From: a virus
Reading direction: 5' to 3' (one strand)
DNA length: 64,000 nucleotides
Virus record (IMG/VR): IMGVR_UViG_3300030012_004221
Coordinates: 94,184-158,183 of that record
Shown: one piece after another, positions 1 through 64,000 of the stretch
How the letters are laid out: each line of letters begins with the position of its first letter
How positions within the stretch are numbered: the first letter of the stretch is position 1
Translations under genes and position numbers: made by a program
The notes under the pieces: model-generated
Seen by the model: the letters and a program-made list of their open reading frames with translations, nothing else
What the model was told of the DNA's origin: nothing
Database searches by the model: none

Positions 1-196
1 AATAATCTACTAATGCTCTTGCTCTTTTAAGTTCAACTTTATGTTTTTGACCATAGTCAAATGACATAGCTGTTACTGTTTCAAATTCATCAAGACATCT
101 AAGCAATAATGTACTTGAATCCATACCACCTGAAAGTGATACTACTGCATGTTTTGGACGTGCTGCGTCTTTAAAATTAATTTCTAATTGTGTCAT
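1..196 (-). CDS. queC: 7-cyano-7-deazaguanine synthase QueC, 5' part (runs off the window)
   Basis: Not in the ORF track. Manual translation from ATG at 196 gives MTQLEINFKDAARPKHAVVSLSGGMDSSTLL...MSFDYGQKHKVEL, with the SGGMDS PP-loop and FDYGQ.H..E motif of QueC. Confidence 0.93.
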   Translation of the reverse strand, partial: MTQLEINFKDAARPKHAVVSLSGGMDSSTLLLRCLDEFETVTAMSFDYGQKHKVELKRARALVDY

Positions 197-212
197 TTTT
201 ATTATATTAAAA

Positions 213-247
213 TTTGCCAGGTATTATAAAGCGTATAGGCAAACGCT
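213..247 (-). promoter_or_regulatory. Candidate H-type pseudoknot in the queC leader
   Basis: Minus-strand RNA AGCGU-UUGCC-UAU-ACGCU-UUAUAAUACCU-GGCAAA has two interleaved 5-bp stems and ends 16 nt before the queC ATG. Confidence 0.45.
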
Positions 248-467
248 ACATTTCATTTAATTTAAGCATTTTTTCTCTAATAACCACCCTAAAGTGATTA
301 TTTTGTATTTTAGCACTACCTCCTTGTTTAAGAAGCTTTCTAAATAAAAATTCTTCATTTTCATTCCAAAATTCACTTAAAGCTATAATTTCATCTTTAT
401 TAGCTACTTCTTTACTTTTATTTAAGTAAACTTTATGAGTTGATCTTATTGATTGTTTTTTTAACAT
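246..467 (-). CDS. Hypothetical protein (73 aa)
   Basis: ORF track; tightly packed in the dpdA-like/queC operon. Confidence 0.65.
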   Translation of the reverse strand: MLKKQSIRSTHKVYLNKSKEVANKDEIIALSEFWNENEEFLFRKLLKQGGSAKIQNNHFRVVIREKMLKLNEM

Positions 468-470
468 ATT

Positions 471-599
471 TTATACTTTAGATGCAACAAAAAATACAAA
501 TAATACAATAACAGCAATTAAGGAAGTAACAGCCAAGCTAATTCCAAATGCTAGTTTTATACCAGTCATTACATAATTATGGAATTTTTTTCTTTTCAT
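471..599 (-). CDS. Small single-pass membrane protein (42 aa)
   Basis: Manual translation: MKRKKFHNYVMTGIKLAFGISLAVTSLIAVIVLFVFFVASKV. The ATG overlaps the upstream stop (TAATG). Confidence 0.6.
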   Translation of the reverse strand: MKRKKFHNYVMTGIKLAFGISLAVTSLIAVIVLFVFFVASKV

Positions 600-778
600 T
601 ACATATATTTAGGAACCCTAAATTTTAATATTGGATTACCATTAACAGTAGGTTGACCCATCTCATCAATTCCAATTTCTTTGACTTTAACTGGTTTATT
701 CCTAAATCTACCAGTTAGTATTGTATCTCCTTTTTTAATAGGAATTATAAAATAATCTTCTATATATGTTGCTTTCAT
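599..778 (-). CDS. Hypothetical protein (59 aa)
   Basis: Manual translation: MKATYIEDYFIIPIKKGDTILTGRFRNKPVKVKEIGIDEMGQPTVNGNPILKFRVPKYM. ATGA overlap with the stop of the upstream gene. Confidence 0.7.
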   Translation of the reverse strand: MKATYIEDYFIIPIKKGDTILTGRFRNKPVKVKEIGIDEMGQPTVNGNPILKFRVPKYM

Positions 779-1581
779 ATATTATTAATTTTTCTAAATT
801 TGTTAACATTAAATTCTAATAAATCATAATCAACTTGATCATCTAACATATAAAAGTAATCATTCATATTTGCTGTTGGTTTCTTAAATAAACCAGCACT
901 AGTATATGCTATATCTTCTAAAGCAGCCATTACTGGGTTAGATGTATCAATTGATTCAATACAATTTATATTTTTATACCATCCAAATTCTTGGGGTACA
1001 GCACATCCTAGTAAATGAACTCTATCATCTTGTTTTAACTCCCCAGTTTTAAGTAAAGTAGATATTACAAATAATCTACCTAATGCTTTACCTAAATCTT
1101 TATTAGGATGGGTACAAATATCATTATAATAAGAAGCACCATATGAAAATGCTATTTTTCCATAACCTAATTCTTTATATCTTCTAGCACAAGTAGCTGC
1201 TTGTTCAAGAGTAGTAGCTTGTACAACTGCTACTTTTTCAACTCCTATTGGAAAATCATATATTTGCCAAATTGCGGCATTATGTATAGATTGTCCTGAG
1301 TCTTCCCAAACATCTGGTACTATAAATTCATTAGGTTTTAATTCATTTACCCAGTGAATTAGACGTTCATGAGTATAAGCTTCACCTAGCTCATGTAATG
1401 AGTTATCCATTATAATATAACGTCCTTGTTCTTTTGCTTTCTGAAAATATTCTAAATATTTAGGTTCTTCATCTAGTAAATGGGGAAGACAATAATCATA
1501 GTCATTAAATCTTTGACTATCTTCTAGTAAACACATTGGAGTTTCATGACTGATTTTGATGTTACTAACTTCGACTTTCAT
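775..1581 (-). CDS. TGT-fold guanine transglycosylase, probable DpdA-like 7-deazaguanine DNA-inserting enzyme
   Basis: TGT-like motifs IMDNS, VPDV, VAVVQ, VHLLG and SIDTS; first gene of the operon leading to queC. Confidence 0.65.
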   Translation of the reverse strand: MKVEVSNIKISHETPMCLLEDSQRFNDYDYCLPHLLDEEPKYLEYFQKAKEQGRYIIMDNSLHELGEAYTHERLIHWVNELKPNEFIVPDVWEDSGQSIHNAAIWQIYDFPIGVEKVAVVQATTLEQAATCARRYKELGYGKIAFSYGASYYNDICTHPNKDLGKALGRLFVISTLLKTGELKQDDRVHLLGCAVPQEFGWYKNINCIESIDTSNPVMAALEDIAYTSAGLFKKPTANMNDYFYMLDDQVDYDLLEFNVNKFRKINNI

Positions 1582-1602
1582 TTATAACTTTTTATTTTTA
1601 AT

Positions 1603-1631
1603 AATATACAAAACCTTTTTTATACAACCAA
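1603..1631 (-). promoter_or_regulatory. Bipartite early/middle-type promoter (TTGG-N18-GTATATT)
   Basis: The same element recurs at 15012-15039, 16989-17017, 18743-18771, 39186-39214 and 56370-56398. Confidence 0.55.
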
Positions 1632-1637
1632 GCTAAA

Positions 1638-2846
1638 TTAATTATATTTTATAATTAAATCATCATTATCTCCTGCTTTTAATTCGTCAATCCTTTTTTG
1701 TATATTTTTCCAACCTTTAGGACCATATTTATGAGTTTTAGGAGTTTTTGATTTTAATTCTTCTAATTCCTGAATAGTTAAATTATCTATTGATTCTGTT
1801 TGTTGTGGTTCTTCTTCGTTTTCATCATGAAACCAGTCATTATTTTCATAATGTAACCCTTCATTACCATTCTGGCCTATAATGTTCATTCTTTCTTCAT
1901 CTTCATCTTTAATATTATCAGCATAATATCCCTCTTCAACCCATTTTTCTTCACCTACACTATCTAAGGTTTTGTCTAGATTACTATTAAAATCTTCTTC
2001 TACTACAACTTCTTCTCTATAAAGGTTTTTTTTTGTTTTTGGTCTAATTTGTTCAAAAGCAAAATTAGCAGCTACTACAAGAGCAATTGCTAACGGATCA
2101 AATACAAATATAATAGTTAATAATAACCAATTAATAATTCTATCCATAGGCCAACCAGTTAACCCTGATAGGTATTTAAGAGGTCCTAATTCACTAGATA
2201 CAGCATCGCTTAATCTTATTTCAACTATTTCTTCTTCAAATTTAAACAATGCTTCATTTAATTGATCTATTTTATAATTTATTTCTGTTTGTCTATCAAT
2301 AGCTTGATCTAATTGTTGAGTCAAAATTCTACGAGTTGTTGAACTTTGTGTAGTAATTATATTACCTAATGTGTCTTTATACTGTATTCTATTCGTAGAT
2401 AAACCATTTCTTAAACTAACCACAGCCTCATTTATAGATGATTTTTCTTCATTATATACAATAAGTTGTTCTTTAACATTATCTCTTTTTACTTCTACTA
2501 ATTCTATCTTGGCATCAATTGTTCCTGCTTTTGCAGCAGTTTCCTGATATGCTGCTGATAAAAATCCATAAATACCCATTGAAGTAATTACAATTAAAAC
2601 AAAGCAAGCTATGGATAAATACCATTTTAAAAGCTTAGGGAGGTTTTTTCTGTATTGATATAAAAGAGATGCTATTACTAACTTAGCTATTTCTAGTGAA
2701 GCTGCCATTACTATAACAGCAAAAGCTGCTCCTGCAAATAATTTACTTAAACCACTAACTGAGTAAAATGCTGCTGATGCACTTACAGATAGTGCCGAGA
2801 AAGCAATTAATAAAGGAAATAGTGATTTTTTAATTTTACTAAGCAT
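1638..2846 (-). CDS. Multi-pass membrane protein with coiled coil
   Basis: About three N-terminal TM helices, a long coiled coil, GPLKYLSGLTG followed by a TM segment ending FDPLAIAL, and an acidic tail. Confidence 0.7.
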   Translation of the reverse strand: MLSKIKKSLFPLLIAFSALSVSASAAFYSVSGLSKLFAGAAFAVIVMAASLEIAKLVIASLLYQYRKNLPKLLKWYLSIACFVLIVITSMGIYGFLSAAYQETAAKAGTIDAKIELVEVKRDNVKEQLIVYNEEKSSINEAVVSLRNGLSTNRIQYKDTLGNIITTQSSTTRRILTQQLDQAIDRQTEINYKIDQLNEALFKFEEEIVEIRLSDAVSSELGPLKYLSGLTGWPMDRIINWLLLTIIFVFDPLAIALVVAANFAFEQIRPKTKKNLYREEVVVEEDFNSNLDKTLDSVGEEKWVEEGYYADNIKDEDEERMNIIGQNGNEGLHYENNDWFHDENEEEPQQTESIDNLTIQELEELKSKTPKTHKYGPKGWKNIQKRIDELKAGDNDDLIIKYN

Positions 2847-2900
2847 AATATAAATTTAATCCTATATAATATGAATAGATTGGGGGTTATCCAAACTATA

Positions 2901-3785
2901 TTATAGATTTACTAACATATCAACTAATTCTTGTTGAGGGAACATATCAAATTTATCTTTCCTAGTATTAGTGTGAGTCCATAACCCTTTTATTCTACCA
3001 TAATAAGCATCTTCATTAAAATCAAACCCTTTACTAACACCATATTTTTTAATTACAGCTGGTAGTCCTTGTCTAACATCAATATTATCTCTATCTGCTA
3101 TATGTAGTATTAATTTTTTTAAATTTTCTATTTGTTTATTTGAATATCTATGCCATGCATTAAACCCTCTAAAAGATTCATTTAATGTAACAACTTGTGA
3201 ATCATCAGCTAACTGCCCCGCATATGTTCTTCCATTTTTAAGATATCCAAAATTATTAACCTCAATACCTACAGAATGTATATGCATGTGTTGTGAACCA
3301 TTTTTTCCTAAATGCCATCCATATCCACCTTCTGGAAATGCCTGAACTACTTCACCATCATATTGGTTATCATTTCCTTTTATTGATTGTCCCCCTAAAA
3401 CAAATTCAGTAGCAACAGCTCCTCTATTATCTCTAGCCCAGTGATCTATAGTTCTAAATGGATTATGCCAACCTGCTGTGTGGTGAAGAAATAAATATTC
3501 TTTATTCCAAGCTCCTTCTTTATATTCTCCTAATGGTAAATAATGTTTATTAATAAGTAAACCATTTTCGGTTACATATGATTTTTCAGTATTATCTGTA
3601 CTAGCAATGCCCATAATATCTAGTGTTTGAGGGCCTACTATTCCATCAACTATTAAATTATTTTTGATTTGGTATTCTTTGACTGCTTTTTCTGTTCCAG
3701 GACCGAATATCCCGTCAGCATCTATTCCTAAAAATTCTTGGAGGTCTTTTACCTCAGTTCCTTTAGATCCTACTCTTAATATCAT
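2901..3785 (-). CDS. Endolysin: peptidoglycan-binding domain plus N-acetylmuramoyl-L-alanine amidase (Amidase_2)
   Basis: N-terminal LRVGSKG..V..LQ..L...DGIFGPGT..AV..YQ....L.VDGIVGP.T PG-binding domain; LHHTAG, WHLG, SVGIEV, TH and K.D..P amidase motifs. Confidence 0.9.
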   Translation of the reverse strand: MILRVGSKGTEVKDLQEFLGIDADGIFGPGTEKAVKEYQIKNNLIVDGIVGPQTLDIMGIASTDNTEKSYVTENGLLINKHYLPLGEYKEGAWNKEYLFLHHTAGWHNPFRTIDHWARDNRGAVATEFVLGGQSIKGNDNQYDGEVVQAFPEGGYGWHLGKNGSQHMHIHSVGIEVNNFGYLKNGRTYAGQLADDSQVVTLNESFRGFNAWHRYSNKQIENLKKLILHIADRDNIDVRQGLPAVIKKYGVSKGFDFNEDAYYGRIKGLWTHTNTRKDKFDMFPQQELVDMLVNL

Positions 3786-3805
3786 ATCTTATTAGTTTTA
3801 TTTAT

Positions 3806-3814
3806 TATAAATAT
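3806..3814 (-). promoter_or_regulatory. Late-type promoter motif ATATTTATA
   Basis: Exact copies also at 8816, 25164, 27905, 29582, 33765, 50718, 53948, 56366 and 63225, each just upstream of a gene start. Confidence 0.65.
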
Positions 3815-3816
3815 CA

Positions 3817-4146
3817 CTAAAAGGCACTCATTATAAGTTCGTCAATATAGTCTTGAAGTTCTTCTCTAGTAGCTGCAACTTTAAAACTTAAATCTGCTTG
3901 GTACCTTTTTACTTCTTCTCCATCTTGATAGATTATTATTGTAGGTACTACTACAACTTTATGTTTTTGTTGAAGTGATGGGTCAGAGGCAATATCAACT
4001 TTAGTTACATCACAATCTGATAATTTTTCGACCCATTTAACATCGTTAGCTGAGTTCCACCCTGCGTTAAAATGTGTTACTGTTACTTGACCATAAATAG
4101 TCGTTGATAATAACCAAAATATTGGTAATAAAATGTATTTTTTCAT
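3817..4146 (-). CDS. Exported thioredoxin-fold protein lacking CXXC
   Basis: Signal peptide; FNAGWNSAN in place of F.A.WCxxC; KVDI and VVVVPTIIIYQDGEEVKR (cis-Pro loop). Confidence 0.75.
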   Translation of the reverse strand: MKKYILLPIFWLLSTTIYGQVTVTHFNAGWNSANDVKWVEKLSDCDVTKVDIASDPSLQQKHKVVVVPTIIIYQDGEEVKRYQADLSFKVAATREELQDYIDELIMSAF

Positions 4147-4152
4147 AATAGA

Positions 4153-4437
4153 TTATCTTAATCTATCAATTTTTTCTTCAATACGTTTCATGTCTTCCTT
4201 AAGCTCCTTTACATCATCCTGCGTAGTCATGATTGTTTGACGAATCAATTGATCTTTCATATCATACTCCATCCTAGTTACATCTGGTGGAGGTGGTACT
4301 GGTAGTTCTTTTGCTTCAGCAATGTCTGCTTGTAAAACAAACCACATAGAAATAATAGTAGTCATTACTGCTCCAATACCTACTAATGTTTTGATGCTTA
4401 CAGTGAAACCAGTATTTTCATTTAACTCTTTTGCCAT
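4153..4437 (-). CDS. Single-TM protein with C-terminal coiled coil
   Basis: Hydrophobic helix around aa 15-35, a Pro-rich hinge, and heptads VKELKEDMKRIEEKIDRL. Confidence 0.7.
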   Translation of the reverse strand: MAKELNENTGFTVSIKTLVGIGAVMTTIISMWFVLQADIAEAKELPVPPPPDVTRMEYDMKDQLIRQTIMTTQDDVKELKEDMKRIEEKIDRLR

Positions 4438-4439
4438 TT

Positions 4440-5516
4440 TTAAAATATTATATAATTTACACCCATTGAAAACTCATGCCACCTTCTATTCCAATATTTA
4501 TTGTATTTACCTTCTGCAAATAACCCTAAAGATCTACTTAGTTTATAACCAAATATTAATCCACCAGAATAATCAATCCATTGTCCTCCGTTATAAGTAT
4601 GGTAAGAAAATTCATCGGCTGTCTTTAGGTGGTAAGGCATTATATTTCCCCACGCATGTGCCCAGAAGTTTTTTTCATAGTGGTAAAAATCAGCACCTAA
4701 TACAAAAGAATATTCTAATTTAAAGGGAGCTTCATCTCTTTTCTTTTCAACATAATCTACTAATATTTGAGGAATTATTACTTCTTCCCAAACAGCTGTA
4801 CTTGTAGCAACTACATCACCTGATGGGTTTAGATATACTACATCACCAGGTCCATTAAAATTAACAACATATCCTTCTTGAATAGCTAACCAAGTATAAT
4901 GAAGATTATTATTACTTAACATCCACTCAGCTAAAGGATCATAACCATAAGGTTCTGATAGTCTTTGTGCTGCTCCTACATTTAATGAAAACTTTTTATT
5001 TACGTTATATCTATATCTTTGGGATGATTCAAAATACTCAACATCAACAAATCCATCTTTTAAATATTCTACTTTTGCTACCCAATCATTTGCAACATAC
5101 CTTAAAAAATGGTGTTGGTTAAAGTAATTTATACCTTGTATTCTTCTATAATCACCTTCAAATAAAAACTCAAATCCTTTTATTTTACCAACTGTTGCAT
5201 TATCACCTAAATGACCTTCTGTACCATCATAAAATACATTTTCTCTATTTTCATAATCAAACCTAGCTATCTTTCTTACACCTGCTACTATAGAATAATC
5301 AAAGGGTGTTTCTACTACGTCAGTAATTAATTGACCAGTATTTACTGTAAATGTGTTTCTATCTGATAGTGAGGTTCCACCATTTACAGCTGCATAAAAC
5401 GTAGAAAATTTAAATGTCTTTTTTAATTCTTTTTTAAATTCAGAGACTTTATCTACTTTCTCTTGACCAAAAACTATAGATGGGATAAGTAATATTAATA
5501 TAATTATCTTTTTCAT
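4440..5516 (-). CDS. Exported protein, probable outer-membrane beta-barrel
   Basis: Signal peptide MKKIIILILLIPSIVFG/Q; aromatic alternating strands; C-terminal strand FSMGVNYIIF ending in Phe. Confidence 0.6.
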   Translation of the reverse strand: MKKIIILILLIPSIVFGQEKVDKVSEFKKELKKTFKFSTFYAAVNGGTSLSDRNTFTVNTGQLITDVVETPFDYSIVAGVRKIARFDYENRENVFYDGTEGHLGDNATVGKIKGFEFLFEGDYRRIQGINYFNQHHFLRYVANDWVAKVEYLKDGFVDVEYFESSQRYRYNVNKKFSLNVGAAQRLSEPYGYDPLAEWMLSNNNLHYTWLAIQEGYVVNFNGPGDVVYLNPSGDVVATSTAVWEEVIIPQILVDYVEKKRDEAPFKLEYSFVLGADFYHYEKNFWAHAWGNIMPYHLKTADEFSYHTYNGGQWIDYSGGLIFGYKLSRSLGLFAEGKYNKYWNRRWHEFSMGVNYIIF

Positions 5517-5517
5517 A

Positions 5518-8502
5518 TTATTCTTTTATAATTCTTTTAAAGTACGTATTACCTTCATGTTTTATATTTAAGAAATATACTCCAGATGGTAAATCTGTAA
5601 AATCAATTTGTTTTTCTGTTATTCTAGATTTTAATGTTCTACCATTAACATCATATAACTCAGCTTCTATATCTAAATCTGTTTCGATTATTAAGATGTT
5701 TTCTGTTGGGTTAGGGTAAACTACTATACCATTAAATCTAGAAAATCTACTATTTATATCTAATCCATCAGGCCAACCATTTTCACAATAGTTATACATT
5801 TCTTGACAAACTGGATCCCAATCATTATCACAACAGTAATTATCTACATCAATTACCCAAGCATAACAATTATTATTTAACCAATATGGGTTGCCAGGTC
5901 CTGTAATACAACCTGCATCATATAAACAAGCTGATGAATCTGAAACATTTGCATTTGGATCATAATTGAATGCATTTGGATCTGTACAACCTACTATTGC
6001 TGTTATACAACTACCATTATCTACATTAGCATTAGGGTCATAATTAACTGCTGTTGAATCAGTACACCCATAAACTATTGGAATACATGGATTAGTGAAA
6101 TCTGTAGCTGATACTTGATTTACATTTGCATTAGGATTATAATTAAATGATCCTGGATCCATACAACCATAAACAAAAGGAACACAAGAACCATTATCTG
6201 TATTAGCTAAAGGATCATAATTAAACGATGTTGAATCAGTACAACCATAAATTATAGGTTCACATGATCCATTATCTGTATTTGCATTAGGGTCATAATT
6301 AAATGCTGTTGCATCTGTACATCCATATACAATTGGTATACAAGGATTTGACGTATCATTTGCACTTACTTGGTTAATATTTGCATTTGGATCATAGTTA
6401 AATGAACCTGGGTCTGTACAACCATATACAGCTGGTATACAACTACCATCATCTGTATTTGCATTTGCATCATAGTTAAATGCTGTTATATCTGTACAAC
6501 CATAAATTATTGGAACACATGAACTATCATCTGTATTTGCATTTGGATCATAATTAAATGATGTTGGGTCAGTACAACCTAAAACTACTGGTATACAAGT
6601 ACCAGGTGTATTTGCAGTTGGGTCATAGTTAAATGCTGTCGAATCCATACAACCTGTAACAACTGGTATACAAGAACCATCATCAACAGTTGCTGTTGAA
6701 TCATAATTAAATGCTAAAGGATTTGTACAACCTTCTATATATGGAATACAAGGATCATTTGGATCTAATGTATTTGCATCTGGGTTGTAATTTAATGAAG
6801 TTGAATCAGTACAACCATAAACTATAGGAATACAAGAATCCCCACAAAATGGTGTAGCTACATATTTTTCATAAAATGGAGCTTCAAATGGTTGTAATGC
6901 TCCTTGTCCATTATTAGCAAATGGGTTTATTCCTTCTTGTAATAAAACAACACTATCTGCATTTTCTAATGTAAATGAATTATGCCAAGTTTGAAATTGA
7001 ACTTGTTGAGGTGAGGATTGTGGGCTACCTACTTCAAAATAAAATACTTCTACTGTTTTATCTGTTTCCAATTGGAATTGGAATGTTTGTTCATATGAAC
7101 CAGGTCCCATAGTAAATGTACCTACTGGCACACCATTTTGAGCAACACCTAAATATGAATTACCCCAACCATCACCTGCAGCATCTTCTATAGTTAAGAA
7201 ATAATCACATACAGGTACAATTGCTTGTTGAGTTGCTGATGGATCATAATTTATAGAATTAGAATCTGTACAACCTACTATATGTAAATTAGCACATGAA
7301 CCATCATCTACATTTGCTGAATCACTATATTCTTGGTAAGCTGGATCTGTACAACCATAAACATCAGGAATAACAGGACAAGCAGTTGCTTGTTGTGGTC
7401 CTGAATATAATACATTTCCAAAATTTGGAGTTGTCATTTCCCAAATAGTATCACCAGCACAATCTTTTATAACAACACTACCTGGTCCTGATTGTTGGGT
7501 ACCAACCATACCATCTCCATAGGTATCATTTAAAATAAGTTCAAATCCTGCTGTTTGTGATACACAAAAATTATAAATGTAAGTTTGACCAATATCATTA
7601 TAACCATATTCTCCTGGTTGTACTGAACCTATGATTCCACCACTATTCATTGTCCAAGATGTTTCACCTGGCCAATTATCTAATGTTATTTCCATTGTGA
7701 TTGGATATTCTGTAAGACTATCACAACCTGCATTTCCAGCACAGCTTCCATCATCTGCTGTAGCCCAAGGATTATAAGATGTTTGACTTGAATCTGTACA
7801 TCCTTCTATACATGGTGATGGTGTATATGTAATAGTATCTGATAAAGTTCCATCACTAAATTCTACTTGAAGGTAATGTTCAACACTCCAATTAGGAGGC
7901 ATTTGTCCATTTCCTGCTAACATTCCATAATTAGTAGCAAATGGTGGAACACCTTGATAAAATGGCCCCCATCCTTCTTCATTCCAATATTTTACGTTTA
8001 CTGGATCACACCATCCATTTTCCCATTCCCAAACTACTAATGCTTGTTCACCACCTAAACATTGTTGGTAAGCATTTGTATTTGTAATAGCACATACAGG
8101 TGGGGGACAAGGTAATAGATTTATTGTTGTATCATATTGAGTAAAACTCCCTAACGAATCTACATCTAAATCTAAAATTACACCTTGACATTCATTTGAT
8201 ATTTTAATCCATGCTGGTGTGTTGGCATTATTATTTTGTGGTCCTCCTTGCCACCCATCACCCCAAGAATCTAGTAATGATATATCTAACTCACCTGAGT
8301 CAGCTTGGATTGTTGTGGAATAAAATTCAAAAGGATTGTTTGGTTGGTAGTTTACTAATGTATCACCTTGTTGTGTGATTAGTGCGAATGATTCATCGTC
8401 AGCGTAATAATCGAATTGTACTTCTAACTTGAACCAACTGTCATTTTGCGAAAAACCTAAAAAAGGGAGTACGCATAACAGTAGTACTAAGATTTTTTTC
8501 AT
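5518..8502 (-). CDS. Secreted Cys-rich repeat protein with T9SS type A C-terminal sorting domain
   Basis: Signal peptide; three DxxGDG beta-domains; 14 GCTD repeats; CTD VYPNPT...LPSGVYFLNI...KRIIKE. Confidence 0.85.
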   Translation of the reverse strand: MKKILVLLLCVLPFLGFSQNDSWFKLEVQFDYYADDESFALITQQGDTLVNYQPNNPFEFYSTTIQADSGELDISLLDSWGDGWQGGPQNNNANTPAWIKISNECQGVILDLDVDSLGSFTQYDTTINLLPCPPPVCAITNTNAYQQCLGGEQALVVWEWENGWCDPVNVKYWNEEGWGPFYQGVPPFATNYGMLAGNGQMPPNWSVEHYLQVEFSDGTLSDTITYTPSPCIEGCTDSSQTSYNPWATADDGSCAGNAGCDSLTEYPITMEITLDNWPGETSWTMNSGGIIGSVQPGEYGYNDIGQTYIYNFCVSQTAGFELILNDTYGDGMVGTQQSGPGSVVIKDCAGDTIWEMTTPNFGNVLYSGPQQATACPVIPDVYGCTDPAYQEYSDSANVDDGSCANLHIVGCTDSNSINYDPSATQQAIVPVCDYFLTIEDAAGDGWGNSYLGVAQNGVPVGTFTMGPGSYEQTFQFQLETDKTVEVFYFEVGSPQSSPQQVQFQTWHNSFTLENADSVVLLQEGINPFANNGQGALQPFEAPFYEKYVATPFCGDSCIPIVYGCTDSTSLNYNPDANTLDPNDPCIPYIEGCTNPLAFNYDSTATVDDGSCIPVVTGCMDSTAFNYDPTANTPGTCIPVVLGCTDPTSFNYDPNANTDDSSCVPIIYGCTDITAFNYDANANTDDGSCIPAVYGCTDPGSFNYDPNANINQVSANDTSNPCIPIVYGCTDATAFNYDPNANTDNGSCEPIIYGCTDSTSFNYDPLANTDNGSCVPFVYGCMDPGSFNYNPNANVNQVSATDFTNPCIPIVYGCTDSTAVNYDPNANVDNGSCITAIVGCTDPNAFNYDPNANVSDSSACLYDAGCITGPGNPYWLNNNCYAWVIDVDNYCCDNDWDPVCQEMYNYCENGWPDGLDINSRFSRFNGIVVYPNPTENILIIETDLDIEAELYDVNGRTLKSRITEKQIDFTDLPSGVYFLNIKHEGNTYFKRIIKE
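5925..6825 (-). repeat. 11 tandem ~26-33 aa repeats GC(T/M)DxxAxNYDPxANxDxGSC (three more copies upstream in the gene)
   Basis: Counted in the translation; boundaries approximate. Confidence 0.85.
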
Positions 8503-8508
8503 ACTATT

Positions 8509-8751
8509 TTAATTTTGTTCTTCTGATTTTTTACCACCAAATATTTTCTCTAAGCCAGCTATACCAAAACAGCCAAGAGTTATTAAGGTAAAAGAATCAT
8601 AAATAAATTCATTGATAACTAAATCCCTACCTAAGTAACCTGTTACAAGGTCTACCACTGCAAAGATAACCATAATTGCAAAAGACATAAATCCAATTAC
8701 GCTTTTTTCATTAATATCATTATTATCTTTGAATATATTTTTAAATGCCAT
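8509..8751 (-). CDS. Two-TM small membrane protein, putative holin
   Basis: Two hydrophobic helices and a charged C-terminus; late motif upstream; same region as the endolysin. Start taken at MAFKNIF (the track starts at 8781). Confidence 0.55.
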   Translation of the reverse strand: MAFKNIFKDNNDINEKSVIGFMSFAIMVIFAVVDLVTGYLGRDLVINEFIYDSFTLITLGCFGIAGLEKIFGGKKSEEQN

Positions 8752-8826
8752 AAATTTTCTTTTTATTAAATTCATACACAAAACTTTGTAATATACTTAA
8801 TGGTAACGATTTGGCTATAAATATAG

Positions 8827-8851
8827 GAGGAGTATACAAAGTACACTCCTC
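8827..8851 (-). terminator. 11-bp hairpin, terminator-like
   Basis: GAGGAGUGUAC-UUU-GUAUACUCCUC on the minus strand (one G-U pair); weak U-tract. Confidence 0.5.
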
Positions 8852-8882
8852 TTACTAAATTTCTAGGGAAATATGTTATTTA

Positions 8883-9185
8883 TTATTTTTTTCTAGGTTT
8901 TCTTCCCTTTCTTTTTTTTCCCTTAGCTGCGTCAACAACATCTTTTGATTGACTAGCTAATTCCTTAGCAGCTACAGCAACGTCTTTTAATTCTTCTTTA
9001 ACTCGCTTTGCTCTGCGTTTTACTTCTTTAACACCTTTTTTAACATCTTCAACAGCATCTTCTACTTCGTCAGGGATGTAATCTCCATCTCTATCGTTAA
9101 TTTTACCTTTTTTATAAAATTCAAAGTAGTAAATAGCAGCTCCAGTTACTAATAAAAGTGCAACAATAACTAATGTTGTAATCAT
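8883..9185 (-). CDS. N-terminal TM protein with DxDxDxxPD motif, coiled coil and basic tail
   Basis: TM at about aa 3-21, DRDGDYIPD, Lys/Arg-rich end. Confidence 0.7.
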   Translation of the reverse strand: MITTLVIVALLLVTGAAIYYFEFYKKGKINDRDGDYIPDEVEDAVEDVKKGVKEVKRRAKRVKEELKDVAVAAKELASQSKDVVDAAKGKKRKGRKPRKK

Positions 9186-9229
9186 AATTTGTAATTTAAT
9201 ATATTAATATATGATAAATATGTTAAGTT

Positions 9230-9859
9230 TTATTTCCATGCATATAACATTGCTAAATTGTAAAAATCATGAGGTCGTTCATATGCTAAAGAAAATCCAT
9301 TAGTTGAAAACTTATTCATTATATATAATAATTTACTTGTTTTATGACCATCAAAATCACTGCCGTGAGAATATTTTTTACCATCATTTTTCCAGTCTAA
9401 ATGTATTTCAATAGCCCATTTTTTTACTCTATTAAGTGTAGATGTTTTCATATTTATTAAAACTGGATATTCTGCATGTTCAATATCCATTTTAACAAAA
9501 TCAATATGACTTAATTTATTATCATCTATAACTCCTTGAATATTATATAAATTATTTGATGGATCATATTTATCATCTATAAAGCCAAGAGTTGGAATTA
9601 TTTGGGGATTATTTTTAGTATTTTCTACTAAAGAATTATAGTGAGGAGGTGCACTTTCAAAACTATAAACTTTACTAGCTCCTTTTTGTATAGCAAAATG
9701 GGAAAACATTCCGACAAATGCCCCACAATCTAAAACAACATCTCCTGCTTGAACTTTAGAACCATGTTTGTGGTATTCTTCTTCTATAAAAATTTCATTA
9801 TAAAAATCAGCAATAACACCTTCTTGTTCTATTGGGTATTTAAAATCTTCAATACGCAT
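9230..9859 (-). CDS. FkbM-family SAM-dependent methyltransferase
   Basis: VVLDCGAFVGMFS, VYSFE, IDFVKMDIEHAE. Confidence 0.85.
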   Translation of the reverse strand: MRIEDFKYPIEQEGVIADFYNEIFIEEEYHKHGSKVQAGDVVLDCGAFVGMFSHFAIQKGASKVYSFESAPPHYNSLVENTKNNPQIIPTLGFIDDKYDPSNNLYNIQGVIDDNKLSHIDFVKMDIEHAEYPVLINMKTSTLNRVKKWAIEIHLDWKNDGKKYSHGSDFDGHKTSKLLYIMNKFSTNGFSLAYERPHDFYNLAMLYAWK

Positions 9860-9869
9860 TTATATAAAA

Positions 9870-11585
9870 TTAACCATCACAAGATACACATTCAGCCATT
9901 CTTGATCCTAAATCACCTTTAATCACTGAGTCTGTTCTTAAATAATAAAACGTTTTAATTCCTAATTTCCAACCTTCCATATGAACTTGATTTATCCATT
10001 TTGGAGAATCATTAGGATCAAATGATAAATTTAAAGATTGTGTTTGGTCAATATATCTTTGTCTTATAGCAGCTTGTCTAACTAATTCTAACTGATTAGT
10101 TTCTGGGAATGTTAAAAATAATTCTTTTTCATCTGGGGTTAAAATTTCATCTGGTAGGTTTTGAACTGAACCTCCATCCTGAAGCATTTGATCCCACCAT
10201 TTTTGTTTATTTTCACCTTTTCCTTTTAATATATTTTCTAATACTTTATTTTTTCTAATAAAAGTACCTTTAGCACCATTAAAAGTGTAAATGTTAGCAG
10301 GTAAAGGTTCAATACCTGCTGATATACCACCACAAATAACTGAGTTAGAAACTGTAGGTGCAACTGCTAATAAATGAGTATTTCTCATACCCGTACCTCT
10401 ACACCACATTGGTTCACCATATTCTTGAGCTAAATCCATAGATGCTTTTTCTGCTTTACTACTGATGTCTCGGAATATAGTATGTGTCCAAGCTGTAGAC
10501 GCTATAGAATTGAATGGTAATCCTTTTTGTTGTAAAAACGTGTGCCATCCCATTACACCTAAACCTAATGCTCTACCTTTTTTAGCATGATTATGAGTTC
10601 TTCTTAATGAATCCTTACCATTAGATTTATCAATAAATTCTTGCATTACACCATCTAAAAACCAAGTTGCTAATTCAACAGTATCTGTATCTTTCCAATC
10701 TTCATATTTAGCTAAGTTTAAAGAAGATAAACAACAAATAAATGAATGTTCTTCATCTGTAAATAATGTAATCTCAGAACATATATTAGTCATAGACACA
10801 TCTAAATTATTTAATCTATAAGCAATAGGATTATCTTTATTAACATTATCCTTATACATTATATAAGGTTCACCTGTTTCCATTCTTGCTTTTAAAACAG
10901 TAGCCCACCTACTCATAGCTTCAGAGTCTCTTGCTTCTAGTTTTCTCATAAAATTATCTCCTACAACTACACATTGGTGTAAGTTTAAACACTGTCTATT
11001 AGGATCCCCTTTAGGTCTTCTAATTTGCAAAAATTCATCTATATCTGGATGTTCAATATCTAAATTAACAGATGCTGCTCCTCTTCTTACATTACCTTGA
11101 TTAGTAGCTATAATAGATGAATCATAAATTTTACACCAAGGTACTACACCTTCACTTTTACCATTACCTGCTATTTCAGTACCTCTAGGCCTAATTCTTG
11201 AAACACCAATTCCTACACCACCACCTTTAGAAGTTAATCTCATTAATTCAGCGTTAGTTAAACCAATACCTCTTATTGAATCAGGAGTATCAATTCCATA
11301 ACATGAAATTGGTAAACCTCTATCTGTACCCATATTAGAGATAACAGGTGAAGCTAAACCTAACCAACCATTCCAAATAATTTTATAAAATTTATTTTCT
11401 AATTCAGGTTTTTTTAATCTAAATGCTGCTGCCTTAGCTACTCTTCTATAAGCTTTTTTTACATCTTCTCCTGGGAGTAAATATCCTTTAGATATTGTTG
11501 CTAAAGAAATTTCATCCATCCATTCTGGGTAGTTTTTTCCTGCTTCCCAACTTGTATAATCTACTTGTAATGCGTTATTTTCCAT
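9870..11585 (-). CDS. nrdA: Ribonucleotide reductase class Ia alpha subunit
   Basis: SPVISN, ISC, GGGVG, QGNVRRGA, TNICSEI, APTVSNS and C-terminal CVSCDG. Start placed at MENNALQ, just after the nrdB stop. Confidence 0.95.
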   Translation of the reverse strand: MENNALQVDYTSWEAGKNYPEWMDEISLATISKGYLLPGEDVKKAYRRVAKAAAFRLKKPELENKFYKIIWNGWLGLASPVISNMGTDRGLPISCYGIDTPDSIRGIGLTNAELMRLTSKGGGVGIGVSRIRPRGTEIAGNGKSEGVVPWCKIYDSSIIATNQGNVRRGAASVNLDIEHPDIDEFLQIRRPKGDPNRQCLNLHQCVVVGDNFMRKLEARDSEAMSRWATVLKARMETGEPYIMYKDNVNKDNPIAYRLNNLDVSMTNICSEITLFTDEEHSFICCLSSLNLAKYEDWKDTDTVELATWFLDGVMQEFIDKSNGKDSLRRTHNHAKKGRALGLGVMGWHTFLQQKGLPFNSIASTAWTHTIFRDISSKAEKASMDLAQEYGEPMWCRGTGMRNTHLLAVAPTVSNSVICGGISAGIEPLPANIYTFNGAKGTFIRKNKVLENILKGKGENKQKWWDQMLQDGGSVQNLPDEILTPDEKELFLTFPETNQLELVRQAAIRQRYIDQTQSLNLSFDPNDSPKWINQVHMEGWKLGIKTFYYLRTDSVIKGDLGSRMAECVSCDG

Positions 11586-11586
11586 A

Positions 11587-12573
11587 TTAAAATATTGATG
11601 CAGCGTCCCAATTTTGAACACCTTTTGAATAATTAGTAACTCTATTTGCAAAGAAATCTGTATGTTGTTTACCTGCTGATAAACTGTCAAACCAGCTCAT
11701 TCTTTGTACTGCTTCTGTATCAATACCATTTACGATAGGATCATAACCTAAATCACCCATTTTAGTATTTAATCTATGTTTAATAAATGATACTAAATCA
11801 TATTTAGTACATCCTTCTAAATCACCCATTTCATAAACTTTATCAATAAAATCTAATTCTAGTTTTAAAGATAAACGAGCTGCTTCTTCAATTTCTTCTT
11901 TTAATTTAGGAGTATCCAATTCTGGATGTTCTTTTAATAATGTTCTAAATAACCAACAACCAGCATCTGAGTGTAAGGATTCATCTCTAATACTCCATTC
12001 AACTATTTGTCCTACACCTTTAAGTTTATTTTGTAATTTAAATGAAAGTAAAACTGCAAATGAGGAAAATAAATTTACACCTTCTGTAAATGCTGAAAAT
12101 ATAGCTAATGATTTTGCTCTTTCATGCCAATCAGGAGTACCATCATGAGAATCTTTAACAGCCATTAATGTTTCAATTTTTGCTGCTGTTGTTTCATCTT
12201 CTAAAAATTCTGCAAAATTATCTAATCCTAATTCTTCATTTAATAAAGAATAAGCTTCGGCATGAATAGTTTCAAAACAACCAAAAGTAACAGCCATAGC
12301 AATAACTTCAGGTTTTCTAAACCATTTAGTAACTAAAGTTGACCAATAATCATTTACTACAGTCTCTGTTTGGGCAAATCCCTTAAGTATTGAACCTACA
12401 ATATTTTTTTCAGTTTCAGATAAATTTTGTTTCCAATCGTTTACATCTGCCATCATTGGTACTTCTGTCCATAACCAATGGGCTTGCTGTTGTTTCATGT
12501 AGAAATCAAATGCTTCTGGGTATTCAAAGGGTTTATATACGATACGTTCTTGTAATAATGATTTTTTTGCCAT
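11587..12573 (-). CDS. nrdB: Ribonucleotide reductase class Ia beta subunit
   Basis: KPFEYP, ETIHAEAYS, EGVNLFSSF, RDESLH, DFFANRVTNY. Confidence 0.96.
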   Translation of the reverse strand: MAKKSLLQERIVYKPFEYPEAFDFYMKQQQAHWLWTEVPMMADVNDWKQNLSETEKNIVGSILKGFAQTETVVNDYWSTLVTKWFRKPEVIAMAVTFGCFETIHAEAYSLLNEELGLDNFAEFLEDETTAAKIETLMAVKDSHDGTPDWHERAKSLAIFSAFTEGVNLFSSFAVLLSFKLQNKLKGVGQIVEWSIRDESLHSDAGCWLFRTLLKEHPELDTPKLKEEIEEAARLSLKLELDFIDKVYEMGDLEGCTKYDLVSFIKHRLNTKMGDLGYDPIVNGIDTEAVQRMSWFDSLSAGKQHTDFFANRVTNYSKGVQNWDAASIF

Positions 12574-12589
12574 TTTAATTAGTTTTAAG

Positions 12590-13954
12590 TTAAGAATTTA
12601 ATTCGAAGAATTTGTTTGAAAGCATTTTTTTATCAAAAGTATCAAAGTCTCCTTGCATTTTATTTGAAGTAGGCAACTCATCAGTTTCATAATCATCAGC
12701 ATTGTAGTCATGCACTTCAAAATGGCCAGTAGATGTATCAGCTTTTACACCAAATGTTAAACCATCCATACCATATCTATTTTTCATAATGTGAAATCTT
12801 CCTGTTCCGTTTACTTTATCTTTTGCTTTCCTCGAAAGAGATAGACAAAAGTCAGTAATCATTATTTTATCATATGATCCAGCTGCTTTGTCTCCCTCAA
12901 TAACATCATCTTTTGCTCCAGCACGATTTACTTGTGAAACCGACCAAATAGGTACATCTAACTCACGAGCAAGTCCTTTAGTGCTTGTATAAATATCATC
13001 AATTTCTCCCTTACGGTCAACAGTTCGTTTCTTTGTTGAAAGAAGGTCTACATAATCAATTATTATCAAATCAGCTTTAACTCCTAATTCTTCTACTTTA
13101 CGAATATGTGATTCAATTGTTGAGATTGTTGCTCTACCTGTTGGGAATTCTTTAATAATTAATTGTCCTGGAATTTCAGGAATTATTTCTTCTATTTTTT
13201 CTCTATTTCTTAATACTTTATCAACTGGTATTTTTGAAAAGAAAGCATCGTATCTTCTTCCTACATATTGTTCACCTAATTCTAAAGTATAATGTAAAAC
13301 GTTATAACCCATTCTTACAGCATACCCTCCTAAGGCAACTAAAGACCACGATTTACCACCTCCTGGATTACCAAAAATAAGACCAAAATCTCCATTTCCC
13401 AATCCACCTTGGAGTATGTCGTTAATCCTTTCCCATGGAGTTGATATAACTGTTCTTGCATCTTCTCTAAAACGAGATTCAATGTCTTTATTATATTCAT
13501 GTCCTACATTTTTATCATTACCAGCTTTTAATGCTGTTTCTACTAAATGTTTAATACCATCAAAATCACCAGCTTTTAATAAATCAACAGATGACATTAG
13601 TGCTTTTTTAAGTTGTTGATTTTTACAAAACGTTTGAAACTCTTCTTGAACGTATTCTAAATCTTCATCTGATGCTTCATATGCTGCTTTTAGCTGTTCT
13701 CTTACTGATAATTTTAATACTTCATTTTCAATTTTAGAAATTTCTACTTTTAAAATATCCATTGAAGGCGTCGTATGATACTTATCGTAATACCTAAGAA
13801 TTTCTTTAATTACCCATTGATGGGCTTGATTATCAAAATATTCATCACTTAAAATGTCATGAATATTTACTAAAAATTCTTTATGTGTTAATAAAGAAGA
13901 TAGTACTTTTATTTGAAAATGAGTACCATACTGATTTAAACTTGTTAATGTCAT
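12590..13954 (-). CDS. DnaB/gp41-like replicative helicase
   Basis: Walker A GNPGGGKS, TLEL, IIIDYVD, SQVNR, KNRYG. Confidence 0.92.
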   Translation of the reverse strand: MTLTSLNQYGTHFQIKVLSSLLTHKEFLVNIHDILSDEYFDNQAHQWVIKEILRYYDKYHTTPSMDILKVEISKIENEVLKLSVREQLKAAYEASDEDLEYVQEEFQTFCKNQQLKKALMSSVDLLKAGDFDGIKHLVETALKAGNDKNVGHEYNKDIESRFREDARTVISTPWERINDILQGGLGNGDFGLIFGNPGGGKSWSLVALGGYAVRMGYNVLHYTLELGEQYVGRRYDAFFSKIPVDKVLRNREKIEEIIPEIPGQLIIKEFPTGRATISTIESHIRKVEELGVKADLIIIDYVDLLSTKKRTVDRKGEIDDIYTSTKGLARELDVPIWSVSQVNRAGAKDDVIEGDKAAGSYDKIMITDFCLSLSRKAKDKVNGTGRFHIMKNRYGMDGLTFGVKADTSTGHFEVHDYNADDYETDELPTSNKMQGDFDTFDKKMLSNKFFELNS

Positions 13955-13966
13955 ATAACTTTTATT

Positions 13967-14992
13967 TTACAACTTCAATTTTTCGAATATATCTTTAACC
14001 CAAAATTCTACATTACGTATCATTCCACCTAACTTATCTTCATTATAGAATGCTACGAATTGTTCAGGAATGTATTGATATTCATTTGTTTCCACAACCT
14101 TAGTTAAGTATTTTTTATCATTATCATCTAACATAGGGTTAGATAAATCCATTATTTTATAATTTTTTTCTAATTCATCTATATGTTGAATAACTCTAGC
14201 ATACACTACATGATCTTTATATTTTTGTTCACAAATATTATAAATGTCATTTAATGTCATTTCACGTTCTGCTAATTCAGGGAATTTTTTTAATAATCCT
14301 TTTTCACCTAATCCTTTAACTCCCTTAACTTTATCTGAATTATCACCTAAAAGTGTTTTATATAAAATAAAATTATGAGGAGGCATATTATACTTTTCTT
14401 TAATCGTTTGATCTGTATAATACTCTTTTTCCATAGGACGATATACAATTACATTTTCATTTACTAATTGTAAAAAATCCTTATCAGAAGATACTATAAA
14501 TACTTTATCTTCTGGTTTAGAAGGTATGATACTACTCATATAAGCTATAATATCATCAGCTTCTACTTTAGGTAAACTAACAGTTTTAACTGGTAGTGTT
14601 TTTAAGTATTGAATTATTCTAACCATTTGGTCTACTTTAGCATCATGCTCTTCTTCTAAATTATCAAAAGCATCCCAATTAGTAATTCGTTGTAAATCTC
14701 TACCTGATTTATACTCAGGGAGCAGATTCTTTCTAGCATTAGCTGAACCTGCTCCATCAAATACAACATAAACATGGGTTGGATCTATTTGTCTTATTAA
14801 TGCACCTAATGATCTAAAAAATCCACCTAACCCTCCAATATGAACCCCGTCAGGATTGACCATATTCATCATTGCAAAATTTCTAAAGAATAGATTTAAT
14901 CCATCAATCATTAAAATTCTTTTACTGTCTACAGTCCCCTGTCCTTGCTCATCGAGATTATCGAGGAGTTGAAGTAATTCTTTATGTTTCAT
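13967..14992 (-). CDS. 5'-3' exonuclease / flap endonuclease (T4 RNase H-like)
   Basis: IDGLN, VFDG, YKSGR, EADD, SSDKDFLQL, GDNSDKVKGVKGLGEK. Confidence 0.93.
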   Translation of the reverse strand: MKHKELLQLLDNLDEQGQGTVDSKRILMIDGLNLFFRNFAMMNMVNPDGVHIGGLGGFFRSLGALIRQIDPTHVYVVFDGAGSANARKNLLPEYKSGRDLQRITNWDAFDNLEEEHDAKVDQMVRIIQYLKTLPVKTVSLPKVEADDIIAYMSSIIPSKPEDKVFIVSSDKDFLQLVNENVIVYRPMEKEYYTDQTIKEKYNMPPHNFILYKTLLGDNSDKVKGVKGLGEKGLLKKFPELAEREMTLNDIYNICEQKYKDHVVYARVIQHIDELEKNYKIMDLSNPMLDDNDKKYLTKVVETNEYQYIPEQFVAFYNEDKLGGMIRNVEFWVKDIFEKLKL

Positions 14993-15042
14993 AATTAGTT
15001 TTTATGCCCTGAATATACGAAAAATATTTCAGGTATCAAAAT

Positions 15043-16119
15043 TTATTCCGGTTCTTCTACATGGGAAGTTATGTCAGTATAAGCTTGATCTTCTTCGGCA
15101 ATTATAAAATCACTACCACCTAAAATCTTTTTCCACTCTTCTTTCATTTCTTCTTTATATGCTTTCAATGATTTATCATTGTCCAATATAAAACCATGAG
15201 GGGTCATTACAATTTTACCTCTAGTAGTAACACCATTAATGTGATTTTTATCAACTTGTAAATTTACTCTTTTAGCAAATTCAACCTGCTTACCGTCTTT
15301 AATAGCTTTTATTTTAGAAGTACCAGCTGACATAACATTACCAAATGTTACAACAAATGTAGAATCAAACCACATTGCATAACCTCCTTTATTCATTAAT
15401 TTTGGTTGACCCATTGGAGATTCTGCCTTTAATGTCCAAACTTTATTAATTGCAACAAGAGTATTAGTATATGGGCTACTTTCCTTTCTAGACAATACAA
15501 TACGTTGATTTACGTTATTACCAAATTGAGTAGACATAGCACCAGCATTCCACTCATTATTGTTTTTATTTGATTTAATTGACATTTCACAAGGTACTGA
15601 TCCTATTGAATCCCATAAGAATAATAAATCATAAGGTAAATTACCTTTTTTCTGTTCATCAATCAAATCTAAAATAAATCCAGCTACATCTTCAATTGAA
15701 TTAATACTTTCTCTATCAGTATAAATAAAATTACCTGTGTAATCTAATATTTCACCTGTTTCTTCATCTACAACTTCATTAACTTTTAATCCCATTTGAA
15801 TTGCATGCTCCCAATTCCATTTCATCTCAGTAATTATAAACACAGGAAGAACTTTACGTTTTTGAGCTTCAACAGCTGCTTCAAGTAAAGCAGTAGTTTT
15901 ACCTGTATCTGAATGACCTCTAAGTAAAACAATATGTCCCATTGGTATCCCCGGAACTGATGTTATCTCTTGATAAGCATCAGAAAGTGGGATCCATTCT
16001 TGTTCTTTAAATTTAGCTTTAGAAGTTAAACCTTTTTTATTCTTAAAACTTTCTAAATTAAAATTTGCTTTAATTTCTGAGGAGACTGCCTCCGATAGTG
16101 ATTTTTTCTTTCTTGCCAT
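15043..16119 (-). CDS. RecA/UvsX-like recombinase
   Basis: Walker A GHSDTGKT, FLWDSIG, KGGYAM and DKNH; located between the SSB and exonuclease genes. Confidence 0.85.
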   Translation of the reverse strand: MARKKKSLSEAVSSEIKANFNLESFKNKKGLTSKAKFKEQEWIPLSDAYQEITSVPGIPMGHIVLLRGHSDTGKTTALLEAAVEAQKRKVLPVFIITEMKWNWEHAIQMGLKVNEVVDEETGEILDYTGNFIYTDRESINSIEDVAGFILDLIDEQKKGNLPYDLLFLWDSIGSVPCEMSIKSNKNNNEWNAGAMSTQFGNNVNQRIVLSRKESSPYTNTLVAINKVWTLKAESPMGQPKLMNKGGYAMWFDSTFVVTFGNVMSAGTSKIKAIKDGKQVEFAKRVNLQVDKNHINGVTTRGKIVMTPHGFILDNDKSLKAYKEEMKEEWKKILGGSDFIIAEEDQAYTDITSHVEEPE

Positions 16120-16129
16120 ACAATATTAA

Positions 16130-16957
16130 TTAAAACGGTAAATCGTCTTTTTCGTCGTTAAATAGATCATCAAATTGCTGTCCTTTTGACTTAGTTTCTT
16201 TAGTATTTAAAGAATAATTTGATTTCTTTTCATCATTGTCAAATGCAACAGCAGGTTCTGATATAATATCACCTTCTTTTTCTTCACCTTCAGGAGCTAA
16301 CCATTCTTGAAGTGATGCTTTCATTTCATCATAAGAAAGTGCTTTAAATACCTTCATAGGATCTGCTTGTTCATCCAAAAACCTTTGTACTTGTTTTTCA
16401 TCATCTGATAATGGAGATGTTTTTAATGAAGGTCCTACATTTGTTCTATTATAAGGAGTACCTGTTGATTCTGGTCCTACAGTATTCAATTTAATATCTC
16501 TACCTCCAACAATATCAGTGTAATCACCAATTTCATCATCAGCAGCCATATTTAGAAAGTCTTGGTATACTTCTTTACCAAATTGCCATAATTTAACACC
16601 CTCGTCTTCTTGTCCTCTAACTACTACAGGAGCAAAAATTCTTGTTTTTGGGTCTAATTTTTTAGCTAACCTCCAATTTTCTCTATCATTAGTTTGACGT
16701 AATTGTTTAGCAAACTCCATAATAGGATCTTTTTCACCCCAATTAGATGGTGAAGCCATTACTCTTTTACTACCAATTCCATAGTAAAATTTCATTTCTG
16801 TAAACGGAAACTCTTTATTAAATTTATTAGGTACAACTCTTACGACTTGTTTACCTATTGATGGTTTCCAAAATAATTGTTTTTGCTGACCGCCTGAAGA
16901 ATTTTGAGCTTGTTTTTGAAATTCATTAAGGCGCTTTTTGATTGCGTTTAAATCCAT
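16130..16957 (-). CDS. gp32-like single-stranded DNA-binding protein
   Basis: FWKP..G...VR..P, VKLWQFGK, D...GRDI; acidic tail ending DDLPF. Confidence 0.85.
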   Translation of the reverse strand: MDLNAIKKRLNEFQKQAQNSSGGQQKQLFWKPSIGKQVVRVVPNKFNKEFPFTEMKFYYGIGSKRVMASPSNWGEKDPIMEFAKQLRQTNDRENWRLAKKLDPKTRIFAPVVVRGQEDEGVKLWQFGKEVYQDFLNMAADDEIGDYTDIVGGRDIKLNTVGPESTGTPYNRTNVGPSLKTSPLSDDEKQVQRFLDEQADPMKVFKALSYDEMKASLQEWLAPEGEEKEGDIISEPAVAFDNDEKKSNYSLNTKETKSKGQQFDDLFNDEKDDLPF

Positions 16958-17018
16958 GTTTATAACTTTTAATTTTAATAACTGTTTTAATATACAAACC
17001 TATATTTAATATACCAAA

Positions 17019-17492
17019 CTAAAGTTCAATAATCTTAAATATTTTTGTTTTCAATTGCTTTAACTCATCATGTTGAGTTAGGAGAATTGTATTCCTATAA
17101 TGTTGCCAATCAATTGGGAATTTAGTATCAACTACACCCCCATTTAATCTTTTAATTAATTCATTTAAAGCATTAATTGTATATAGAGTATTGGTGTCTT
17201 TTTTTCTATGAACCATTATAGTATTAGAAGGTAGACCCTCAGTGTTACCTTGTTCTATATTGTAAGTACAAACATACTCATCATTGCTTTTTATATGTAA
17301 TACGAACACTTTTTTATAAAGGATAGAGTAATTACTAGTAATTTTTTCTAATAGTTCTTCCAGTCCCTCAAGTGTTGTGAACGTACAAAATAGTTTATTA
17401 TTCAAATCTACAAAGTTTAAGTTATTCAACTCCTGAAAGTCGTCTACAGTATACATATTGTAGGATTTATTTGAAATTGTAAGTGTCTCCAT
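17019..17492 (-). CDS. Hypothetical protein overlapping the polymerase 3' end
   Basis: ORF track; the real start may be an internal Met. Confidence 0.7.
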   Translation of the reverse strand: METLTISNKSYNMYTVDDFQELNNLNFVDLNNKLFCTFTTLEGLEELLEKITSNYSILYKKVFVLHIKSNDEYVCTYNIEQGNTEGLPSNTIMVHRKKDTNTLYTINALNELIKRLNGGVVDTKFPIDWQHYRNTILLTQHDELKQLKTKIFKIIEL

Positions 17493-18726
17493 AATTAATT
17501 TTTACTTGTAAGTTGTTATTTTTAAAGATATTTTCTATTTCAGTTAATATCTCTTTATCTTCTTTACTAAAATCAAAAAGAAAACTATCATAGGTGTAAA
17601 GTACTAACTTTGTTCGCCTATTTTTTAACAACTTTAGTATGTCCCATAATATACAAACGTTGTATGATGTCTCCAAGTTTTGTAGTAAATAATTTAATAA
17701 TTTTTGGGGTTTCATATCCTCTAAATTATCTTCTATAAATTGATAACCCGAAATAGGACATTCAATCCAACCATTTTCTTGATAAGCTTCCCACAACTCA
17801 TCAGTATATACTTGAACTTTTTTAAAAAATTCCAGATCTTTATATTGATCAAAAACTCCTCCGTATAGTTGTTTGAATGTTAATTCTTTTGCTTTTTGAT
17901 AATCAACTCCATACATTTCCGCAAAGGCCATATGAACATCTTGATCACCAAAGTCATAGCCAACCAACTTAGATAAAAGAGTAGGATGGTAAGCACCAAT
18001 ATCGAACTCAATAAAAGTATTATTACGAGGGATAAAACACTCTCTTGATCCGTTGTCTTTGTTAAGTGCGGCATAATTTACTCCTCTAAATTTATTACTT
18101 GGTCTTCCTGTAAGTGTTTTAAAGTTGTATTGCGTGTAGGTGAATTCTCCATTGATAGGGTGAAAGTACGATTCGAATTTTTCTCTATCAACTCGTATTC
18201 CACTTCGCTCCAAGGCGTTGAATACCACTGTAGTTTTTGTGTTGTTGAATTCATTGATTGGCTCATATATTTTATCTTTTAAATCATTATACAATTTTTC
18301 ACAATACTCATAGTGTTTAACTATTGGTATTATTTTATTTATATCTTCTTTATCACCCATTTTATTATAAAAGTAAGAATGGGTTTGGGTATATTCGCGT
18401 ATATACGTATGAAAATTTAATGTTATGTCATAGAGAGTTTTTAATGGAAAATAATGTAAGAATTCCTTTTTATCGCGCACATATAGTTTATCATATTTGT
18501 CTAATACGTGTTTTACGTTGTTTAAATCAATAGACAATGTTTCCCCATGTGATACGGGGATAATAAATCCTTTAGTAGCTAATAACGGTCTAAGGTAAAT
18601 TGCACAAACTTCATTTTTTGTAGGATGAATACGATTGTTATATGGAATTACTTCCACAAACGCTTCTTTATAACCCATTTTATAAAACCCTTTTAATTGA
18701 GAGTCAGATTCAACTAACCAAAACAT
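17467..18726 (-). CDS. Compact, divergent family A DNA polymerase
   Basis: TGRPSN, R..F.P, motif A FDIGAYHP, motif B AKELTFKQLYG, NYLLQ, motif C YTYDS. Confidence 0.85.
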   Translation of the reverse strand: MFWLVESDSQLKGFYKMGYKEAFVEVIPYNNRIHPTKNEVCAIYLRPLLATKGFIIPVSHGETLSIDLNNVKHVLDKYDKLYVRDKKEFLHYFPLKTLYDITLNFHTYIREYTQTHSYFYNKMGDKEDINKIIPIVKHYEYCEKLYNDLKDKIYEPINEFNNTKTTVVFNALERSGIRVDREKFESYFHPINGEFTYTQYNFKTLTGRPSNKFRGVNYAALNKDNGSRECFIPRNNTFIEFDIGAYHPTLLSKLVGYDFGDQDVHMAFAEMYGVDYQKAKELTFKQLYGGVFDQYKDLEFFKKVQVYTDELWEAYQENGWIECPISGYQFIEDNLEDMKPQKLLNYLLQNLETSYNVCILWDILKLLKNRRTKLVLYTYDSFLFDFSKEDKEILTEIENIFKNNNLQVKINYGDTYNFK

Positions 18727-18772
18727 AACTTTATTTTTGGATAATGTATGAAAATAGATTAGTTAAACCAAA

Positions 18773-19435
18773 CTATTCAGTAGGTAAATAAAATTTTGTA
18801 AAATTAAATTTTAAAAAACTACCAAACCCTTGTCTCCCCATTCTTCTTTCTTGTATTAGAACTATATTATTGTTAGTATTTTTTACTTCTTCTTCAATAC
18901 CTGTTATAGTCCATTGAATTTTAAAACATTGATAAAGTTCCCATAAATACTCTTTATCTTGTTTTTTAAGTTTATCATATACTTCTTTATTTAATTCTAT
19001 GTAAATATCTTGATTTACCTTTATTGCAAAATATCTTGTAAATTGTCCTAATTCATAATCGTCTAAACTAGGTGTTGGATATGATTGTACTGGGAGTAAT
19101 TTTCTTGTTGATTGTAATAAATTAATACCTTGTAATTTAGCATAATCTACAACCATACTTTCATCATATCCTGGAGTGTCAATTTCATCAAATATTGTTG
19201 GAAAATCTCCATATGCTATTTGATTTTGAACCTGTTCAGGTTTATATGTTACACCAACATTTTCTACTTCTACTAATTCTACATTAGGTAAGTCATTAGG
19301 AGTTTTACCAGTAAAATATTTGCCTTCAAAAGTCTTATAGTAATATCCCCTATAAAACTCTTGAGTTTCTTTTACCATTAGTTTATTATCACTAGTGTAT
19401 TGGTTGGTTAATATTCTATTCTTTGGTATATACAT
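18773..19435 (-). CDS. Hypothetical protein at the end of the tail operon
   Basis: ORF track; 1-nt gap from the upstream gene. Confidence 0.7.
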   Translation of the reverse strand: MYIPKNRILTNQYTSDNKLMVKETQEFYRGYYYKTFEGKYFTGKTPNDLPNVELVEVENVGVTYKPEQVQNQIAYGDFPTIFDEIDTPGYDESMVVDYAKLQGINLLQSTRKLLPVQSYPTPSLDDYELGQFTRYFAIKVNQDIYIELNKEVYDKLKKQDKEYLWELYQCFKIQWTITGIEEEVKNTNNNIVLIQERRMGRQGFGSFLKFNFTKFYLPTE

Positions 19436-19436
19436 T

Positions 19437-22358
19437 TTATGCTGTTTCTGGGGCTCTAAATATTAAAATATCCCAATTATTACTTTTTCTTCCTTTATAA
19501 ACCATATCAGTGTTATAATTAGTCTGTGTTGAAGTTGACCATCCTGATGAGTTAATATTTCCTACATAAATTTGGGCATGTCCATATACATAATGTGAGT
19601 TACTTCCTGCTGTTGGTTTATCATTAGCATAATAAACTACTACATCACCATAACCCCAAGTTGTAGTAGCTACTGTATCTATACATTCTTTACGTGTTAT
19701 ACCAGTAGATATTGATTTTACATAACCTAACTTTGTTAAATTATTATAAAATTCATTATTTTGATTAGCATTACCCCCAGCTGCTAATTTACTTCCTATA
19801 TCAGCTTGTTCATTAGATAAAAATTTAGTATATGCTCTTGCTAAATTATAAGTCCATTGAGCACACATACCACTAACAGCTCCATCCCTTTGAAATACTG
19901 CATTGTAAGCATTTTGCATAGCATTAAATCTTTCAATTGCTTCTGGGTTTAAAGACTCTGGTGGTTCTGATACTGATCTTGGTGGTAATGGTTTTGATGA
20001 ACCAGCTGAGTAATTTTGTTGTGTTACTACTGATTTTTGTTGTGCTGGTCTTTTTGGAGAACCTAATGATTTATTTGCTGGAACTGATAAGGTTTCTAAT
20101 TTAGTCATCCATTCAGTAGCATTAATACTTTGATTTACTGAAGTTACTTGTAAATCAACACTATCTCCTTGGTATGAAGGTGGTAAAATATCTTCAGTTA
20201 TTAAAAACTTTTGAAATAATTTAATACCAGATATACCATCCATATCTAAACTTAAATTAAATGGTAAAAAGAATGGTGATGCTAATTGAGCTGCTTCTTC
20301 TGCTGTAGCATCTGTTAATATACCTAATAATAAGTCAGCATGTGTAGCATTATGTGATACTAATGATGCACAATTTTCATTTACAAAATTTAAATTTGAA
20401 TATATTCCTTCAAATAAAGTAATTCCATCTCCTATAATATGATTTTCAAAATTTTCTTTAGCCTGATCCTGTGGAGATTTTTCTTCTCCTCCTGTTTCTT
20501 TATTTGATGGGGATGAAACCTTTTCAGGTATAATTCTATCTTTTAATCCAGCATTATAATTTGAAAAAGCTGTTGCATTTCCTGATACTTGATTTGAATT
20601 AGCTTGAGCTCCTATTGAGATCATAGTAGCAAAATCATTAGATAAATCAGCTGTTAAATTAATATTTTTAATAAAACTACCATCAACTCCTGGTTTAACT
20701 CCAAACACATTAAATCTTGTAAATTCTCCATTAGGTGGAGGGTTTGTAAATCTTTGAGGTATATCTTCTATAAATCTTATTTTTAAACCATCATCTGATA
20801 GCCTACAGGTTAATTTATTAACCCCACCTAAAGCTTCAATTATACCTTTATTTAAACTTTGTAAATAATCAATTAATTTAATATTACCATCATCATCTGT
20901 AGTCATAGAATTTAAAGTTCCTCCTATATAATTAATATTTACCATTAAATTAGATAATCTTGCTAAATAAATATTATTTTTATATGAATAACTAGTTTGT
21001 TTTAATACGTCATTTAAAGGATAACTAGGTATTTCTATAGATGGTGATGCTGCATTTGAATAAGGTATTAAACATATTCTAGGATCACCTGAAAATTGTC
21101 CTGGAAAAGTTAATATTACATTATCATCATCATTTAAATTTTCTAAATCCATATCAAATGAGACAACTGGGGTTTTTGTTGTAGGTGTGTATAATAATAA
21201 TTTAGATTGAATAAAGGCCATTAATGCCCCATATTTCATATAAACTTGAGGAGTAACATTATCTTCATCATCTGTTGCTTCTACAGGAACTGATAAAAGT
21301 GCTCCTTCATAATTAGGGGATAATTTTTTTCCTGTTGCATCTACTAAAGCATTTATACCATAATCTAAAAGTGATGGTTCTTCAGCTTTTGATTGTTGTG
21401 CTAATTCATATATGTTAAATAATTCTTTATCTAATATTGTCTTATCTTTATTAGCAATTAATGGAGGTTGTTCATTTTCTTCTTCTTCTTCTTCACCTTC
21501 ACTTGTTTTATCTTTATTAGGATCCGTTATATTAACTTTTAAAGACTCTATAACATCACCTACTGATGTTAATTCAAGTTGACAATCATAACTACCATCT
21601 GGGTTGAATTGCCAGTTAAATTTAGTTATTTTACCATATATAGCATCATAATTTCCGTCATGTGATTCTCTTTCAGCATTAATTTTTTCGTATAATTCGT
21701 ATTGACTAACTCCCCCATTAAGTAAAGCACTCATAGGTCCAGTATAAAATTGATTCATTGATACTAGATTACCATCATTACTAAGATATTGACTCCAACC
21801 AAATTCTAATAATAATGTGTAACCAGGTCTTAAATATAATACATCAAGTAATTGGAATTGGGCTTTTGAAAAACATCTAACATTAATTACAGTTTTACTT
21901 AAAGCACCATTATTATAATAAGTTACATTAGCATCAGTTAAACCCGGCATAGGTACATATCCTCTCTCTGCTACACCTCCCCATCCATAAGCTCCACTAA
22001 ATAAATTTGATGGATCATTTAAACCTGCTTGTAAACCAGAAAATTCTGAGTTATTTGTAGCCGACACAACACCACCCTGTAGTATAAAATTTTTAGCTAG
22101 TTTATCACCAGATATTAGTTCTGATGGAACCCCAGCATTTATTAATTTTTTTAATACTGAGTTTTCTAAGTCAGCACCACCTGTTCCTTTATTTGTTAAA
22201 TTAACTGAACTTGCTAGTCTTAAAAATGGGGTTTTTGCATTGTAAAACCTAAGGAATTTTTCATCAATGTTACTATTTTGTCCTAATGCTGCTTGTCTTG
22301 TATTTATTTGATTTTTTACAAAAGTATCAAATGGTAATCCTAAAAAATTATTAGCCAT
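19437..22358 (-). CDS. Baseplate hub-like protein with C-terminal CHAP/NlpC-type cysteine peptidase domain
   Basis: Position after the LysM-like gene; C-terminal SGMCAQW...GDVVVY...YGHAQIY...W (Cys-His dyad). Confidence 0.6.
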   Translation of the reverse strand: MANNFLGLPFDTFVKNQINTRQAALGQNSNIDEKFLRFYNAKTPFLRLASSVNLTNKGTGGADLENSVLKKLINAGVPSELISGDKLAKNFILQGGVVSATNNSEFSGLQAGLNDPSNLFSGAYGWGGVAERGYVPMPGLTDANVTYYNNGALSKTVINVRCFSKAQFQLLDVLYLRPGYTLLLEFGWSQYLSNDGNLVSMNQFYTGPMSALLNGGVSQYELYEKINAERESHDGNYDAIYGKITKFNWQFNPDGSYDCQLELTSVGDVIESLKVNITDPNKDKTSEGEEEEEENEQPPLIANKDKTILDKELFNIYELAQQSKAEEPSLLDYGINALVDATGKKLSPNYEGALLSVPVEATDDEDNVTPQVYMKYGALMAFIQSKLLLYTPTTKTPVVSFDMDLENLNDDDNVILTFPGQFSGDPRICLIPYSNAASPSIEIPSYPLNDVLKQTSYSYKNNIYLARLSNLMVNINYIGGTLNSMTTDDDGNIKLIDYLQSLNKGIIEALGGVNKLTCRLSDDGLKIRFIEDIPQRFTNPPPNGEFTRFNVFGVKPGVDGSFIKNINLTADLSNDFATMISIGAQANSNQVSGNATAFSNYNAGLKDRIIPEKVSSPSNKETGGEEKSPQDQAKENFENHIIGDGITLFEGIYSNLNFVNENCASLVSHNATHADLLLGILTDATAEEAAQLASPFFLPFNLSLDMDGISGIKLFQKFLITEDILPPSYQGDSVDLQVTSVNQSINATEWMTKLETLSVPANKSLGSPKRPAQQKSVVTQQNYSAGSSKPLPPRSVSEPPESLNPEAIERFNAMQNAYNAVFQRDGAVSGMCAQWTYNLARAYTKFLSNEQADIGSKLAAGGNANQNNEFYNNLTKLGYVKSISTGITRKECIDTVATTTWGYGDVVVYYANDKPTAGSNSHYVYGHAQIYVGNINSSGWSTSTQTNYNTDMVYKGRKSNNWDILIFRAPETA

Positions 22359-22362
22359 AACA

Positions 22363-22683
22363 TTACTGATTTAATAAATTATAACTGTCTACAATTGCTT
22401 GTACATTAACTGGGATTCTAATTTGTGAACCTTCTGTTATAAATAAAGAACCCATATTTACAATATTTGGATTAGCTATTGCAATTATCCAATATAATGT
22501 AACATCTTTGTAAAATTGATTTGCTAATAAATCTAATCTATCTCCAAACTCAGTTTCAACCCAAATATCATTTTCATTTGCTGGAACTTCTGGGTATGTT
22601 ACCCCCGTATAATACTCTGTATTTAAAGTACCTACAAATTCATTTTTATTTCTTAATATTTTTATATTAGCGTATCTATTCAT
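22363..22683 (-). CDS. LysM-like baseplate protein (gp53/tail X-like)
   Basis: GDRLDLLANQFYKD.TLYWIIA.AN...G.QIRIP. Confidence 0.85.
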   Translation of the reverse strand: MNRYANIKILRNKNEFVGTLNTEYYTGVTYPEVPANENDIWVETEFGDRLDLLANQFYKDVTLYWIIAIANPNIVNMGSLFITEGSQIRIPVNVQAIVDSYNLLNQ

Positions 22684-24830
22684 TATTCTCCTAATATATC
22701 ATTTTGATTGTTATTATCTCCATCACCTGTTGCATTATACTCTCTATAAACATCTGCATAATTACCTCTAGAATTAGGTGCATTTGCCATAGCTATATAT
22801 CTACTATTTGGGTTGTTTGCGTTATTTGGTTTTTGTGGTAGGAATGTATGAATAGGAGTGAACGAAAACCCGCTTACTTTAACCATATGTGGGAGTTCTT
22901 TAACTGATGAATCAACTCCACCTTCAGCATTTATAGCTATTTCCCAAGGAGCTTCTTCTGGAACATCATAGGTTAACTGGGTTATAAATCCTGGTTGTTC
23001 ATATAAATAACCTCCTACTGTTAGTCTAACTAGATTTCCTCTCATAAATCCAGCTTGTGTATAATCTGGTGATAGGGTTGAAGCTAAATAATTTAATTTT
23101 TTATGCATTGGAATTAACTCTGCTTTTGATTGAGCAAAACAAGTAAATCCTAAACTAATTGATCTACCAAACCCTCCATAATTATATAAAGTGTCACCTC
23201 TACCTACATATTGAACTTCATTCCAACTTGCATTATATGAATCACTAAATGAATCTAAATGGGCTCTAAAATGCATATAAACTGCTTGTCTATTAGCTGC
23301 ATCATTGTCAATAGCAGCTATTCTAAACTTAACTAAATCGTTTATAGCTAATTCAGTATTAGGACCCGCACTAGTGTACATAGGTTGAGCTGTAATTTTA
23401 TCTAACGCCTCTAATTCATTAGCAGCAATACCATAATCCCAAACATTTTTAATAAATCCTTGTTCTGTACCTGTATTAGACTTTCCTGGTTGGCCCATAT
23501 TCAGTCTTCTATCTATATTTTTAGTTCTGTAATCTGGTGATAAAGATAAAATTGTTGATCTTTGATTACCTCCTGTTCCATCTGCGTTTTTAGCTGCTGC
23601 ACTTCCTTCATTTGGACCTGTGTATAATTCTTTTCTAAAGTCTTGAGGATAAAGGATTGGTTCTCCTTTACTTACGTTTTCTTTATCTTGTAATTGATTT
23701 AAATTATATGTAAGAGATCTAAAACCACCAAAACCTACTAAATCACCATCATATAAAACTTTAGGATCAGTTAATAATTCATCACCGGTATCAAACTCAT
23801 AACCAAATACAGCATTATTATTAGTTTGAATTAATCTTATTCCACCTGAACCTGCATATGATGGTTGCCCAACAGTTGAAATATAATCCCCACCTACTGA
23901 ATTTTGAAGCATTATTTTTCCTAATGCTGATGTTTGATTTAAACCCAAAGATGTTAAAAATTTATCTGTTGCATTTAAAGAATTAACACTTAAAGGAGTT
24001 AAACCTAAATTAGTTAAATCATCAGTAACATTTGCCGTATAACTTTGATAACCTACTTGATATGCTTTATTTAAAATTCCTGATCCTTTTCTATTTGCTG
24101 CTCCTGTTCTTTGGTCTGCAAATTTAATATTTGTTTTTCCTATTCCTAGTATAGACCCTGGACCGCCACTATAAGCATATATATTTTGATCATTTTTAGT
24201 ACCTACTTCAATTGCTCTATCATTAAAAATAACTAATCTATTATTTTTTCCACCATCATTTTCATCATTAAACTTAGCTGTAGCTGCTGTGTATGTTTTT
24301 ATTCCTAAATCTCCATCAAATAATGATCCTTCTACAACCCCACTTATAGGTGAAAATGGATCCACACCAAAAAGATTAGGATGAACACCTAATCCATTAC
24401 CTAAAGCAGCTGCCAAAGTACTTATAGGAGTATAAATACCTTGATTTACATTACCCCCACCTTTAATTACTTTACCTGATTCATTTGTACTAAAGACAAA
24501 AGGAGAAGCACCGCCATAACCTATACCAAAAGATGCTGGTGTTTTAACTGATGTTCTAGATAATAAGTTTTGTTTTGCTATAAATTTTATCCCTGAAGCC
24601 CCATCTATCATGTACTTCCCTAATCTAGCTACATCATCTACTGCATTAGATACAGATTTTAGCCCTCCTCTAATTATAAAGTCAGGGCCTGACCTTACTG
24701 GAAGATCATCATTACTTAACCCTTCAGGAATATCTTTAGTAATGTAAGGTTGTTTACTATCACCTCCACCACGTTGATCTCTCCCAAAAGACAAAGATTT
24801 TAAATCTGTCTGGAAATTAATTAGAGGCAT
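22683..24830 (-). CDS. Baseplate / tail-tube initiator-like protein
   Basis: C-terminal tube-like domain (FRAHLDSFSD...YVGRG...Y.GFGRSISLGF...LTVG...PWEI); located between the tape measure and LysM-like genes. Confidence 0.6.
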   Translation of the reverse strand: MPLINFQTDLKSLSFGRDQRGGGDSKQPYITKDIPEGLSNDDLPVRSGPDFIIRGGLKSVSNAVDDVARLGKYMIDGASGIKFIAKQNLLSRTSVKTPASFGIGYGGASPFVFSTNESGKVIKGGGNVNQGIYTPISTLAAALGNGLGVHPNLFGVDPFSPISGVVEGSLFDGDLGIKTYTAATAKFNDENDGGKNNRLVIFNDRAIEVGTKNDQNIYAYSGGPGSILGIGKTNIKFADQRTGAANRKGSGILNKAYQVGYQSYTANVTDDLTNLGLTPLSVNSLNATDKFLTSLGLNQTSALGKIMLQNSVGGDYISTVGQPSYAGSGGIRLIQTNNNAVFGYEFDTGDELLTDPKVLYDGDLVGFGGFRSLTYNLNQLQDKENVSKGEPILYPQDFRKELYTGPNEGSAAAKNADGTGGNQRSTILSLSPDYRTKNIDRRLNMGQPGKSNTGTEQGFIKNVWDYGIAANELEALDKITAQPMYTSAGPNTELAINDLVKFRIAAIDNDAANRQAVYMHFRAHLDSFSDSYNASWNEVQYVGRGDTLYNYGGFGRSISLGFTCFAQSKAELIPMHKKLNYLASTLSPDYTQAGFMRGNLVRLTVGGYLYEQPGFITQLTYDVPEEAPWEIAINAEGGVDSSVKELPHMVKVSGFSFTPIHTFLPQKPNNANNPNSRYIAMANAPNSRGNYADVYREYNATGDGDNNNQNDILGE

Positions 24831-24840
24831 ACCTTATTAT

Positions 24841-25137
24841 TTAAAATGCTGCTCCTTCAGGTGTATTATTTCTAAACCTATTTACTGGTTCTTGATAAGC
24901 TCTTGATGCTTCACCTAATTGTGAAACACTAGGAACAGTGTAAGCAATAGCTGCTGCCCCAAAATTATCATAAGCTTGATTAGGTGTACTAGGATCTCCT
25001 TGATTTGAATATTTGTAATGAAGATCTGAATTCATTATCTCACTAACACTAGCTTCTGGTTGTGGGTCAGCTGGTGATACAGGATAACCTAAAGGTGAAC
25101 CATTAGTATCAAATTTTTTTCTTATTGAATCTGCCAT
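24841..25137 (-). CDS. Hypothetical tail-region protein
   Basis: ORF track; late motif upstream. Confidence 0.65.
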   Translation of the reverse strand: MADSIRKKFDTNGSPLGYPVSPADPQPEASVSEIMNSDLHYKYSNQGDPSTPNQAYDNFGAAAIAYTVPSVSQLGEASRAYQEPVNRFRNNTPEGAAF

Positions 25138-25171
25138 AATTTTAAATTATTTAATTGTTTTATTATAAATA

Positions 25172-27883
25172 TTAACCTATTTTAGAAGTTGCCAAAGCCA
25201 TTGACTTACCTGCTTTAGCACCATCAATATACACATCACCACCTTTTTCAATGGCTAATCTTATTGCTTTAAGTTCTGATATTATTTCAGCATTACCTAT
25301 TTCTTCTTCACCACCTCCAAATAATCCTCCAATAGCACTACCAATTCCACCTACTACTGAACCTATTCCACTTGCAACACCTAAAGGATCTGCAACTGAA
25401 GCTATACTTGGTAACATATCAGCTAATTTACTTAATGGCATAACTACTTCATCTTCACCACCTTCACCAATTATAGCTGGTGTACCTCCTGCTTTGGCAG
25501 AAATAATTCCTCCTTCTGCTAAACCAACTGCTCCAGTAACTAAACCTGCTAAATCAGGAGATTCAACATTTGGAATATCTACTAATGGGATTGTATTTAG
25601 TCCATCAATAATTAAATTAATAGCTCCCATTACTAAATCAGTTAATACTTGGAAAGGTGCTAATAGTAATCCAATAGCTCCACTAGCAATCATTTTAAAT
25701 CCTTCTTGAAAATCACCTTGGAATATTTTGATAAAACCTCCAAATATACTCATCATACTTTGTACATTTTCTATTATTAGTCTAATTGCGGCTTGCATTG
25801 GAAGTAAACCAATAGATATAATACTACCTAAAATACTTCCTATACTACTAAATATACTACCCATTTCCGTTCCTTCAGGTAATATTTCACTAATCATTTC
25901 ACCTATTTGTTTGAAAAGATCCATTATCAACATAGTAGGTTGAAGTAAAGTTTTCATAATTGGAGCTAGTAATCCACCAAGTAAATCACCAAGTCCTTTA
26001 ACTATAGGCATCATTGGTTTTAATGTGTCTTCAAGTACTGTCATTAACAAATCAACAATAGGCATTAAAGGCTCTAATATCATTACAAATAAACCTTGAA
26101 GTTTTTCAGTAACTGCAGCTAACCTTTCTGTAGCACTTTGAGACTCCATTTGAGCTAAAACTCCAGCTTCTGCTAATTCTTTTTTCTTTTCTTCTGTTAA
26201 TAAACCTGCTGCTTGTAATCTATTAAATTCTGCTTGAGCTTCACTTGCTGTTTTAATATCACCCCCAAATGCTTTTTGCATAGCTGCAACTTTTTCTTGC
26301 TCTACTAACATTCCAGCCATGTCTTCTCTTGACATACCAAATGCTTTAGCTAATGCTTCTTGTTGAATAACATTCATTTCACCAAATTCAGCTGCTGTCC
26401 CTACTTCTTTTCTTATTTCTTGGGCTAGTCGAGCTTGATCACCTGCTAATGCTGCTGCTCTAGCATTTTCTAAATTAAGTTGTTTACCTGTTAATAACTC
26501 AGCTTCCATTTCAGCTGCTATTGAAGATTCAAATTCTAATAAACTACCCTGAACACCTTCTAATTGTGCAGCACTAATTCCAAGCATTTTTTGTTGAAAT
26601 ACTTGATTAGCCATTTCTTTAGTGTTCATTCTATTTGATAAAAGTTGGGCTTTAGACATTTCCCCAATTCCTTCTTGAATATCTTTAGCATTAAAAGAAA
26701 CTTTATTTTGGGCATTTAATTCTTGGGTTACTGCTGTTGCACTGATAAGTTGGTCTTTAATGGTTTTACCACCTATCATAGCTCCTTCAGCAAATTTTTT
26801 CATTGCTCCTTCTGATAATCCAGTTCTTTCAGATACTGAAGCAAATTCAGCTGCTATATCACCAGCAAATTTAGCAGATGTACCAAATATTTTATTTAGT
26901 TGCATCTGGGATTTTACTATATCTTGACCTGAGACAGCTATGTCATCAAAGTCCATAGCTACTTCATTAGACTCAAAAACTAATGCTTGTCCTTCTTTTG
27001 CAGATATACCTAAATTTTTAGCAACTTCACCTGATTGTTGATCAACCATTTTAAATGCCTTAACAATCTGATCAATAGCTAATGCTATTAAAGCATAAGG
27101 TCCTAAAGATTTCATTAGGTTTTTACCTAAACCCTGAGCTAAATGGTTCATTGCCTGCATTTTAGAGACATTTCCACCACTAGCTTTAACCATTGCTCTA
27201 GTATCTTTTAGAGCATCTCCAATTCCTAGTCTATCACCTATACCTGAGGGTAAAACTTTATTCAAACCATCAGCAGAAGCCCCAATGAGACCCATTTGTT
27301 TTTCTACTTTTATTTCTTCCTCAACTACATCTTCTAAATTCTTAGTAATTTGGCCATATAAACCATCAGTTCTATTTAAAGCACCTTGTATATTATCTAA
27401 AGCAGCTTGTTCTTTTTTATTTAATCCTTCTAAGGCTGCCTTATTTTGTAATAAAGTTTTTGATAATTCTAAATTTTTCTTTTCTGCTAATACTTTATTT
27501 TGAAGAGCTACTAAGTCTCGTGAATTAGCTTCTTTTAAACCCGATTGAATATCAACTAAATCTCCAGTTAATGAAGTTAAATTATTAGCTGCTTTAACAG
27601 CCATTTTATACCCTAAGTTATAGTTTTGGATTTCGTCATTTACAGCTCCAATTGCTCCAAATAACTCTTTAGTTTCAGCTTCTAAATCTCTAGTAGCTTG
27701 TGTAGATTCTTCAATTGATTGGTTGATATCATCATAGATATCCTGAATTTGTTTTAAGTCAGCTATAGAAGTTTCAAAAGTGGGCTCTGGAAACCTAATA
27801 GCTTTCCCCATTTTTGCGTATTCCGCATTAATCTCCTGGACGAGTTTTTTAGCCCTTTCTAAATCTTTGTTGTTTAGTGCCAT
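25172..27883 (-). CDS. Tape measure protein
   Basis: 903 aa, helical and Ala/Glu/Gln-rich, with a hydrophobic Gly-rich C-terminal part; follows the tube and chaperone genes. Confidence 0.85.
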   Translation of the reverse strand: MALNNKDLERAKKLVQEINAEYAKMGKAIRFPEPTFETSIADLKQIQDIYDDINQSIEESTQATRDLEAETKELFGAIGAVNDEIQNYNLGYKMAVKAANNLTSLTGDLVDIQSGLKEANSRDLVALQNKVLAEKKNLELSKTLLQNKAALEGLNKKEQAALDNIQGALNRTDGLYGQITKNLEDVVEEEIKVEKQMGLIGASADGLNKVLPSGIGDRLGIGDALKDTRAMVKASGGNVSKMQAMNHLAQGLGKNLMKSLGPYALIALAIDQIVKAFKMVDQQSGEVAKNLGISAKEGQALVFESNEVAMDFDDIAVSGQDIVKSQMQLNKIFGTSAKFAGDIAAEFASVSERTGLSEGAMKKFAEGAMIGGKTIKDQLISATAVTQELNAQNKVSFNAKDIQEGIGEMSKAQLLSNRMNTKEMANQVFQQKMLGISAAQLEGVQGSLLEFESSIAAEMEAELLTGKQLNLENARAAALAGDQARLAQEIRKEVGTAAEFGEMNVIQQEALAKAFGMSREDMAGMLVEQEKVAAMQKAFGGDIKTASEAQAEFNRLQAAGLLTEEKKKELAEAGVLAQMESQSATERLAAVTEKLQGLFVMILEPLMPIVDLLMTVLEDTLKPMMPIVKGLGDLLGGLLAPIMKTLLQPTMLIMDLFKQIGEMISEILPEGTEMGSIFSSIGSILGSIISIGLLPMQAAIRLIIENVQSMMSIFGGFIKIFQGDFQEGFKMIASGAIGLLLAPFQVLTDLVMGAINLIIDGLNTIPLVDIPNVESPDLAGLVTGAVGLAEGGIISAKAGGTPAIIGEGGEDEVVMPLSKLADMLPSIASVADPLGVASGIGSVVGGIGSAIGGLFGGGEEEIGNAEIISELKAIRLAIEKGGDVYIDGAKAGKSMALATSKIG

Positions 27884-27922
27884 CTTTACCTGACTATATT
27901 TTGGTATAAATATCGAAAGGCA

Positions 27923-28241
27923 TCATTTTTTTGATGCCTTTGATACATAGTTAGGTGTTGATTTTAAAGATTTATTGGTTGGAGGGTTAAATGCTTGTTT
28001 TGGTATTTTTGATTTATCAGGATTTGCTAAATCAATATTAGTCCCCTTTCCTTTCATTTTACCCTTCATGGCTTCAGCCTCTTGCTTTTTAATATCACTA
28101 ATTTGTTGGAAAGTAAATTTACGTAACCAAAGAGGCATATTATAGACGGTATGAAAGTCATACCCACCACCACCAAAATAGACTATTTCGTTAATTTGTT
28201 TAAATAACGATACTCTAAACTGTGGCGTCAGGCCAAAAAAA
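27923..28241 (-). CDS. Frameshift-accessed C-terminal extension of the tail assembly chaperone (gp51/gpT-like)
   Basis: The frame is open from the T7 run: FFGLTPQFRVSLFKQINEIVYFGGGGYDFHTVYNMPLWLRKF. There is no ATG before 28138. Confidence 0.65.
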
Positions 28242-28961
28242 GTTGACGGTCATCGGGAGGGTTGCTTCCTCCTGTATGCCGTCGCTACTCTCAAAATTAA
28301 ACTTTAAATCTACATCCGGTTGGAATGCTTTTATGTGTTCTCTTAATGCTCTTGAATCTCTTGCTAAAAAGTAATTATCTACAAATTCACGTATTGATTT
28401 TTTATCTTCTTGGCCATCAACTGATAAAATTGTGTGTTTTAGACGTGTTGATAATTCTGGATTACTATTTTTATTTAATTTTTGTAAACCTTTTATTTCT
28501 TGTCTAATTGCTTTATCTTCTTTACCAGTAGCTAATTTAAATTCTATTCTAGTCCCATTTGTAGGTAATGTAAATTCAAATCTATTTACGTGTTTTTCCA
28601 ATAATTCACTTTCATTTATTTCTCTAGACTCTAATGTAGTTAAATCTATTGTTACTTCTTCACCTTTATATTGAAAAGTGTAATCAGCCCCATATCCTAA
28701 AACTCTAGCTGCTATCATAATTGCATTTTTATCACCTACTACTAGATCTTCATAGTTAATTTTAGACACAATTAATGATTTTAGTAATTTATCAATTACA
28801 ATCCCTTGTTTAATATAGTTTTGATTGGTTAATATATCTTCTTCTTTAGCTGTCATGTATTTCATTTCAACCTTACCTGAAGATAATGGATTGTCTTTTG
28901 GGTAAACTAATCCTTTTGATGGTAAATCTACTTGTTCAGTAGGAAATTTAAAATCTGCCAT
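28215..28961 (-). CDS. Tail/baseplate-hub assembly chaperone (gp26-like)
   Basis: V.LPSKG..Y, M.YMTAKEEDIL, D...I.I.AR...YG; ends FFWP; located between tube and tape measure. Confidence 0.8.
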   Translation of the reverse strand: MADFKFPTEQVDLPSKGLVYPKDNPLSSGKVEMKYMTAKEEDILTNQNYIKQGIVIDKLLKSLIVSKINYEDLVVGDKNAIMIAARVLGYGADYTFQYKGEEVTIDLTTLESREINESELLEKHVNRFEFTLPTNGTRIEFKLATGKEDKAIRQEIKGLQKLNKNSNPELSTRLKHTILSVDGQEDKKSIREFVDNYFLARDSRALREHIKAFQPDVDLKFNFESSDGIQEEATLPMTVNFFWPDATV

Positions 28962-29010
28962 ATAAATTTTATTTAGTTATAACTTAATTTCATGTATACA
29001 TATATAATAT

Positions 29011-29036
29011 AAAAAAAAGCTTGACCGAAGCCAAGC
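29011..29036 (-). terminator. Rho-independent terminator after the tail tube gene
   Basis: AGCUUGGC-UUCG-GUCAAGCU followed by a long U-run. Confidence 0.85.
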
Positions 29037-29062
29037 TATTTTTAAAAATATATAATTTCTTT

Positions 29063-29551
29063 TTAGAAATTTAATACGCAGTAATCCATTCCGATTGTTA
29101 AATCAATGTTTTGAGCTTCACCATCAGTATCCCAATTCATATCAGCAAATGAAGCATCTTTAATAAATGCACCTTTTATAATCCATTCTGATACTACATC
29201 ACCTACTGGTCCTAATACATCAATTGTTAAATCTTTCTTATAGAAATCAGAATATCCAGCTCTACCTGTTACTGATTCATAATGTAATCTAACCCATTCC
29301 ATTACTGCCTGAGCACCTGAAGGAGTAATTGGATCAAATAATTGCATTGTGATGTCATTCCATCTCAATTTACCTTTTACTTTTCTATAAGTGTTAATAT
29401 GGTTTAGTACAATTTCGTCTTGTGCAAATCCAATTCCACTTACACCTTTAATTATATAAGTTGGAAATCCGTCAACATACATTACAAACCTATTTGCTAC
29501 TTTGGGCTCAAAAGCTGTGAAAAATATTTCGTTTGGGTCTAATACTGCCAT
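29063..29551 (-). CDS. Tail tube protein (gp19-like)
   Basis: EPKVANRF, G.L.W..IT..L.D, V.EW, YKKD, W..KGAF; follows the sheath gene. Confidence 0.9.
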   Translation of the reverse strand: MAVLDPNEIFFTAFEPKVANRFVMYVDGFPTYIIKGVSGIGFAQDEIVLNHINTYRKVKGKLRWNDITMQLFDPITPSGAQAVMEWVRLHYESVTGRAGYSDFYKKDLTIDVLGPVGDVVSEWIIKGAFIKDASFADMNWDTDGEAQNIDLTIGMDYCVLNF

Positions 29552-29605
29552 TTTATGTTTTGTTTAAATTTTTTATTCAATTATAAATATTACGTTTTTA
29601 AATTC

Positions 29606-31909
29606 TTATGCAGGAAATTCAGCTCCTGTTGGTAGAATATTGAAATCTAGGTATATAAATTCTGCCGTTTTAGTTGGTTGAATAAATATTGCACCTCTTA
29701 ATTCATTTCTATCAATTACTTCAGGTCCATTATTTGAATCATCCATTTGTACTTTAAAGGCAAATAAACCTTGTCTTTGTTGTACTGATTCTAAATATGG
29801 ATTTACTTGTCCTAAGAATACATTTCTAGTTGCAGCTGTATTTTGTTCAAATACTAAATTATCTGAAATTTGTGAAATGAAGTTCTTAAGTGCAATTAAT
29901 AATCTTCTAACATTTACTCTGTCTAAAGCACTTGCTTGTGTTTGTAGTGTTTTCTGTCCAAATACTACCACTCCTCTTCCTGGGAATGTAGCTATTGGAT
30001 TTACTTTACCTACATATAAAGCATCTCTATTAGATTGAGTTAATTTTCTTTCTGCTTGAACTACTACTCCTAATCCACCTCTGTTTATACCTGCTGGTGC
30101 AAACCAAGCTTCTGCTGTTCTATCATTAGCTGCATAAACACCTGGGATTAATGTTGAAGCTGGAACCCAAACTCTTTGTCCTGAATCTGGATCAGTTACC
30201 ATACACCAAGGCCAATATGCTGCTGCATATGAAGTATCTAAACTTGCTGCTGTTGTAGTAATCGCTGTTATCGATGAGTCATAAGCTTCAAGATCTAATG
30301 TAATAATATTATCACCTCTATTTTCAGTATTTGAAATTAAAGTATTTAATGTTGAAGTATAACCTGATTGGAATAATCCTGGAACAGAAATTATATTATA
30401 TTGATAATCATCTTTATTTGCTAATAAATTAATTGCATCTGTATAATTTCCACCTACTAATCCTTGTGTATCATTCTGATCAATTTTTTCATAGTATTTT
30501 CCTTGTCCAGTTAATATTGATCCTTGAGCATCTCCAAATGAACCTGAACCTGCTATTGGAATTGAAGCTGTAAATTGAGATTTTGCAGTTCCACTATTAT
30601 CTAAGTAATCTGGTGTTTTAAAGTTTACAGATTTTACTCTTACGTATCTTGAAGCATTTGCATAAGAACCAGTTGTTTGTAGATATGGTTCTGCTGTTCC
30701 AGATCCTAATAGTGTTTCTGTTTGATCACCAACTATTCTTGATATATAATTTGGTGATTTAGGATCTAATGATACATTATTAAAGCTTTCAAGTACTGAT
30801 TTAGCTCTAGTTGTATCATTACCTTGTCTAATAATTAAACTAAATGTACCAGATGAAGTATTTGGTGAGGTAATTTCCCATCTTAAATTATCTGTAGTAC
30901 CAGTTGAAATAGCACCTTGAGAATTTAATGTTCCTGCATTATTCATAATTTCACCTTGACCAATTGTTTCTAATGTGAAAGCATTTGCATCTGTAATATC
31001 AGCATCTACTAATGTAAATGTTAAAGCTGTATCTGCATTACCAATACTTGCTGCAGGTACTGTAATTACATCACCTACTGCATATCCTGATGCTGATCCA
31101 CTTGCTACAATAGCTGTTGGAAATGTTTGTAAATCTGCATTTGCGATTGTAATAATAGGATCTGTACCACCAGCTCCTGAAGCACCTAATGATCCTGATG
31201 CTATAATTAATGTATCTCCCGCATTATATCCTGAACCTGTTGCTACTACTGTAACTGAAGTAATTGATGTAGCACCTGCTACTACGACTGTAGCTGTAGC
31301 ACCTGTACCAGCACCTGAACCACTTGTTAAAGCTACTGTATAAGTGTCTGCTACTAATCCTGCTGGTGGAGTTGATACTGTTAAATCTGCACTTTGGCTA
31401 AATTGACCACTACCTGATGATAGTGTTACATTAACTTTTAACCCTGTTGATGAACCACCTGTAGTAGCTACATCATCAAACTGTCCCGCTGTTGCTCCTA
31501 AAGCACCACCAATTCCAGTTCCTGCATTATATGAACCAAATAAATTAGTTGTATCTGGTATATCACCACTTTCTTGATCATTAAATATTGTTGATGAAGT
31601 TGCTGCTGTAAATGAACCAGAAGCTACTCTAGTAACAATTAAAGAAGTACCTCCATTTTGGAAATAATTGTAAGCTGATATAGATGTTAAAAATGTGAAT
31701 TCTTCCTTTTGGTTTGTTGAACCACTTTCAAAAGTAGTACCAAAATTAGCTTGATACTCACTATAAGAAGTAATAAGCTTAGGAATATTTACTCGACCTT
31801 TTACTGTAGGTCCAATTATCGCTGCACCAGCTTGTACAGGTTGAGAAGTTATCTGAGATTGATCATTTTCTCTTGCTAGTACTCCTGGGGAAATTAATGT
31901 TTCTGCCAT
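29606..31909 (-). CDS. Contractile tail sheath protein (gp18-like) with inserted domain
   Basis: SPGV..RE.D, WFAPAGINRG, NPIATFPG.G.VVFGQKT, RVNVRRL, FEQN, P.K.AEFI. Confidence 0.95.
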   Translation of the reverse strand: MAETLISPGVLARENDQSQITSQPVQAGAAIIGPTVKGRVNIPKLITSYSEYQANFGTTFESGSTNQKEEFTFLTSISAYNYFQNGGTSLIVTRVASGSFTAATSSTIFNDQESGDIPDTTNLFGSYNAGTGIGGALGATAGQFDDVATTGGSSTGLKVNVTLSSGSGQFSQSADLTVSTPPAGLVADTYTVALTSGSGAGTGATATVVVAGATSITSVTVVATGSGYNAGDTLIIASGSLGASGAGGTDPIITIANADLQTFPTAIVASGSASGYAVGDVITVPAASIGNADTALTFTLVDADITDANAFTLETIGQGEIMNNAGTLNSQGAISTGTTDNLRWEITSPNTSSGTFSLIIRQGNDTTRAKSVLESFNNVSLDPKSPNYISRIVGDQTETLLGSGTAEPYLQTTGSYANASRYVRVKSVNFKTPDYLDNSGTAKSQFTASIPIAGSGSFGDAQGSILTGQGKYYEKIDQNDTQGLVGGNYTDAINLLANKDDYQYNIISVPGLFQSGYTSTLNTLISNTENRGDNIITLDLEAYDSSITAITTTAASLDTSYAAAYWPWCMVTDPDSGQRVWVPASTLIPGVYAANDRTAEAWFAPAGINRGGLGVVVQAERKLTQSNRDALYVGKVNPIATFPGRGVVVFGQKTLQTQASALDRVNVRRLLIALKNFISQISDNLVFEQNTAATRNVFLGQVNPYLESVQQRQGLFAFKVQMDDSNNGPEVIDRNELRGAIFIQPTKTAEFIYLDFNILPTGAEFPA

Positions 31910-31961
31910 GTTATTTAATTGTTATATTTTGATAATAAATATATGAGTTTTTGTCAAAAAT

Positions 31962-32207
31962 TTATTTATTAGGAGAAAACTCACCAGTATCTAAAGAAAT
32001 TGTTCCCTTACCATACTTTTTTTCTAGCTCATTAGCTATTGTGACTTCTTCTTCTTGAATTTTTAACAAACTCATTTGTAATTCTTCTTTTTGTCGTTGG
32101 AGATTAAAAATTTGGATTTCTATTTGTCCAACTGTGTTAATTAATTGGTTAACTTTTAATTTTAAATCATTAACCTTTTTAATTTCTTCTTCCGTTATTT
32201 TTGTCAT
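31962..32207 (-). CDS. Small coiled-coil protein, possible fibre chaperone
   Basis: Coiled coil followed by KYGKGTISLDTGEF. Confidence 0.6.
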   Translation of the reverse strand: MTKITEEEIKKVNDLKLKVNQLINTVGQIEIQIFNLQRQKEELQMSLLKIQEEEVTIANELEKKYGKGTISLDTGEFSPNK

Positions 32208-32246
32208 ATTATACGTATTAAAACTATTTGTTAAAAACTATTATTA

Positions 32247-33746
32247 TTATGCTATTTGTTGTGCTACTGTTATTCTAACTGTTCCTCCAATTTGTGGAAA
32301 TGCACCTAATGGAGTACCAGATTGGTTTATTCTTACTGAAATATATCCTTGATCACCTACACCCGATGCTATAAAAAACTCACCACCACCACTAGTTAAA
32401 ACTTGAGATGTTTTATTAGCAATAGTAACTCCACCACCAGTAACTTCTTCAATTATATATCCAGCTCCTCTAAGACCAAATACTGATGAATATTCTAAAT
32501 ATCCAACTTTTGCTTCTGGGTTAACTAATGTAGATCCTCTTTCCATCAAAATTAAATTTACATGCATTGTAACTACAAAGTTATTACTATTATCTAATGG
32601 TGGTAAAGGGTAAGTACCTTTATCAGTAGAGTCCCAAGGATAATATCTAAAAATTATATCTGGGGTATTATCAACTGCTTGTTGTGGAATAATAAATTCT
32701 GATGATTGATATCCTACAGCATTTTGTGTTGCATTAGCATTAAGATTACCTTTTGAAATACCAAAACTACCTGTAAATGTAGATTGACCACTTCCAACAT
32801 TAATACTACCACTATAAACGTGAAGATCATTTGATGATGAAACTGCTACTTTTGCCTCAGCCGCCGATGAACCACCTAAAGAAAATGCAACTCTAGCTGC
32901 TGGGTTTGTTGATTCATTAGCTACATAAGTATTTCCATCAAAATTAAATTTAGTTGCTGTTGCTGATCTAGTTGAATCATTAGTTCCATCTGTAACTATT
33001 ATTCCTGTGTTTGCTGAGGAAGCTGTTACTTCTATTCCTGTACTTACAGTTCTAACTCTTCTAACATTATTAAAGAATAACTGGCAATCACTATCTTGGT
33101 TAAAAATAGCAACTGTTTCTGCTTCATCACTACCTTTTATAGTTAATTGAGAAGTTCCAATAACTGAAGTAGCATCTTGATTTGCTATTAATTTAAATTC
33201 ATCATTCTCAACTGACATAGAAACATTAGCTGTTCCTGATGCCGGATCTTCCATTGCTAAACTACCTGTAATTGAAATTCTATCAGTCACAGCATTACCT
33301 AAAAATGTACTACCACTTACTGTTAAATTAGAATTTGTATTAATGTTACCTGCAAAAGAAGAATCACCTGTAATAGCCATACCTCCTCCTAAAACAACAA
33401 TCTGATCATTTGCTACTAACCCACCTGAAGCTGTTACTGCTCCTGTTAATGTAATCCCATTAGAATCAGTTGCTAATTTAGTATTTTCATTAAATTTTAA
33501 TAGTACATTTCCACCACTTCCAGCTGACGCTGTAAAATTAGATTGTGAAATTGCTGATACATTATCTGCTAATACTAAATCACCTCCTACTGATAGTTTA
33601 GAATTAGCTGCAGTTGTTAATGAGCCTGATATTGTTATAGCGTAATCACCAGTTCCTGTAAAAGCATCAAAAGATTGAGATACTTGGGAAGCTAAAACAG
33701 GTTGTCCTGTTGTTACTCCAGTATTTGTAAAAGCTAATTTAGACAT
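32247..33746 (-). CDS. Putative fibre/virion structural protein
   Basis: Ser/Thr/Gly-rich beta repeats (ISGSL, ITGSL, VTASG); late motif upstream. Confidence 0.65.
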   Translation of the reverse strand: MSKLAFTNTGVTTGQPVLASQVSQSFDAFTGTGDYAITISGSLTTAANSKLSVGGDLVLADNVSAISQSNFTASAGSGGNVLLKFNENTKLATDSNGITLTGAVTASGGLVANDQIVVLGGGMAITGDSSFAGNINTNSNLTVSGSTFLGNAVTDRISITGSLAMEDPASGTANVSMSVENDEFKLIANQDATSVIGTSQLTIKGSDEAETVAIFNQDSDCQLFFNNVRRVRTVSTGIEVTASSANTGIIVTDGTNDSTRSATATKFNFDGNTYVANESTNPAARVAFSLGGSSAAEAKVAVSSSNDLHVYSGSINVGSGQSTFTGSFGISKGNLNANATQNAVGYQSSEFIIPQQAVDNTPDIIFRYYPWDSTDKGTYPLPPLDNSNNFVVTMHVNLILMERGSTLVNPEAKVGYLEYSSVFGLRGAGYIIEEVTGGGVTIANKTSQVLTSGGGEFFIASGVGDQGYISVRINQSGTPLGAFPQIGGTVRITVAQQIA

Positions 33747-33772
33747 ATTATTCTTTTATTTTATTATAAATA

Positions 33773-35509
33773 TCAAGAAGATTTTTCTAATTGACGACTT
33801 ATTGCATCAATTACTATTTGAGGTTGAATTGATGTAGTACATTCATAATGTCTATCTGTATCCTTATGTTCAGGGCACCATTCCCAATCACCTGCATTTA
33901 ATCTTACTTTATTAAAACACCCTCCACATTTACCTTTTGGAGATTCTATTCTTTCACAATCTTTAAATTCACTATAAGCTTCACTAAATCCTGATATCAT
34001 TGTAACAGGTGTTCCTAATCCCCATGCTAACCAACTTAACCCACTTCCTATACCTATAAAAGCTTTAGCATTCATTATATCATTAGCTCTTTCACTTAGT
34101 GGAGCATCTCCTGTTTTATCAATTACTCCTTTTAAAGTACCACCTAATTTAGAATCATGCCATTCATCACCTAAAGGTTCTTGAGTAATCATTACTACTT
34201 TATAACCTTTATCATTTAAATGATTTATTACTGCTTGCCAACCACCTTTACGATTCCAATATTTAGCATGAGCCGAGCCATGTGGTGCTATTACAACATA
34301 ATCTCCTTCAATAGTTGGTCCTGTATTTTTAAATGTTAATTTAGGTTTAATTTCTTTATTATCTAATCCTAATATATCAGATGAAGCCCCCTGTAATGAT
34401 ATTTTTCTAAAATCTAAAGGATTTCTATCATGATTAATCCCTCCATCTTCATTATAATGCCAACCAACTTCATACATTGCATATAAATCAAATTGTTCTG
34501 TAGCTGGTTTTACAAATTCTATTTCTGGGTATTCATCTTTAAACCATTCATTGTGGAATGTAGATACTACTAATTTACATTTATGTTTTTTTCTAAATTC
34601 TTCAGCATATGGGAACCATGCTAAAGTATCACCAATTGCTTTAGAAGCAAAATGAATATAAACTTTTTTATTTTCTGCATTATAAACATCCTCAAAAACT
34701 AATTCATTAGTACTTGTATCTGTTACTTGAATTTTATAGTTAATAAAATATTCTTTTCCAGTTTTACACCACATATTATTGGTTATATCTGTTTCATATA
34801 TAATTTTATTATCTTTTTGATCTATAAATTTTACATTATAGTTTTTTTGATTTTTACCTAAAACTTCAAACTTACATCCCATAATATAATTTACATAAAA
34901 ATTATTTTTTGGAAATTTATATTTAATTGGTTTTTTAACTAAATTATTATACTCTTGTATTAATATTTCCTTCATACCATTTAGATCATAGTTTATGTAA
35001 TAACCATATTCTTCATTACCATATAATAATTTTAAAGATGGATATCTCTGTTTTATTACTTCAGGTGTTAAATCTTCCTGTAAATGAGTTTCATAAATAT
35101 TTCCTTCATGTTCTCCTTGTTTACTTAAATAAGGAACTGCTACTAAACATTTTATTTTATTATCATTAATTCTTTTAATTACATTTTGAGCATCTTTAGT
35201 AGTTAAATGTTCTAAAATATCACCTAAAATAATATAATCATAATTTGAAAAATTAAAATTACAAATATCCCCTTCAAATACATTTTCATAAACATCTTTT
35301 AAATTATATTTTTCAATATATGGAGAATATATTTCTAAACAGTCTAACTTAAATCCTAAAGAATAATCAAGAATATCTGAATATTTTGATAATAGATGTC
35401 CATACATTCCAGCCCCCGGACCAACGTCTAATATTTTTAAATCTCTAGGAAAATTTTTATCTAGATGATTTTGTATTTCCAATTTAAAATCAGTACTACT
35501 ATGAGGCAT
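33773..35509 (-). CDS. SAM methyltransferase fused to an Aah/TibC-like (BAHT) protein O-heptosyltransferase-family glycosyltransferase
   Basis: N-terminal LDVGPGAG...GDILEHL; then AIGDTLAWFPYAEEFRKKH.C, AKYWN..GGW, FIGIGSGLSWLAW, ISGFS and a C-x2-C-x13-C-x11-C metal motif. Confidence 0.85.
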   Translation of the reverse strand: MPHSSTDFKLEIQNHLDKNFPRDLKILDVGPGAGMYGHLLSKYSDILDYSLGFKLDCLEIYSPYIEKYNLKDVYENVFEGDICNFNFSNYDYIILGDILEHLTTKDAQNVIKRINDNKIKCLVAVPYLSKQGEHEGNIYETHLQEDLTPEVIKQRYPSLKLLYGNEEYGYYINYDLNGMKEILIQEYNNLVKKPIKYKFPKNNFYVNYIMGCKFEVLGKNQKNYNVKFIDQKDNKIIYETDITNNMWCKTGKEYFINYKIQVTDTSTNELVFEDVYNAENKKVYIHFASKAIGDTLAWFPYAEEFRKKHKCKLVVSTFHNEWFKDEYPEIEFVKPATEQFDLYAMYEVGWHYNEDGGINHDRNPLDFRKISLQGASSDILGLDNKEIKPKLTFKNTGPTIEGDYVVIAPHGSAHAKYWNRKGGWQAVINHLNDKGYKVVMITQEPLGDEWHDSKLGGTLKGVIDKTGDAPLSERANDIMNAKAFIGIGSGLSWLAWGLGTPVTMISGFSEAYSEFKDCERIESPKGKCGGCFNKVRLNAGDWEWCPEHKDTDRHYECTTSIQPQIVIDAISRQLEKSS

Positions 35510-36458
35510 ATGCTTTATAAATTTTTAATAATTCTTTTGTACGATTTAACCATGATAAATTTTGAGATGTTTCAATACATTTTTGTTGGTATTGATCCCA
35601 ATATTTTAATATATCTTTTAATCCTTTATCCATTTCGAATACATTACGAGGTGCTCTCCAACACCCGTGTAAATCAACTTCTATTTCCCAATCAGCAATA
35701 ACAGGTAAACCTGCTGCCATAGCTTCAAGCATTGTTAAATTAGGATGACCTGCTTCTAACATTGTAGGATGAATAAAAATATCATGTTTATGATATAAGT
35801 TTAATAGTTCACTATTTGGAGTATCAAATACTAGATTTAATTTTGGATAATTTAATGTCCAAAGATTTTCATTGAAAAAATTTTTATTATTAGAAGGTCC
35901 AGCTATAGTTATTTCTAAATTGTTTAACATAGCTAGCCCTATTCCAAACTGAAATCCTTTTCTATCAAACGCACGATTTCCTCCTAATCCATTATTAGCT
36001 AACATTAATAATTTTGGATTTTTTGGTTTTGGAATATTAGGTGATAAAGGATAAAAATCATCAACATTTACACCATGGGAAAAATAAATACATTTTGGGT
36101 GGTTATCAAAATATTTAACTAACCAATTAGCTGGCATTAAGGATATTAGGGATCCTTCAATTGCTTTTAAATTTTCTTTATATACATTAGATTCTTTTCC
36201 ATAATGTAAAACATGGTGATCATGTAATTGGTAAATATACGGTATACCTCTTTCTTGTAAACCAATAGCTAAATTAGCTACATGACAATGTACAATATTA
36301 AAATCACCTAATTTAATATCAGATGCCATTTTATGAGTTGAATCATGACCTAATACAGTTTGATTTACTTCAAACTCCCAAATGATTTTTTCTATAGCTC
36401 CCCAATCTTTAGGAGGTATATCTAAACCACAAGCTGGATCTACATGACATATTTTCAT
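35499..36458 (-). CDS. GT4-family glycosyltransferase
   Basis: IPPKDWGAIE, HGV, RKG, DIFIHPT..E....TMLEAMAAGLPVI. Confidence 0.9.
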   Translation of the reverse strand: MKICHVDPACGLDIPPKDWGAIEKIIWEFEVNQTVLGHDSTHKMASDIKLGDFNIVHCHVANLAIGLQERGIPYIYQLHDHHVLHYGKESNVYKENLKAIEGSLISLMPANWLVKYFDNHPKCIYFSHGVNVDDFYPLSPNIPKPKNPKLLMLANNGLGGNRAFDRKGFQFGIGLAMLNNLEITIAGPSNNKNFFNENLWTLNYPKLNLVFDTPNSELLNLYHKHDIFIHPTMLEAGHPNLTMLEAMAAGLPVIADWEIEVDLHGCWRAPRNVFEMDKGLKDILKYWDQYQQKCIETSQNLSWLNRTKELLKIYKAYAS

Positions 36459-39154
36459 TCCTTAGCGTATATTAATGGACTATTTTCATCCATTGATTTA
36501 TCTTCTTGTTCTATAATACTAAATCCAGGCAAGTGTTTAGTATAAATTTTTTCTGCTGTACCTACTTTTAATTGAGCTACATTACATACCCACATATCAA
36601 AAGCATCCCATTTAGTATTTTTAACTTTATTTTGAATATATTCTATTTTATCATTATTAATTAAATAAGACTGAGCTGGGATAAATGGTGTTACATGAGT
36701 ATAAATATCTTCTACTTTTGGACCATTTAAGTTTCTATTTTGGTAAGGATTACCAAAACCAATTAAATCTTGATCTTGATCTTTAGCAATTTTACTAAAA
36801 CGTATTAATGAATCATATAATTCATCATAATCAGAATCTATTATAACATCACCTTCAAATATTAAAATATAATCATAATTTACATTATCTTCTGCTAATA
36901 AAGCATCTGTATGGGCTTTGTAACACCCATAATGTCCAGGAGCTAATTTATAATAACCTGGTTTATCTTGTACATCATTTGGTCTATTACAAGTATCTTT
37001 AGGAGGTACATCTTTCCAAATAGCATTAACACGCATTTCATACTCAATATTTTTTACTTTACAAAAATCTTTAATATTTTTTACTGAACGTATTTCTTTA
37101 GGATTAGTTTCAGGTTCAGTAACTAAATGCATTAATTTAATTTTTTTAGTTTCATAATTACTTCTATTACCTTTCCATTTAAATATACCATTATTAGGCA
37201 TTACATTTAAAAAATAATCTTTATCTAAATTAAACTCATGAGTAACAATATGATTACCCGTATTTAAATCATTAACTTCAAATTTTACTTTAAATTTATC
37301 TGTTAAATTATATTTGATTAAATCCCAAAATGAATATTTACCTCTAACCTCTAATTTTCTATCAATTATTAATTGGTTATTTTTTATTACAGTGTAATTT
37401 ATTAATTTACTTTCTTTAGCATTAGATATTGTTACCCAGGGGCAAAAATGGTTATCTACGTCTGTAGGTAATATAGTATAATACTCAACCATTGAATAGT
37501 CCTCAAATTCAAAATATTTTTCGGCATCTGCCTCAAATTTATCCCTTGGTTCTATGTAATTGCCTTTATTATTTTTAAATATATGGTAATATAAATTTTC
37601 AATACCATTAGATTCAGAACCATGCTCATCCATTAAATTATTATATTGGTCTTCGGTTTCTATAAATTTACAATTATTTAATATTGCTTCTGGTTTAGCA
37701 CTAAAAAAGTAAGTATAATAACATTTACCTTCTTGTGCTTCAAATTCACCAAAGAAAGTATCATGATTATTTAATTTTTCAGAAATATAATCTATATAAC
37801 TACTATCTTTTAATATATAATCAAAATTTATATAATGTAATTTTTTTATACCTAACCCTTTAGCAAATGTAGCTGGGTTATAAAAAGATGTATAGCAGGC
37901 AGGTCCATGATATCTATCATTATCTTCACCTTTTAAATTTACATAAGTATCATATTCGTTGTGATATAACCAATACCCAGAATAAAAAGTATGTTTAGTT
38001 AAAAGATTATTTTTTTCATAAAACACATAATCTACTTCATCTTGTAATATTTTTGGAACAGCACAATGAGCTGATATTATAATTCTTCTATTATCTTTTT
38101 TAAGTGATTTTATACATTCTAATGTAGTATCGACTGATGCTTGTGTTTTTGGATAAGTGCATATTACATAAGCTTCTTCATGTTTATTTATAATATTTTC
38201 TCCAAGATGTTGTTTTATTTTTATTACATTATCATCAAAATTATCAAAATCTAAATAATTAATAGAATTATAATTATCAAAATAGTTTTGATATACTTCT
38301 AAATTATATAATAATTGAGGAATTTGGTATGATAAGGCTTCACGTATTACTAAAGGCATTGTTTCTTTATCATTTTTACTTCCTCTAGATGTAAATAAAA
38401 ATAAATCCATTGATTGATAAAAATTATTTACATCTGTTCTTTCATTCCACCAAGTAATATTATTTGGTTTTTCTTTCATTAAAGGTTCCCAATACCATTT
38501 AAAATTATCTGCCTGATTACCTACACAATGAAATTCATACTCAGGTAATGCTTTAGCATACTCAAAAAATTCTTTTTGATTTTTTCTTGGTGTAAATAAA
38601 CCAATATGTAAAATATGCTTTTTAGAAGGATCTAAATTTAAACGTTTTAAAGCAATTTCTCTATCAGGTCTAGGAATATATTCAATTGGATATTCAACTA
38701 ATATTTTAGGTATATCTATGTTCTTATATTGTTCTATTTGCCAGTTAGATACAAACATAAATTTATCAGGAAAATATAGTTTATTATTAGTATCCATTGA
38801 AGAATCATGAGATGTTTCTACTAAAAAATAATTTCTATCTACAGAATAAAGTTTTCTAGCTATATCATCATCCATAAAATACTCAGGTATTTCTTCTAAA
38901 TGAATAATATCAGGTTGGATTTTTTCAATTATAGTAAATAATACATCTTTATTTTCATCAAGAGTAAAAAATTTATCTTTATCTACTAATTCTAATAATT
39001 TATTTTTAGTTACTACTAACCTTCCCCCAGTACAGTCTACCCATTCAACAACGTATACTTCAAACTCATTTTTAATAAGTTCAATTTTTTTAGTTAAATA
39101 TTGGGGTAATCCTCCAGTAGAAAGATGTGGTGCAATAAATAAGAGTTTTTGCAT
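36455..39154 (-). CDS. Multidomain glycosyltransferase (N-terminal GT4-like, central GT-A-like, C-terminal GT25-like)
   Basis: PHLSTGGLPQY, RKNQ, DLFLFTS..ETMPLVIREA; central YINFDY; C-terminal GHYGCYKAH, ILIFEGD, AQSYLI. Confidence 0.85.
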   Translation of the reverse strand: MQKLLFIAPHLSTGGLPQYLTKKIELIKNEFEVYVVEWVDCTGGRLVVTKNKLLELVDKDKFFTLDENKDVLFTIIEKIQPDIIHLEEIPEYFMDDDIARKLYSVDRNYFLVETSHDSSMDTNNKLYFPDKFMFVSNWQIEQYKNIDIPKILVEYPIEYIPRPDREIALKRLNLDPSKKHILHIGLFTPRKNQKEFFEYAKALPEYEFHCVGNQADNFKWYWEPLMKEKPNNITWWNERTDVNNFYQSMDLFLFTSRGSKNDKETMPLVIREALSYQIPQLLYNLEVYQNYFDNYNSINYLDFDNFDDNVIKIKQHLGENIINKHEEAYVICTYPKTQASVDTTLECIKSLKKDNRRIIISAHCAVPKILQDEVDYVFYEKNNLLTKHTFYSGYWLYHNEYDTYVNLKGEDNDRYHGPACYTSFYNPATFAKGLGIKKLHYINFDYILKDSSYIDYISEKLNNHDTFFGEFEAQEGKCYYTYFFSAKPEAILNNCKFIETEDQYNNLMDEHGSESNGIENLYYHIFKNNKGNYIEPRDKFEADAEKYFEFEDYSMVEYYTILPTDVDNHFCPWVTISNAKESKLINYTVIKNNQLIIDRKLEVRGKYSFWDLIKYNLTDKFKVKFEVNDLNTGNHIVTHEFNLDKDYFLNVMPNNGIFKWKGNRSNYETKKIKLMHLVTEPETNPKEIRSVKNIKDFCKVKNIEYEMRVNAIWKDVPPKDTCNRPNDVQDKPGYYKLAPGHYGCYKAHTDALLAEDNVNYDYILIFEGDVIIDSDYDELYDSLIRFSKIAKDQDQDLIGFGNPYQNRNLNGPKVEDIYTHVTPFIPAQSYLINNDKIEYIQNKVKNTKWDAFDMWVCNVAQLKVGTAEKIYTKHLPGFSIIEQEDKSMDENSPLIYAKE

Positions 39155-39185
39155 ATAACTATAAATTTATTAAAACTACTAAATT

Positions 39186-39214
39186 AATATAACAATTAAA
39201 TTTACATTATCCAA
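39186..39214 (-). promoter_or_regulatory. Early/middle-type promoter in front of the glycosyltransferase operon
   Basis: TTGG-N18-TTATATT, matching the element in front of the replication genes. Confidence 0.55.
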
Positions 39215-39227
39215 ATTATATATAACT

Positions 39228-39932
39228 TTATGTAACACTTATTACATTAGCAATATCACCTGAATCAACACCATTTACCTCGTCAATGTTTGTTGCTGCT
39301 ACTACATTAACTTGATTTCCATAACCTGCTGCTGTGAAATCAAATTCTAAAAACACTTTATTTGCATCTGATCCTTGAAGATTAAAATTATTAAAGTGAT
39401 TTGTTGGATCACCTGCATCTATTCCAGTAAAATCATTTTGTTGCATAATGCAAATTCTCAAAGCACCATTAGTACCAATGTTACTAACTGCTGTTGAATT
39501 TAAAGGAATTGATTGTTGAGTATTACTATCAGCTAAGGTTATATTTGTTGAGTAAGATGTTCCTGTATCTATATTATCAAAATATTCATCTGAGGAATAC
39601 GCCGAAAAAGTTGTGCCATTACCACCCATTCCTGAAAATTTAACTACTCTAGCTGTGTTATTTGCATTTGATGATGTAGTTGGCTTATATTTCAAAACTA
39701 AGTTTGTAATTGTTCCAGATTGATAAGCAGACATATTAAAACCAGCATAAAATCTTGTAACACTATATGATGAACCACCTCTTCCTGTTGATAAAATATA
39801 TCTAACAGTTGTAACATTACTACTAGTTGAGTTATTTGTATTAAATGCAGAGTTACCTTCTCTAGCATCATCATAACTTCCTTGATTTGATCTTCCAGCG
39901 AGGGCTGTTTGTGTAGCATCAACTGTAGGCAT
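39228..39932 (-). CDS. Putative fibre-associated structural protein
   Basis: Ser/Thr/Asn/Gly-rich beta protein with a repeated VN.V tail; co-transcribed with the giant fibre. Confidence 0.6.
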   Translation of the reverse strand: MPTVDATQTALAGRSNQGSYDDAREGNSAFNTNNSTSSNVTTVRYILSTGRGGSSYSVTRFYAGFNMSAYQSGTITNLVLKYKPTTSSNANNTARVVKFSGMGGNGTTFSAYSSDEYFDNIDTGTSYSTNITLADSNTQQSIPLNSTAVSNIGTNGALRICIMQQNDFTGIDAGDPTNHFNNFNLQGSDANKVFLEFDFTAAGYGNQVNVVAATNIDEVNGVDSGDIANVISVT

Positions 39933-39934
39933 AA

Positions 39935-40495
39935 TTAAAACTGTTTTTTAGGTAAATAATATTGTGAGTAATTAAAATAACAATTTGTTGGAGGTGTAAC
40001 ATCATGTACATCATAAGTTACATCTGGTATATTATAAAAATTGTTTGATCCAGTCATTGAATTCCACCAAGTTGCTTTTCCTCCTACTTTCATTAATGGT
40101 GAAAGTGAGGATGAAAATTGTTTTATATGTTGATCTCCCCAAGTATCTAAAAATAAACCATCGTAAGTACTTAAAGTATCTTTTACATTATACCAGTCAC
40201 CTTCAACTATAGTTACATTAGATTTATCTGCAGCCCATGCTTGAGCTTTAGGAATTATGTCAGGATGATTTTCTATAATTGTATGTGAATTAATTGTATG
40301 TTGTTGAATATAACCAGCTGCTATACCCATTCCAAATCCAATTTCAAGAATATCACCACCTCCTTCACATATATAAGCTGCTGAAGCAGACATTAAAGAA
40401 TCTTCCCAATCCATCATAACCTCATAGGTTTCTCCATATTCAGTATAATGAATTTTATCTGAATCAAACGTTAAACTTTGAGATAAATAAGCCAT
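39935..40495 (-). CDS. RMT2/GAMT-like class I SAM methyltransferase
   Basis: VMMDWE..LM, ILEIGFGMGI, HTIIE.HPD, EGDW, YDGLFLDTW. Confidence 0.8.
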   Translation of the reverse strand: MAYLSQSLTFDSDKIHYTEYGETYEVMMDWEDSLMSASAAYICEGGGDILEIGFGMGIAAGYIQQHTINSHTIIENHPDIIPKAQAWAADKSNVTIVEGDWYNVKDTLSTYDGLFLDTWGDQHIKQFSSSLSPLMKVGGKATWWNSMTGSNNFYNIPDVTYDVHDVTPPTNCYFNYSQYYLPKKQF

Positions 40496-40505
40496 AATTT
40501 AACTA

Positions 40506-43500
40506 TTAAGATCTTTTTACATATGTTTTATCTGGATCAAAGTAAAGAGTTTCTGAATCTACTACATAACCTACAATTCTTACTATATTACCAGTACTTG
40601 ATGGTGCTGTAGTACCAATACCACCACTTGTATCATTTAAGAATAATTTTGAACCTACTGTAAATCCATGGCTATTTTTACAAACAAATCCTTGTAACAT
40701 CATACCATCTGTTGATGAATTACTTCCTAATGCATATGCTAACCAACCACCTCCGGCTGTTTCTGAAGCTTTTGAAGCTGTAGACCATGCTCCTCCTGAT
40801 GTCCAATAATATACTTTACCTATAGTTACTGAATCATTTCCTAATTTAACTACAACACCAGAAGCACTTGTTTCTTCATCAGATAATTCACCTGTAAGTG
40901 CTAGTACAGCAGCATCAGAAAGTGTTAAATATTGGTAATTATTTCCAGTAGCTATCTCAATTTGGCTATCAACATCTATTTCTGAATTTGAATTATCCCA
41001 TCTTAATAAACCACCATCATTAGTTCCATTTATATCTAATGATAAAGTTCTATTTTGATCTAATGTAGCACTTGCTCCACCATTAATTCTTATAGGAGCA
41101 GTTGCTGTAATAGTAATTGATGAACCTGATCCTCCTACTACACCTGAAGATCCACTTGATCCTGATGAACCTGATGTTGCACTATTTCCTGATCCACCTT
41201 CTGCACCATCTGCACCATTTGATCCTGATGAACCACTTGTTCCTGAAACTTTACTTGCACCTGATACACCTGAGTTACCATTCGAACCTGAAGATCCTGT
41301 TGTACCTGAAGTACCTGAAAGTGCACTAGCACCTGCACCACCTGCGTTACCACTTGAACCTGATGATCCTGAAGATCCTGAGGTTTGTGATGAAGCACTT
41401 GCTCCTCTTTCTCCTAATTCACCTGAAGATCCACTTGATCCTGATGAACCACTTGTAGATGATGATTTACTTGCTCCTGGACTACCTGTTGCACCATTTG
41501 ATCCTGATGAACCTGAAGTACCTGAAACTGCACTAGCACCTGAACCACCTGCATTACCACTTGAACCTGTTGATCCTGAAGATCCTGAGGTATTACTTGA
41601 TGCACTTGCACCTCTTTCTCCTGCTTGACCACTAGAACCACTTGATCCTGAGGAACCACTTGTAGCTGAAGATTTACTTGATCCTGGACTACCTGCTGCA
41701 CCATTTGATCCTGATGAACCTGAAGTACCTGAAGCTGCACTTGCGCCAGAAGCACCTGGTTCACCAGCTATACCATTAGAACCATTTGATCCTGAAGTAC
41801 CTGAAACTGCACTAGCACCACTTTCACCTGGTTCGCCATCTCCACCACTTGAACCTGATGAACCACTTGAACCTGAAGTTCCTGATCCTTTACTTGCTCC
41901 ACTTCCTCCTGCGGCACCAGTTGAACCACTTGATCCTGAAGATCCTGAGGTATTACTTGATGCACTTGCACCTGCTTCTCCTGCTTGACCATTAGATCCA
42001 GATGAACCTGAAGTACCTGAAACTGCACTTGCACCAGAAGCACCTGCGTTACCACTTGAACCTGTTGATCCTGAAGATCCTGACGTACCTGAACCTGCAC
42101 TTTGACCATTACCACCTGTAATACCTGATGAACCACTAGATCCTGATGAGCCGCTTGTACCTGATGCTTTGCTTGCTCCACTTCCACCTGCTGCACCACT
42201 TGAACCTGTTGAACCAGATGAACCTGAAGTTCCTGATCCTTTACTTTGTCCACTTCCTCCAGTATTACCTGAAGAACCAGATGATCCACTTGATCCCGAA
42301 GTATTACTTGATGCACTTGCACCTGCTTCTCCAGCTCCTCCACTTGAACCACTTGATCCAGATGAACCACTTGTAGCGGATGCAGCACTTGCTCCTGCTT
42401 CACCTGCTTGACCATTTGAACCTGATGAACCACTTGTTCCTGAAACTGCACTAGCACCTGAACCACCTGCATTACCGCTTGAACCTGTTGATCCCGAAGA
42501 TCCTGAAGTACCTGATCCTTTACTTGCTCCATTTCCTCCTGTAGCACCAGTTGAACCACTTGATCCTGATGAACCACTTGTACCTGATGCTCTACTTGCA
42601 CCTGATTCACCTGCTGATCCTGTTGTACCATCTGCACCTGAAGACCCTGCTGATCCTGAAGTATTACTTAATCCTGACGCTCCTGCATTACCTGAAGAAC
42701 CATTTGATCCCGATGAACCTGAAGTACCTGATGCTCTACTTGCTCCACTTCCACCTGTAGCACCAGAAGAACCAGTTGAACCTGAAGATCCGCTTGTACC
42801 TGATCCTTTACTTTGTCCACTTCCTCCAGCGTTACCTGAAGAACCAGATGATCCACTTGATCCTGAAGTTGCTGATGATGCACTTGCACCTGCTTCTCCA
42901 GCTCCTCCACTTGAACCACTTGATCCACTAGAACCAGAAGTTGCACTTACTGCGCTTGCTCCTGCTTCACCTGCTTGACCATTTGAACCGGATGAACCTG
43001 AAGTACCTGAAACTGCACTTGCACCAGAAGCACCTGCGTTACCACTTGAACCTGTTGATCCTGATGAACCACTAGTTCCTGATCCTTTACTTGCTCCATT
43101 TCCACCTGCTGCACCAGTTGAACCACTTGATCCACTAGAACCAGAAGTTGCACTTGCTGCACTTGCTCCTGCTTCACCTGATGAACCTGTAGTACCATCT
43201 GCTCCACTTGAACCAGCTGAACCTGATGTACCACTTAAACCTGAAGCACCTGATACACCTGAAGATCCTGTTGAACCAGAAGTACCACTTGCTCCTGAGG
43301 AACCATTTGTTCCTGTTGCTGCACTAGCACCATTTGAACCTGAAGATCCTGATGTACCACTTAAACCTGAAGATCCTGAAGTTGCGCTTGCTCCTGACTC
43401 TCCTGCATTACCACTCGAACCATTTGAACCTGATGAACCACTTGTAGATGATGATGCGCTTGCTCCTGCTTCACCTGCTGCACCACTAGAACCACTTGAT

Positions 43501-46500
43501 CCACTAGAACCAGAAGTATTACTAGCTGCACTTGCACCTGCTTCTCCTGCATTACCATTAGAACCACTTGATCCTGAAGATCCTGAAGTGTTTGAAGATG
43601 CACTTACACCTCCATCACCTGCATTACCATTTGAACCACTTGAACCAGATGAACCACTTGTAGCTGAAGCTGCACTAGCACCTGCTTCTCCTGCTGATCC
43701 TGTTGTACCGTCTGCACCCGAAGATCCCGATGAACCTGAAGTATTACTTAATCCTGATACTCCTGCATTACCTGAAGAGCCATTTGATCCTGATGAACCA
43801 CTTGTAGCTGAAGCTTTACTTGCTCCCGCAGCACCTGCATCACCACTTGAACCACTTGATCCTGAAGATCCTGAAGTGTTTGAAGATGCACTTGCACCTG
43901 CTGCACCTGCATTACCAGTTGAACCTGAAGAACCTGAAGAACCTGATGTACCACTTAAAGCACTTGCTCCACTTGAACCTGCTGTACCACTTCCACCACT
44001 TAATCCTGATGATCCTGTTGAACCTGAAGTTGCACTATCACCTGATGAACCTGTAGTTCCATCTGCACCTGAGGATCCTGCTGAACCAGAAGTACCACTT
44101 AAACCACTCGCACCTGATACACCTGCTGAACCTGCTGAACCACTAGTTCCTGAAGCACCTGAAGAACCATTTGTTCCTGTTGCAGCACTTGCTCCACTTG
44201 AACCTGTTGAACCTGAAGTTCCACTTAATCCTGAAGAACCTGAAGTAGCACTTGCACCTGATTCACCTGCATTACCGCTTGAACCATTTGAGCCCGAACT
44301 ACCACTTGTAGATGAAGCTGCACTTGCACCAGCATTACCTGCCGCACCACTTGAACCTGAAGATCCTGAAGATCCACTTGTACCTGATTGTTTACTTTCC
44401 CCACTTGATCCTGTTGTACCATCTGCTCCACTTGAACCAGCTGATCCTGAAGTACCACTTAAACCACTTGCACCTGATACACCTGCTGAACCCGCAGATC
44501 CTGAAGTACCACTTGCTCCTGAAGAACCATTTGTTCCTGTTGCAGCACTAGCACCATTTGAACCAGATGAACCTGAAGTTCCACTTTCTCCAGAAGAGCC
44601 AGATGTTGCACTTGCACCTGATTCACCGGCATTACCACTCGATCCATTAGACCCTGAAGATCCTGATGTTGATGATACAGCACTTGCTCCTGCATTACCT
44701 GCTGCACCACTTGAACCACTTGATCCAGATGAACCACTTGTACCTGATTGTTTGCTTTCTCCACTTGAACCTGTTGTTCCATCTGCACCTGAAGATCCTG
44801 CTGATCCTGAGGTACCACTTAAACCACTTGCACCTGATACACCAGCAGATCCTGTTGAACCTGAAGTACCACTTGCTCCTGAAGAACCGTTTGTTCCTGT
44901 TCCTCCACTTGCACCTGAAGATCCTGTTGAACCTGATGTTCCACTTAATCCTGAAGAACCTGAAGTAGCACTTGCACCTGATTCACCTGCATTACCGCTT
45001 GAACCGTTAGATCCTGATGAACCAGAAGTTGCACTTGCTGCACTTGCACCTGCATCACCTGCCGCACCACTAGAACCATTTGAACCTGATGAACCTGAAG
45101 TTCCACTTTCTCCACTTGAACCTGTTGTTCCATCTGCACCTGAGGATCCTGCTGAACCAGAAGTACCACTTAAACCTGAAGCACCTGATACACCTGCTGA
45201 ACCCGTTGAACCTGAAGTACCACTTGCTCCTGAAGAACCGTTTGTTCCTGTTGCAGCACTTGCTCCACTGGAACCTGTTGAACCTGATGTTCCACTTTCT
45301 CCAGAAGAACCTGAAGTTCCACTACCTCCAGATTCACCGGCGTTACCGTTTGAACCATTTGATCCTGATGAACCGGAAGTTGCACTTGCTGCACTTGCAC
45401 CAGCGTTACCTGCTGCACCACTTGAACCATTAGATCCTGAAGATCCTGATGTTGCACTATCACCTGATGAACCTGTTGTTCCATCTGCTCCACTTGAACC
45501 AGCTGAACCTGATGTACCACTTAATCCACTTGCACCTGATATACCTGCAGATCCTGTTGAACCACTAGTCCCTGAAGCGCCTGAAGAACCGTTTGTTCCT
45601 GTTCCTCCACTTGCACCATTTGAACCTGAAGATCCTGATGTACCACTTTCACCTGAAGATCCTGATGTAGCACTTGCACCTGATTCACCAGCGTTACCAC
45701 TTGAACCGTTTGAACCTGATGAGCCGCTTGTAGCTGAAGCTGCACTTGCTCCTGCATTACCTGCTGCACCACTAGAACCATTCGAACCTGATGAACCTGA
45801 AGTTCCACTTTCTCCAGAAGAACCTGTTGTACCGTCAGCACCTGAAGATCCTGCTGAACCAGAAGTACCACTTAAACCACTTGCACCCGATATACCTGCT
45901 GAACCTGTTGAACCAGAGGTACCACTTGCACCTGAAGAACCATTTGTTCCTGTTCCTCCACTTGCACCATTTGAACCTGATGAACCTGAAGTTCCACTTT
46001 CTCCAGAAGAACCAGATGTTGCACTAGCGCCAGATTCACCAGCGTTACCACTAGAACCATTTGAACCTGAACTACCACTTGTAGCTGATGCAGCGCTTGC
46101 TCCTGCTGCTCCTGCTCCTCCACTTGAACCATTTGATCCTGAAGATCCTGAAGTTCCACTTTCTCCACTTGAACCTGTTGTTCCATCTGCACCTGAAGAT
46201 CCTGCTGATCCTGAAGTTCCTGCTAAACCTGAAGCACCTGATACACCTGCTGAACCACTAGATCCTGAAGTTGCAGAAGCACCACTTGAACCTACTGTTC
46301 CTGTTGCACCACTTACACCACTTGAACCTGTTGAACCTGAGGTAGCTGACTCACCTGAAGATCCTGTTGTACCATCGTCACCTGAAGATCCTGAAGAACC
46401 ATTAGTTCCACTTAAACCTGAAACACCTGCTACACCAGATGATCCCGAAGTACCATTTCCACCACTTGATCCTGATGAACCTGATGTACCAGCTGAACCT

Positions 46501-47909
46501 GATGTACCTGAATTACCTGCTTCACCTGATGAACCTGTAGTACCATCTGCTCCACTTGATCCTGATGAACCTGAAGTTCCTGCTAGACCTGAAGCACCTG
46601 ATACACCACTTGAACCTTGTGAACCTGAAGTTGCACTTGCACCACTTGAACCTACTGTTCCTGTTGCACCACTCACTCCTGAAGATCCTGATGATCCTGA
46701 TGTTTTACTTTCACCTGAAGAACCTGTTGTACCATCATCACCTGAAGAACCCGATGAACCATTAGTACCACTTAATCCTGAAACACCAGCTACACCGGAT
46801 GAACCTGAAGTACCATTTGCACCACTTGAACCAGATGAACCTGCTGAACCAGAAGTACCACTTACACCTGAAGAACCACTTGTACCTGATTGTTTACTTT
46901 CTCCACTTGAACCTGTTGTACCGTCATCTCCTGATGATCCTGAAGAACCATTAGTTCCACTTAAACCTGAAACACCTGCTACACCAGATGATCCTGAAGT
47001 ACCGTTTGCTCCACTTGAACCAGATGAACCTCCTGAACCTGAAGACCCTGCTGTACCTGATTGGCCAGCTGTACCACTAGAGCCTGCTATACCACTAGTA
47101 CCACTTGATACTTCAACAAATCCTATTTTACCTGATCCTGTTGCATATGTTAATACAAAAGGAAAATCTTGAACTGGTGCTGATTTTATTTGGAATTCAT
47201 TTCCAGTTCCACTTATATCAAATGTACTACTACCTGTTACTGCAAAACCTCCACTATCAGATCCTGTTATTTGAGCTGATCCTGAAAACGGAAAACCTGC
47301 ACCACCTCCTAATCCATCATTTAAAGTTCTAGCTACATATTGATAAACTGAACATTTTACTGTATCACCTGTAGTAGGTGCTACATCTGCATCATTAAAT
47401 TGTATTACACCTGTTTTATAATCAAATTGGTAATTTGCTGCATTCTGTTTAGTACCATTTACTCTAATAGTTACATTATAACCTGGTGTTGCATCTTCTG
47501 TATCTGCATTTGATAAAGAAGGATCTGAGTATTTAGGAGAAATAAAACTTCCTTGTTGGCCTGCCTGTAAAATTTGAGGTGTTACTGCTGTAGTAGGATC
47601 ATGTCCTGAAGCTGATATAAAGAAGAATACTTCTGTTTTACTACCATTTACAACATTTGAAGGTGTTAATGTGAATTGATAATAATATTTTAATAAGTCA
47701 GCACTTCCAGATAAAACAGTAGATTCATTCTGACTACTACCAGAATATGGCAATCCCGTAGCAGGGATAGCTGCTTGATCTATATAGATTTCAGTAGCAT
47801 TGAGGTCAAGTACTCGCGTGAATGCTTCTTGTGCATCCGTACTTGACTCCATTGTATATCTTCTACTCTGGAGTAACCTATTTGATTTTTTAGTTTTATC
47901 TAATGCCAT
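40506..47909 (-). CDS. Giant Gly/Ser triplet-repeat (collagen-like) fibre protein
   Basis: About 270-aa N-terminal domain, 1995-aa triplet region and about 200-aa C-terminal domain. Confidence 0.85.
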   Translation of the reverse strand: MALDKTKKSNRLLQSRRYTMESSTDAQEAFTRVLDLNATEIYIDQAAIPATGLPYSGSSQNESTVLSGSADLLKYYYQFTLTPSNVVNGSKTEVFFFISASGHDPTTAVTPQILQAGQQGSFISPKYSDPSLSNADTEDATPGYNVTIRVNGTKQNAANYQFDYKTGVIQFNDADVAPTTGDTVKCSVYQYVARTLNDGLGGGAGFPFSGSAQITGSDSGGFAVTGSSTFDISGTGNEFQIKSAPVQDFPFVLTYATGSGKIGFVEVSSGTSGIAGSSGTAGQSGTAGSSGSGGSSGSSGANGTSGSSGVAGVSGLSGTNGSSGSSGDDGTTGSSGESKQSGTSGSSGVSGTSGSAGSSGSSGANGTSGSSGVAGVSGLSGTNGSSGSSGDDGTTGSSGESKTSGSSGSSGVSGATGTVGSSGASATSGSQGSSGVSGASGLAGTSGSSGSSGADGTTGSSGEAGNSGTSGSAGTSGSSGSSGGNGTSGSSGVAGVSGLSGTNGSSGSSGDDGTTGSSGESATSGSTGSSGVSGATGTVGSSGASATSGSSGSAGVSGASGLAGTSGSAGSSGADGTTGSSGESGTSGSSGSNGSSGGAGAAGASAASATSGSSGSNGSSGNAGESGASATSGSSGESGTSGSSGSNGASGGTGTNGSSGASGTSGSTGSAGISGASGLSGTSGSAGSSGADGTTGSSGESGTSGSSGSNGSSGAAGNAGASAASATSGSSGSNGSSGNAGESGASATSGSSGESGTSGSSGSNGASGGTGTNGSSGASGTSGSTGSAGISGASGLSGTSGSAGSSGADGTTGSSGDSATSGSSGSNGSSGAAGNAGASAASATSGSSGSNGSNGNAGESGGSGTSGSSGESGTSGSTGSSGASAATGTNGSSGASGTSGSTGSAGVSGASGLSGTSGSAGSSGADGTTGSSGESGTSGSSGSNGSSGAAGDAGASAASATSGSSGSNGSSGNAGESGASATSGSSGLSGTSGSTGSSGASGGTGTNGSSGASGTSGSTGSAGVSGASGLSGTSGSAGSSGADGTTGSSGESKQSGTSGSSGSSGSSGAAGNAGASAVSSTSGSSGSNGSSGNAGESGASATSGSSGESGTSGSSGSNGASAATGTNGSSGASGTSGSAGSAGVSGASGLSGTSGSAGSSGADGTTGSSGESKQSGTSGSSGSSGSSGAAGNAGASAASSTSGSSGSNGSSGNAGESGASATSGSSGLSGTSGSTGSSGASAATGTNGSSGASGTSGSAGSAGVSGASGLSGTSGSAGSSGADGTTGSSGDSATSGSTGSSGLSGGSGTAGSSGASALSGTSGSSGSSGSTGNAGAAGASASSNTSGSSGSSGSSGDAGAAGASKASATSGSSGSNGSSGNAGVSGLSNTSGSSGSSGADGTTGSAGEAGASAASATSGSSGSSGSNGNAGDGGVSASSNTSGSSGSSGSNGNAGEAGASAASNTSGSSGSSGSSGAAGEAGASASSSTSGSSGSNGSSGNAGESGASATSGSSGLSGTSGSSGSNGASAATGTNGSSGASGTSGSTGSSGVSGASGLSGTSGSAGSSGADGTTGSSGEAGASAASATSGSSGSSGSTGAAGGNGASKGSGTSGSSGSTGSSGNAGASGASAVSGTSGSSGSNGQAGEAGASAVSATSGSSGSSGSSGGAGEAGASASSATSGSSGSSGSSGNAGGSGQSKGSGTSGSSGSTGSSGATGGSGASRASGTSGSSGSNGSSGNAGASGLSNTSGSAGSSGADGTTGSAGESGASRASGTSGSSGSSGSTGATGGNGASKGSGTSGSSGSTGSSGNAGGSGASAVSGTSGSSGSNGQAGEAGASAASATSGSSGSSGSSGGAGEAGASASSNTSGSSGSSGSSGNTGGSGQSKGSGTSGSSGSTGSSGAAGGSGASKASGTSGSSGSSGSSGITGGNGQSAGSGTSGSSGSTGSSGNAGASGASAVSGTSGSSGSNGQAGEAGASASSNTSGSSGSSGSTGAAGGSGASKGSGTSGSSGSSGSSGGDGEPGESGASAVSGTSGSNGSNGIAGEPGASGASAASGTSGSSGSNGAAGSPGSSKSSATSGSSGSSGSSGQAGERGASASSNTSGSSGSTGSSGNAGGSGASAVSGTSGSSGSNGATGSPGASKSSSTSGSSGSSGSSGELGERGASASSQTSGSSGSSGSSGNAGGAGASALSGTSGTTGSSGSNGNSGVSGASKVSGTSGSSGSNGADGAEGGSGNSATSGSSGSSGSSGVVGGSGSSITITATAPIRINGGASATLDQNRTLSLDINGTNDGGLLRWDNSNSEIDVDSQIEIATGNNYQYLTLSDAAVLALTGELSDEETSASGVVVKLGNDSVTIGKVYYWTSGGAWSTASKASETAGGGWLAYALGSNSSTDGMMLQGFVCKNSHGFTVGSKLFLNDTSGGIGTTAPSSTGNIVRIVGYVVDSETLYFDPDKTYVKRS
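41118..47102 (-). repeat. 9-nt (Gly-X-Y) periodic region of 5985 nt = 665 triplets, with 351/360-nt higher-order repeats
   Basis: First Gly codon at 47100-47102, last GSS ends at 41118. The landmark gtaccacttaa recurs with its tta at 44099, 44459, 44819, 45170, 45521 and 45872. Confidence 0.9.
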
Positions 47910-47916
47910 TCTTTAT

Positions 47917-50706
47917 TTATGCAATTGTTATTGTTATATCTTCTACTGGTGTTGGATCACCTTTATACCTTATTATAACTATAAAGTCTTGATCGGATCC
48001 ATCCAAAATCATACCATCACCGTTACGAAGAGGTATATTATAATTATTTCCATTTACACTACCACCTACATTACCATATAAAGCAATATTTGTTGTAAAT
48101 GGGTTTTTAAACCCATCATTAGCTATACTAGCTGATATAACATTGTCTACTGTGTTTGTAGGGTCAAAAATTCTTGGTGGAGTATAGTTACCTGTTCCTG
48201 AGCTTTGAAATATAATTGCAGCGGACACACCATTAGTAAATGGTTCCTGCCAAGGATTTAAAGTAGTACCTAAACTCATAGTTACACTACCAGCTCCTGT
48301 TCCTAAAGTTCTTTGAAATGCTCTAGCATAATAAATATAATCTCCTGATGAACCATTAGCAGGTGACCAATAACCATTTGTACCACCTGGTTCAACTAAA
48401 TATCCTGGTTTTACTTGCAATTCTAAAGGATCTAATACAAATTCACTATAACTAGATGTATCAAACTTATCACCACCAGCGTAAGTTCCTACAAGTAAAT
48501 TATTATTAATTTTAATCCTATTATTTTCTCCTGAAAAATTTTCTGAGAATGAAGTTGTTCCTGTTAATGAACTACCATCATATCCCTGAGCTCTACCATA
48601 ATATGCCATTGAACCTGATGCTGCATCTTGGCCAAAAGTTCCAGGTTTAAAATACTCAAATGTATTTGTATTTGTTGTTATATCAACCCCATTTCTTCTT
48701 CTACATCTATCCTCAGCAGTAAATGTTGTTGGTGATATTGAAGTTTGAGTTATATTAGTTGAACCAGCACTTCCAGCATTTACTGTTAAACTACCGGTTA
48801 ATTTTACTATATCAGTTTCAAATGGAACTGTACTTGTTGCTCTAGCAGTTGTACCTGTAGAATCAAATATAAAATTAGCTGTTTGTATTGTACCACCACT
48901 TAGAGAACCCGCACTAACACCTGTTCCACCATCTGCAATAGTTAAAATACCTACTGATTCAAATATTCTAGCAAATGTAGAACTTGCAGCATATAAAGGA
49001 TCAAATGCATTAGTAATTGAAGCTGATGATTCCCAAGTAGCTGTTAGTAAATAAGGTGCACCTGAAAGTGATCTTGATGTTGCAGTTAATGATTGACTAC
49101 CTGCACTTGCTATAGTTGGGGTATTTGTTGGTACATTTGTATTAATTTGTGTTGTTGGGGCATAAAATACTTCTATATTATTTTCAAAAAATGTTGAATA
49201 ATTAGAGGATCCAGATTGTATACCTACAGATTGAGATAAGTAATAATATCCTGATGATGAAGGTGATGTTAATGATACTCCATCGTTATAAAAACCTTGA
49301 TCAAATACACCTGCAAATTTACCATCTTGAAAAGCATCAGGAATTAAAGGATTACCTGTTGATATATCTCCAACAGTTAAACCATCAGATGTTCCTGCTC
49401 CTGTTCTTGTTAAAAAGTGTACTGATGCTGATGACACTGTTAATGTTTTTGAACTATTATTAGCAAATCTATTCATTTGTGAACTCGATACATTAAATGC
49501 TGAGTTAATAGCTCCTAATCCAAATAATTGTGAGTCAACTGATGATGATACTATAGTTGTACCACCAGCTACAGATTGATAAGATCTATTATATGCAGAG
49601 CTATTAGCGATAGGTGATATTCCTTGAAATATCTGTTGACCTGCTGTTGCAAATCCTTTAGATTGTAAATAATTAATTGTATCGTTAGTACTTGTTTGAG
49701 GTACACGTCCACTAGGTGCTGTACCAGTAGTAGCATTTGTAGTTGCTACGCCTAAACTCGCGTAAGTACGCGTATTGGGTGATGCATCTGGTGCAGAAGC
49801 ACTTAATAAACCAGCCATAAATCTTAAAATTTCTGCTGTGTCTGTATTATGATCAAAATTATTAAAATATGAACCATCTAAATCTGTTTTCCATGCTTTT
49901 GATGTAGGAATACCTACATTATCTGTATAATGCCATATTGATTGACTTATAGTCATTGCATATTTATCTACACCTCCTCCTGTTCCTGCATTTGAAGCTG
50001 TTATATTAGCACCTGTTGTTGTAAATGGAGATTGTTGTATTGTACTTCCTGTTACTTGTAATGAAGAGGTTGTACCAAATATATCACCTGTTACAACATT
50101 AAAAATACCATCTACTGTAGAACTACCTCCACTTCCATATGAACCTGTATAATAAACTAATCCTGTTGATTCATCTCTTACTAATACTCCATATGTTTGT
50201 CCTGGGTTTTGAGATGCACTTATTTGTAAAAATGCTGATGTACTTATATTACCTGATGCTGTTATTTCACTAGCAACTACTTGAGCACTAGAGCTAATAA
50301 TACCAGATGCAGTTATATTATTATTTACATATAATGAAGATGATAAATCAACATCTCCTGTTATATTAAGAGAACCTGTTATTTGTAAATCGTTTGTAGT
50401 AGCAAAAAATGAACCAGTTTGAACAAATATACCTGATCCTCCTCCACCACCACCACCTGTGGATGAAATTGTTACTACACCTTTACCATCAGCAGGTGAT
50501 ATTGAAACATTAGATCCTGCTATAATTTGTTGAACACCTTCTGTAGCTGAACTAATATCTACACTATGGGTAACACTACTACTAGGAAAGAAAAATGACA
50601 GAATAGATGCAGATACAGAACTAGAAACATACAGCGACTGAAAATTGCCATCTACTTCTGCGAATGTTAACTCGGAACCTTTGTTCTGTCTTAATATTAT
50701 ACCCAT
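47917..50706 (-). CDS. Virion fibre/appendage protein
   Basis: N-terminal LRQNKGSELTFAEVDGNF motif typical of phage fibre N-termini; Ser/Thr/Gly-rich; late motif upstream. Confidence 0.7.
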   Translation of the reverse strand: MGIILRQNKGSELTFAEVDGNFQSLYVSSSVSASILSFFFPSSSVTHSVDISSATEGVQQIIAGSNVSISPADGKGVVTISSTGGGGGGGSGIFVQTGSFFATTNDLQITGSLNITGDVDLSSSLYVNNNITASGIISSSAQVVASEITASGNISTSAFLQISASQNPGQTYGVLVRDESTGLVYYTGSYGSGGSSTVDGIFNVVTGDIFGTTSSLQVTGSTIQQSPFTTTGANITASNAGTGGGVDKYAMTISQSIWHYTDNVGIPTSKAWKTDLDGSYFNNFDHNTDTAEILRFMAGLLSASAPDASPNTRTYASLGVATTNATTGTAPSGRVPQTSTNDTINYLQSKGFATAGQQIFQGISPIANSSAYNRSYQSVAGGTTIVSSSVDSQLFGLGAINSAFNVSSSQMNRFANNSSKTLTVSSASVHFLTRTGAGTSDGLTVGDISTGNPLIPDAFQDGKFAGVFDQGFYNDGVSLTSPSSSGYYYLSQSVGIQSGSSNYSTFFENNIEVFYAPTTQINTNVPTNTPTIASAGSQSLTATSRSLSGAPYLLTATWESSASITNAFDPLYAASSTFARIFESVGILTIADGGTGVSAGSLSGGTIQTANFIFDSTGTTARATSTVPFETDIVKLTGSLTVNAGSAGSTNITQTSISPTTFTAEDRCRRRNGVDITTNTNTFEYFKPGTFGQDAASGSMAYYGRAQGYDGSSLTGTTSFSENFSGENNRIKINNNLLVGTYAGGDKFDTSSYSEFVLDPLELQVKPGYLVEPGGTNGYWSPANGSSGDYIYYARAFQRTLGTGAGSVTMSLGTTLNPWQEPFTNGVSAAIIFQSSGTGNYTPPRIFDPTNTVDNVISASIANDGFKNPFTTNIALYGNVGGSVNGNNYNIPLRNGDGMILDGSDQDFIVIIRYKGDPTPVEDITITIA

Positions 50707-50740
50707 CTAATTTTATTTATAAATATTACGGAATCAGTTA

Positions 50741-51703
50741 TTATTGGCTGTTATCTGTAAACTTATTAAAGTTATTATTAGATTGGATACTCAAACGTGA
50801 AGTATCTCTCTTATTTAGTTGATTTAACTGCTCTATACTTTGTACTGTTTCCATATTAAATATAATTTGTGAGGGTGTATTAAATTTTCTATTAATTTTT
50901 GTTAGTGATTTTTGAACTATATCAGGAACTAAATATCCATAAAGTTTTAAAGAAAATTCTGCTTTAACGGATCTTTCTCCCCTTTGTTCTACTTGTACTG
51001 GTGTTGAAAAATTATCAATTCTTGCTCTAAATTGATATCTTTCAGGGTTGCCCCAATATGAATCTGAAGCATAATTTATTGCTTCTACAATTTTATTTAA
51101 TTGTTCTACATAATAAGTAGCAACAATAAAATCATAAGTTAAATTTACATAATCTGGGACTACTACTGCATAATTTGTTTTAAGTGGTTGTTGATTATTT
51201 AAAATAGCAAAATTATCATATGCATTTTTTGTACTATATTTCTTTTGAAAAGTATATACAAGATGAGGATTATTAGCATCTAATTTATTAGCTATATTTC
51301 TAACCTTTTCAATATTATTACGTTTAAATGTAATTAAAGGTAACATAATTTTACCTTTTTTATCTCTGTAATACCCATCTTTTTGTACTTGTTTCCACCT
51401 TTCAGGAGAACCATATATAAAAGGTACTTGTTGAACTACACCATTTTGTATTACTGTTGGTTTTATTACATTCTCCATATAGAAAAATATAGATTCATCA
51501 ATATCTTTTATACCTAAAGTAAATGGTTTTGTTGTGTCATCTCTAAATGATACTTGATTTGCTCTATTTGGGGTATCAGCAAAATTAGGATTACCTGTGT
51601 CAGAAAAACCAGGTGACCCAGGAGGTGGGTTAAATGGATCAATCTCATTATTTAAGATTTCTCTTTGTGTTTTTGGTATTGGTCTTTTTCCTCTATTAGC
51701 CAT
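50741..51703 (-). CDS. Tail terminator / sheath stabiliser (gp15-like)
   Basis: VPFIYGSPERW, LPLITF.R, PDYVNLTY...QLNKIVE; follows the neck genes. Confidence 0.7.
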   Translation of the reverse strand: MANRGKRPIPKTQREILNNEIDPFNPPPGSPGFSDTGNPNFADTPNRANQVSFRDDTTKPFTLGIKDIDESIFFYMENVIKPTVIQNGVVQQVPFIYGSPERWKQVQKDGYYRDKKGKIMLPLITFKRNNIEKVRNIANKLDANNPHLVYTFQKKYSTKNAYDNFAILNNQQPLKTNYAVVVPDYVNLTYDFIVATYYVEQLNKIVEAINYASDSYWGNPERYQFRARIDNFSTPVQVEQRGERSVKAEFSLKLYGYLVPDIVQKSLTKINRKFNTPSQIIFNMETVQSIEQLNQLNKRDTSRLSIQSNNNFNKFTDNSQ

Positions 51704-52292
51704 TTAATGATGGGTTTGAATTGTTTCCTGTATATAATCTTTCTTGTGTTATTCCTACTTTATCAGCAGGTACATAATGTGTTTCGCAAATTACTGAAAC
51801 ATTATAACCAAATTCTTCTAATCCTGGGTTTATAGGATTTGGGTCATTTGGATAATCTGGATTTTTACCTAAATAATATTGGTTAGTGTTTACATTGTCA
51901 ACTTCATAATATCCTTCGTTATATAAAATAATATCACCAACTTGAGGAACTAAATCAGCTCCATATTGATAATTAGATGGTTCAAAATCTAAATTAAATT
52001 CTTCTGCTTTACCTAATAAGTCATCTCTTAAAAATTTAAAAGTGGCACCCCAAGAATAATCGGTACCTAAATCAGTTTCAGGAAATTCTTCATTTAATCT
52101 TTCAACTAAACAATTTAATAAAACAGGACCCATATAAAACTTTTCCTCAGCAGCTTCACCATATATGTTTACCTTAGTTTCTTCTAATTTAAACTTATAA
52201 AATGAACACTGTTGAGTAATGACGTCGGCCATTAACTCCCTATTTACGTGTCTAAATAGGCTTATGTCTCTTGCTCCTCCAAATAATGCCAT
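51696..52292 (-). CDS. Neck / head-closure protein (gp14-like)
   Basis: NIYGEA..K.Y, P.VGDII....YYEV; synteny. Confidence 0.7.
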   Translation of the reverse strand: MALFGGARDISLFRHVNRELMADVITQQCSFYKFKLEETKVNIYGEAAEEKFYMGPVLLNCLVERLNEEFPETDLGTDYSWGATFKFLRDDLLGKAEEFNLDFEPSNYQYGADLVPQVGDIILYNEGYYEVDNVNTNQYYLGKNPDYPNDPNPINPGLEEFGYNVSVICETHYVPADKVGITQERLYTGNNSNPSLNG

Positions 52293-52293
52293 A

Positions 52294-53460
52294 TTATCCT
52301 ATATAAATTGGAAATGGAACTTTTCCTAGCTCTTTTTCCAGGTAATCACCTTCTACTGCTCTTCTTTCTAATAACTTTTCTCTTGATACTTCTCCTAAAT
52401 AAGCTCTTAACCTATCAATTAATCTTTCTTTTTCACCTGTTGCGGCTGTAATTAAATCATTTGCATTTAATGTAACGTTATCCCCAGGTATTGGTACTAC
52501 TTGATATTTACCTCTAACATAACCTAACATTTCTTTACATAAAGCTAAAGCATATTCAAATATCCAACTTCTACCAATAGAATTAATTTTATCATAATTA
52601 GGATTTTTATAAGGTACATCGTAAATATTAGCTATAGTACTGCTTCCACCTACTACAAATGATGCTGATGATCTTTCTGAATTAAGAATATATTCAAAGA
52701 AAATATTATCTGGATTTACTCCATCTGGGATTGGGAATAATCTTAAATTATTATTGTGCATTTCAAATGAATAATTAGCTCTTCTAATTTGATCATTAAA
52801 TTCTATTTGTTGTATTACTTGTAAATCATAATTAATAGGCATTAATAAAAAATCTACACCTGCAGGTGAGTAACCATCAAAACCAAATGTATCCATTAAA
52901 TTCATAGTACCCATTCCTGATCCTATATATGGATCAAAAAATCTTAATATTGCAGGTGGTGCTTCATAAAATACTCTCATTATTTCTATATCATGATCCT
53001 TATAATGAGGTATATTTTCTTTAGCCCAATCTTCTAAGTTATAATCTTGTACAGATTTAGTCATAGGAATTTTACCTGTATGCCATGTTACATTTCCACC
53101 TGTACCTGCTTCAACACCATATTGTTCTGATATTTGGATTACTCTACCTAAATTAGGAACAACTACTGATCTTTCAATATCCATATGAGCTGCATCTGCT
53201 CCTTCTAAAGTTAAATAACTATCTCTAACTTTATAGGCATATACTTCATTAGCATAATCAGTTACTGCTTCTTCTAACGCTGTGTAAAAATTAAATTTTT
53301 GCAATTCGATATCAACTAAAGGATAACCTAATCTTTGTGCTGCAAACTTTGCAAATTTATCTGCATCTTTTTGAAACTCTATATCATTATCATAAAATCC
53401 AAAAGGAGTATCTCCTGGGTGAAATGAACTAGAGCCGGGCCATATTGGTATATTTGCCAT
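52294..53460 (-). CDS. Neck / adaptor protein (gp13-like)
   Basis: RLGYPLVDIEL, W...YALALCKEMLG.VRGKY..VPIPG..VTLN; ends P.PIYIG. Confidence 0.85.
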   Translation of the reverse strand: MANIPIWPGSSSFHPGDTPFGFYDNDIEFQKDADKFAKFAAQRLGYPLVDIELQKFNFYTALEEAVTDYANEVYAYKVRDSYLTLEGADAAHMDIERSVVVPNLGRVIQISEQYGVEAGTGGNVTWHTGKIPMTKSVQDYNLEDWAKENIPHYKDHDIEIMRVFYEAPPAILRFFDPYIGSGMGTMNLMDTFGFDGYSPAGVDFLLMPINYDLQVIQQIEFNDQIRRANYSFEMHNNNLRLFPIPDGVNPDNIFFEYILNSERSSASFVVGGSSTIANIYDVPYKNPNYDKINSIGRSWIFEYALALCKEMLGYVRGKYQVVPIPGDNVTLNANDLITAATGEKERLIDRLRAYLGEVSREKLLERRAVEGDYLEKELGKVPFPIYIG

Positions 53461-53471
53461 ATTATATTATT

Positions 53472-53933
53472 TTAAGCGTTAACTACTACGTATTCAACAT
53501 CAATACTAGAACTTAAAGAATAAACAGATATAAACTCTATATCTTGACCAAAAGTTCCATCAAATAGACTACTTGTTACATCAGGGCTTGAAAACATTAT
53601 AGACGATGTAGGTAAACAATGCATAGTCCAATATTGAGCTCCTCCACCATCATCAGATGATGTAAAATTAACTGCTAAAGAAGCTGAATTATCAAGATTA
53701 GTAATCCTTACATATTTCATACTACTAGAAGGAAAAGTACCTGCACCTGGGTCTACACCATTAACGTCAATTAAAGCAATAGATGTTGTTTGAGGTATAG
53801 TAACAAATCTTCTATCTACATTAGTTACATTGTTAATTGTAAAAAATGTTTCATTAAGAGTTTTAATATCCTTAACAATATGCTCCTCCTTAATTTTTAT
53901 TTGAAATTTCGTTGGATTTAATGTTGATGCCAT
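53472..53933 (-). CDS. Hypothetical, probably virion protein
   Basis: YVRITNLD motif; late motif upstream. Confidence 0.65.
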   Translation of the reverse strand: MASTLNPTKFQIKIKEEHIVKDIKTLNETFFTINNVTNVDRRFVTIPQTTSIALIDVNGVDPGAGTFPSSSMKYVRITNLDNSASLAVNFTSSDDGGGAQYWTMHCLPTSSIMFSSPDVTSSLFDGTFGQDIEFISVYSLSSSIDVEYVVVNA

Positions 53934-53978
53934 AATTATGTTTTTGTTATAAATATATAAAAAATTATTCCCAATTAT

Positions 53979-54713
53979 TTACTTTCGGGATCTTCCACTA
54001 CTCCCAGATGTACCCTTAAATATACCTCTTTCTTCAGCTTCCTCATAAACTACAATTAAATCATCAACAATAGGATCTCTATGATTTTTATTTAAAGTTA
54101 TTCCTGTCATGTTTTTAATTTTTCTTGCCGCTGCATATAAAAATCTAAATCCAGAATCAGCTTTACTTCTTAAATCCACTTGATGATCATCACCACATAC
54201 TATCATTTTTGATCTTAAACCTATACGAGTTGAAATCATTTCCATTTGTTCATGTGTAACATTTTGTGCTTCATCTACAATAATACATGAATCTAAAAAC
54301 GTTCTACCTCTCATAAATGCTAAGGGTACTATTTCTATTTTACCATCTTCAATTAGTTTTTCTATCTTTACTTTATCATAAAGTGAATACATATTTTGAT
54401 AAATAGGTTGAATCCAAGGATCCATTTTTTCTCTTAAATCTCCTGGTAGGAATCCTATTTCTTCTTTTGAAACGGTTGGTCTTGTAATTATAATTTTTGA
54501 ATATTGTCTTCTTAATAACCCATCTAAAGCTACATTACATGCTAATAATGTTTTTCCTGAGCCTGCTTTACCAGCTAATACAGTTAAAGTATTAATTAAT
54601 ATTTTTGCTTTAGCTTTCTTTTGTTCTTCATTTAATTGTAATTTAAATTTTATTGGATTTTTAACTATTCGTTTTTGTCTGAATATTTCGTCCTCGTGAT
54701 GGTTTGATGGCAT
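53979..54713 (-). CDS. phoH: PhoH-family ATPase
   Basis: GKAGSGKT, ITRP, IGFLPGDLREK, FMRGRTF, DEAQN, GD..Q.D. Confidence 0.93.
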   Translation of the reverse strand: MPSNHHEDEIFRQKRIVKNPIKFKLQLNEEQKKAKAKILINTLTVLAGKAGSGKTLLACNVALDGLLRRQYSKIIITRPTVSKEEIGFLPGDLREKMDPWIQPIYQNMYSLYDKVKIEKLIEDGKIEIVPLAFMRGRTFLDSCIIVDEAQNVTHEQMEMISTRIGLRSKMIVCGDDHQVDLRSKADSGFRFLYAAARKIKNMTGITLNKNHRDPIVDDLIVVYEEAEERGIFKGTSGSSGRSRK

Positions 54714-55428
54714 TGTTTATTTCTTTAATTTTTACTAATTTATCAAGACCAGCATTTACATGCATTGTATCATCTAGAATGGTCTCGAAATTATATCTAG
54801 AATCCAGAGGTAGAACTAAATCTACTTGTGATCCCCATCTAATCAAACTGAATCTTTCGTTTTGAGCGCAAAGATCCCCTTGTTGTTTAAAAGGGGCTAT
54901 TACGTTTACATCTTCATCTGCTATTTGTATTATATGGTATGTGTAATTTAAAGAAGGAACATACACTTGGTTAGACATTCTTTCATTATACTTTAAGTAT
55001 GCCATGTTATTTGGATTGATTACTTTATTTAAAATATCCTTCTCTACCGCTAACATTGGCTTATTTGTAGACTCAATAGGTTCTAAACGTTTATAGTTTA
55101 AAACTCCCCCATAAGGAATTCTATTGATGTGTACATCATAAAACGACATAAATATTCCAATAACTAAAGAAGGTTTATTATAATCACTATCACCCATTAC
55201 ATCTTGGATAGTATAATCAATACCTTTTATTTCTAAAACTTGCTCACCAGGTTGAACTACTTTTTGATATAAAATAGTACCATCTGCTGGGCTATAAAAA
55301 TGTTCATGATCTATGTAAGTTGATCTGAGGGGATCTCTAAAAAAGAAAGTATTACTTAATTCCCCAACTGATAATTTAGATAATTCTGCTACTTCACCAT
55401 TTAGCCAGTCTTCTAATTTTTCAGCCAT
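54661..55428 (-). CDS. Phosphatidylserine decarboxylase-family (pyruvoyl) enzyme
   Basis: FFFRDP.R, SPADG, IFMS.YDVHINRIP, NER and IRWGSQVDL (GS self-cleavage site); no N-terminal TM. Confidence 0.85.
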   Translation of the reverse strand: MAEKLEDWLNGEVAELSKLSVGELSNTFFFRDPLRSTYIDHEHFYSPADGTILYQKVVQPGEQVLEIKGIDYTIQDVMGDSDYNKPSLVIGIFMSFYDVHINRIPYGGVLNYKRLEPIESTNKPMLAVEKDILNKVINPNNMAYLKYNERMSNQVYVPSLNYTYHIIQIADEDVNVIAPFKQQGDLCAQNERFSLIRWGSQVDLVLPLDSRYNFETILDDTMHVNAGLDKLVKIKEINNAIKPSRGRNIQTKTNS

Positions 55429-56342
55429 TATAAAAGTGTTTTAAAATGATCAACCCTATTTAAATGCATTACCATACAACTTAACATAGCTCCTGATTTC
55501 ATATATTCTGATAAATTAAATATTACAGGTTCCATACCTTGTTGTGAACATATTTTTTCTAAAGATTCAATTTTATGTTTTTCTCCTTCATAAAACTCAT
55601 CTGATTTTTTAAGTTCAGCAATATTTGAAGCACATAAAATCATGTTTCCTAATCTAACTGAGTTAGCCATTCCATACATAGAGTCTTCTACATCTATATC
55701 TACTATATCAGTGTATTTACTTATTTGTTCTAATTCTGCTTTATCATATAGTTCCGTACAAACCATAGTTGCATGTGGGTTTAATGGAAAAATACTACAA
55801 TCTAAATGGTACATATATTCATCTACCATTTTAACTTTAATAACTTTCATATTAAAGTTTTCTTCCATCCATTTATAAGTTTCAATATCTGATCTAATAT
55901 CATAACCACCAATATAAACATTATCATAAAGGTATTTTATATCAGCTTCTCCTTCCCATTTATAAGGTGAAATTGTTGTTTCATACCCCATTTGTCTAAA
56001 GAATTTTTCACCTACATATTCTTCACCTTGTCTTGGGGGTGAAGTGTAGTTTGAAAGTAAAATATGATTATCATCACAAATATGAGGTAATTGTAAACCT
56101 AAATTTGCTACGTAAATTAAATCTTGAAAATTACCTTCTGCTGGTAGTAAATGTACTAATGATTGACCCGCCATAAAATTATATAAATCCATAAATTGTT
56201 TATATGCTTTTGGTCTATTAATTGTTAATTCTTTTTCAGACATTTCTTTCATCCAAATGTTATTAGGATCATTTGTTGAAAAGGTATGGGGGAAATTCAT
56301 TACGTAACTTTGAATTGGTAACTGCGAGGGAGTTTCTTTCAT
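55428..56342 (-). CDS. Amidinotransferase-superfamily (pentein) guanidino-modifying enzyme, DDAH/arginine dihydrolase-like
   Basis: N.WM, D..Y.AN.G, RQGE, EGEAD, YHLD and SEYMKSGAMLSC (catalytic Cys). Confidence 0.85.
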   Translation of the reverse strand: MKETPSQLPIQSYVMNFPHTFSTNDPNNIWMKEMSEKELTINRPKAYKQFMDLYNFMAGQSLVHLLPAEGNFQDLIYVANLGLQLPHICDDNHILLSNYTSPPRQGEEYVGEKFFRQMGYETTISPYKWEGEADIKYLYDNVYIGGYDIRSDIETYKWMEENFNMKVIKVKMVDEYMYHLDCSIFPLNPHATMVCTELYDKAELEQISKYTDIVDIDVEDSMYGMANSVRLGNMILCASNIAELKKSDEFYEGEKHKIESLEKICSQQGMEPVIFNLSEYMKSGAMLSCMVMHLNRVDHFKTLL

Positions 56343-56403
56343 TTTAATAACTGTTTTTGTTTGACTATAAATATAATAATTACTAACTAGGTAGCCAAAT
56401 AGT

Positions 56404-56430
56404 AAAAAAAAGCCCCGCTAATGCGGGGCT
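56404..56430 (-). terminator. Rho-independent terminator after the major capsid gene
   Basis: AGCCCCGC-AUUA-GCGGGGCU followed by a U-run. Confidence 0.9.
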
Positions 56431-56457
56431 TAATTATTTATCTATGAAATTACTTGA

Positions 56458-58134
56458 TTACAGTGTATTTAAACCGTTAACAAAGATTTTAGCATAGAAT
56501 TCAGGTCTTACAACTTTCTTAGCATATCTTGTAAGTAATCCTTTTCTAGGTGTGAACGTAGTTGGATCATATACTAATGGAGTCATAATTAGCGGAATGT
56601 ATGGAGCAAATACTGCACCAGCTTCTAAGAACTGACCTCCTCTAAATCCTAATAGGATTGTATTTTCAGTCATATATGGGTTCTTATAAACAGTGTATCT
56701 TGAGTTGATAGTACCTGCTTTTTGTACACCAAATGCATAATTCATTTTAGCAGCATCACCGTCTGAAGTACTAGCAAATCCTGGAATGGATTCGATAATA
56801 GTAGCTACAGTTGGAGAACATACTAAGAAATTAGCACCACCTCTAAGAGTTTTCTGGTGTATTACATTACTTAACTTCTGGATTTTAGTTCCTAAAGTTT
56901 GGAACCATTGTCCTTGAGAGTTATAGAAACCTAGATCAGAATCTATAACACCTGAAGCTCCTAGTGATAAGTTGTTTTGAGCACTCCACCACTCAGTTCC
57001 AGCAGCAGCTGATTCAATTAACATATCAAGAATTTCTAAGTCAATTTCTAATGAAATGTACTCACTCATGATTGAAGTTAATTCAGCTTCAGCGTCTAGA
57101 GAATGGTAAGCATTTAAATCTTGAGCGAACTCAGGAGTCCAAACAGCTTTTAGTTTTCTAGTTTTAGCAACGATAGCCTCTGATTGCATTTGAATGTTAA
57201 TCTGAGGAATTGTAATTGGGTTATTATTTCCATTTAGGTTAGTATTACCTTCTTCGAAATCACCTCTTTCAGCATCATTAGTTTGTAGTGTATATACTAC
57301 TTTTAATGAACCACCTTCAGCAACACCTGCGCCTACGAAGAATCTGATTACGTCATTACCAGCTGATTGAGTTACTTTTGTAAACTCTGGATACTGTCTT
57401 GCAGTACCATCTGTTGGTAAATCAGCAGCAGAACCTGATAAATAGAATCCTTTTACAGCTCTAGTGTCATAATCTGGAAGATTAGTTGTAAGAATATCTA
57501 ATGCAACGATCTGTCCAGTAGCACCTGCAGTATATGATTGAGATACAGCTGAATCAGCTTGTAAGTCAGTATACCAATCAACAGAAGCTGAAGCTACAGT
57601 GTAAGCTAAAGATTGTGTGTTGTTAATAGAGTAACCAAATCTACCAGCACCGTAAAGACCACCTTCGTTAGTGTTCCCGAAAGGAGCAGTTGAAGGGTTA
57701 GTACCAGCGTTACCATAAAGAGAATTACCAGCAGTAAATGGCTCTTTAGTAGTACCATATTGGAAATCTAGATAAAATACTAGACCAGAAGGTAAGTTCA
57801 TTGGCTGAACGCTAACAAATTCTTTTGCAGCAATCTGTCCAAATACTTTTCTTACCAATGGTAAAGCAACTCCAGCCCACTGTCCAGCAGGACCTGTACC
57901 TGGAGAGAATGAACCAGCACCAGCACCACCGCCAGTGTTAGTTTCTTCCATAACCAATTGCTTGGCTTGGTTTTCTAGGATCATAGACATGTTGTTCTTT
58001 TCAGTTTCGTTTCCGATTCCTTCTAAAAGACCTGTCTTATCCCATTTAGCAGCTAATCTAGCAGCGTCACTCTGTAGTGACTTATACGGATTAGCGCTTT
58101 CTAAAAGTGAATTTAATTGTGACATTTTTTTCAA
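56458..58134 (-). CDS. Major capsid protein (T4 gp23-like)
   Basis: LENQ, LPLVR, VQPM..PSGL.F, AKTRKLKA.WT.E.AQDL, APYIPL, P.TF.P.KG..TRY. Confidence 0.96.
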   Translation of the reverse strand: MKKMSQLNSLLESANPYKSLQSDAARLAAKWDKTGLLEGIGNETEKNNMSMILENQAKQLVMEETNTGGGAGAGSFSPGTGPAGQWAGVALPLVRKVFGQIAAKEFVSVQPMNLPSGLVFYLDFQYGTTKEPFTAGNSLYGNAGTNPSTAPFGNTNEGGLYGAGRFGYSINNTQSLAYTVASASVDWYTDLQADSAVSQSYTAGATGQIVALDILTTNLPDYDTRAVKGFYLSGSAADLPTDGTARQYPEFTKVTQSAGNDVIRFFVGAGVAEGGSLKVVYTLQTNDAERGDFEEGNTNLNGNNNPITIPQINIQMQSEAIVAKTRKLKAVWTPEFAQDLNAYHSLDAEAELTSIMSEYISLEIDLEILDMLIESAAAGTEWWSAQNNLSLGASGVIDSDLGFYNSQGQWFQTLGTKIQKLSNVIHQKTLRGGANFLVCSPTVATIIESIPGFASTSDGDAAKMNYAFGVQKAGTINSRYTVYKNPYMTENTILLGFRGGQFLEAGAVFAPYIPLIMTPLVYDPTTFTPRKGLLTRYAKKVVRPEFYAKIFVNGLNTL

Positions 58135-58166
58135 TTTTTATTTTTGTTAATAATTTAAGTTCTAAA

Positions 58167-59414
58167 TTAGATTATTCCAGCTAATTTTTTAAAGCGTGCG
58201 ACCATCTCATCTGATTCAACAATCGGTTGTTTTTTAGATACTTTTGAATTAGCTTTCATATTAGAAGCACTTCCTTTAGCTCTATAGCTTTCGCTTATAG
58301 ATTTATTAGAAACTTTAGTTGATACACTACCATCGATAGTTTCAAACACAAGTTTTACTTCTTTTATTGTTTCAGCTTTATCAAATGCACCTAATACTTT
58401 AACTTTCTGTGCTTCAGTTAAGTTTTTGCCTCGGAACACTTTGTTCGTGTAAAGTAGTTTTGCGTTTAGCAAATTAATTTCATTTAACTCAGTTCTAAGA
58501 GCTTTAACTGTAGCATAAGCTTCTTTTAGTTCTTTCTCTTTTTCTTCAAGTTTAATTTTGTCAATTGCTTTTTTAGCATCTGCTTTAGCATCTTTGATAC
58601 CATCTTTGTATCCTTCTTCCTCAGCATCTGTTCTTGCATCTTCTGCTATGTCAACCGAAGTTTCCATATCATCTTCTACTTCAATTTCACCTTCGTCGCT
58701 TACATCTACATCAACGTCATCTTCGAATTCTTCACCAGCTTCTATCTCGCCAGCTTTAACCATATCTTCAATTACGTCTTCGATGAACTTCTTAAGGTCT
58801 TCTTCAGATAAGTCGTCAAGGTCTATGTCCTCGTCTTCCTCATCTTCTTTCTCATCCTTTTCACCATCAAGGTAGCCTTCTTCTTCAGCATCAGTACGCT
58901 CATCTTCTTCAAGTTTGATATCGTCGAGTTTATCTTCCATATCTTTTTTAGCGTCCTTCATGCCGTCCTTATAGCCTTCCTCTTCAGCGTCAGTACGAGC
59001 ATCTTCTTTAAGATCTTCTTTTTCTAACTCTGCCAAAATTTCATCGAGTTCTTTGTCTTCCTCAGAAACATCTTCTTTTGATTTCATTTCTTCGTCGACT
59101 TTTTTATCGTCTTCTTCTTTGAATCTCATTTTTTCTGTTTCTTTTTCTGCTGGACCATCACCTTTTAGGCCCTTACGCATTACAGGATTTGACATTTCCT
59201 CTTCCATTTTGTCATCGTCTTTAGCTTCGTCTACCTCTTTCTTATACTCTTCCTCCATTTTGTCTTCTTTTTCCATTTCTTCTAGTTTACTAGCAAACAT
59301 GGCTTGAACTTGTGGAGAGAAAGCTTCTTCAAGAGCGACTTTAGCATTTGCTATTGCTGATTCTTTGACAGCTTTAGCATCGGCGATTGCCTCTTTTAAA
59401 AAGTCTCTGTTCAT
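58167..59414 (-). CDS. Prohead scaffolding/core protein (gp22-like)
   Basis: Very acidic coiled coil located between protease and MCP; three (A/E)RTDAEEEGYxDGxKD repeats. Confidence 0.8.
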   Translation of the reverse strand: MNRDFLKEAIADAKAVKESAIANAKVALEEAFSPQVQAMFASKLEEMEKEDKMEEEYKKEVDEAKDDDKMEEEMSNPVMRKGLKGDGPAEKETEKMRFKEEDDKKVDEEMKSKEDVSEEDKELDEILAELEKEDLKEDARTDAEEEGYKDGMKDAKKDMEDKLDDIKLEEDERTDAEEEGYLDGEKDEKEDEEDEDIDLDDLSEEDLKKFIEDVIEDMVKAGEIEAGEEFEDDVDVDVSDEGEIEVEDDMETSVDIAEDARTDAEEEGYKDGIKDAKADAKKAIDKIKLEEKEKELKEAYATVKALRTELNEINLLNAKLLYTNKVFRGKNLTEAQKVKVLGAFDKAETIKEVKLVFETIDGSVSTKVSNKSISESYRAKGSASNMKANSKVSKKQPIVESDEMVARFKKLAGII

Positions 59415-59541
59415 TATTCCTAAATTTTTATTGGGAAACTACGTTTATTAAGAAACGTAATAGGGGGTTTGTATTAAATTAAATGCCATATAGAAGATGG
59501 CATATTATCAATTATACGTATATGCAAAGATATTAAAATAC

Positions 59542-59576
59542 AAAAAGGCGCTCCAAAAAATTGAAAACGCCTTTTT
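59542..59576. terminator. Inverted repeat after the protease gene, terminator-like
   Basis: AAAAAGGCG ... CGCCTTTTT with a long loop. Confidence 0.5.
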
Positions 59577-59602
59577 ACCAGGAATCAGGGGTAAATCTTT
59601 AT

Positions 59603-60205
59603 TTATATAATAGGGCAAGAACCGTGTGAACATAATATTTCACGTAGTACTTCATTTACATTTTTATAGCTATCTTGCGCCTTAAATTCTTTATTTTCTC
59701 TTACTAAATGCATAAATGAATCTGGGTTTGAAGGTGTTGAAACAAAATCCCAACATAGTAATTCAAAGTCATCTTGTACTTCCATTACACCACCTCTATC
59801 CTCTAATGAACCCATTCCTCTAGAAGAAACACCAACTGTAATTCCACTTTCAACTAATGCTTTAAGTATATTACCATTTGGGGTAGGTAAAATTTCTATT
59901 TTACCCATTACGTTATCTCCATCCCAATACATTTCTACTATATTATGAGATACATTTTGTAAGTTTATAACTGATGATTCAGGGTGGTCTAATTCACCCA
60001 TTGCTCTGTTTTCATCAACTAGTGTTTGATATTTGTCAATTTCTCTTTTCCACAAATCTTTAGAATAATATCTACCATTACCGTTTTTTACTTCAGCAGT
60101 AGCTAATATTCCTTCAACTAAAGGTAATCCTCGTTTTGAACGTATTTCATTCAAACGTACTCCCTTAGGTTTAAATACGTGGGTTTCTATTAATAATTGA
60201 CTCAT
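59603..60205 (-). CDS. Prohead protease (gp21-like)
   Basis: NGNGRYY, GELDHP, VSH, TPNG.I, GVSSRGMGS, DFVSTPS. Confidence 0.95.
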   Translation of the reverse strand: MSQLLIETHVFKPKGVRLNEIRSKRGLPLVEGILATAEVKNGNGRYYSKDLWKREIDKYQTLVDENRAMGELDHPESSVINLQNVSHNIVEMYWDGDNVMGKIEILPTPNGNILKALVESGITVGVSSRGMGSLEDRGGVMEVQDDFELLCWDFVSTPSNPDSFMHLVRENKEFKAQDSYKNVNEVLREILCSHGSCPII

Positions 60206-60210
60206 AAGTA

Positions 60211-61314
60211 TTAATTATCTTCTCTATACTTGTTTAAACCTGAGTATGATTCTGGGTTTTCGTTTGAGTTATAATTTGAGTTTTCATTAGATCCATAATT
60301 AGATCCTGCGTTACTTTCTTCACCCATAACTTTTTTATATTTTTTACCACTCATTTTTTCGTAAACCCTTTCCATTTTCATTTTTCTTTTTTCAAGAACT
60401 TTAACTTCACGCTGCATTTCTTTCATTTTAGTTTTATCAACTAATTCTGATAAACTATCATCTTCAGTAACCATATTAATTCTTTCTTTTTTACCTTCAA
60501 TAATTTCAGATAAAGCATCTATTTGAAGTTCCATAGTAGCAATTTTACCATTTTTTTCAATTTCAGCTAATTTAGTTTCTGTAGTTTCTTTTTTTACTCT
60601 TGGTTTTCTTTTTGGTTTTTCTCCTAATGGAGTTTCATTTAAAATATTTACTAGTGATATCATTTTATTTTCTTTTAGTTCTAAATAACCGGTTCCAACT
60701 TCACCTTCTGGGTAGTCTTTTGTTGTAGCTTCACCATATCCGCCTCCAACACCGCCATTTTTTATTTGTTTTCCTTTTCCTAATGCCGGGGCATCTTCTG
60801 TATAGCCAATTCCTTCAATACCAAATTGAGCATCTTCAACATAGTATAATGGGTTTTTGTCTATATTTTTAATAACTAAATCAATTAATTCTTGTTTAGT
60901 TTTATCTGCATTTTTTTCGTTTGTAAGCTCTGTATAATATCCTTGACGGAACTGCTCTCCAGATACATTATTAAGTAATTTATCATCTTTATAATCATAT
61001 CCTTTAGTAGGAGCTTGTAAATCAGTAACTTCTTTAGTTGTTTTTTTCTCTATTGCCTTAGCTTCTTCTAAAGAAATAAGTTCCATATTTTCATCAAATA
61101 ATTTAAACCAATTAGGTTTTTCTTTAGTACCTGTAGCTACATATAAATTTTCTGAGATAATATTTCTCTTTGCTAGAATAGCAGATGCTTCCTCAAATCC
61201 AGCTGCATTACGAACTAGATTAGGGTATTTTGCTTTGACTTCTTTAAGGAAAATATGTTTACTACCTTTTCCTTTTTTTATTTGATTATATTGTTCTTGT
61301 AATGTTTTTGCCAT
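60211..61314 (-). CDS. Hypothetical head-region protein
   Basis: Lys/Glu-rich with a C-terminal coiled coil; in the portal-protease operon. Confidence 0.7.
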   Translation of the reverse strand: MAKTLQEQYNQIKKGKGSKHIFLKEVKAKYPNLVRNAAGFEEASAILAKRNIISENLYVATGTKEKPNWFKLFDENMELISLEEAKAIEKKTTKEVTDLQAPTKGYDYKDDKLLNNVSGEQFRQGYYTELTNEKNADKTKQELIDLVIKNIDKNPLYYVEDAQFGIEGIGYTEDAPALGKGKQIKNGGVGGGYGEATTKDYPEGEVGTGYLELKENKMISLVNILNETPLGEKPKRKPRVKKETTETKLAEIEKNGKIATMELQIDALSEIIEGKKERINMVTEDDSLSELVDKTKMKEMQREVKVLEKRKMKMERVYEKMSGKKYKKVMGEESNAGSNYGSNENSNYNSNENPESYSGLNKYREDN

Positions 61315-61315
61315 T

Positions 61316-62359
61316 TTATTCGCCTTTTAATAAGTCTTTAATATCTTTTATATAGTCTAAAACTAGATCTGTTGGTTTAACAACCGAATATGAACCAGGA
61401 TTTTCTTTATAATAATCACTAGTTTCATTTTTAGCATTGCTCAACATCTTATAAATATCATTCATTTCCTGTTCAATGCGATCAAATGCTTGAATTCTAC
61501 CTTGTTGAAATTCTTCTTGTGGGGTAGAATCATCTTCAAATAATTGTTTTACTTCTAGACCTGATCCTTTAATTTTTTTAGGTACTAACTTATACCCAAA
61601 TTCTTTTACATAACTGTTATCTTTTACTCCATCAGCACCTGCTTTAGGACCTGGGCCTAATGTAGCTCCTACTCCTTCTTTAACTTCTTTATATCCTAAT
61701 TCTTTATATGCTTTATCATTTGGTTTAGATCCTTTTAATCTAAAAGCATAAGGTGTTAAATAAGCTCCTGCTGCTCCTGATGTTGATATTTCTTCAACTT
61801 CATCTTCAAATATATGATCTGCTAAAGCAAATCTAATAACACCTCTTAACATACCATCATCTTTAATATTATATTTTTCTGATATGGCTTTTGCTACTGC
61901 ATCAACTCTTCTATCCTGAAGATCAGATATGTCAGAAACACTTGGTAATTCAGCTTCAGATAATTTTACTTGTATCCTTTTGTAATCATCAGGATATTCA
62001 TTTCTTATATGAGTACGAATTTTATTTCTTAATTTTTTAGAATCTTCAAAAATATCTCTAAATACTTTATCATTCTTAGCTTTTACATAAACTCCTTTAG
62101 CTGTGTCAACTAGATCAGTTGATGCTTCTATTAACTTTTCATAATTAGGCAAATATTCTATATCCCACTTAACTGCCCCCGTTTCTGGGTTTATATCAGT
62201 AATTGTTGATTTTATTCCATCATCAACTTTAGTTTGACCTACTTTAAATTGTCTTTTAGGTATTCCTAATTCCTTCTCTGCCTGATCAGCTGATGCAGTT
62301 TTAGACATTTCAGATAATAGTTCTTTTACTACTTTATTTATTATTTTTATTTTACCCAT
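61316..62359 (-). CDS. Hypothetical head-region protein
   Basis: ORF track; overlaps the upstream gene. Confidence 0.7.
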   Translation of the reverse strand: MGKIKIINKVVKELLSEMSKTASADQAEKELGIPKRQFKVGQTKVDDGIKSTITDINPETGAVKWDIEYLPNYEKLIEASTDLVDTAKGVYVKAKNDKVFRDIFEDSKKLRNKIRTHIRNEYPDDYKRIQVKLSEAELPSVSDISDLQDRRVDAVAKAISEKYNIKDDGMLRGVIRFALADHIFEDEVEEISTSGAAGAYLTPYAFRLKGSKPNDKAYKELGYKEVKEGVGATLGPGPKAGADGVKDNSYVKEFGYKLVPKKIKGSGLEVKQLFEDDSTPQEEFQQGRIQAFDRIEQEMNDIYKMLSNAKNETSDYYKENPGSYSVVKPTDLVLDYIKDIKDLLKGE

Positions 62360-63209
62360 TTGCTTTACGTAATTCTTCTAATAATGAATGATATTGTAAC
62401 AAATCAACTAAATGATCACTTTTAATAACTGTTCTTTTATCTAGTTCTTTAATTAAAGAAGAAACCTCATTTAATTTTATTTTAACGACTTCACTTTTTG
62501 TTTTTTTAATTCCTTCTTTTATTGTAGTTTTAATTAAATTAACTTCATTATTATAAAATTCTTTAAGTCTGGATGTATTGTCTACAGATTCAATAAATTC
62601 TTTTAAAATGTGTTTTTGTTTAGAATTAAGTGAAGAATATTTATCATTAAATTTTTCTAATAGTACATAATAAGTAAGTGTACGAATATCTTTATCTTGA
62701 GATTTAAATTCTTCAATTATATTATTTTTAACACTATCTCTAACTACTTCTTTAGATGTTAAATGTTCTAAAATAGTTACTTTATTATCTATAATTTGAT
62801 TAGGATCTATTAATTTAGTAGTGTTATATGCTTCTACTAATGTATATAAAGAAGCTTGAGCTTTGTAGTCATTCATTTTCGTTTTAAATAAATCTTCTAC
62901 ATTATAATGTTTTTTTAGTTCACTTATTAAATTATATTTTTCTTTTCTTATTCTAGATCTATTTAATTTTTTAGACTGTTCTAATACTGTATCTAATACA
63001 GCATTTGCTTTAGAAGAATCTAATTTTGAAGATTTAAATATAGTTTCATATAATTTATATTCTTTGCCTAACTCAGTGTTAACAAAGTGTGATTTTAAAA
63101 TTTCTATGGCCGGAGAATTTTTGCCTGACAGGGTTTCGGAGGTAATTTTTCTTACCACTACTTCAAATAGAATACCTGTATTCCTGAATTTTGAATGTTT
63201 TATATACAT
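62352..63209 (-). CDS. Hypothetical head-region protein following portal
   Basis: ATG at 63209 (the track uses TTG at 63212); late motif at 63225. Confidence 0.7.
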   Translation of the reverse strand: MYIKHSKFRNTGILFEVVVRKITSETLSGKNSPAIEILKSHFVNTELGKEYKLYETIFKSSKLDSSKANAVLDTVLEQSKKLNRSRIRKEKYNLISELKKHYNVEDLFKTKMNDYKAQASLYTLVEAYNTTKLIDPNQIIDNKVTILEHLTSKEVVRDSVKNNIIEEFKSQDKDIRTLTYYVLLEKFNDKYSSLNSKQKHILKEFIESVDNTSRLKEFYNNEVNLIKTTIKEGIKKTKSEVVKIKLNEVSSLIKELDKRTVIKSDHLVDLLQYHSLLEELRKANG

Positions 63210-63240
63210 CAATACTTATTTTTTTATAAATATATTAAAA

Positions 63241-64000
63241 TTATTGTTCCTTAATATTTGATTCGTCAAGTAACGAGCTTTTTGCGCTATCTTGCTCAAA
63301 TACTAACTTTTTCCCAGATATAAGTTTATCAGGAAGTGATTTTAACATAGATTGATGCTTTGCATAGTTTACATTACTTTCTAATGCTAAAGGACTTTTT
63401 TTAGGATCATTATAATCTTGTTTCATACCTTGAGAACCTAATCGATCTTTTCCAAAATTATCATCTTGAGTATTTCGTTTAGATACTTTTTTCTTTGGCC
63501 TCCCTAAAGGTGTTTTTCTATTTCCTATATACTGATTATCTTCATTATGTGGAGGTATATCACCAGGATTTGAATACATTCTTCCTTTACCATATAATGT
63601 AGCTAAATCATGAGGTGTACCATATGACTGACCTGTTTCAACTGGGTCATTCCCTTCAGCTTCAATTTGAGCTATTCTAAACTTACGTTTAGCATCTTCT
63701 CTAACTAAATCTCTAAAGTCATCATATTGATCTTCACTTAAGTGGAATAGATGATCATAAACGAAGTCTGTTGGGAACATATTTGTTTCAACCATTTGAG
63801 CAGCTAAATCCATTTTTTCTTTCATTAACGCTACTCTTTCTTGATCATAAATAATAGATGGAGTTGTTAGTGATAATTCAAAGTTAGCTAGTTGTTCATC
63901 TTTATAACCTTGAGTATATAAATGAACTAATGCTATTTTATATAATTCTGATACTACAATTCTTTGTATACGTTCTATTGTACGAGCAAATCTAATATCT
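63241..64000 (-). CDS. Portal protein (T4 gp20-like), 3' part
   Basis: The frame stays open to the window edge: DIRFARTIERIQRIVVSELYKIALVHL..., the gp20 stem-helix signature. Confidence 0.85.
   Translation of the reverse strand, partial: DIRFARTIERIQRIVVSELYKIALVHLYTQGYKDEQLANFELSLTTPSIIYDQERVALMKEKMDLAAQMVETNMFPTDFVYDHLFHLSEDQYDDFRDLVREDAKRKFRIAQIEAEGNDPVETGQSYGTPHDLATLYGKGRMYSNPGDIPPHNEDNQYIGNRKTPLGRPKKKVSKRNTQDDNFGKDRLGSQGMKQDYNDPKKSPLALESNVNYAKHQSMLKSLPDKLISGKKLVFEQDSAKSSLLDESNIKEQ

Follow-up and report, generated by a model that had tools for sequence, protein, structure and literature searches.

A 2467-residue fibre with a proline-free collagen-like shaft, encoded next to a TibC-type glycosyltransferase cluster in an uncultured marine phage

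A phage protein that repeats a glycine-led triplet 665 times in one register, almost without proline, raises the question of what kind of structure such a chain could form and how it would be held together. The protein is encoded in a 64,000-nt window of an uncultured virus genome (IMG/VR record IMGVR_UViG_3300030012_004221, positions 94,184 to 158,183), by the complete gene P0001, a single ORF of 2467 aa on the minus strand (40506..47909). It is the sole collagen-type gene in the 158-kb phage genome, and its product has the highest serine content encoded there (31%, with a median protein at 5.7%). The phage is an uncultured marine immuto-like myophage of Bacteroidota, and the fibre has been found in several marine metagenome studies. 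The closest cultured relative is Flavobacterium phage vB_FspM_immuto (Immutovirus), whose major capsid protein is 58% identical and whose head, neck, fibre-slot, sheath, tube and tape-measure gene order matches. The fibre gene is flanked by neck genes on one side and the tail sheath on the other, all on the same strand; the annotated fibre genes of immuto occupy the equivalent slot in the gene order comparison, and a 903-aa neighbour is the tape measure protein (match to the immuto tape measure, E 2e-40). The fibre is modular and consists of an N-terminal beta-sandwich, a 665-triplet shaft and a C-terminal part with a decoration-protein-like knob. The best reading of these modules, to which we give about an even chance, is a homotrimeric, O-glycosylated, collagen-like virion filament.

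The shaft (aa 270-2264; 41118..47102, minus strand) matches Pfam PF01391 (E 2e-78). A first-pass annotation, made from the letters of the window, had described an unbroken series of triplets, and its coordinates and arithmetic are exact: 5985 nt correspond to 1995 codons and 665 triplets, with zero register breaks. The Collagen model of PF01391 scores 258 bits on aa 270-900 (cut-off 27.2), collagens are the only Pfam and PDB matches of the shaft, and both the glycine at every third residue and the model score place it in this family. Position 1 of the 665 triplets is occupied by G 581 times, followed by A (55), K (14), N (8), S (4), R (2) and Q (1). Position X holds S (259), T (122), A (121), E (36), G (29), V (28), N (26) and L (20), and position Y holds S (454), A (87), T (49), N (45), D (16) and P (4), so that serine takes 68% of Y and 39% of X. 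The two compositions are sharply different, with E, V, L, Q and I nearly confined to X. Glycine accounts for 612 of the 1995 residues (30.7%) and for only 31 of the 1330 residues in X and Y, and a single residue of the whole shaft is aromatic. The 84 triplets that lack the leading glycine form 40 single and 22 double interruptions, most commonly spaced 8 triplets apart, and the longest uninterrupted Gly-X-Y runs reach 31 triplets. Glycine replacements that keep the register (GAS-AAS-ATS-GSS, GES-KQS-GTS) occur in the shaft as the annotation had quoted them. A 24-residue super-repeat with position-specific residues is kept clade-wide, and in it the Gly site is swapped for Ala, Lys, Asn or Gln once per 8 triplets.

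The description of the shaft as almost proline-free, and as not an ordinary collagen, also holds. Only 4 Pro occur among 1995 residues (~0.2%), and the triplets KGE, KGD, RGE and RGD are all absent; when the same collagen stabilisers were sought in the fibre together with its three relatives L005, L012 and L015, the salt-bridge triplets numbered zero in all of them. Among viral collagen-like triplets the share of KGD is ~13%, and glycosylated Thr has been described as another way to stabilise a collagen (PMC11923368).

A shaft of this length could be an assembly artefact of a shorter repeat, and short-read contigs are indeed broken within the region. Many related contigs terminate in the repeat, which is why contigs of these phages frequently end at the fibre gene. 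Assembly inflation of the shaft is nonetheless unlikely, because the longest exact internal repeat in the shaft region is 74 nt, exact pieces from across the region are present in Logan contigs of four separate marine metagenome studies at a depth not below that of the flanks, independent assemblies of relatives contain the whole gene, with shafts of 701 and 843 triplets, and a 2146-aa stretch is 100% identical between two different samples. We give the artefact almost no credence. Joints with sides of 20-34 nt were also seen in Logan contigs; they are probably repeats or other strains, and no length variants are inferred from them.

The triplet architecture is conserved well beyond this genome. 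Relatives keep one register through 545 to 1018 triplets, their shafts are Pro-free and carry Ser at ~65-72% of Y positions, and individual relatives with 701, 843 and at least 1008 triplets are of the same kind. In strain comparisons the Gly site is 88% conserved, compared with 60% and 63% at the other two positions, and 20 of 21 and 17 of 17 indels between strains span a multiple of three residues. These observations bear on the reading of the shaft as a mucin-like, heavily O-glycosylated, flexible extended tether, which would be trimeric only via its terminal domains and would form no triple helix. The shortage of proline and salt-bridge triplets, a combined Ser and Thr share of 44% and an adjoining multi-enzyme glycosylation cluster are all consistent with a tether of this kind. 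However, a disordered linker requires no register, yet hundreds of triplets have stayed in register in diverged relatives, with Gly as the most conserved site, different X and Y compositions and indels in threes, and we regard the tether as unlikely though by no means negligible.

Other folds were weighed against the same repeat. The first-pass annotation had raised a polyglycine-II bundle, in which the shaft would fold back into a compact bundle or sheet, as in the snow-flea antifreeze protein or the phage S16 gp38 adhesin, and would make a much shorter rod. The three-residue periodicity without hydrophobic residues points in this direction, and the 24-residue unit could in principle fit two short helices and two turns. 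Known polyglycine-II bundles have Gly at about half of all positions, for packing on several sides, whereas Gly here is held below a third and is almost never found in X or Y, and runs as long as 31 triplets carry no turn signal. The bundle is thus a poor fit, and we consider it very improbable. Nothing in the analysis speaks for an antifreeze or ice-binding role. A beta-solenoid shaft was rejected on the grounds that V, L and I together make up less than 3% and that the period is three residues, and a silk-like beta sheet was rejected as it requires a two-residue period.

Returning to the collagen-like filament, a possible source of its stability lies immediately downstream of the fibre gene, within the virion-gene block, in a cluster that comprises two methyltransferase domains, three glycosyltransferases and an Aah/TibC-type enzyme, all on the minus strand. 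Its first members are a 186-aa SAM-dependent methyltransferase-like protein (39935..40495; Methyltransf_25 and RrnaAD matches below their cut-offs, 79% identity in G002) and a 234-aa protein (39228..39932), which has no family match and a weak homologue at the same place in G002. They are followed by a two-domain glycosyltransferase of 899 aa (36455..39154), with a GT1/GT4-type domain at aa 165-300 (PF00534, E 4e-11), a weak GT25-like domain at ~aa 694-791 (PF01755, E 1.8e-4, below cut-off) and 73-80% identity in G001 and G002, and by a GT1-family glycosyltransferase of 319 aa (35499..36458; PF00534, E 1.8e-8), which is kept in both of these genomes. The next protein, of 578 aa (33773..35509), fuses a methyltransferase (aa 1-160), which matches phage methyltransferases, to an Aah/TibC-type O-heptosyltransferase (~aa 208-572). 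It scores 322.9 bits with the TIGR04414 equivalog (cut-off 200), its aa 221-565 match TibC in PDB 4RAP at E 3.3e-63, and the catalytic Asp110 and iron-finger Cys339, 342, 358 and 370 of TibC (numbering from PMC4358343) all align to identical residues. By family membership it is a bona fide Aah/TibC-type serine O-heptosyltransferase with predicted activity, and TibC glycosylates Ser, not Thr (PMC4358343). The transferase genes are separated from that of the tail sheath by a gene for a 499-aa protein with no family match (32247..33746, minus strand; 45% identity in G002), whose membership of the cluster is uncertain. TIGR04415, the canonical target repeat, had zero matches in the phage genome, with a positive E. 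coli control. A search of the phage genome for GmhA (PF13580) of the ADP-heptose pathway found none, and the donor sugar would therefore have to be host-derived.

The association of enzyme and fibre extends over many loci. A Pro-free collagen-like ORF of the GX[S/T] type precedes the TibC-like gene, in the same orientation, in 20 of 20 viral loci with more than 6.5 kb upstream and in 29 of 31 loci with more than 5.4 kb upstream; the 20 of 20 do not represent 20 independent events, because they come mostly from a single phage lineage whose gene order is conserved. The genes for the fibre, the 899-aa and 319-aa glycosyltransferases (GT899, GT319) and the TibC-like enzyme stay together as a block in G001, G002 and G003. 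The enzyme, which is carried by more than 200 viral contigs, is absent from four genomes that combine the N-terminal domain with a non-collagen shaft, and from immuto. This linkage is relevant to the alternative that the transferases act on host envelope glycans or on another protein, leaving the fibre unmodified as a marginally stable, cold-water collagen-like protein. Phage glycosyltransferases are usually read as host O-antigen or DNA modifiers (PMC7029224), and the GT4 and GT25 matches are generic. Against this, enzymes of the Aah/TibC family O-glycosylate Ser residues of proteins, the gene is found in close linkage with Pro-free collagen-like genes and is missing where the shafts are non-collagen, and the cluster is placed among virion genes; we judge another target to be quite unlikely. 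The glycan-stabilised helix, one of three candidate shaft structures put forward in the first-pass annotation, has gained strong contextual support for its glycan part, from the TIGR04414 and 4RAP matches, the neighbouring glycosyltransferases and methyltransferases and the co-occurrence. Since the usual stabilisers are missing and serine-specific sugar-transferase genes adjoin, the fibre probably forms a filament of about half a micrometre that is coated with sugars.

The C-terminal non-collagen part (aa 2265-2467; 40509..41117, minus strand) was modelled as an intertwined trimer and ends in a beta-tulip-like knob (~aa 2339-2467; 40509..40895, minus strand), as recognised by structural alignment of the model. 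Complex prediction with three copies of aa 2165-2467 and a custom alignment gave a score of 0.92, compared with 0.00 for the best of three controls; the score mark was reached by 20 of 30 proteins whose solved structures pair two copies of one chain and by 1 of 23 solved as single chains, a calibration that is only rough here because of the custom alignment and the three copies, and the pass may partly reflect memory, as solved decoration-protein trimers resemble this domain. Confident inter-chain contacts run from fragment residue 100 onward (aa 2264-2462), at least 80% of the contacts agree between trimer runs, and the partner pLDDT is at least 73. The 99 collagen-like residues in the fragment show no confident inter-chain contacts, which says nothing on the triple helix. 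The model suggests that the C-terminal part forms a homotrimer, and in this model it would supply the trimerising domain expected of a collagen.

The knob shows the resemblance to capsid-decoration-type trimer domains that had been proposed from the sequence. It aligns with the decoration protein of Adjutor (VIA-align Z 9.4, rmsd 2.7, 112 residues aligned), with Pam3 (Z 8.7) and with HFTV1 (Z 7.9), and nearly all of its structural matches are capsid decoration proteins (Z 9.4 to 5.3, with a model pLDDT of only 70-88 there). It is the last ~130 residues of a 2467-aa fibre rather than a separate small protein like the capsid decoration proteins, and the same domain terminates immuto gp047 and many other long phage fibres. 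The C-terminal part has no Pfam match, PHROGs gave one unnamed family only, and a PDB sequence search with the fibre end domains returned chance matches only.

The N-terminal region (aa 1-269; 47103..47909, minus strand) comprises a beta-sandwich (~aa 35-200) and a G/S-rich connector and is the presumed virion anchor. Structure prediction of the terminal domains, a check proposed in advance, gave an N-terminal domain with pLDDT > 90 over aa 40-200 (AF2) alongside the decoration-protein fold and trimer at the C-end. Its relatives fall into 238 representative clusters at E<=1e-3, the shafts that follow the domain are hypervariable, and tblastn against 50,697 records found it in no cultured phage. 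Pfam and PHROGs returned nothing for the N-terminal part, and comparison with PDB structures gave no clear relative (best VIA-align Z 4.7). The N-terminus of CBA120 TSP4 (Foldseek E 7e-3) and unnamed Atlas viral clusters were considered as fold matches and set aside as too weak, and the anchor is therefore not assignable to baseplate or neck. Upstream lies a 929-aa protein (47917..50706, minus strand), a conserved partner by synteny, whose homologue is directly upstream of the N-domain fibre gene in nearly all of 80 loci. This protein has no match in Pfam, PHROG, PDB or cultured phages, and a hint of T4 gp9/10 (Atlas score 0.79) was within chance. Because the N-terminal domain is lineage-conserved, with a constant upstream partner and variable distal parts, which is the usual anchor pattern, it is likely the virion anchor, and with the 929-aa protein it would attach the fibre to the particle.

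The orientation might also be the reverse. In a head fibre, the C-terminal trimer would sit on capsid threefold positions (cf. the phi29 gp8.5 base), and the shaft and N-terminal domain would point outward. The structural matches of the C-terminal domain, almost exclusively capsid decoration or cement proteins and including the phi29 head-fibre base, argue for this arrangement, as does the modelled trimer. However, this domain also ends many unrelated long fibres, including annotated tail fibres and Mtd-type proteins, and it is the opposite end that is lineage-conserved, nearly always with the same upstream gene and with variable parts distal to it. We regard a head fibre as unlikely.

In the reading that we favour, that of a trimeric, glycosylated, collagen-like filament, the C-terminal domain would align three chains in register late in infection, and the shaft would then zip up in the C-to-N direction to give a collagen-type triple helix of ~0.57 micrometres. 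Glycan stabilisation is proposed because the shaft all but lacks proline and is free of Lys-Gly-Glu/Asp salt-bridge triplets, and stability and stiffness would come from dense O-glycosylation of the X and Y serines. The TibC/Aah-type heptosyltransferase, encoded by the fifth gene downstream of the fibre, would initiate the glycans, which would be extended by the GT4, GT25-like and GT1 enzymes and modified by the methyltransferase domains. The Gly-site replacements every 8 triplets (~6.9 nm), with the register kept, may act as periodic soft joints. The annotation had set a span of ~570 nm against the tail length implied by the tape measure, which comes to ~135 nm; the arithmetic is correct, but the comparison holds only with a fully extended shaft. 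The likely benefit would be that, in dilute seawater, host cells or particles could be captured over a much wider radius. Several points weigh against the proposal. Ser/Gly-rich, Pro-free sequence is typical of disordered linkers too, and host-guest studies show Ser to favour the triple helix poorly. A tight triple helix should be disrupted locally by Lys or Arg at the Gly site. The TibC substrates known so far are beta-helical autotransporters, not collagen-like chains.

A bolder claim, which we advance tentatively and hold to be rather doubtful, is that these fibres are a new collagen type, namely a triple helix of 0.57 to >0.86 micrometres without proline or salt bridges, stiffened by phage TibC-type O-heptosyl-serine, which would provide the longest tailed-phage fibres known and define a widespread, wholly uncultured marine Bacteroidota phage group. 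A glycan-dependent triple helix, if true, would be a collagen stabilised by serine-linked sugars alone, would widen the collagen folding code and would give engineers a scaffold that needs no proline. The reach of the Aah/TibC heptosyltransferases would then go beyond proteobacterial adhesins to include phage virion proteins, and phage self-glycosylation, known from mycobacteriophages, would have a second, independent case. A filament several times the phage length would alter adsorption models for abundant marine Bacteroidota phages. In the literature, we found no paper on a phage TibC-type enzyme, Pro-free phage collagen or the fibres of this phage group.

The comparison with known systems indicates which features are shared and which set this fibre apart. 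With immuto it has the C-terminal knob in common, at 39% identity to the 'tail fiber protein' gp047, but immuto is without the N-terminal domain, the 929-aa partner, the collagen-like shaft and the TibC-like gene. Phage and bacterial collagen-like proteins of PF01391, such as prophage EPclA and streptococcal Scl2, likewise have Gly at every third residue, an adjacent non-collagen trimerising domain and a phage fibre module. Such proteins depend on Pro in X or on charged pairs, or combine the two (PMC11923368), whereas the fibre described here has 4 Pro in its shaft and no KGE or KGD triplets. Its shaft and those of its relatives, at 665 to 1008+ triplets, are several times the length of the longest human chains (330 triplets) and have a conserved Gly-site replacement every 8 triplets. 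The O-glycosylated exosporium hairs of Bacillus BclA (GPT repeats) are alike in forming a hair-like nap on a particle surface; the BclA knob is TNF/C1q-like. Riftia cuticle collagen, with galactosyl-Thr in Y, is alike in placing a hydroxy amino acid in Y in the position of hydroxyproline, with the glycan as proposed stabiliser (PMC11923368). Compared with both, the present fibre has Ser rather than Thr, a Pro-free X, a candidate heptosyltransferase as initiator of a putative glycan and a decoration-fold C-end. In mycobacteriophages and in mimivirus, which has glycosylated collagen-containing fibrils, virus glycosyltransferases are thought to decorate the viruses' own structural proteins. They differ in enzyme families, in substrates (capsid and tail-tube tails, or hydroxylysine) and in hosts, and to our knowledge no TibC-type enzyme or giant Ser-rich shaft has been described in them. 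A further comparison is with Aah or TibC and AIDA-I or TibA, in which many Ser are glycosylated in a long repetitive surface fibre that is encoded nearby. In comparison, the enzyme considered here is encoded by a Bacteroidota phage and fused to a methyltransferase, and its neighbour is a collagen-like shaft rather than a 19-residue beta-helix.

The ORF at 40506-47909 (-) holds the whole repeat within a single protein of 2467 residues, which is most likely a homotrimeric fibre whose collagen-type shaft (aa 270-2264; 41118-47102) would be O-glycosylated on serine by the products of adjacent genes. The virus record is one contig of 158,183 bp with an estimated completeness of 97%, of which the window is the final 64 kb, and nearly all larger ORFs lie on the minus strand. 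PHROG matches include a prohead protease, major head protein, PhoH, head-tail adaptor, tail sheath, tail tube, baseplate hub and wedge protein. The closest cultured phage is Flavobacterium phage vB_FspM_immuto (58% identity in the major capsid protein), which points to a host among the Bacteroidota, and a 903-aa ORF is the tape measure protein (E 2e-40 to that of immuto). A second giant ORF of the genome (G000:C1:20567-28510 (-); 2648 aa, 10.9% Ser) lies outside the window.

The repeat is real sequence. The longest exact direct repeat within its 5985 nt is 74 nt, the repeat copies are diverged, and Logan contigs from four runs in four different studies supply exact pieces throughout the region (among them 41142-41449, 42465-42828 and 46644-46965), with a summed depth not lower than in the flanks. 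In relatives from other samples the gene is complete at 2542 aa with 701 triplets and at 3007 aa with 843, one relative's incomplete gene already exceeds 1000 triplets, and a 2146-aa stretch is identical between two contigs from different samples.

As the first-pass annotation had counted, the shaft consists of exactly 665 Gly-X-Y triplets in one register. Gly (581), Ala (55), Lys (14), Asn (8), Ser (4), Arg (2) and Gln (1) share the first position; position X is filled by Ser (259), Thr (122) and Ala (121) plus nearly all Glu, Val, Leu, Gln and Ile of the shaft, and position Y by Ser (454), Ala (87), Thr (49), Asn (45) and Asp (16), while the whole shaft contains 4 prolines and 1 aromatic residue. 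The accompanying claim that Gly is replaced without loss of register was borne out, the 84 non-Gly triplets forming 40 single and 22 double interruptions at which the register never shifts. Interruption starts are most commonly 8 triplets apart (40 intervals), with the highest regularity in the C-terminal half, and the aligned 24-residue unit reads G-x-S / [A,K,N]-x-S / [G,A,N]-T-S / G-S-S / G-S-x / G-S-x / G-x-A / G-x-S, several columns being invariant. In the relative L015 (IMGVR_UViG_3300037842_001040), the spacing of the Gly-site replacements is 4 triplets instead of 8 (150 intervals), Ala fills 155 of 1018 first positions, and the contig ends after 3325 aa with the frame still open. An antisense 1194-aa open frame crosses the repeat (43588-47172 (+)) and other frames hold several ORFs of 80-290 aa; these are a consequence of the repeat's restricted codon set (GGT, TCA, GGA, GCA, AGT) and very unlikely to be genes.

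Comparison across the clade suggests that the shaft is probably structured. The register is unbroken over 545 to 1018 triplets in all clade members despite differing repeat sequences: some have mostly Thr at X, others carry Gln or Asn in place of the Gly. Between strains, conservation is highest at the Gly site (88%, versus 60% and 63% at the other two positions), and gaps in the alignments come in multiples of three residues in 20/21, 17/17 and, for the most distant pair, 24/33 cases, which is supportive rather than independent because aligners favour such gaps in periodic sequence. A period of three with one Gly and no hydrophobics would fit collagen-type or polyproline-II-type helices. Polyglycine-II bundles, proposed at first, would require a Gly content far above the 30.7% of the shaft. 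The description as 'not an ordinary collagen' was apt, with Pro at 0.2% and KGE, KGD, RGE and RGD triplets at zero in the fibre and in three relatives. Collagen-like proteins are stabilized by proline or hydroxyproline, by KGE or KGD salt bridges or by threonine glycosylation, and KGD makes up ~13% of viral collagen-like triplets (PMC11923368); of these three routes, only the last is open here. A non-helical, mucin-like tether is the main rival for the shaft, to be weighed between this paucity of proline and salt bridges on one side and the unbroken register on the other.

The last ~130 residues of the fibre also terminate other fibres that are otherwise unrelated, among them gp047 of immuto, which carries a tail-fibre annotation, and a beta-type fibre of 1780 aa; in BFVD they occur in numerous long phage proteins, some of which go by the names collagen repeat, Mtd-type or tail-fibre-like. 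The monomer model of this domain is of moderate confidence (pLDDT 70-88), and the suspected resemblance to capsid decoration proteins was upheld, as its PDB matches are nearly all capsid decoration or cement proteins, with VIA-align Z of 9.4 for phage Adjutor (rmsd 2.7, 112 aligned), 8.7 for Pam3, 7.9 for HFTV1, 7.7 for Patience, 7.5 for XM1, 5.8 for TW1 and 4.9 for the phi29 head-fibre base. Three copies of aa 2165-2467 were modelled as a trimer with a score of 0.92 (best of 3 controls, 0.00), runs agreeing in at least 80% of contacts at pLDDT of at least 73. The mark was reached by 20/30 solved one-chain pairs versus 1/23 solved single chains, a calibration that is only rough here, since the alignment was custom-made and three copies were used; resemblance to similar trimers already solved may also account for part of the pass. 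Confident trimer contacts begin where the collagen-like part ends.

The decoration-protein matches would also suit an inverted orientation, the main rival for the arrangement of the fibre, in which the decoration-like end sits on the capsid. On the other side stands the N-terminal domain, whose first ~230 residues are conserved (238 representative clusters among 1.8 billion library proteins) in front of extremely variable shafts, from Ser/Thr-rich beta-type repeats to short and very long forms; collagen-like shafts occur only in the closest clade, at N-domain identity of at least 62%. A conserved N-end with variable distal parts is the usual pattern of an N-terminal virion anchor, a role that is putative here. 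Its AF2 model is a beta sandwich, confident at residues 40-200, with no clear relative among solved structures. A homologue of the 929-aa protein is encoded directly upstream of the N-domain gene in almost every one of 80 viral loci, preceded in most by homologues of the adaptor and two small genes. The 929-aa protein (47917-50706 (-)), which matched no known family, and the N-domain are encoded as a conserved pair in many uncultured phages with genomes of ~150-320 kb; neither matched in 50,697 cultured phage records.

Downstream of the fibre, on the same strand, follow genes for a small methyltransferase-like protein, a 234-aa protein with no family assigned, an 899-aa protein that combines a GT1/GT4 domain with a weak GT25-like one, a GT1-family enzyme of 319 aa, a 578-aa protein, a 499-aa protein with no family assigned, and the tail sheath. 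The GT25-like match lies in the C-terminal half of the 899-aa protein (36455-37654 (-); E 1.8e-4, 21.9 bits, cut-off 24). GT25 includes collagen galactosyltransferases, which modify hydroxylysine; Lys or Arg at 16 Gly sites of the shaft is, beside this match, a lead only. The 578-aa protein (33773-35509 (-)) fuses an N-terminal methyltransferase domain (~160 aa) to an Aah/TibC-type O-heptosyltransferase (TIGR04414 equivalog, 322.9 bits, cut-off 200; E 3.3e-63 to TibC, PDB 4RAP), a family already named automatically by database pipelines. It keeps Asp110 and the four iron-finger cysteines of TibC, which acts on serine, not threonine (PMC4358343). The fusion is not universal, because in two relatives (G001, G002) the match starts at residue 175 within an open frame of ~400 aa; one TAA lies inside the TibC-like match of G002 and G003. 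No GmhA-type gene was found in the phage genome, so any ADP-heptose would be host-supplied.

The main rival on the enzymatic side holds that the transferases act on something other than the fibre. Canonical Aah/TibC target repeats are absent from the phage genome. The fibre is the only collagen-type gene of the genome and its extreme serine outlier (31% versus a median of 5.7%), and its block with the 899-aa, 319-aa and TibC-like genes is kept in three diverged relatives. Among TibC-like viral contigs, a same-strand, Pro-free GX[S/T] collagen-like ORF lies upstream in 20/20 with >6.5 kb upstream and in 29/31 with >5.4 kb, the two exceptions being due to extra modification genes and a retrieved flank that ends too early; these are not independent events, because gene order is conserved within the lineage. 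The enzyme is absent from four genomes with the N-domain but a non-collagen shaft, and from immuto. One relative (L161:211-6306; IMGVR_UViG_3300001352_000232) has a larger set of modification genes ahead of its TibC-like gene, which encode a GT2-methyltransferase fusion, a DUF6445 protein, an oxygenase of the 2OG-Fe(II) type (PF13640, the prolyl-hydroxylase-type family) and an FkbM methyltransferase-GT4 fusion; an oxygenase near a collagen-like fibre hints at possible hydroxylation in some lineages. In Microcystis phage Mel-JY01 (PP395634.1 4750-8430), a TibC-like domain ends a 1226-aa protein that bears an FkbM methyltransferase annotation, with no annotated collagen-like neighbour, and such domains also occur in huge uncultured phages of 636-735 kb (LR756501, LR756503, LR756504).

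The first-pass estimate of a ~570 nm shaft, several times the tail length, stands only for a fully extended molecule: at the standard collagen rise of 0.286 nm per residue, 1995 residues span ~0.57 micrometres, against a tail of ~135 nm (903 residues at 0.15 nm per residue). Fully extended, relatives' fibres would reach 0.72 and >0.86 micrometres. Spaced 6.9 nm apart, the interruptions that keep the register could act as flexible joints, and the suggested function is that of a tether capturing hosts or particles at long range. Individually, phage fibres of collagen-like type, bacterial collagen-like proteins that are glycosylated, and enzymes of the Aah/TibC family are already known; our literature search found no description of the three in combination, of a shaft lacking proline as well as salt bridges, or of its conserved 24-residue interrupted unit.

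What the first reader, a model, noticed from the sequence alone, without database searches (positions are those of the whole stretch)
53979..56342. Amidinotransferase-fold + soluble PSD-fold decarboxylase + PhoH operon between capsid and neck genes
Seen: three overlapping genes with their own promoter motifs after the MCP terminator. The pentein enzyme resembles arginine dihydrolase/DDAH types. The decarboxylase has an intact GS cleavage site but no membrane anchor. Known: PSD-fold enzymes can act on non-lipid substrates (fungal PsiD). Inference: a two-step pathway, such as Arg to ornithine to putrescine for DNA packaging, or serine decarboxylation plus amidination to make a guanidinoethyl substituent for glycan, lipid or DNA. 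I do not know this pair as a described phage module.
Basis: partly seen in the sequence, partly recalled or inferred. Interest (0 to 1): 0.7.

Follow-up and report, generated by a model that had tools for sequence, protein, structure and literature searches.

The report
Phage arginine-to-putrescine enzyme pair
Just after its capsid gene, this T4-like phage of a Bacteroidota host carries two coupled enzyme genes, also found together in other phages and in bacteria of several phyla, that most likely turn arginine into the DNA-binding polyamine putrescine by a route I found in no paper.

Summary
Three co-directional, overlapping minus-strand genes follow the capsid-gene terminator: a 304-aa pentein enzyme, a 255-aa anchor-less PSD-fold pyruvoyl decarboxylase, and PhoH.

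- **Pentein.** It is an ArgZ/AgrE-type arginine-dihydrolase homologue (profile E 3e-43, TM 0.8-0.9). All catalytic and substrate-carboxylate residues are kept.
- **Decarboxylase.** It keeps the Gly-Ser self-cleavage site but has no hydrophobic segment.
- **Linkage.** The two genes are adjacent in all 156 untruncated related viral or metagenomic loci. They are also adjacent in Bacteroides DAC phages and in 14 of 16 bacterial loci, where an exporter gene usually follows. They co-occur in 45 of the 46 phage records that carry the pentein, out of 50,697 searched, although about 43 kb apart in Fletchervirus NCTC12673.
- **Replacement.** Twice the PSD-fold partner is replaced by a SpeD-fold pyruvoyl decarboxylase.
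- **Complex.** A complex model passes its controls (0.70 against 0.00).

Best reading: arginine to ornithine to putrescine, made late in infection. The main rival is arginine to agmatine to putrescine. PhoH is a neighbour, not part of the module. No activity has been measured.

This scan had already reached the same reading for this pair on other genomes. I found no paper describing it.

The parts
56458..58134 (-). Context: gp23-type major capsid protein gene (558 aa)
   Evidence: PF07068 E 3.7e-77 and phrog_138. It lies upstream of the pair in nearly all related viral loci.
56410..56431 (-). Intrinsic-terminator-like hairpin (9 bp, 7 G-C pairs, loop of 4) plus T-run after the capsid gene
   Evidence: sequence read.
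56366..56375 (-). TATATTTATA word about 24 nt upstream of the pentein start; possible late-type promoter element (inferred)
   Evidence: 4 matches in the window, all on the coding strand, against 1.8 expected. Not significant on its own.
55428..56342 (-). ArgZ/AgrE-like pentein enzyme, 304 aa (P0001); proposed arginine dihydrolase. Catalytic Cys289, His179, Glu130; Asp74, Asn80; carboxylate-binding Arg104 and Arg150
   Evidence: phrog_12759 E 2e-61. PDB profile search: ArgZ/AgrE E 3e-43. Model pLDDT 96.7. Foldseek: AgrE/ArgZ E 1e-21, TM 0.8-0.9. Residue conservation across the family.
54661..55428 (-). Anchor-less PSD-fold pyruvoyl decarboxylase proenzyme, 255 aa (P0002); proposed ornithine (or arginine) decarboxylase. 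Self-cleavage site Gly199-Ser200 (codons 54834-54829); Asp49 in SPADG; His100 in DVHxNRxP
   Evidence: PF02666 E 2.6e-24. phrog_12670 E 7e-42. Invariant motifs in alignment A2. Foldseek: E. coli PSD, then PsiD and Ao-ADC1. No hydrophobic segment.
53979..54713 (-). PhoH-like ATPase gene (244 aa), co-transcribed neighbour that overlaps the decarboxylase gene by 53 nt; not part of the conserved pair
   Evidence: PF02562 E 3.4e-62. It is present next to the capsid gene in phage immuto without the pair.
53948..53957 (-). Second TATATTTATA word, about 15 nt upstream of the next gene (53933-53472); marks the end of the three-gene unit (inferred)

Best explanation
The first two genes encode a two-enzyme module, probably a complex, that turns L-arginine into putrescine. 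Step 1 (inferred from homology): the pentein acts like the cyanobacterial arginine dihydrolases ArgZ/AgrE and hydrolyses the guanidino group of arginine to give ornithine, CO2 and two NH3. Step 2 (inferred): the PSD-fold protein cleaves itself between Gly199 and Ser200 to form a pyruvoyl cofactor. It then decarboxylates ornithine, a soluble amino acid rather than a lipid, to putrescine. The genes sit in a late structural operon behind the capsid gene. The likely purpose is to raise the polyamine pool when DNA is condensed and packaged and translation demand is high (inferred). PhoH is co-transcribed but is not part of the module. What is shown: the folds, the conserved catalytic residues, the very strong gene linkage across phages and bacteria, the replacement by a second pyruvoyl decarboxylase fold, and a complex model that passes its controls. 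What is not shown: any substrate, product or order of steps.
For: (1) **Pentein identity.**
- The family profile matches ArgZ/AgrE over its full length at E 3e-43, with DDAH next at about 1e-9.
- The model has pLDDT 96.7. Foldseek places it on AgrE/ArgZ at TM 0.80-0.90.
- ArgZ residues D65, N71, R90, E93, E118, R139, H168, D170 and C264 align with D74, N80, R104, E107, E130, R150, H179, D181 and C289. Apart from N80, these are kept in 42-44 of the 45 aligned family members; N80 is kept in 38.
- The two arginines correspond to the alpha-carboxylate binders of DDAH (Arg85/Arg132 in the P. aeruginosa enzyme; Arg98/Arg145 in human DDAH-1). That assignment is from my own knowledge. It implies the substrate still carries its carboxylate, so the pentein would act before decarboxylation.

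(2) **Decarboxylase.**
- PF02666 matches.
- G199-S200, D49 and H100 are invariant.
- There is no membrane segment.
- The N-terminal region of E. coli PSD ahead of residue 65 has no counterpart here.

(3) **Linkage.**
- The genes are adjacent in 79 of 80 IMG/VR loci and 77 of 80 metagenome loci. All 4 exceptions are cut by a contig end.
- They are adjacent in further viral lineages and in Bacteroides phage DAC19.
- They are adjacent in 14 of 16 informative bacterial loci. These come from Actinomycetota, Verrucomicrobiota, Eisenbacteria and a Chromatiaceae genome.
- Of 50,697 phage records, the pentein occurs in 46 and the decarboxylase in 45 of those same records. The one discordant record holds only fragments of the pentein.

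(4) **Non-orthologous replacement.** A SpeD-fold pyruvoyl decarboxylase is fused to the pentein in P0311, and another lies directly upstream of it in L106. Phage SpeD homologues are proven ornithine or arginine decarboxylases (PMC9992855, PMC10407285). The partner's substrate is therefore a small basic amino acid.

(5) **Agmatine-deiminase-like third gene.** One viral lineage keeps such a gene right after the pair, which ties the cluster to polyamine metabolism.

(6) **Complex model.**
- Score 0.70, best control 0.00. That mark was reached by 58 of 80 solved complexes and 2 of 110 mismatched pairs.
- The runs agree in at least 95% of contacts, and partner pLDDT is at least 82.
- I know of no solved pentein-PSD complex.

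(7) **Precedents.** Arginase plus ornithine decarboxylase modules are known in giant viruses (PMC9992855). A PSD-fold enzyme that decarboxylates arginine and has no PSD activity is known in Aspergillus oryzae (PMC12904898; PDB 9JER/9JF5).
Against: - No activity has been measured for any member of either family.
- Both proteins score far below the NCBIfam equivalog cut-offs: arginine dihydrolase 82.6 against 450 bits, PSD 78 against 183. They are separate subfamilies whose substrates may differ.
- No PSD-fold ornithine decarboxylase is known. The only PSD-fold enzyme acting on a basic amino acid uses arginine, which favours the rival order.
- The agmatine-deiminase-like third gene fits an agmatine route at least as well.
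- In bacteria the pair is usually followed by a MATE or ABC exporter. That is not expected for simple housekeeping polyamine synthesis.
- The phage encodes no SpeD or spermidine synthase to carry putrescine further.
- The role assigned to Arg104 and Arg150 rests on homology and on my memory of the DDAH literature. I could not open the ArgZ and AgrE structure papers.
- The decarboxylase model is only moderate (pLDDT 79, 15-sequence alignment), and its match to solved PSD is weak (TM 0.4-0.5).
Confidence: 0.45

Rival explanations
1. The goal is the same (putrescine) but the order is reversed. The PSD-fold enzyme is an arginine decarboxylase making agmatine. The ArgZ-like pentein then strips the guanidino group from agmatine, acting as an 'agmatine dihydrolase', or hydrolyses N-carbamoylputrescine made by a host or phage agmatine deiminase.
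For: The only characterised PSD-fold enzyme acting on a basic amino acid is an arginine decarboxylase, Ao-ADC1 (PMC12904898; it appears among the fold matches). One viral lineage keeps an agmatine-deiminase-like gene directly after the pair, across divergence down to 44-47% identity. The second half-reaction of ArgZ is a ureido hydrolysis, the chemistry needed for N-carbamoylputrescine. From my own knowledge, Campylobacter and Bacteroides hosts use the agmatine route. The SpeD-like partner in L106 is most similar to pelagiphage SpeD homologues, and pelagiphage HTVC201P SpeD is an arginine decarboxylase (PMC9992855).
Against: Agmatine and N-carbamoylputrescine have no carboxylate, yet the two carboxylate-binding arginines are kept in 43-44 of 45 family members. 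The match to Ao-ADC1 is weak (E 0.02, TM 0.45) and weaker than the match to E. coli PSD. If the pentein handled agmatine completely, an added agmatine deiminase would be redundant.
Confidence: 0.22
2. The pair makes a different arginine-derived or guanidino metabolite. For example, the pentein might transfer an amidino group from arginine onto the amine made by the decarboxylase. Bacteria would export the product and phages would use it on DNA, glycan or virion.
For: Penteins include amidinotransferases, which appear among the lower fold matches (SxtG, AGAT, HsvA). A donor arginine would explain the retained carboxylate binders. Bacterial cassettes carry an exporter gene next to the pair.
Against: Sequence and fold place the family with the hydrolases ArgZ/AgrE and DDAH, far above amidinotransferases (E 1e-43 against 4e-3 for SxtG). 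No Pfam amidinotransferase model matches. Asn80, the counterpart of the ArgZ residue needed for the second hydrolysis, is kept in 38 of 45 members. The pair does not track the deazaguanine genes: the nearest isolate, immuto, has fully modified DNA (PMC10516641) but lacks the pair.
Confidence: 0.1
3. Gene 2 is an ordinary phosphatidylserine decarboxylase that remodels host membrane lipid, and the pentein is an unrelated arginine-catabolic auxiliary gene.
For: The best Pfam, NCBIfam and solved-structure matches are to PSD. GenBank records of Fletchervirus annotate the homologue as phosphatidylserine decarboxylase.
Against: There is no membrane segment or hydrophobic N-terminal region. All PSD equivalog cut-offs are missed by a wide margin. 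The gene is tightly linked to the pentein in hundreds of loci and the two co-occur across the whole phage collection. A SpeD-fold enzyme, which has no lipid substrates, can replace it. A heterocomplex with the pentein is predicted.
Confidence: 0.04

Closest known systems
ArgZ (Synechocystis Sll1336) and AgrE (Anabaena Alr4995) arginine dihydrolases, PDB 6JUY-6JV1 and 6LRF-6LRH
   Same: The pentein fold is the same (TM 0.8-0.9) and the sequences align over their full length (profile E 3e-43). The Cys-His-Glu catalytic set, the Asn needed for the second hydrolysis and both carboxylate-binding arginines are all kept.
   Different: Identity is only about 20%, and the NCBIfam arginine-dihydrolase score is 82.6 against a cut-off of 450. 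The protein is a single 304-aa domain without the C-terminal domains of ArgZ/AgrE, whose solved chains are about 700 residues long. It is paired with a pyruvoyl decarboxylase instead. It is carried by phages and non-cyanobacterial bacteria.
Phosphatidylserine decarboxylase (E. coli Psd, PDB 6L06/7CNW; short PRK05305/TIGR00164-type PSD)
   Same: It belongs to the PF02666 fold. The Gly-Ser self-processing site and the SPADG Asp and DVH His motifs are kept.
   Different: There is no membrane anchor or hydrophobic N-terminal region, and it scores far below the PSD equivalog cut-offs. Its genomic partner is a soluble arginine-type hydrolase. It can be replaced by a SpeD-fold enzyme.
Ao-ADC1, PSD-fold pyruvoyl arginine decarboxylase of Aspergillus oryzae (PDB 9JER/9JF5), and PsiD tryptophan decarboxylase (8ZIA)
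   Same: These are PSD-fold enzymes that decarboxylate free amino acids and lack PSD activity (PMC12904898). Both appear among the fold matches.
   Different: The matches are weak (E 2e-3 to 2e-2, TM about 0.4). The fungal proteins are much larger (483 aa, with an N-terminal helical region) and are not paired with a pentein. The substrate here is unknown.
Virus-encoded polyamine modules: arginase + ODC (+ homospermidine synthase) of Imitervirales; ADC + AIH + NCPAH of chlorovirus PBCV-1; SpeD-derived pyruvoyl ODC/ADC of aquatic phages (PMC9992855, PMC10407285)
   Same: The proposed purpose is the same: arginine to putrescine during infection. PLP-independent pyruvoyl decarboxylases are used. 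A SpeD-fold decarboxylase is even found fused to, or next to, this pentein.
   Different: Here the arginine-to-ornithine step would use a pentein dihydrolase instead of arginase, and the decarboxylase is PSD-fold. Neither enzyme family appears in that survey: text searches for 'dihydrolase', 'phosphatidylserine', 'Campylobacter' and 'Bacteroides' gave zero hits.

Membership tests
Pentein / guanidino-group-modifying enzyme superfamily, ArgZ-AgrE arginine dihydrolase branch | Five-bladed alpha/beta propeller (pentein) fold | tested here: met
   Model pLDDT 96.7. Foldseek to AgrE/ArgZ N-domain E 5e-22, TM 0.80-0.90.
Pentein / guanidino-group-modifying enzyme superfamily, ArgZ-AgrE arginine dihydrolase branch | Catalytic Cys, His and acidic residue, plus guanidino-binding Asp | tested here: met
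   C289, H179, E130 and D74 align with ArgZ C264, H168, E118 and D65. Each is kept in 42 of 45 family members.
Pentein / guanidino-group-modifying enzyme superfamily, ArgZ-AgrE arginine dihydrolase branch | Asn71 of ArgZ (the residue changed in the N71S structure 6JUZ), needed for the second hydrolysis that makes the enzyme a dihydrolase rather than a deiminase | tested here: met
   N80 in P0001; Asn in 38 of 45 members and Ser in 4. Its role is recalled from memory plus the 6JUZ title.
Pentein / guanidino-group-modifying enzyme superfamily, ArgZ-AgrE arginine dihydrolase branch | Two arginines that bind the substrate alpha-carboxylate | tested here: met
   R104 and R150 align with ArgZ R90 and R139 and are kept in 44 and 43 of 45 members. 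Their role is inferred from DDAH (my own knowledge).
Pentein / guanidino-group-modifying enzyme superfamily, ArgZ-AgrE arginine dihydrolase branch | Score above the curated equivalog cut-off (NF052232 Arg_dihydro) | tested here: not met
   82.6 bits against a cut-off of 450. It ties with the M. tuberculosis-type DDAH model at 83.2 against 300. I therefore file it as a separate subfamily, not as ArgZ.
Pentein / guanidino-group-modifying enzyme superfamily, ArgZ-AgrE arginine dihydrolase branch | Arginine to ornithine + CO2 + 2 NH3 activity | not testable with these tools
   Needs an enzyme assay.
Phosphatidylserine decarboxylase family (PF02666) | Pfam gathering score | tested here: met
   86.4 bits against a cut-off of 22.
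Phosphatidylserine decarboxylase family (PF02666) | Gly-Ser self-cleavage site with Asp/His helpers that generate the pyruvoyl group | tested here: met
   G199-S200, D49 (SPADG) and H100 (DVHxNRxP) are invariant in 15 phage and bacterial members. They align with the PADG and DYH motifs of E. coli PSD. Processing itself was not observed.
Phosphatidylserine decarboxylase family (PF02666) | Membrane association (TM segment or hydrophobic N-terminal helices) and a phospholipid substrate | tested here: not met
   Maximum 19-residue hydropathy is 0.95. The E. coli PSD region before residue 65 has no counterpart. All PSD equivalog cut-offs are missed, the best being 78.3 against 183.
PhoH-like ATPase (PF02562) | Pfam gathering score over the full domain | tested here: met
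   210 bits against a cut-off of 27, covering profile positions 6-205 of 205.
Amidinotransferase family (PF02274 and relatives) | Match to an amidinotransferase model, or closest similarity to amidinotransferases | tested here: not met
   No Pfam family matches at E 0.01. SxtG is only at E 4e-3 in the profile search against 3e-43 for ArgZ/AgrE. The GenBank label 'amidinotransferase' on the Fletchervirus homologues is a superfamily-level name.

The most novel reading that the evidence does not exclude
The two enzymes form a heteromeric channelling complex that makes an arginine-derived cationic product by an undescribed route. Either this is the first PSD-fold ornithine decarboxylase, coupled to a non-cyanobacterial arginine dihydrolase, or the product is not plain putrescine at all. 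In the second case it would be a new metabolite that bacteria export through the adjacent MATE/ABC pump and that phages load into capsids or attach to DNA.
Probability: 0.15. Interest if true: 0.8.

Novelty: new variant of a known kind. Interest (0 to 1): 0.65.

Why it matters
Polyamines are needed for phage DNA condensation and for translation, and virus-encoded polyamine enzymes are a recognised class of auxiliary metabolic genes. If the best reading is right, the pair would add:

- a new route from arginine to putrescine, through a pentein dihydrolase rather than arginase;
- another protein fold for basic amino acid decarboxylation in prokaryotes and phages.

The route is not rare. Each protein has over 1,100 close relatives in metagenomes. 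The pair occurs in all complete Fletchervirus records searched (Campylobacter phages), in Bacteroides gut phages, in an abundant group of aquatic phages, and in soil and water bacteria of several phyla.

It would also correct two widespread database labels, 'phosphatidylserine decarboxylase' and 'amidinotransferase', on phage genes. The predicted heterocomplex and the twofold swap of decarboxylase fold give a clean system for studying how pyruvoyl enzymes change substrate.

Tried and rejected
- **Link to guanine-replacing DNA modification.** I rejected the link as the main reading. The predicted CDG decarboxylase DpdL is QueD-like, not PSD-like (PMC10516641). The nearest isolate, immuto, has fully modified DNA but lacks the pair. 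Bacteria carry the pair with exporters, not with DNA-modification genes.
- **Downstream polyamine genes.** SpeE and SpeD families are absent from this phage, NCTC12673, DAC19 and immuto.
- **Fusions of the PSD-like protein with the pentein.** None was found among longer proteins. The three long hits look like unrelated fusions or read-throughs. The extra N-terminal regions of the long penteins P0259 and P0273 match neither the PSD-like nor the SpeD-like fold.
- **Typing the SpeD-like partners as ornithine- or arginine-specific.** The paper gives a Gln/Thr/Phe/Tyr signature for the ornithine type (PMC10407285). The L106 protein has such residues near its processing serine, but I could not verify the positions because figures are not held. 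The nearest phage homologues are uncharacterised pelagiphage SpeD genes. This is inconclusive.
- **ArgZ and AgrE structure papers.** They could not be opened.
- **Locus search with the 45-sequence alignment.** It failed for lack of a conserved stretch. A single protein and a 12-sequence alignment were used instead.
- **Literature searches.** Searches for the pair in phages found nothing relevant.
Full report
**What is there**

The window is the last 64 kb of a 158-kb viral record rated 97% complete. Its G+C content is about 30%. Its nearest isolate by DNA is Flavobacterium phage immuto.

At 53979-56342 lie three minus-strand genes:
- a 304-aa protein (P0001, 56342-55428);
- a 255-aa protein (P0002, 55428-54661);
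- a 244-aa PhoH (54713-53979).

The first two genes share a TAATG junction. The second and third overlap by 53 nt. Upstream is a gp23-type capsid gene, followed by a strong hairpin terminator at 56431-56410.

Sigma-70-like promoter hits are at chance level. The word TATATTTATA precedes both the first gene and the next gene downstream, but its count in the window is not significant on its own. Only its promoter claim is weak.

**The pentein**

P0001 has no Pfam hit, but it belongs to a large family. A search of 50%-identity representatives found 962 clusters at E below 1e-3 and 154 below 1e-30.

- A 45-member profile matches the cyanobacterial arginine dihydrolases ArgZ and AgrE over the full length at E 3e-43. 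DDAH follows at about 1e-9 and the amidinotransferase SxtG at only 4e-3.
- The AlphaFold model (pLDDT 96.7) superposes on the ArgZ/AgrE catalytic domain with TM 0.8-0.9.
- I derived ArgZ numbering from the printed alignment, anchored on the N71S mutant chain 6JUZ. On that numbering D65, N71, R90, E93, E118, R139, H168, D170 and C264 correspond to D74, N80, R104, E107, E130, R150, H179, D181 and C289 of P0001.
- Apart from N80, these positions are kept in 42-44 of the 45 aligned members; N80 is kept in 38.
- The two arginines sit in the same motifs (RxGE and GxxRT/S) as the alpha-carboxylate binders of DDAH. That role is from my own knowledge.
- Their conservation argues that the substrate is an alpha-amino acid such as arginine, not a decarboxylated amine.
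- The protein misses the curated arginine-dihydrolase cut-off by a wide margin (82.6 against 450 bits) and has no further domain beyond the pentein fold. It is a distinct subfamily, not ArgZ itself.

**The decarboxylase**

- P0002 matches PF02666 at E 2.6e-24.
- In an alignment of phage and bacterial members, the Gly199-Ser200 cleavage site, Asp49 (SPADG) and His100 (DVHxNRxP) are invariant.
- It has no hydrophobic segment.
- The part of E. coli PSD that precedes residue 65 has no counterpart.
- It misses every PSD equivalog cut-off.
- Its model (pLDDT 79) matches E. coli PSD best. Weaker matches are to the tryptophan decarboxylase PsiD and the Aspergillus oryzae arginine decarboxylase Ao-ADC1.
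- Ao-ADC1 is a PSD-fold, pyruvoyl-dependent enzyme with no PSD activity (PMC12904898). A PSD fold acting on a basic amino acid therefore has a precedent.

**Linkage**

This is the strongest result.

- *Close viral relatives.* The decarboxylase gene directly follows the pentein gene in 79 of 80 IMG/VR loci and 77 of 80 metagenome loci. All four exceptions are cut by a contig end. The order capsid, pentein, decarboxylase, PhoH is kept.
- *More distant viral lineages.* These also keep the pair (L104/L105, L113-L115), as do the Bacteroides DAC phages.
- *The whole phage collection.* Of 50,697 records, the pentein is found in 46 and the decarboxylase in 45 of those same records. These are Fletchervirus (Campylobacter) and Bacteroides phages.
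  - The single discordant record has only fragments of the pentein.
  - A record with a degraded pentein also has a fragmented decarboxylase.
  - In Fletchervirus NCTC12673 the two genes lie about 43 kb apart, so this co-occurrence is not just shared neighbourhood.
- *Bacteria.* The pair also occurs in Allokutzneria, Kutzneria, Nocardia, Streptoalloteichus, Thermoleophilaceae, Verrucomicrobia, Eisenbacteria and a Chromatiaceae genome.
  - The decarboxylase gene lies directly upstream of the pentein gene in 14 of 16 informative loci.
  - The next gene is usually a MATE or a fused ABC exporter.

**Replacement and additions**

- In P0311 a SpeD-fold (AdoMet_dc) domain is fused to the N-terminus of the pentein.
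- In L106 a separate 106-aa SpeD-like gene lies directly upstream of a pentein that carries a C-terminal pyrophosphatase-like domain. No PSD-like gene is present in either case.
- SpeD homologues of phages, bacteria and archaea have been shown to be ornithine or arginine decarboxylases (PMC9992855, PMC10407285).
- Two unrelated pyruvoyl folds serving the same pentein argues that the decarboxylase substrate is a small basic amino acid, not a lipid.
- One viral lineage (L107-L112) keeps a third gene after the pair. It is an agmatine-deiminase-like pentein with the catalytic Cys motif, and it is conserved down to 44-47% identity.

**Complex prediction**

A complex model of the two proteins passes its controls.
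- The median score is 0.70 and the best of three controls is 0.00.
- That mark was reached by 58 of 80 solved complexes and by 2 of 110 mismatched pairs.
- The runs agree in at least 95% of contacts, and partner pLDDT is at least 82.
- The interface pairs decarboxylase residues 34-43 with a strand (271-276) and two helices of the pentein.
- This supports binding but does not show it. I know of no solved complex of these folds that the model could be recalling.

**Mechanism**

The best-supported reading is arginine to ornithine (pentein), then ornithine to putrescine (PSD-fold enzyme). The pair would act as a complex, late in infection, when DNA is packaged. I put this at about 0.45.

The main rival keeps the goal but reverses the order: arginine decarboxylase first, then removal of the guanidino or ureido group from agmatine or N-carbamoylputrescine. 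I put this at about 0.22. The Ao-ADC1 precedent and the agmatine-deiminase-like third gene favour it. The retained carboxylate-binding arginines count against it.

Together, an 'arginine-derived polyamine' function seems likely at roughly two in three.

Less likely readings:
- An amidino-transfer or other new metabolite, suggested by the bacterial exporters.
- An ordinary lipid PSD role, which is poorly supported.

PhoH is not part of the module. Phage immuto has the same capsid-PhoH arrangement with unrelated genes in the slot, and other carriers of the pair lack an adjacent PhoH.

**What is known**

- The survey of viral polyamine enzymes (PMC9992855) lists arginase, PLP- and SpeD-type decarboxylases, agmatine deiminase and others. 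Text searches in it gave no hit for dihydrolase, phosphatidylserine, Campylobacter or Bacteroides.
- Four further literature searches found nothing on this pair.
- GenBank labels the Fletchervirus genes 'amidinotransferase' and 'phosphatidylserine decarboxylase'.
- Earlier agents of this scan reached the same reading on other genomes. I came to it from my own tests before reading those notes. Their agreement is not independent evidence.

**Verdict**

The feature is real and strongly conserved, and as far as I could search it is undescribed as a two-enzyme module. It is a new variant of a known kind, virus-encoded polyamine synthesis. The substrates and the order of steps remain to be measured.

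Noticed in passing
P0325, P0368, P0347, P0382 (metagenomic pentein homologues; not in the window): Several homologues of the pentein are 590-942 aa long because LAGLIDADG/intein-type insertions interrupt the enzyme.
   Followed up: partly
L106:3987-5309 (P0263): One pentein homologue carries a C-terminal PF18823 'InPase' pyrophosphatase-like domain and is preceded by a small SpeD-like gene. The role of the extra domain is unexplained.
   Followed up: partly
L001:4560-6483 (Flavobacterium phage immuto, MW353175): The slot between the capsid gene and phoH, which holds the enzyme pair here, holds an 89-aa 'tail fiber protein' gene and a 546-aa unknown gene in the nearest isolate. The slot looks like a variable cargo site inside a conserved structural operon.
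   Followed up: partly
window 40000-48000: G+C rises to 0.39-0.48 in a genome of about 0.30.
   Followed up: no
L002 and records (Fletchervirus, e.g. GU296433 76628-77386): In most Fletchervirus records the PSD-like gene abuts a Hef-type homing endonuclease gene. That might explain why it lies about 43 kb from its pentein partner in these phages.
   Followed up: no
PV052264.1 and PP921807.1: Two Campylobacter phage records have a fragmented or partial pentein, and the PSD-like gene is respectively fragmented or undetected. This is either joint decay of the pair or sequencing errors in these records.
   Followed up: no
L104:1253-2101: In one viral lineage a heptosyltransferase-like (GT9) gene overlaps the start of the pentein gene, upstream of the pair.
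   Followed up: no
window 8816-8825 and 63225-63234: Two further copies of TATATTTATA lie on the coding strand. Together with the two copies flanking the three-gene unit, they may mark a late-promoter word of this phage.
   Followed up: partly
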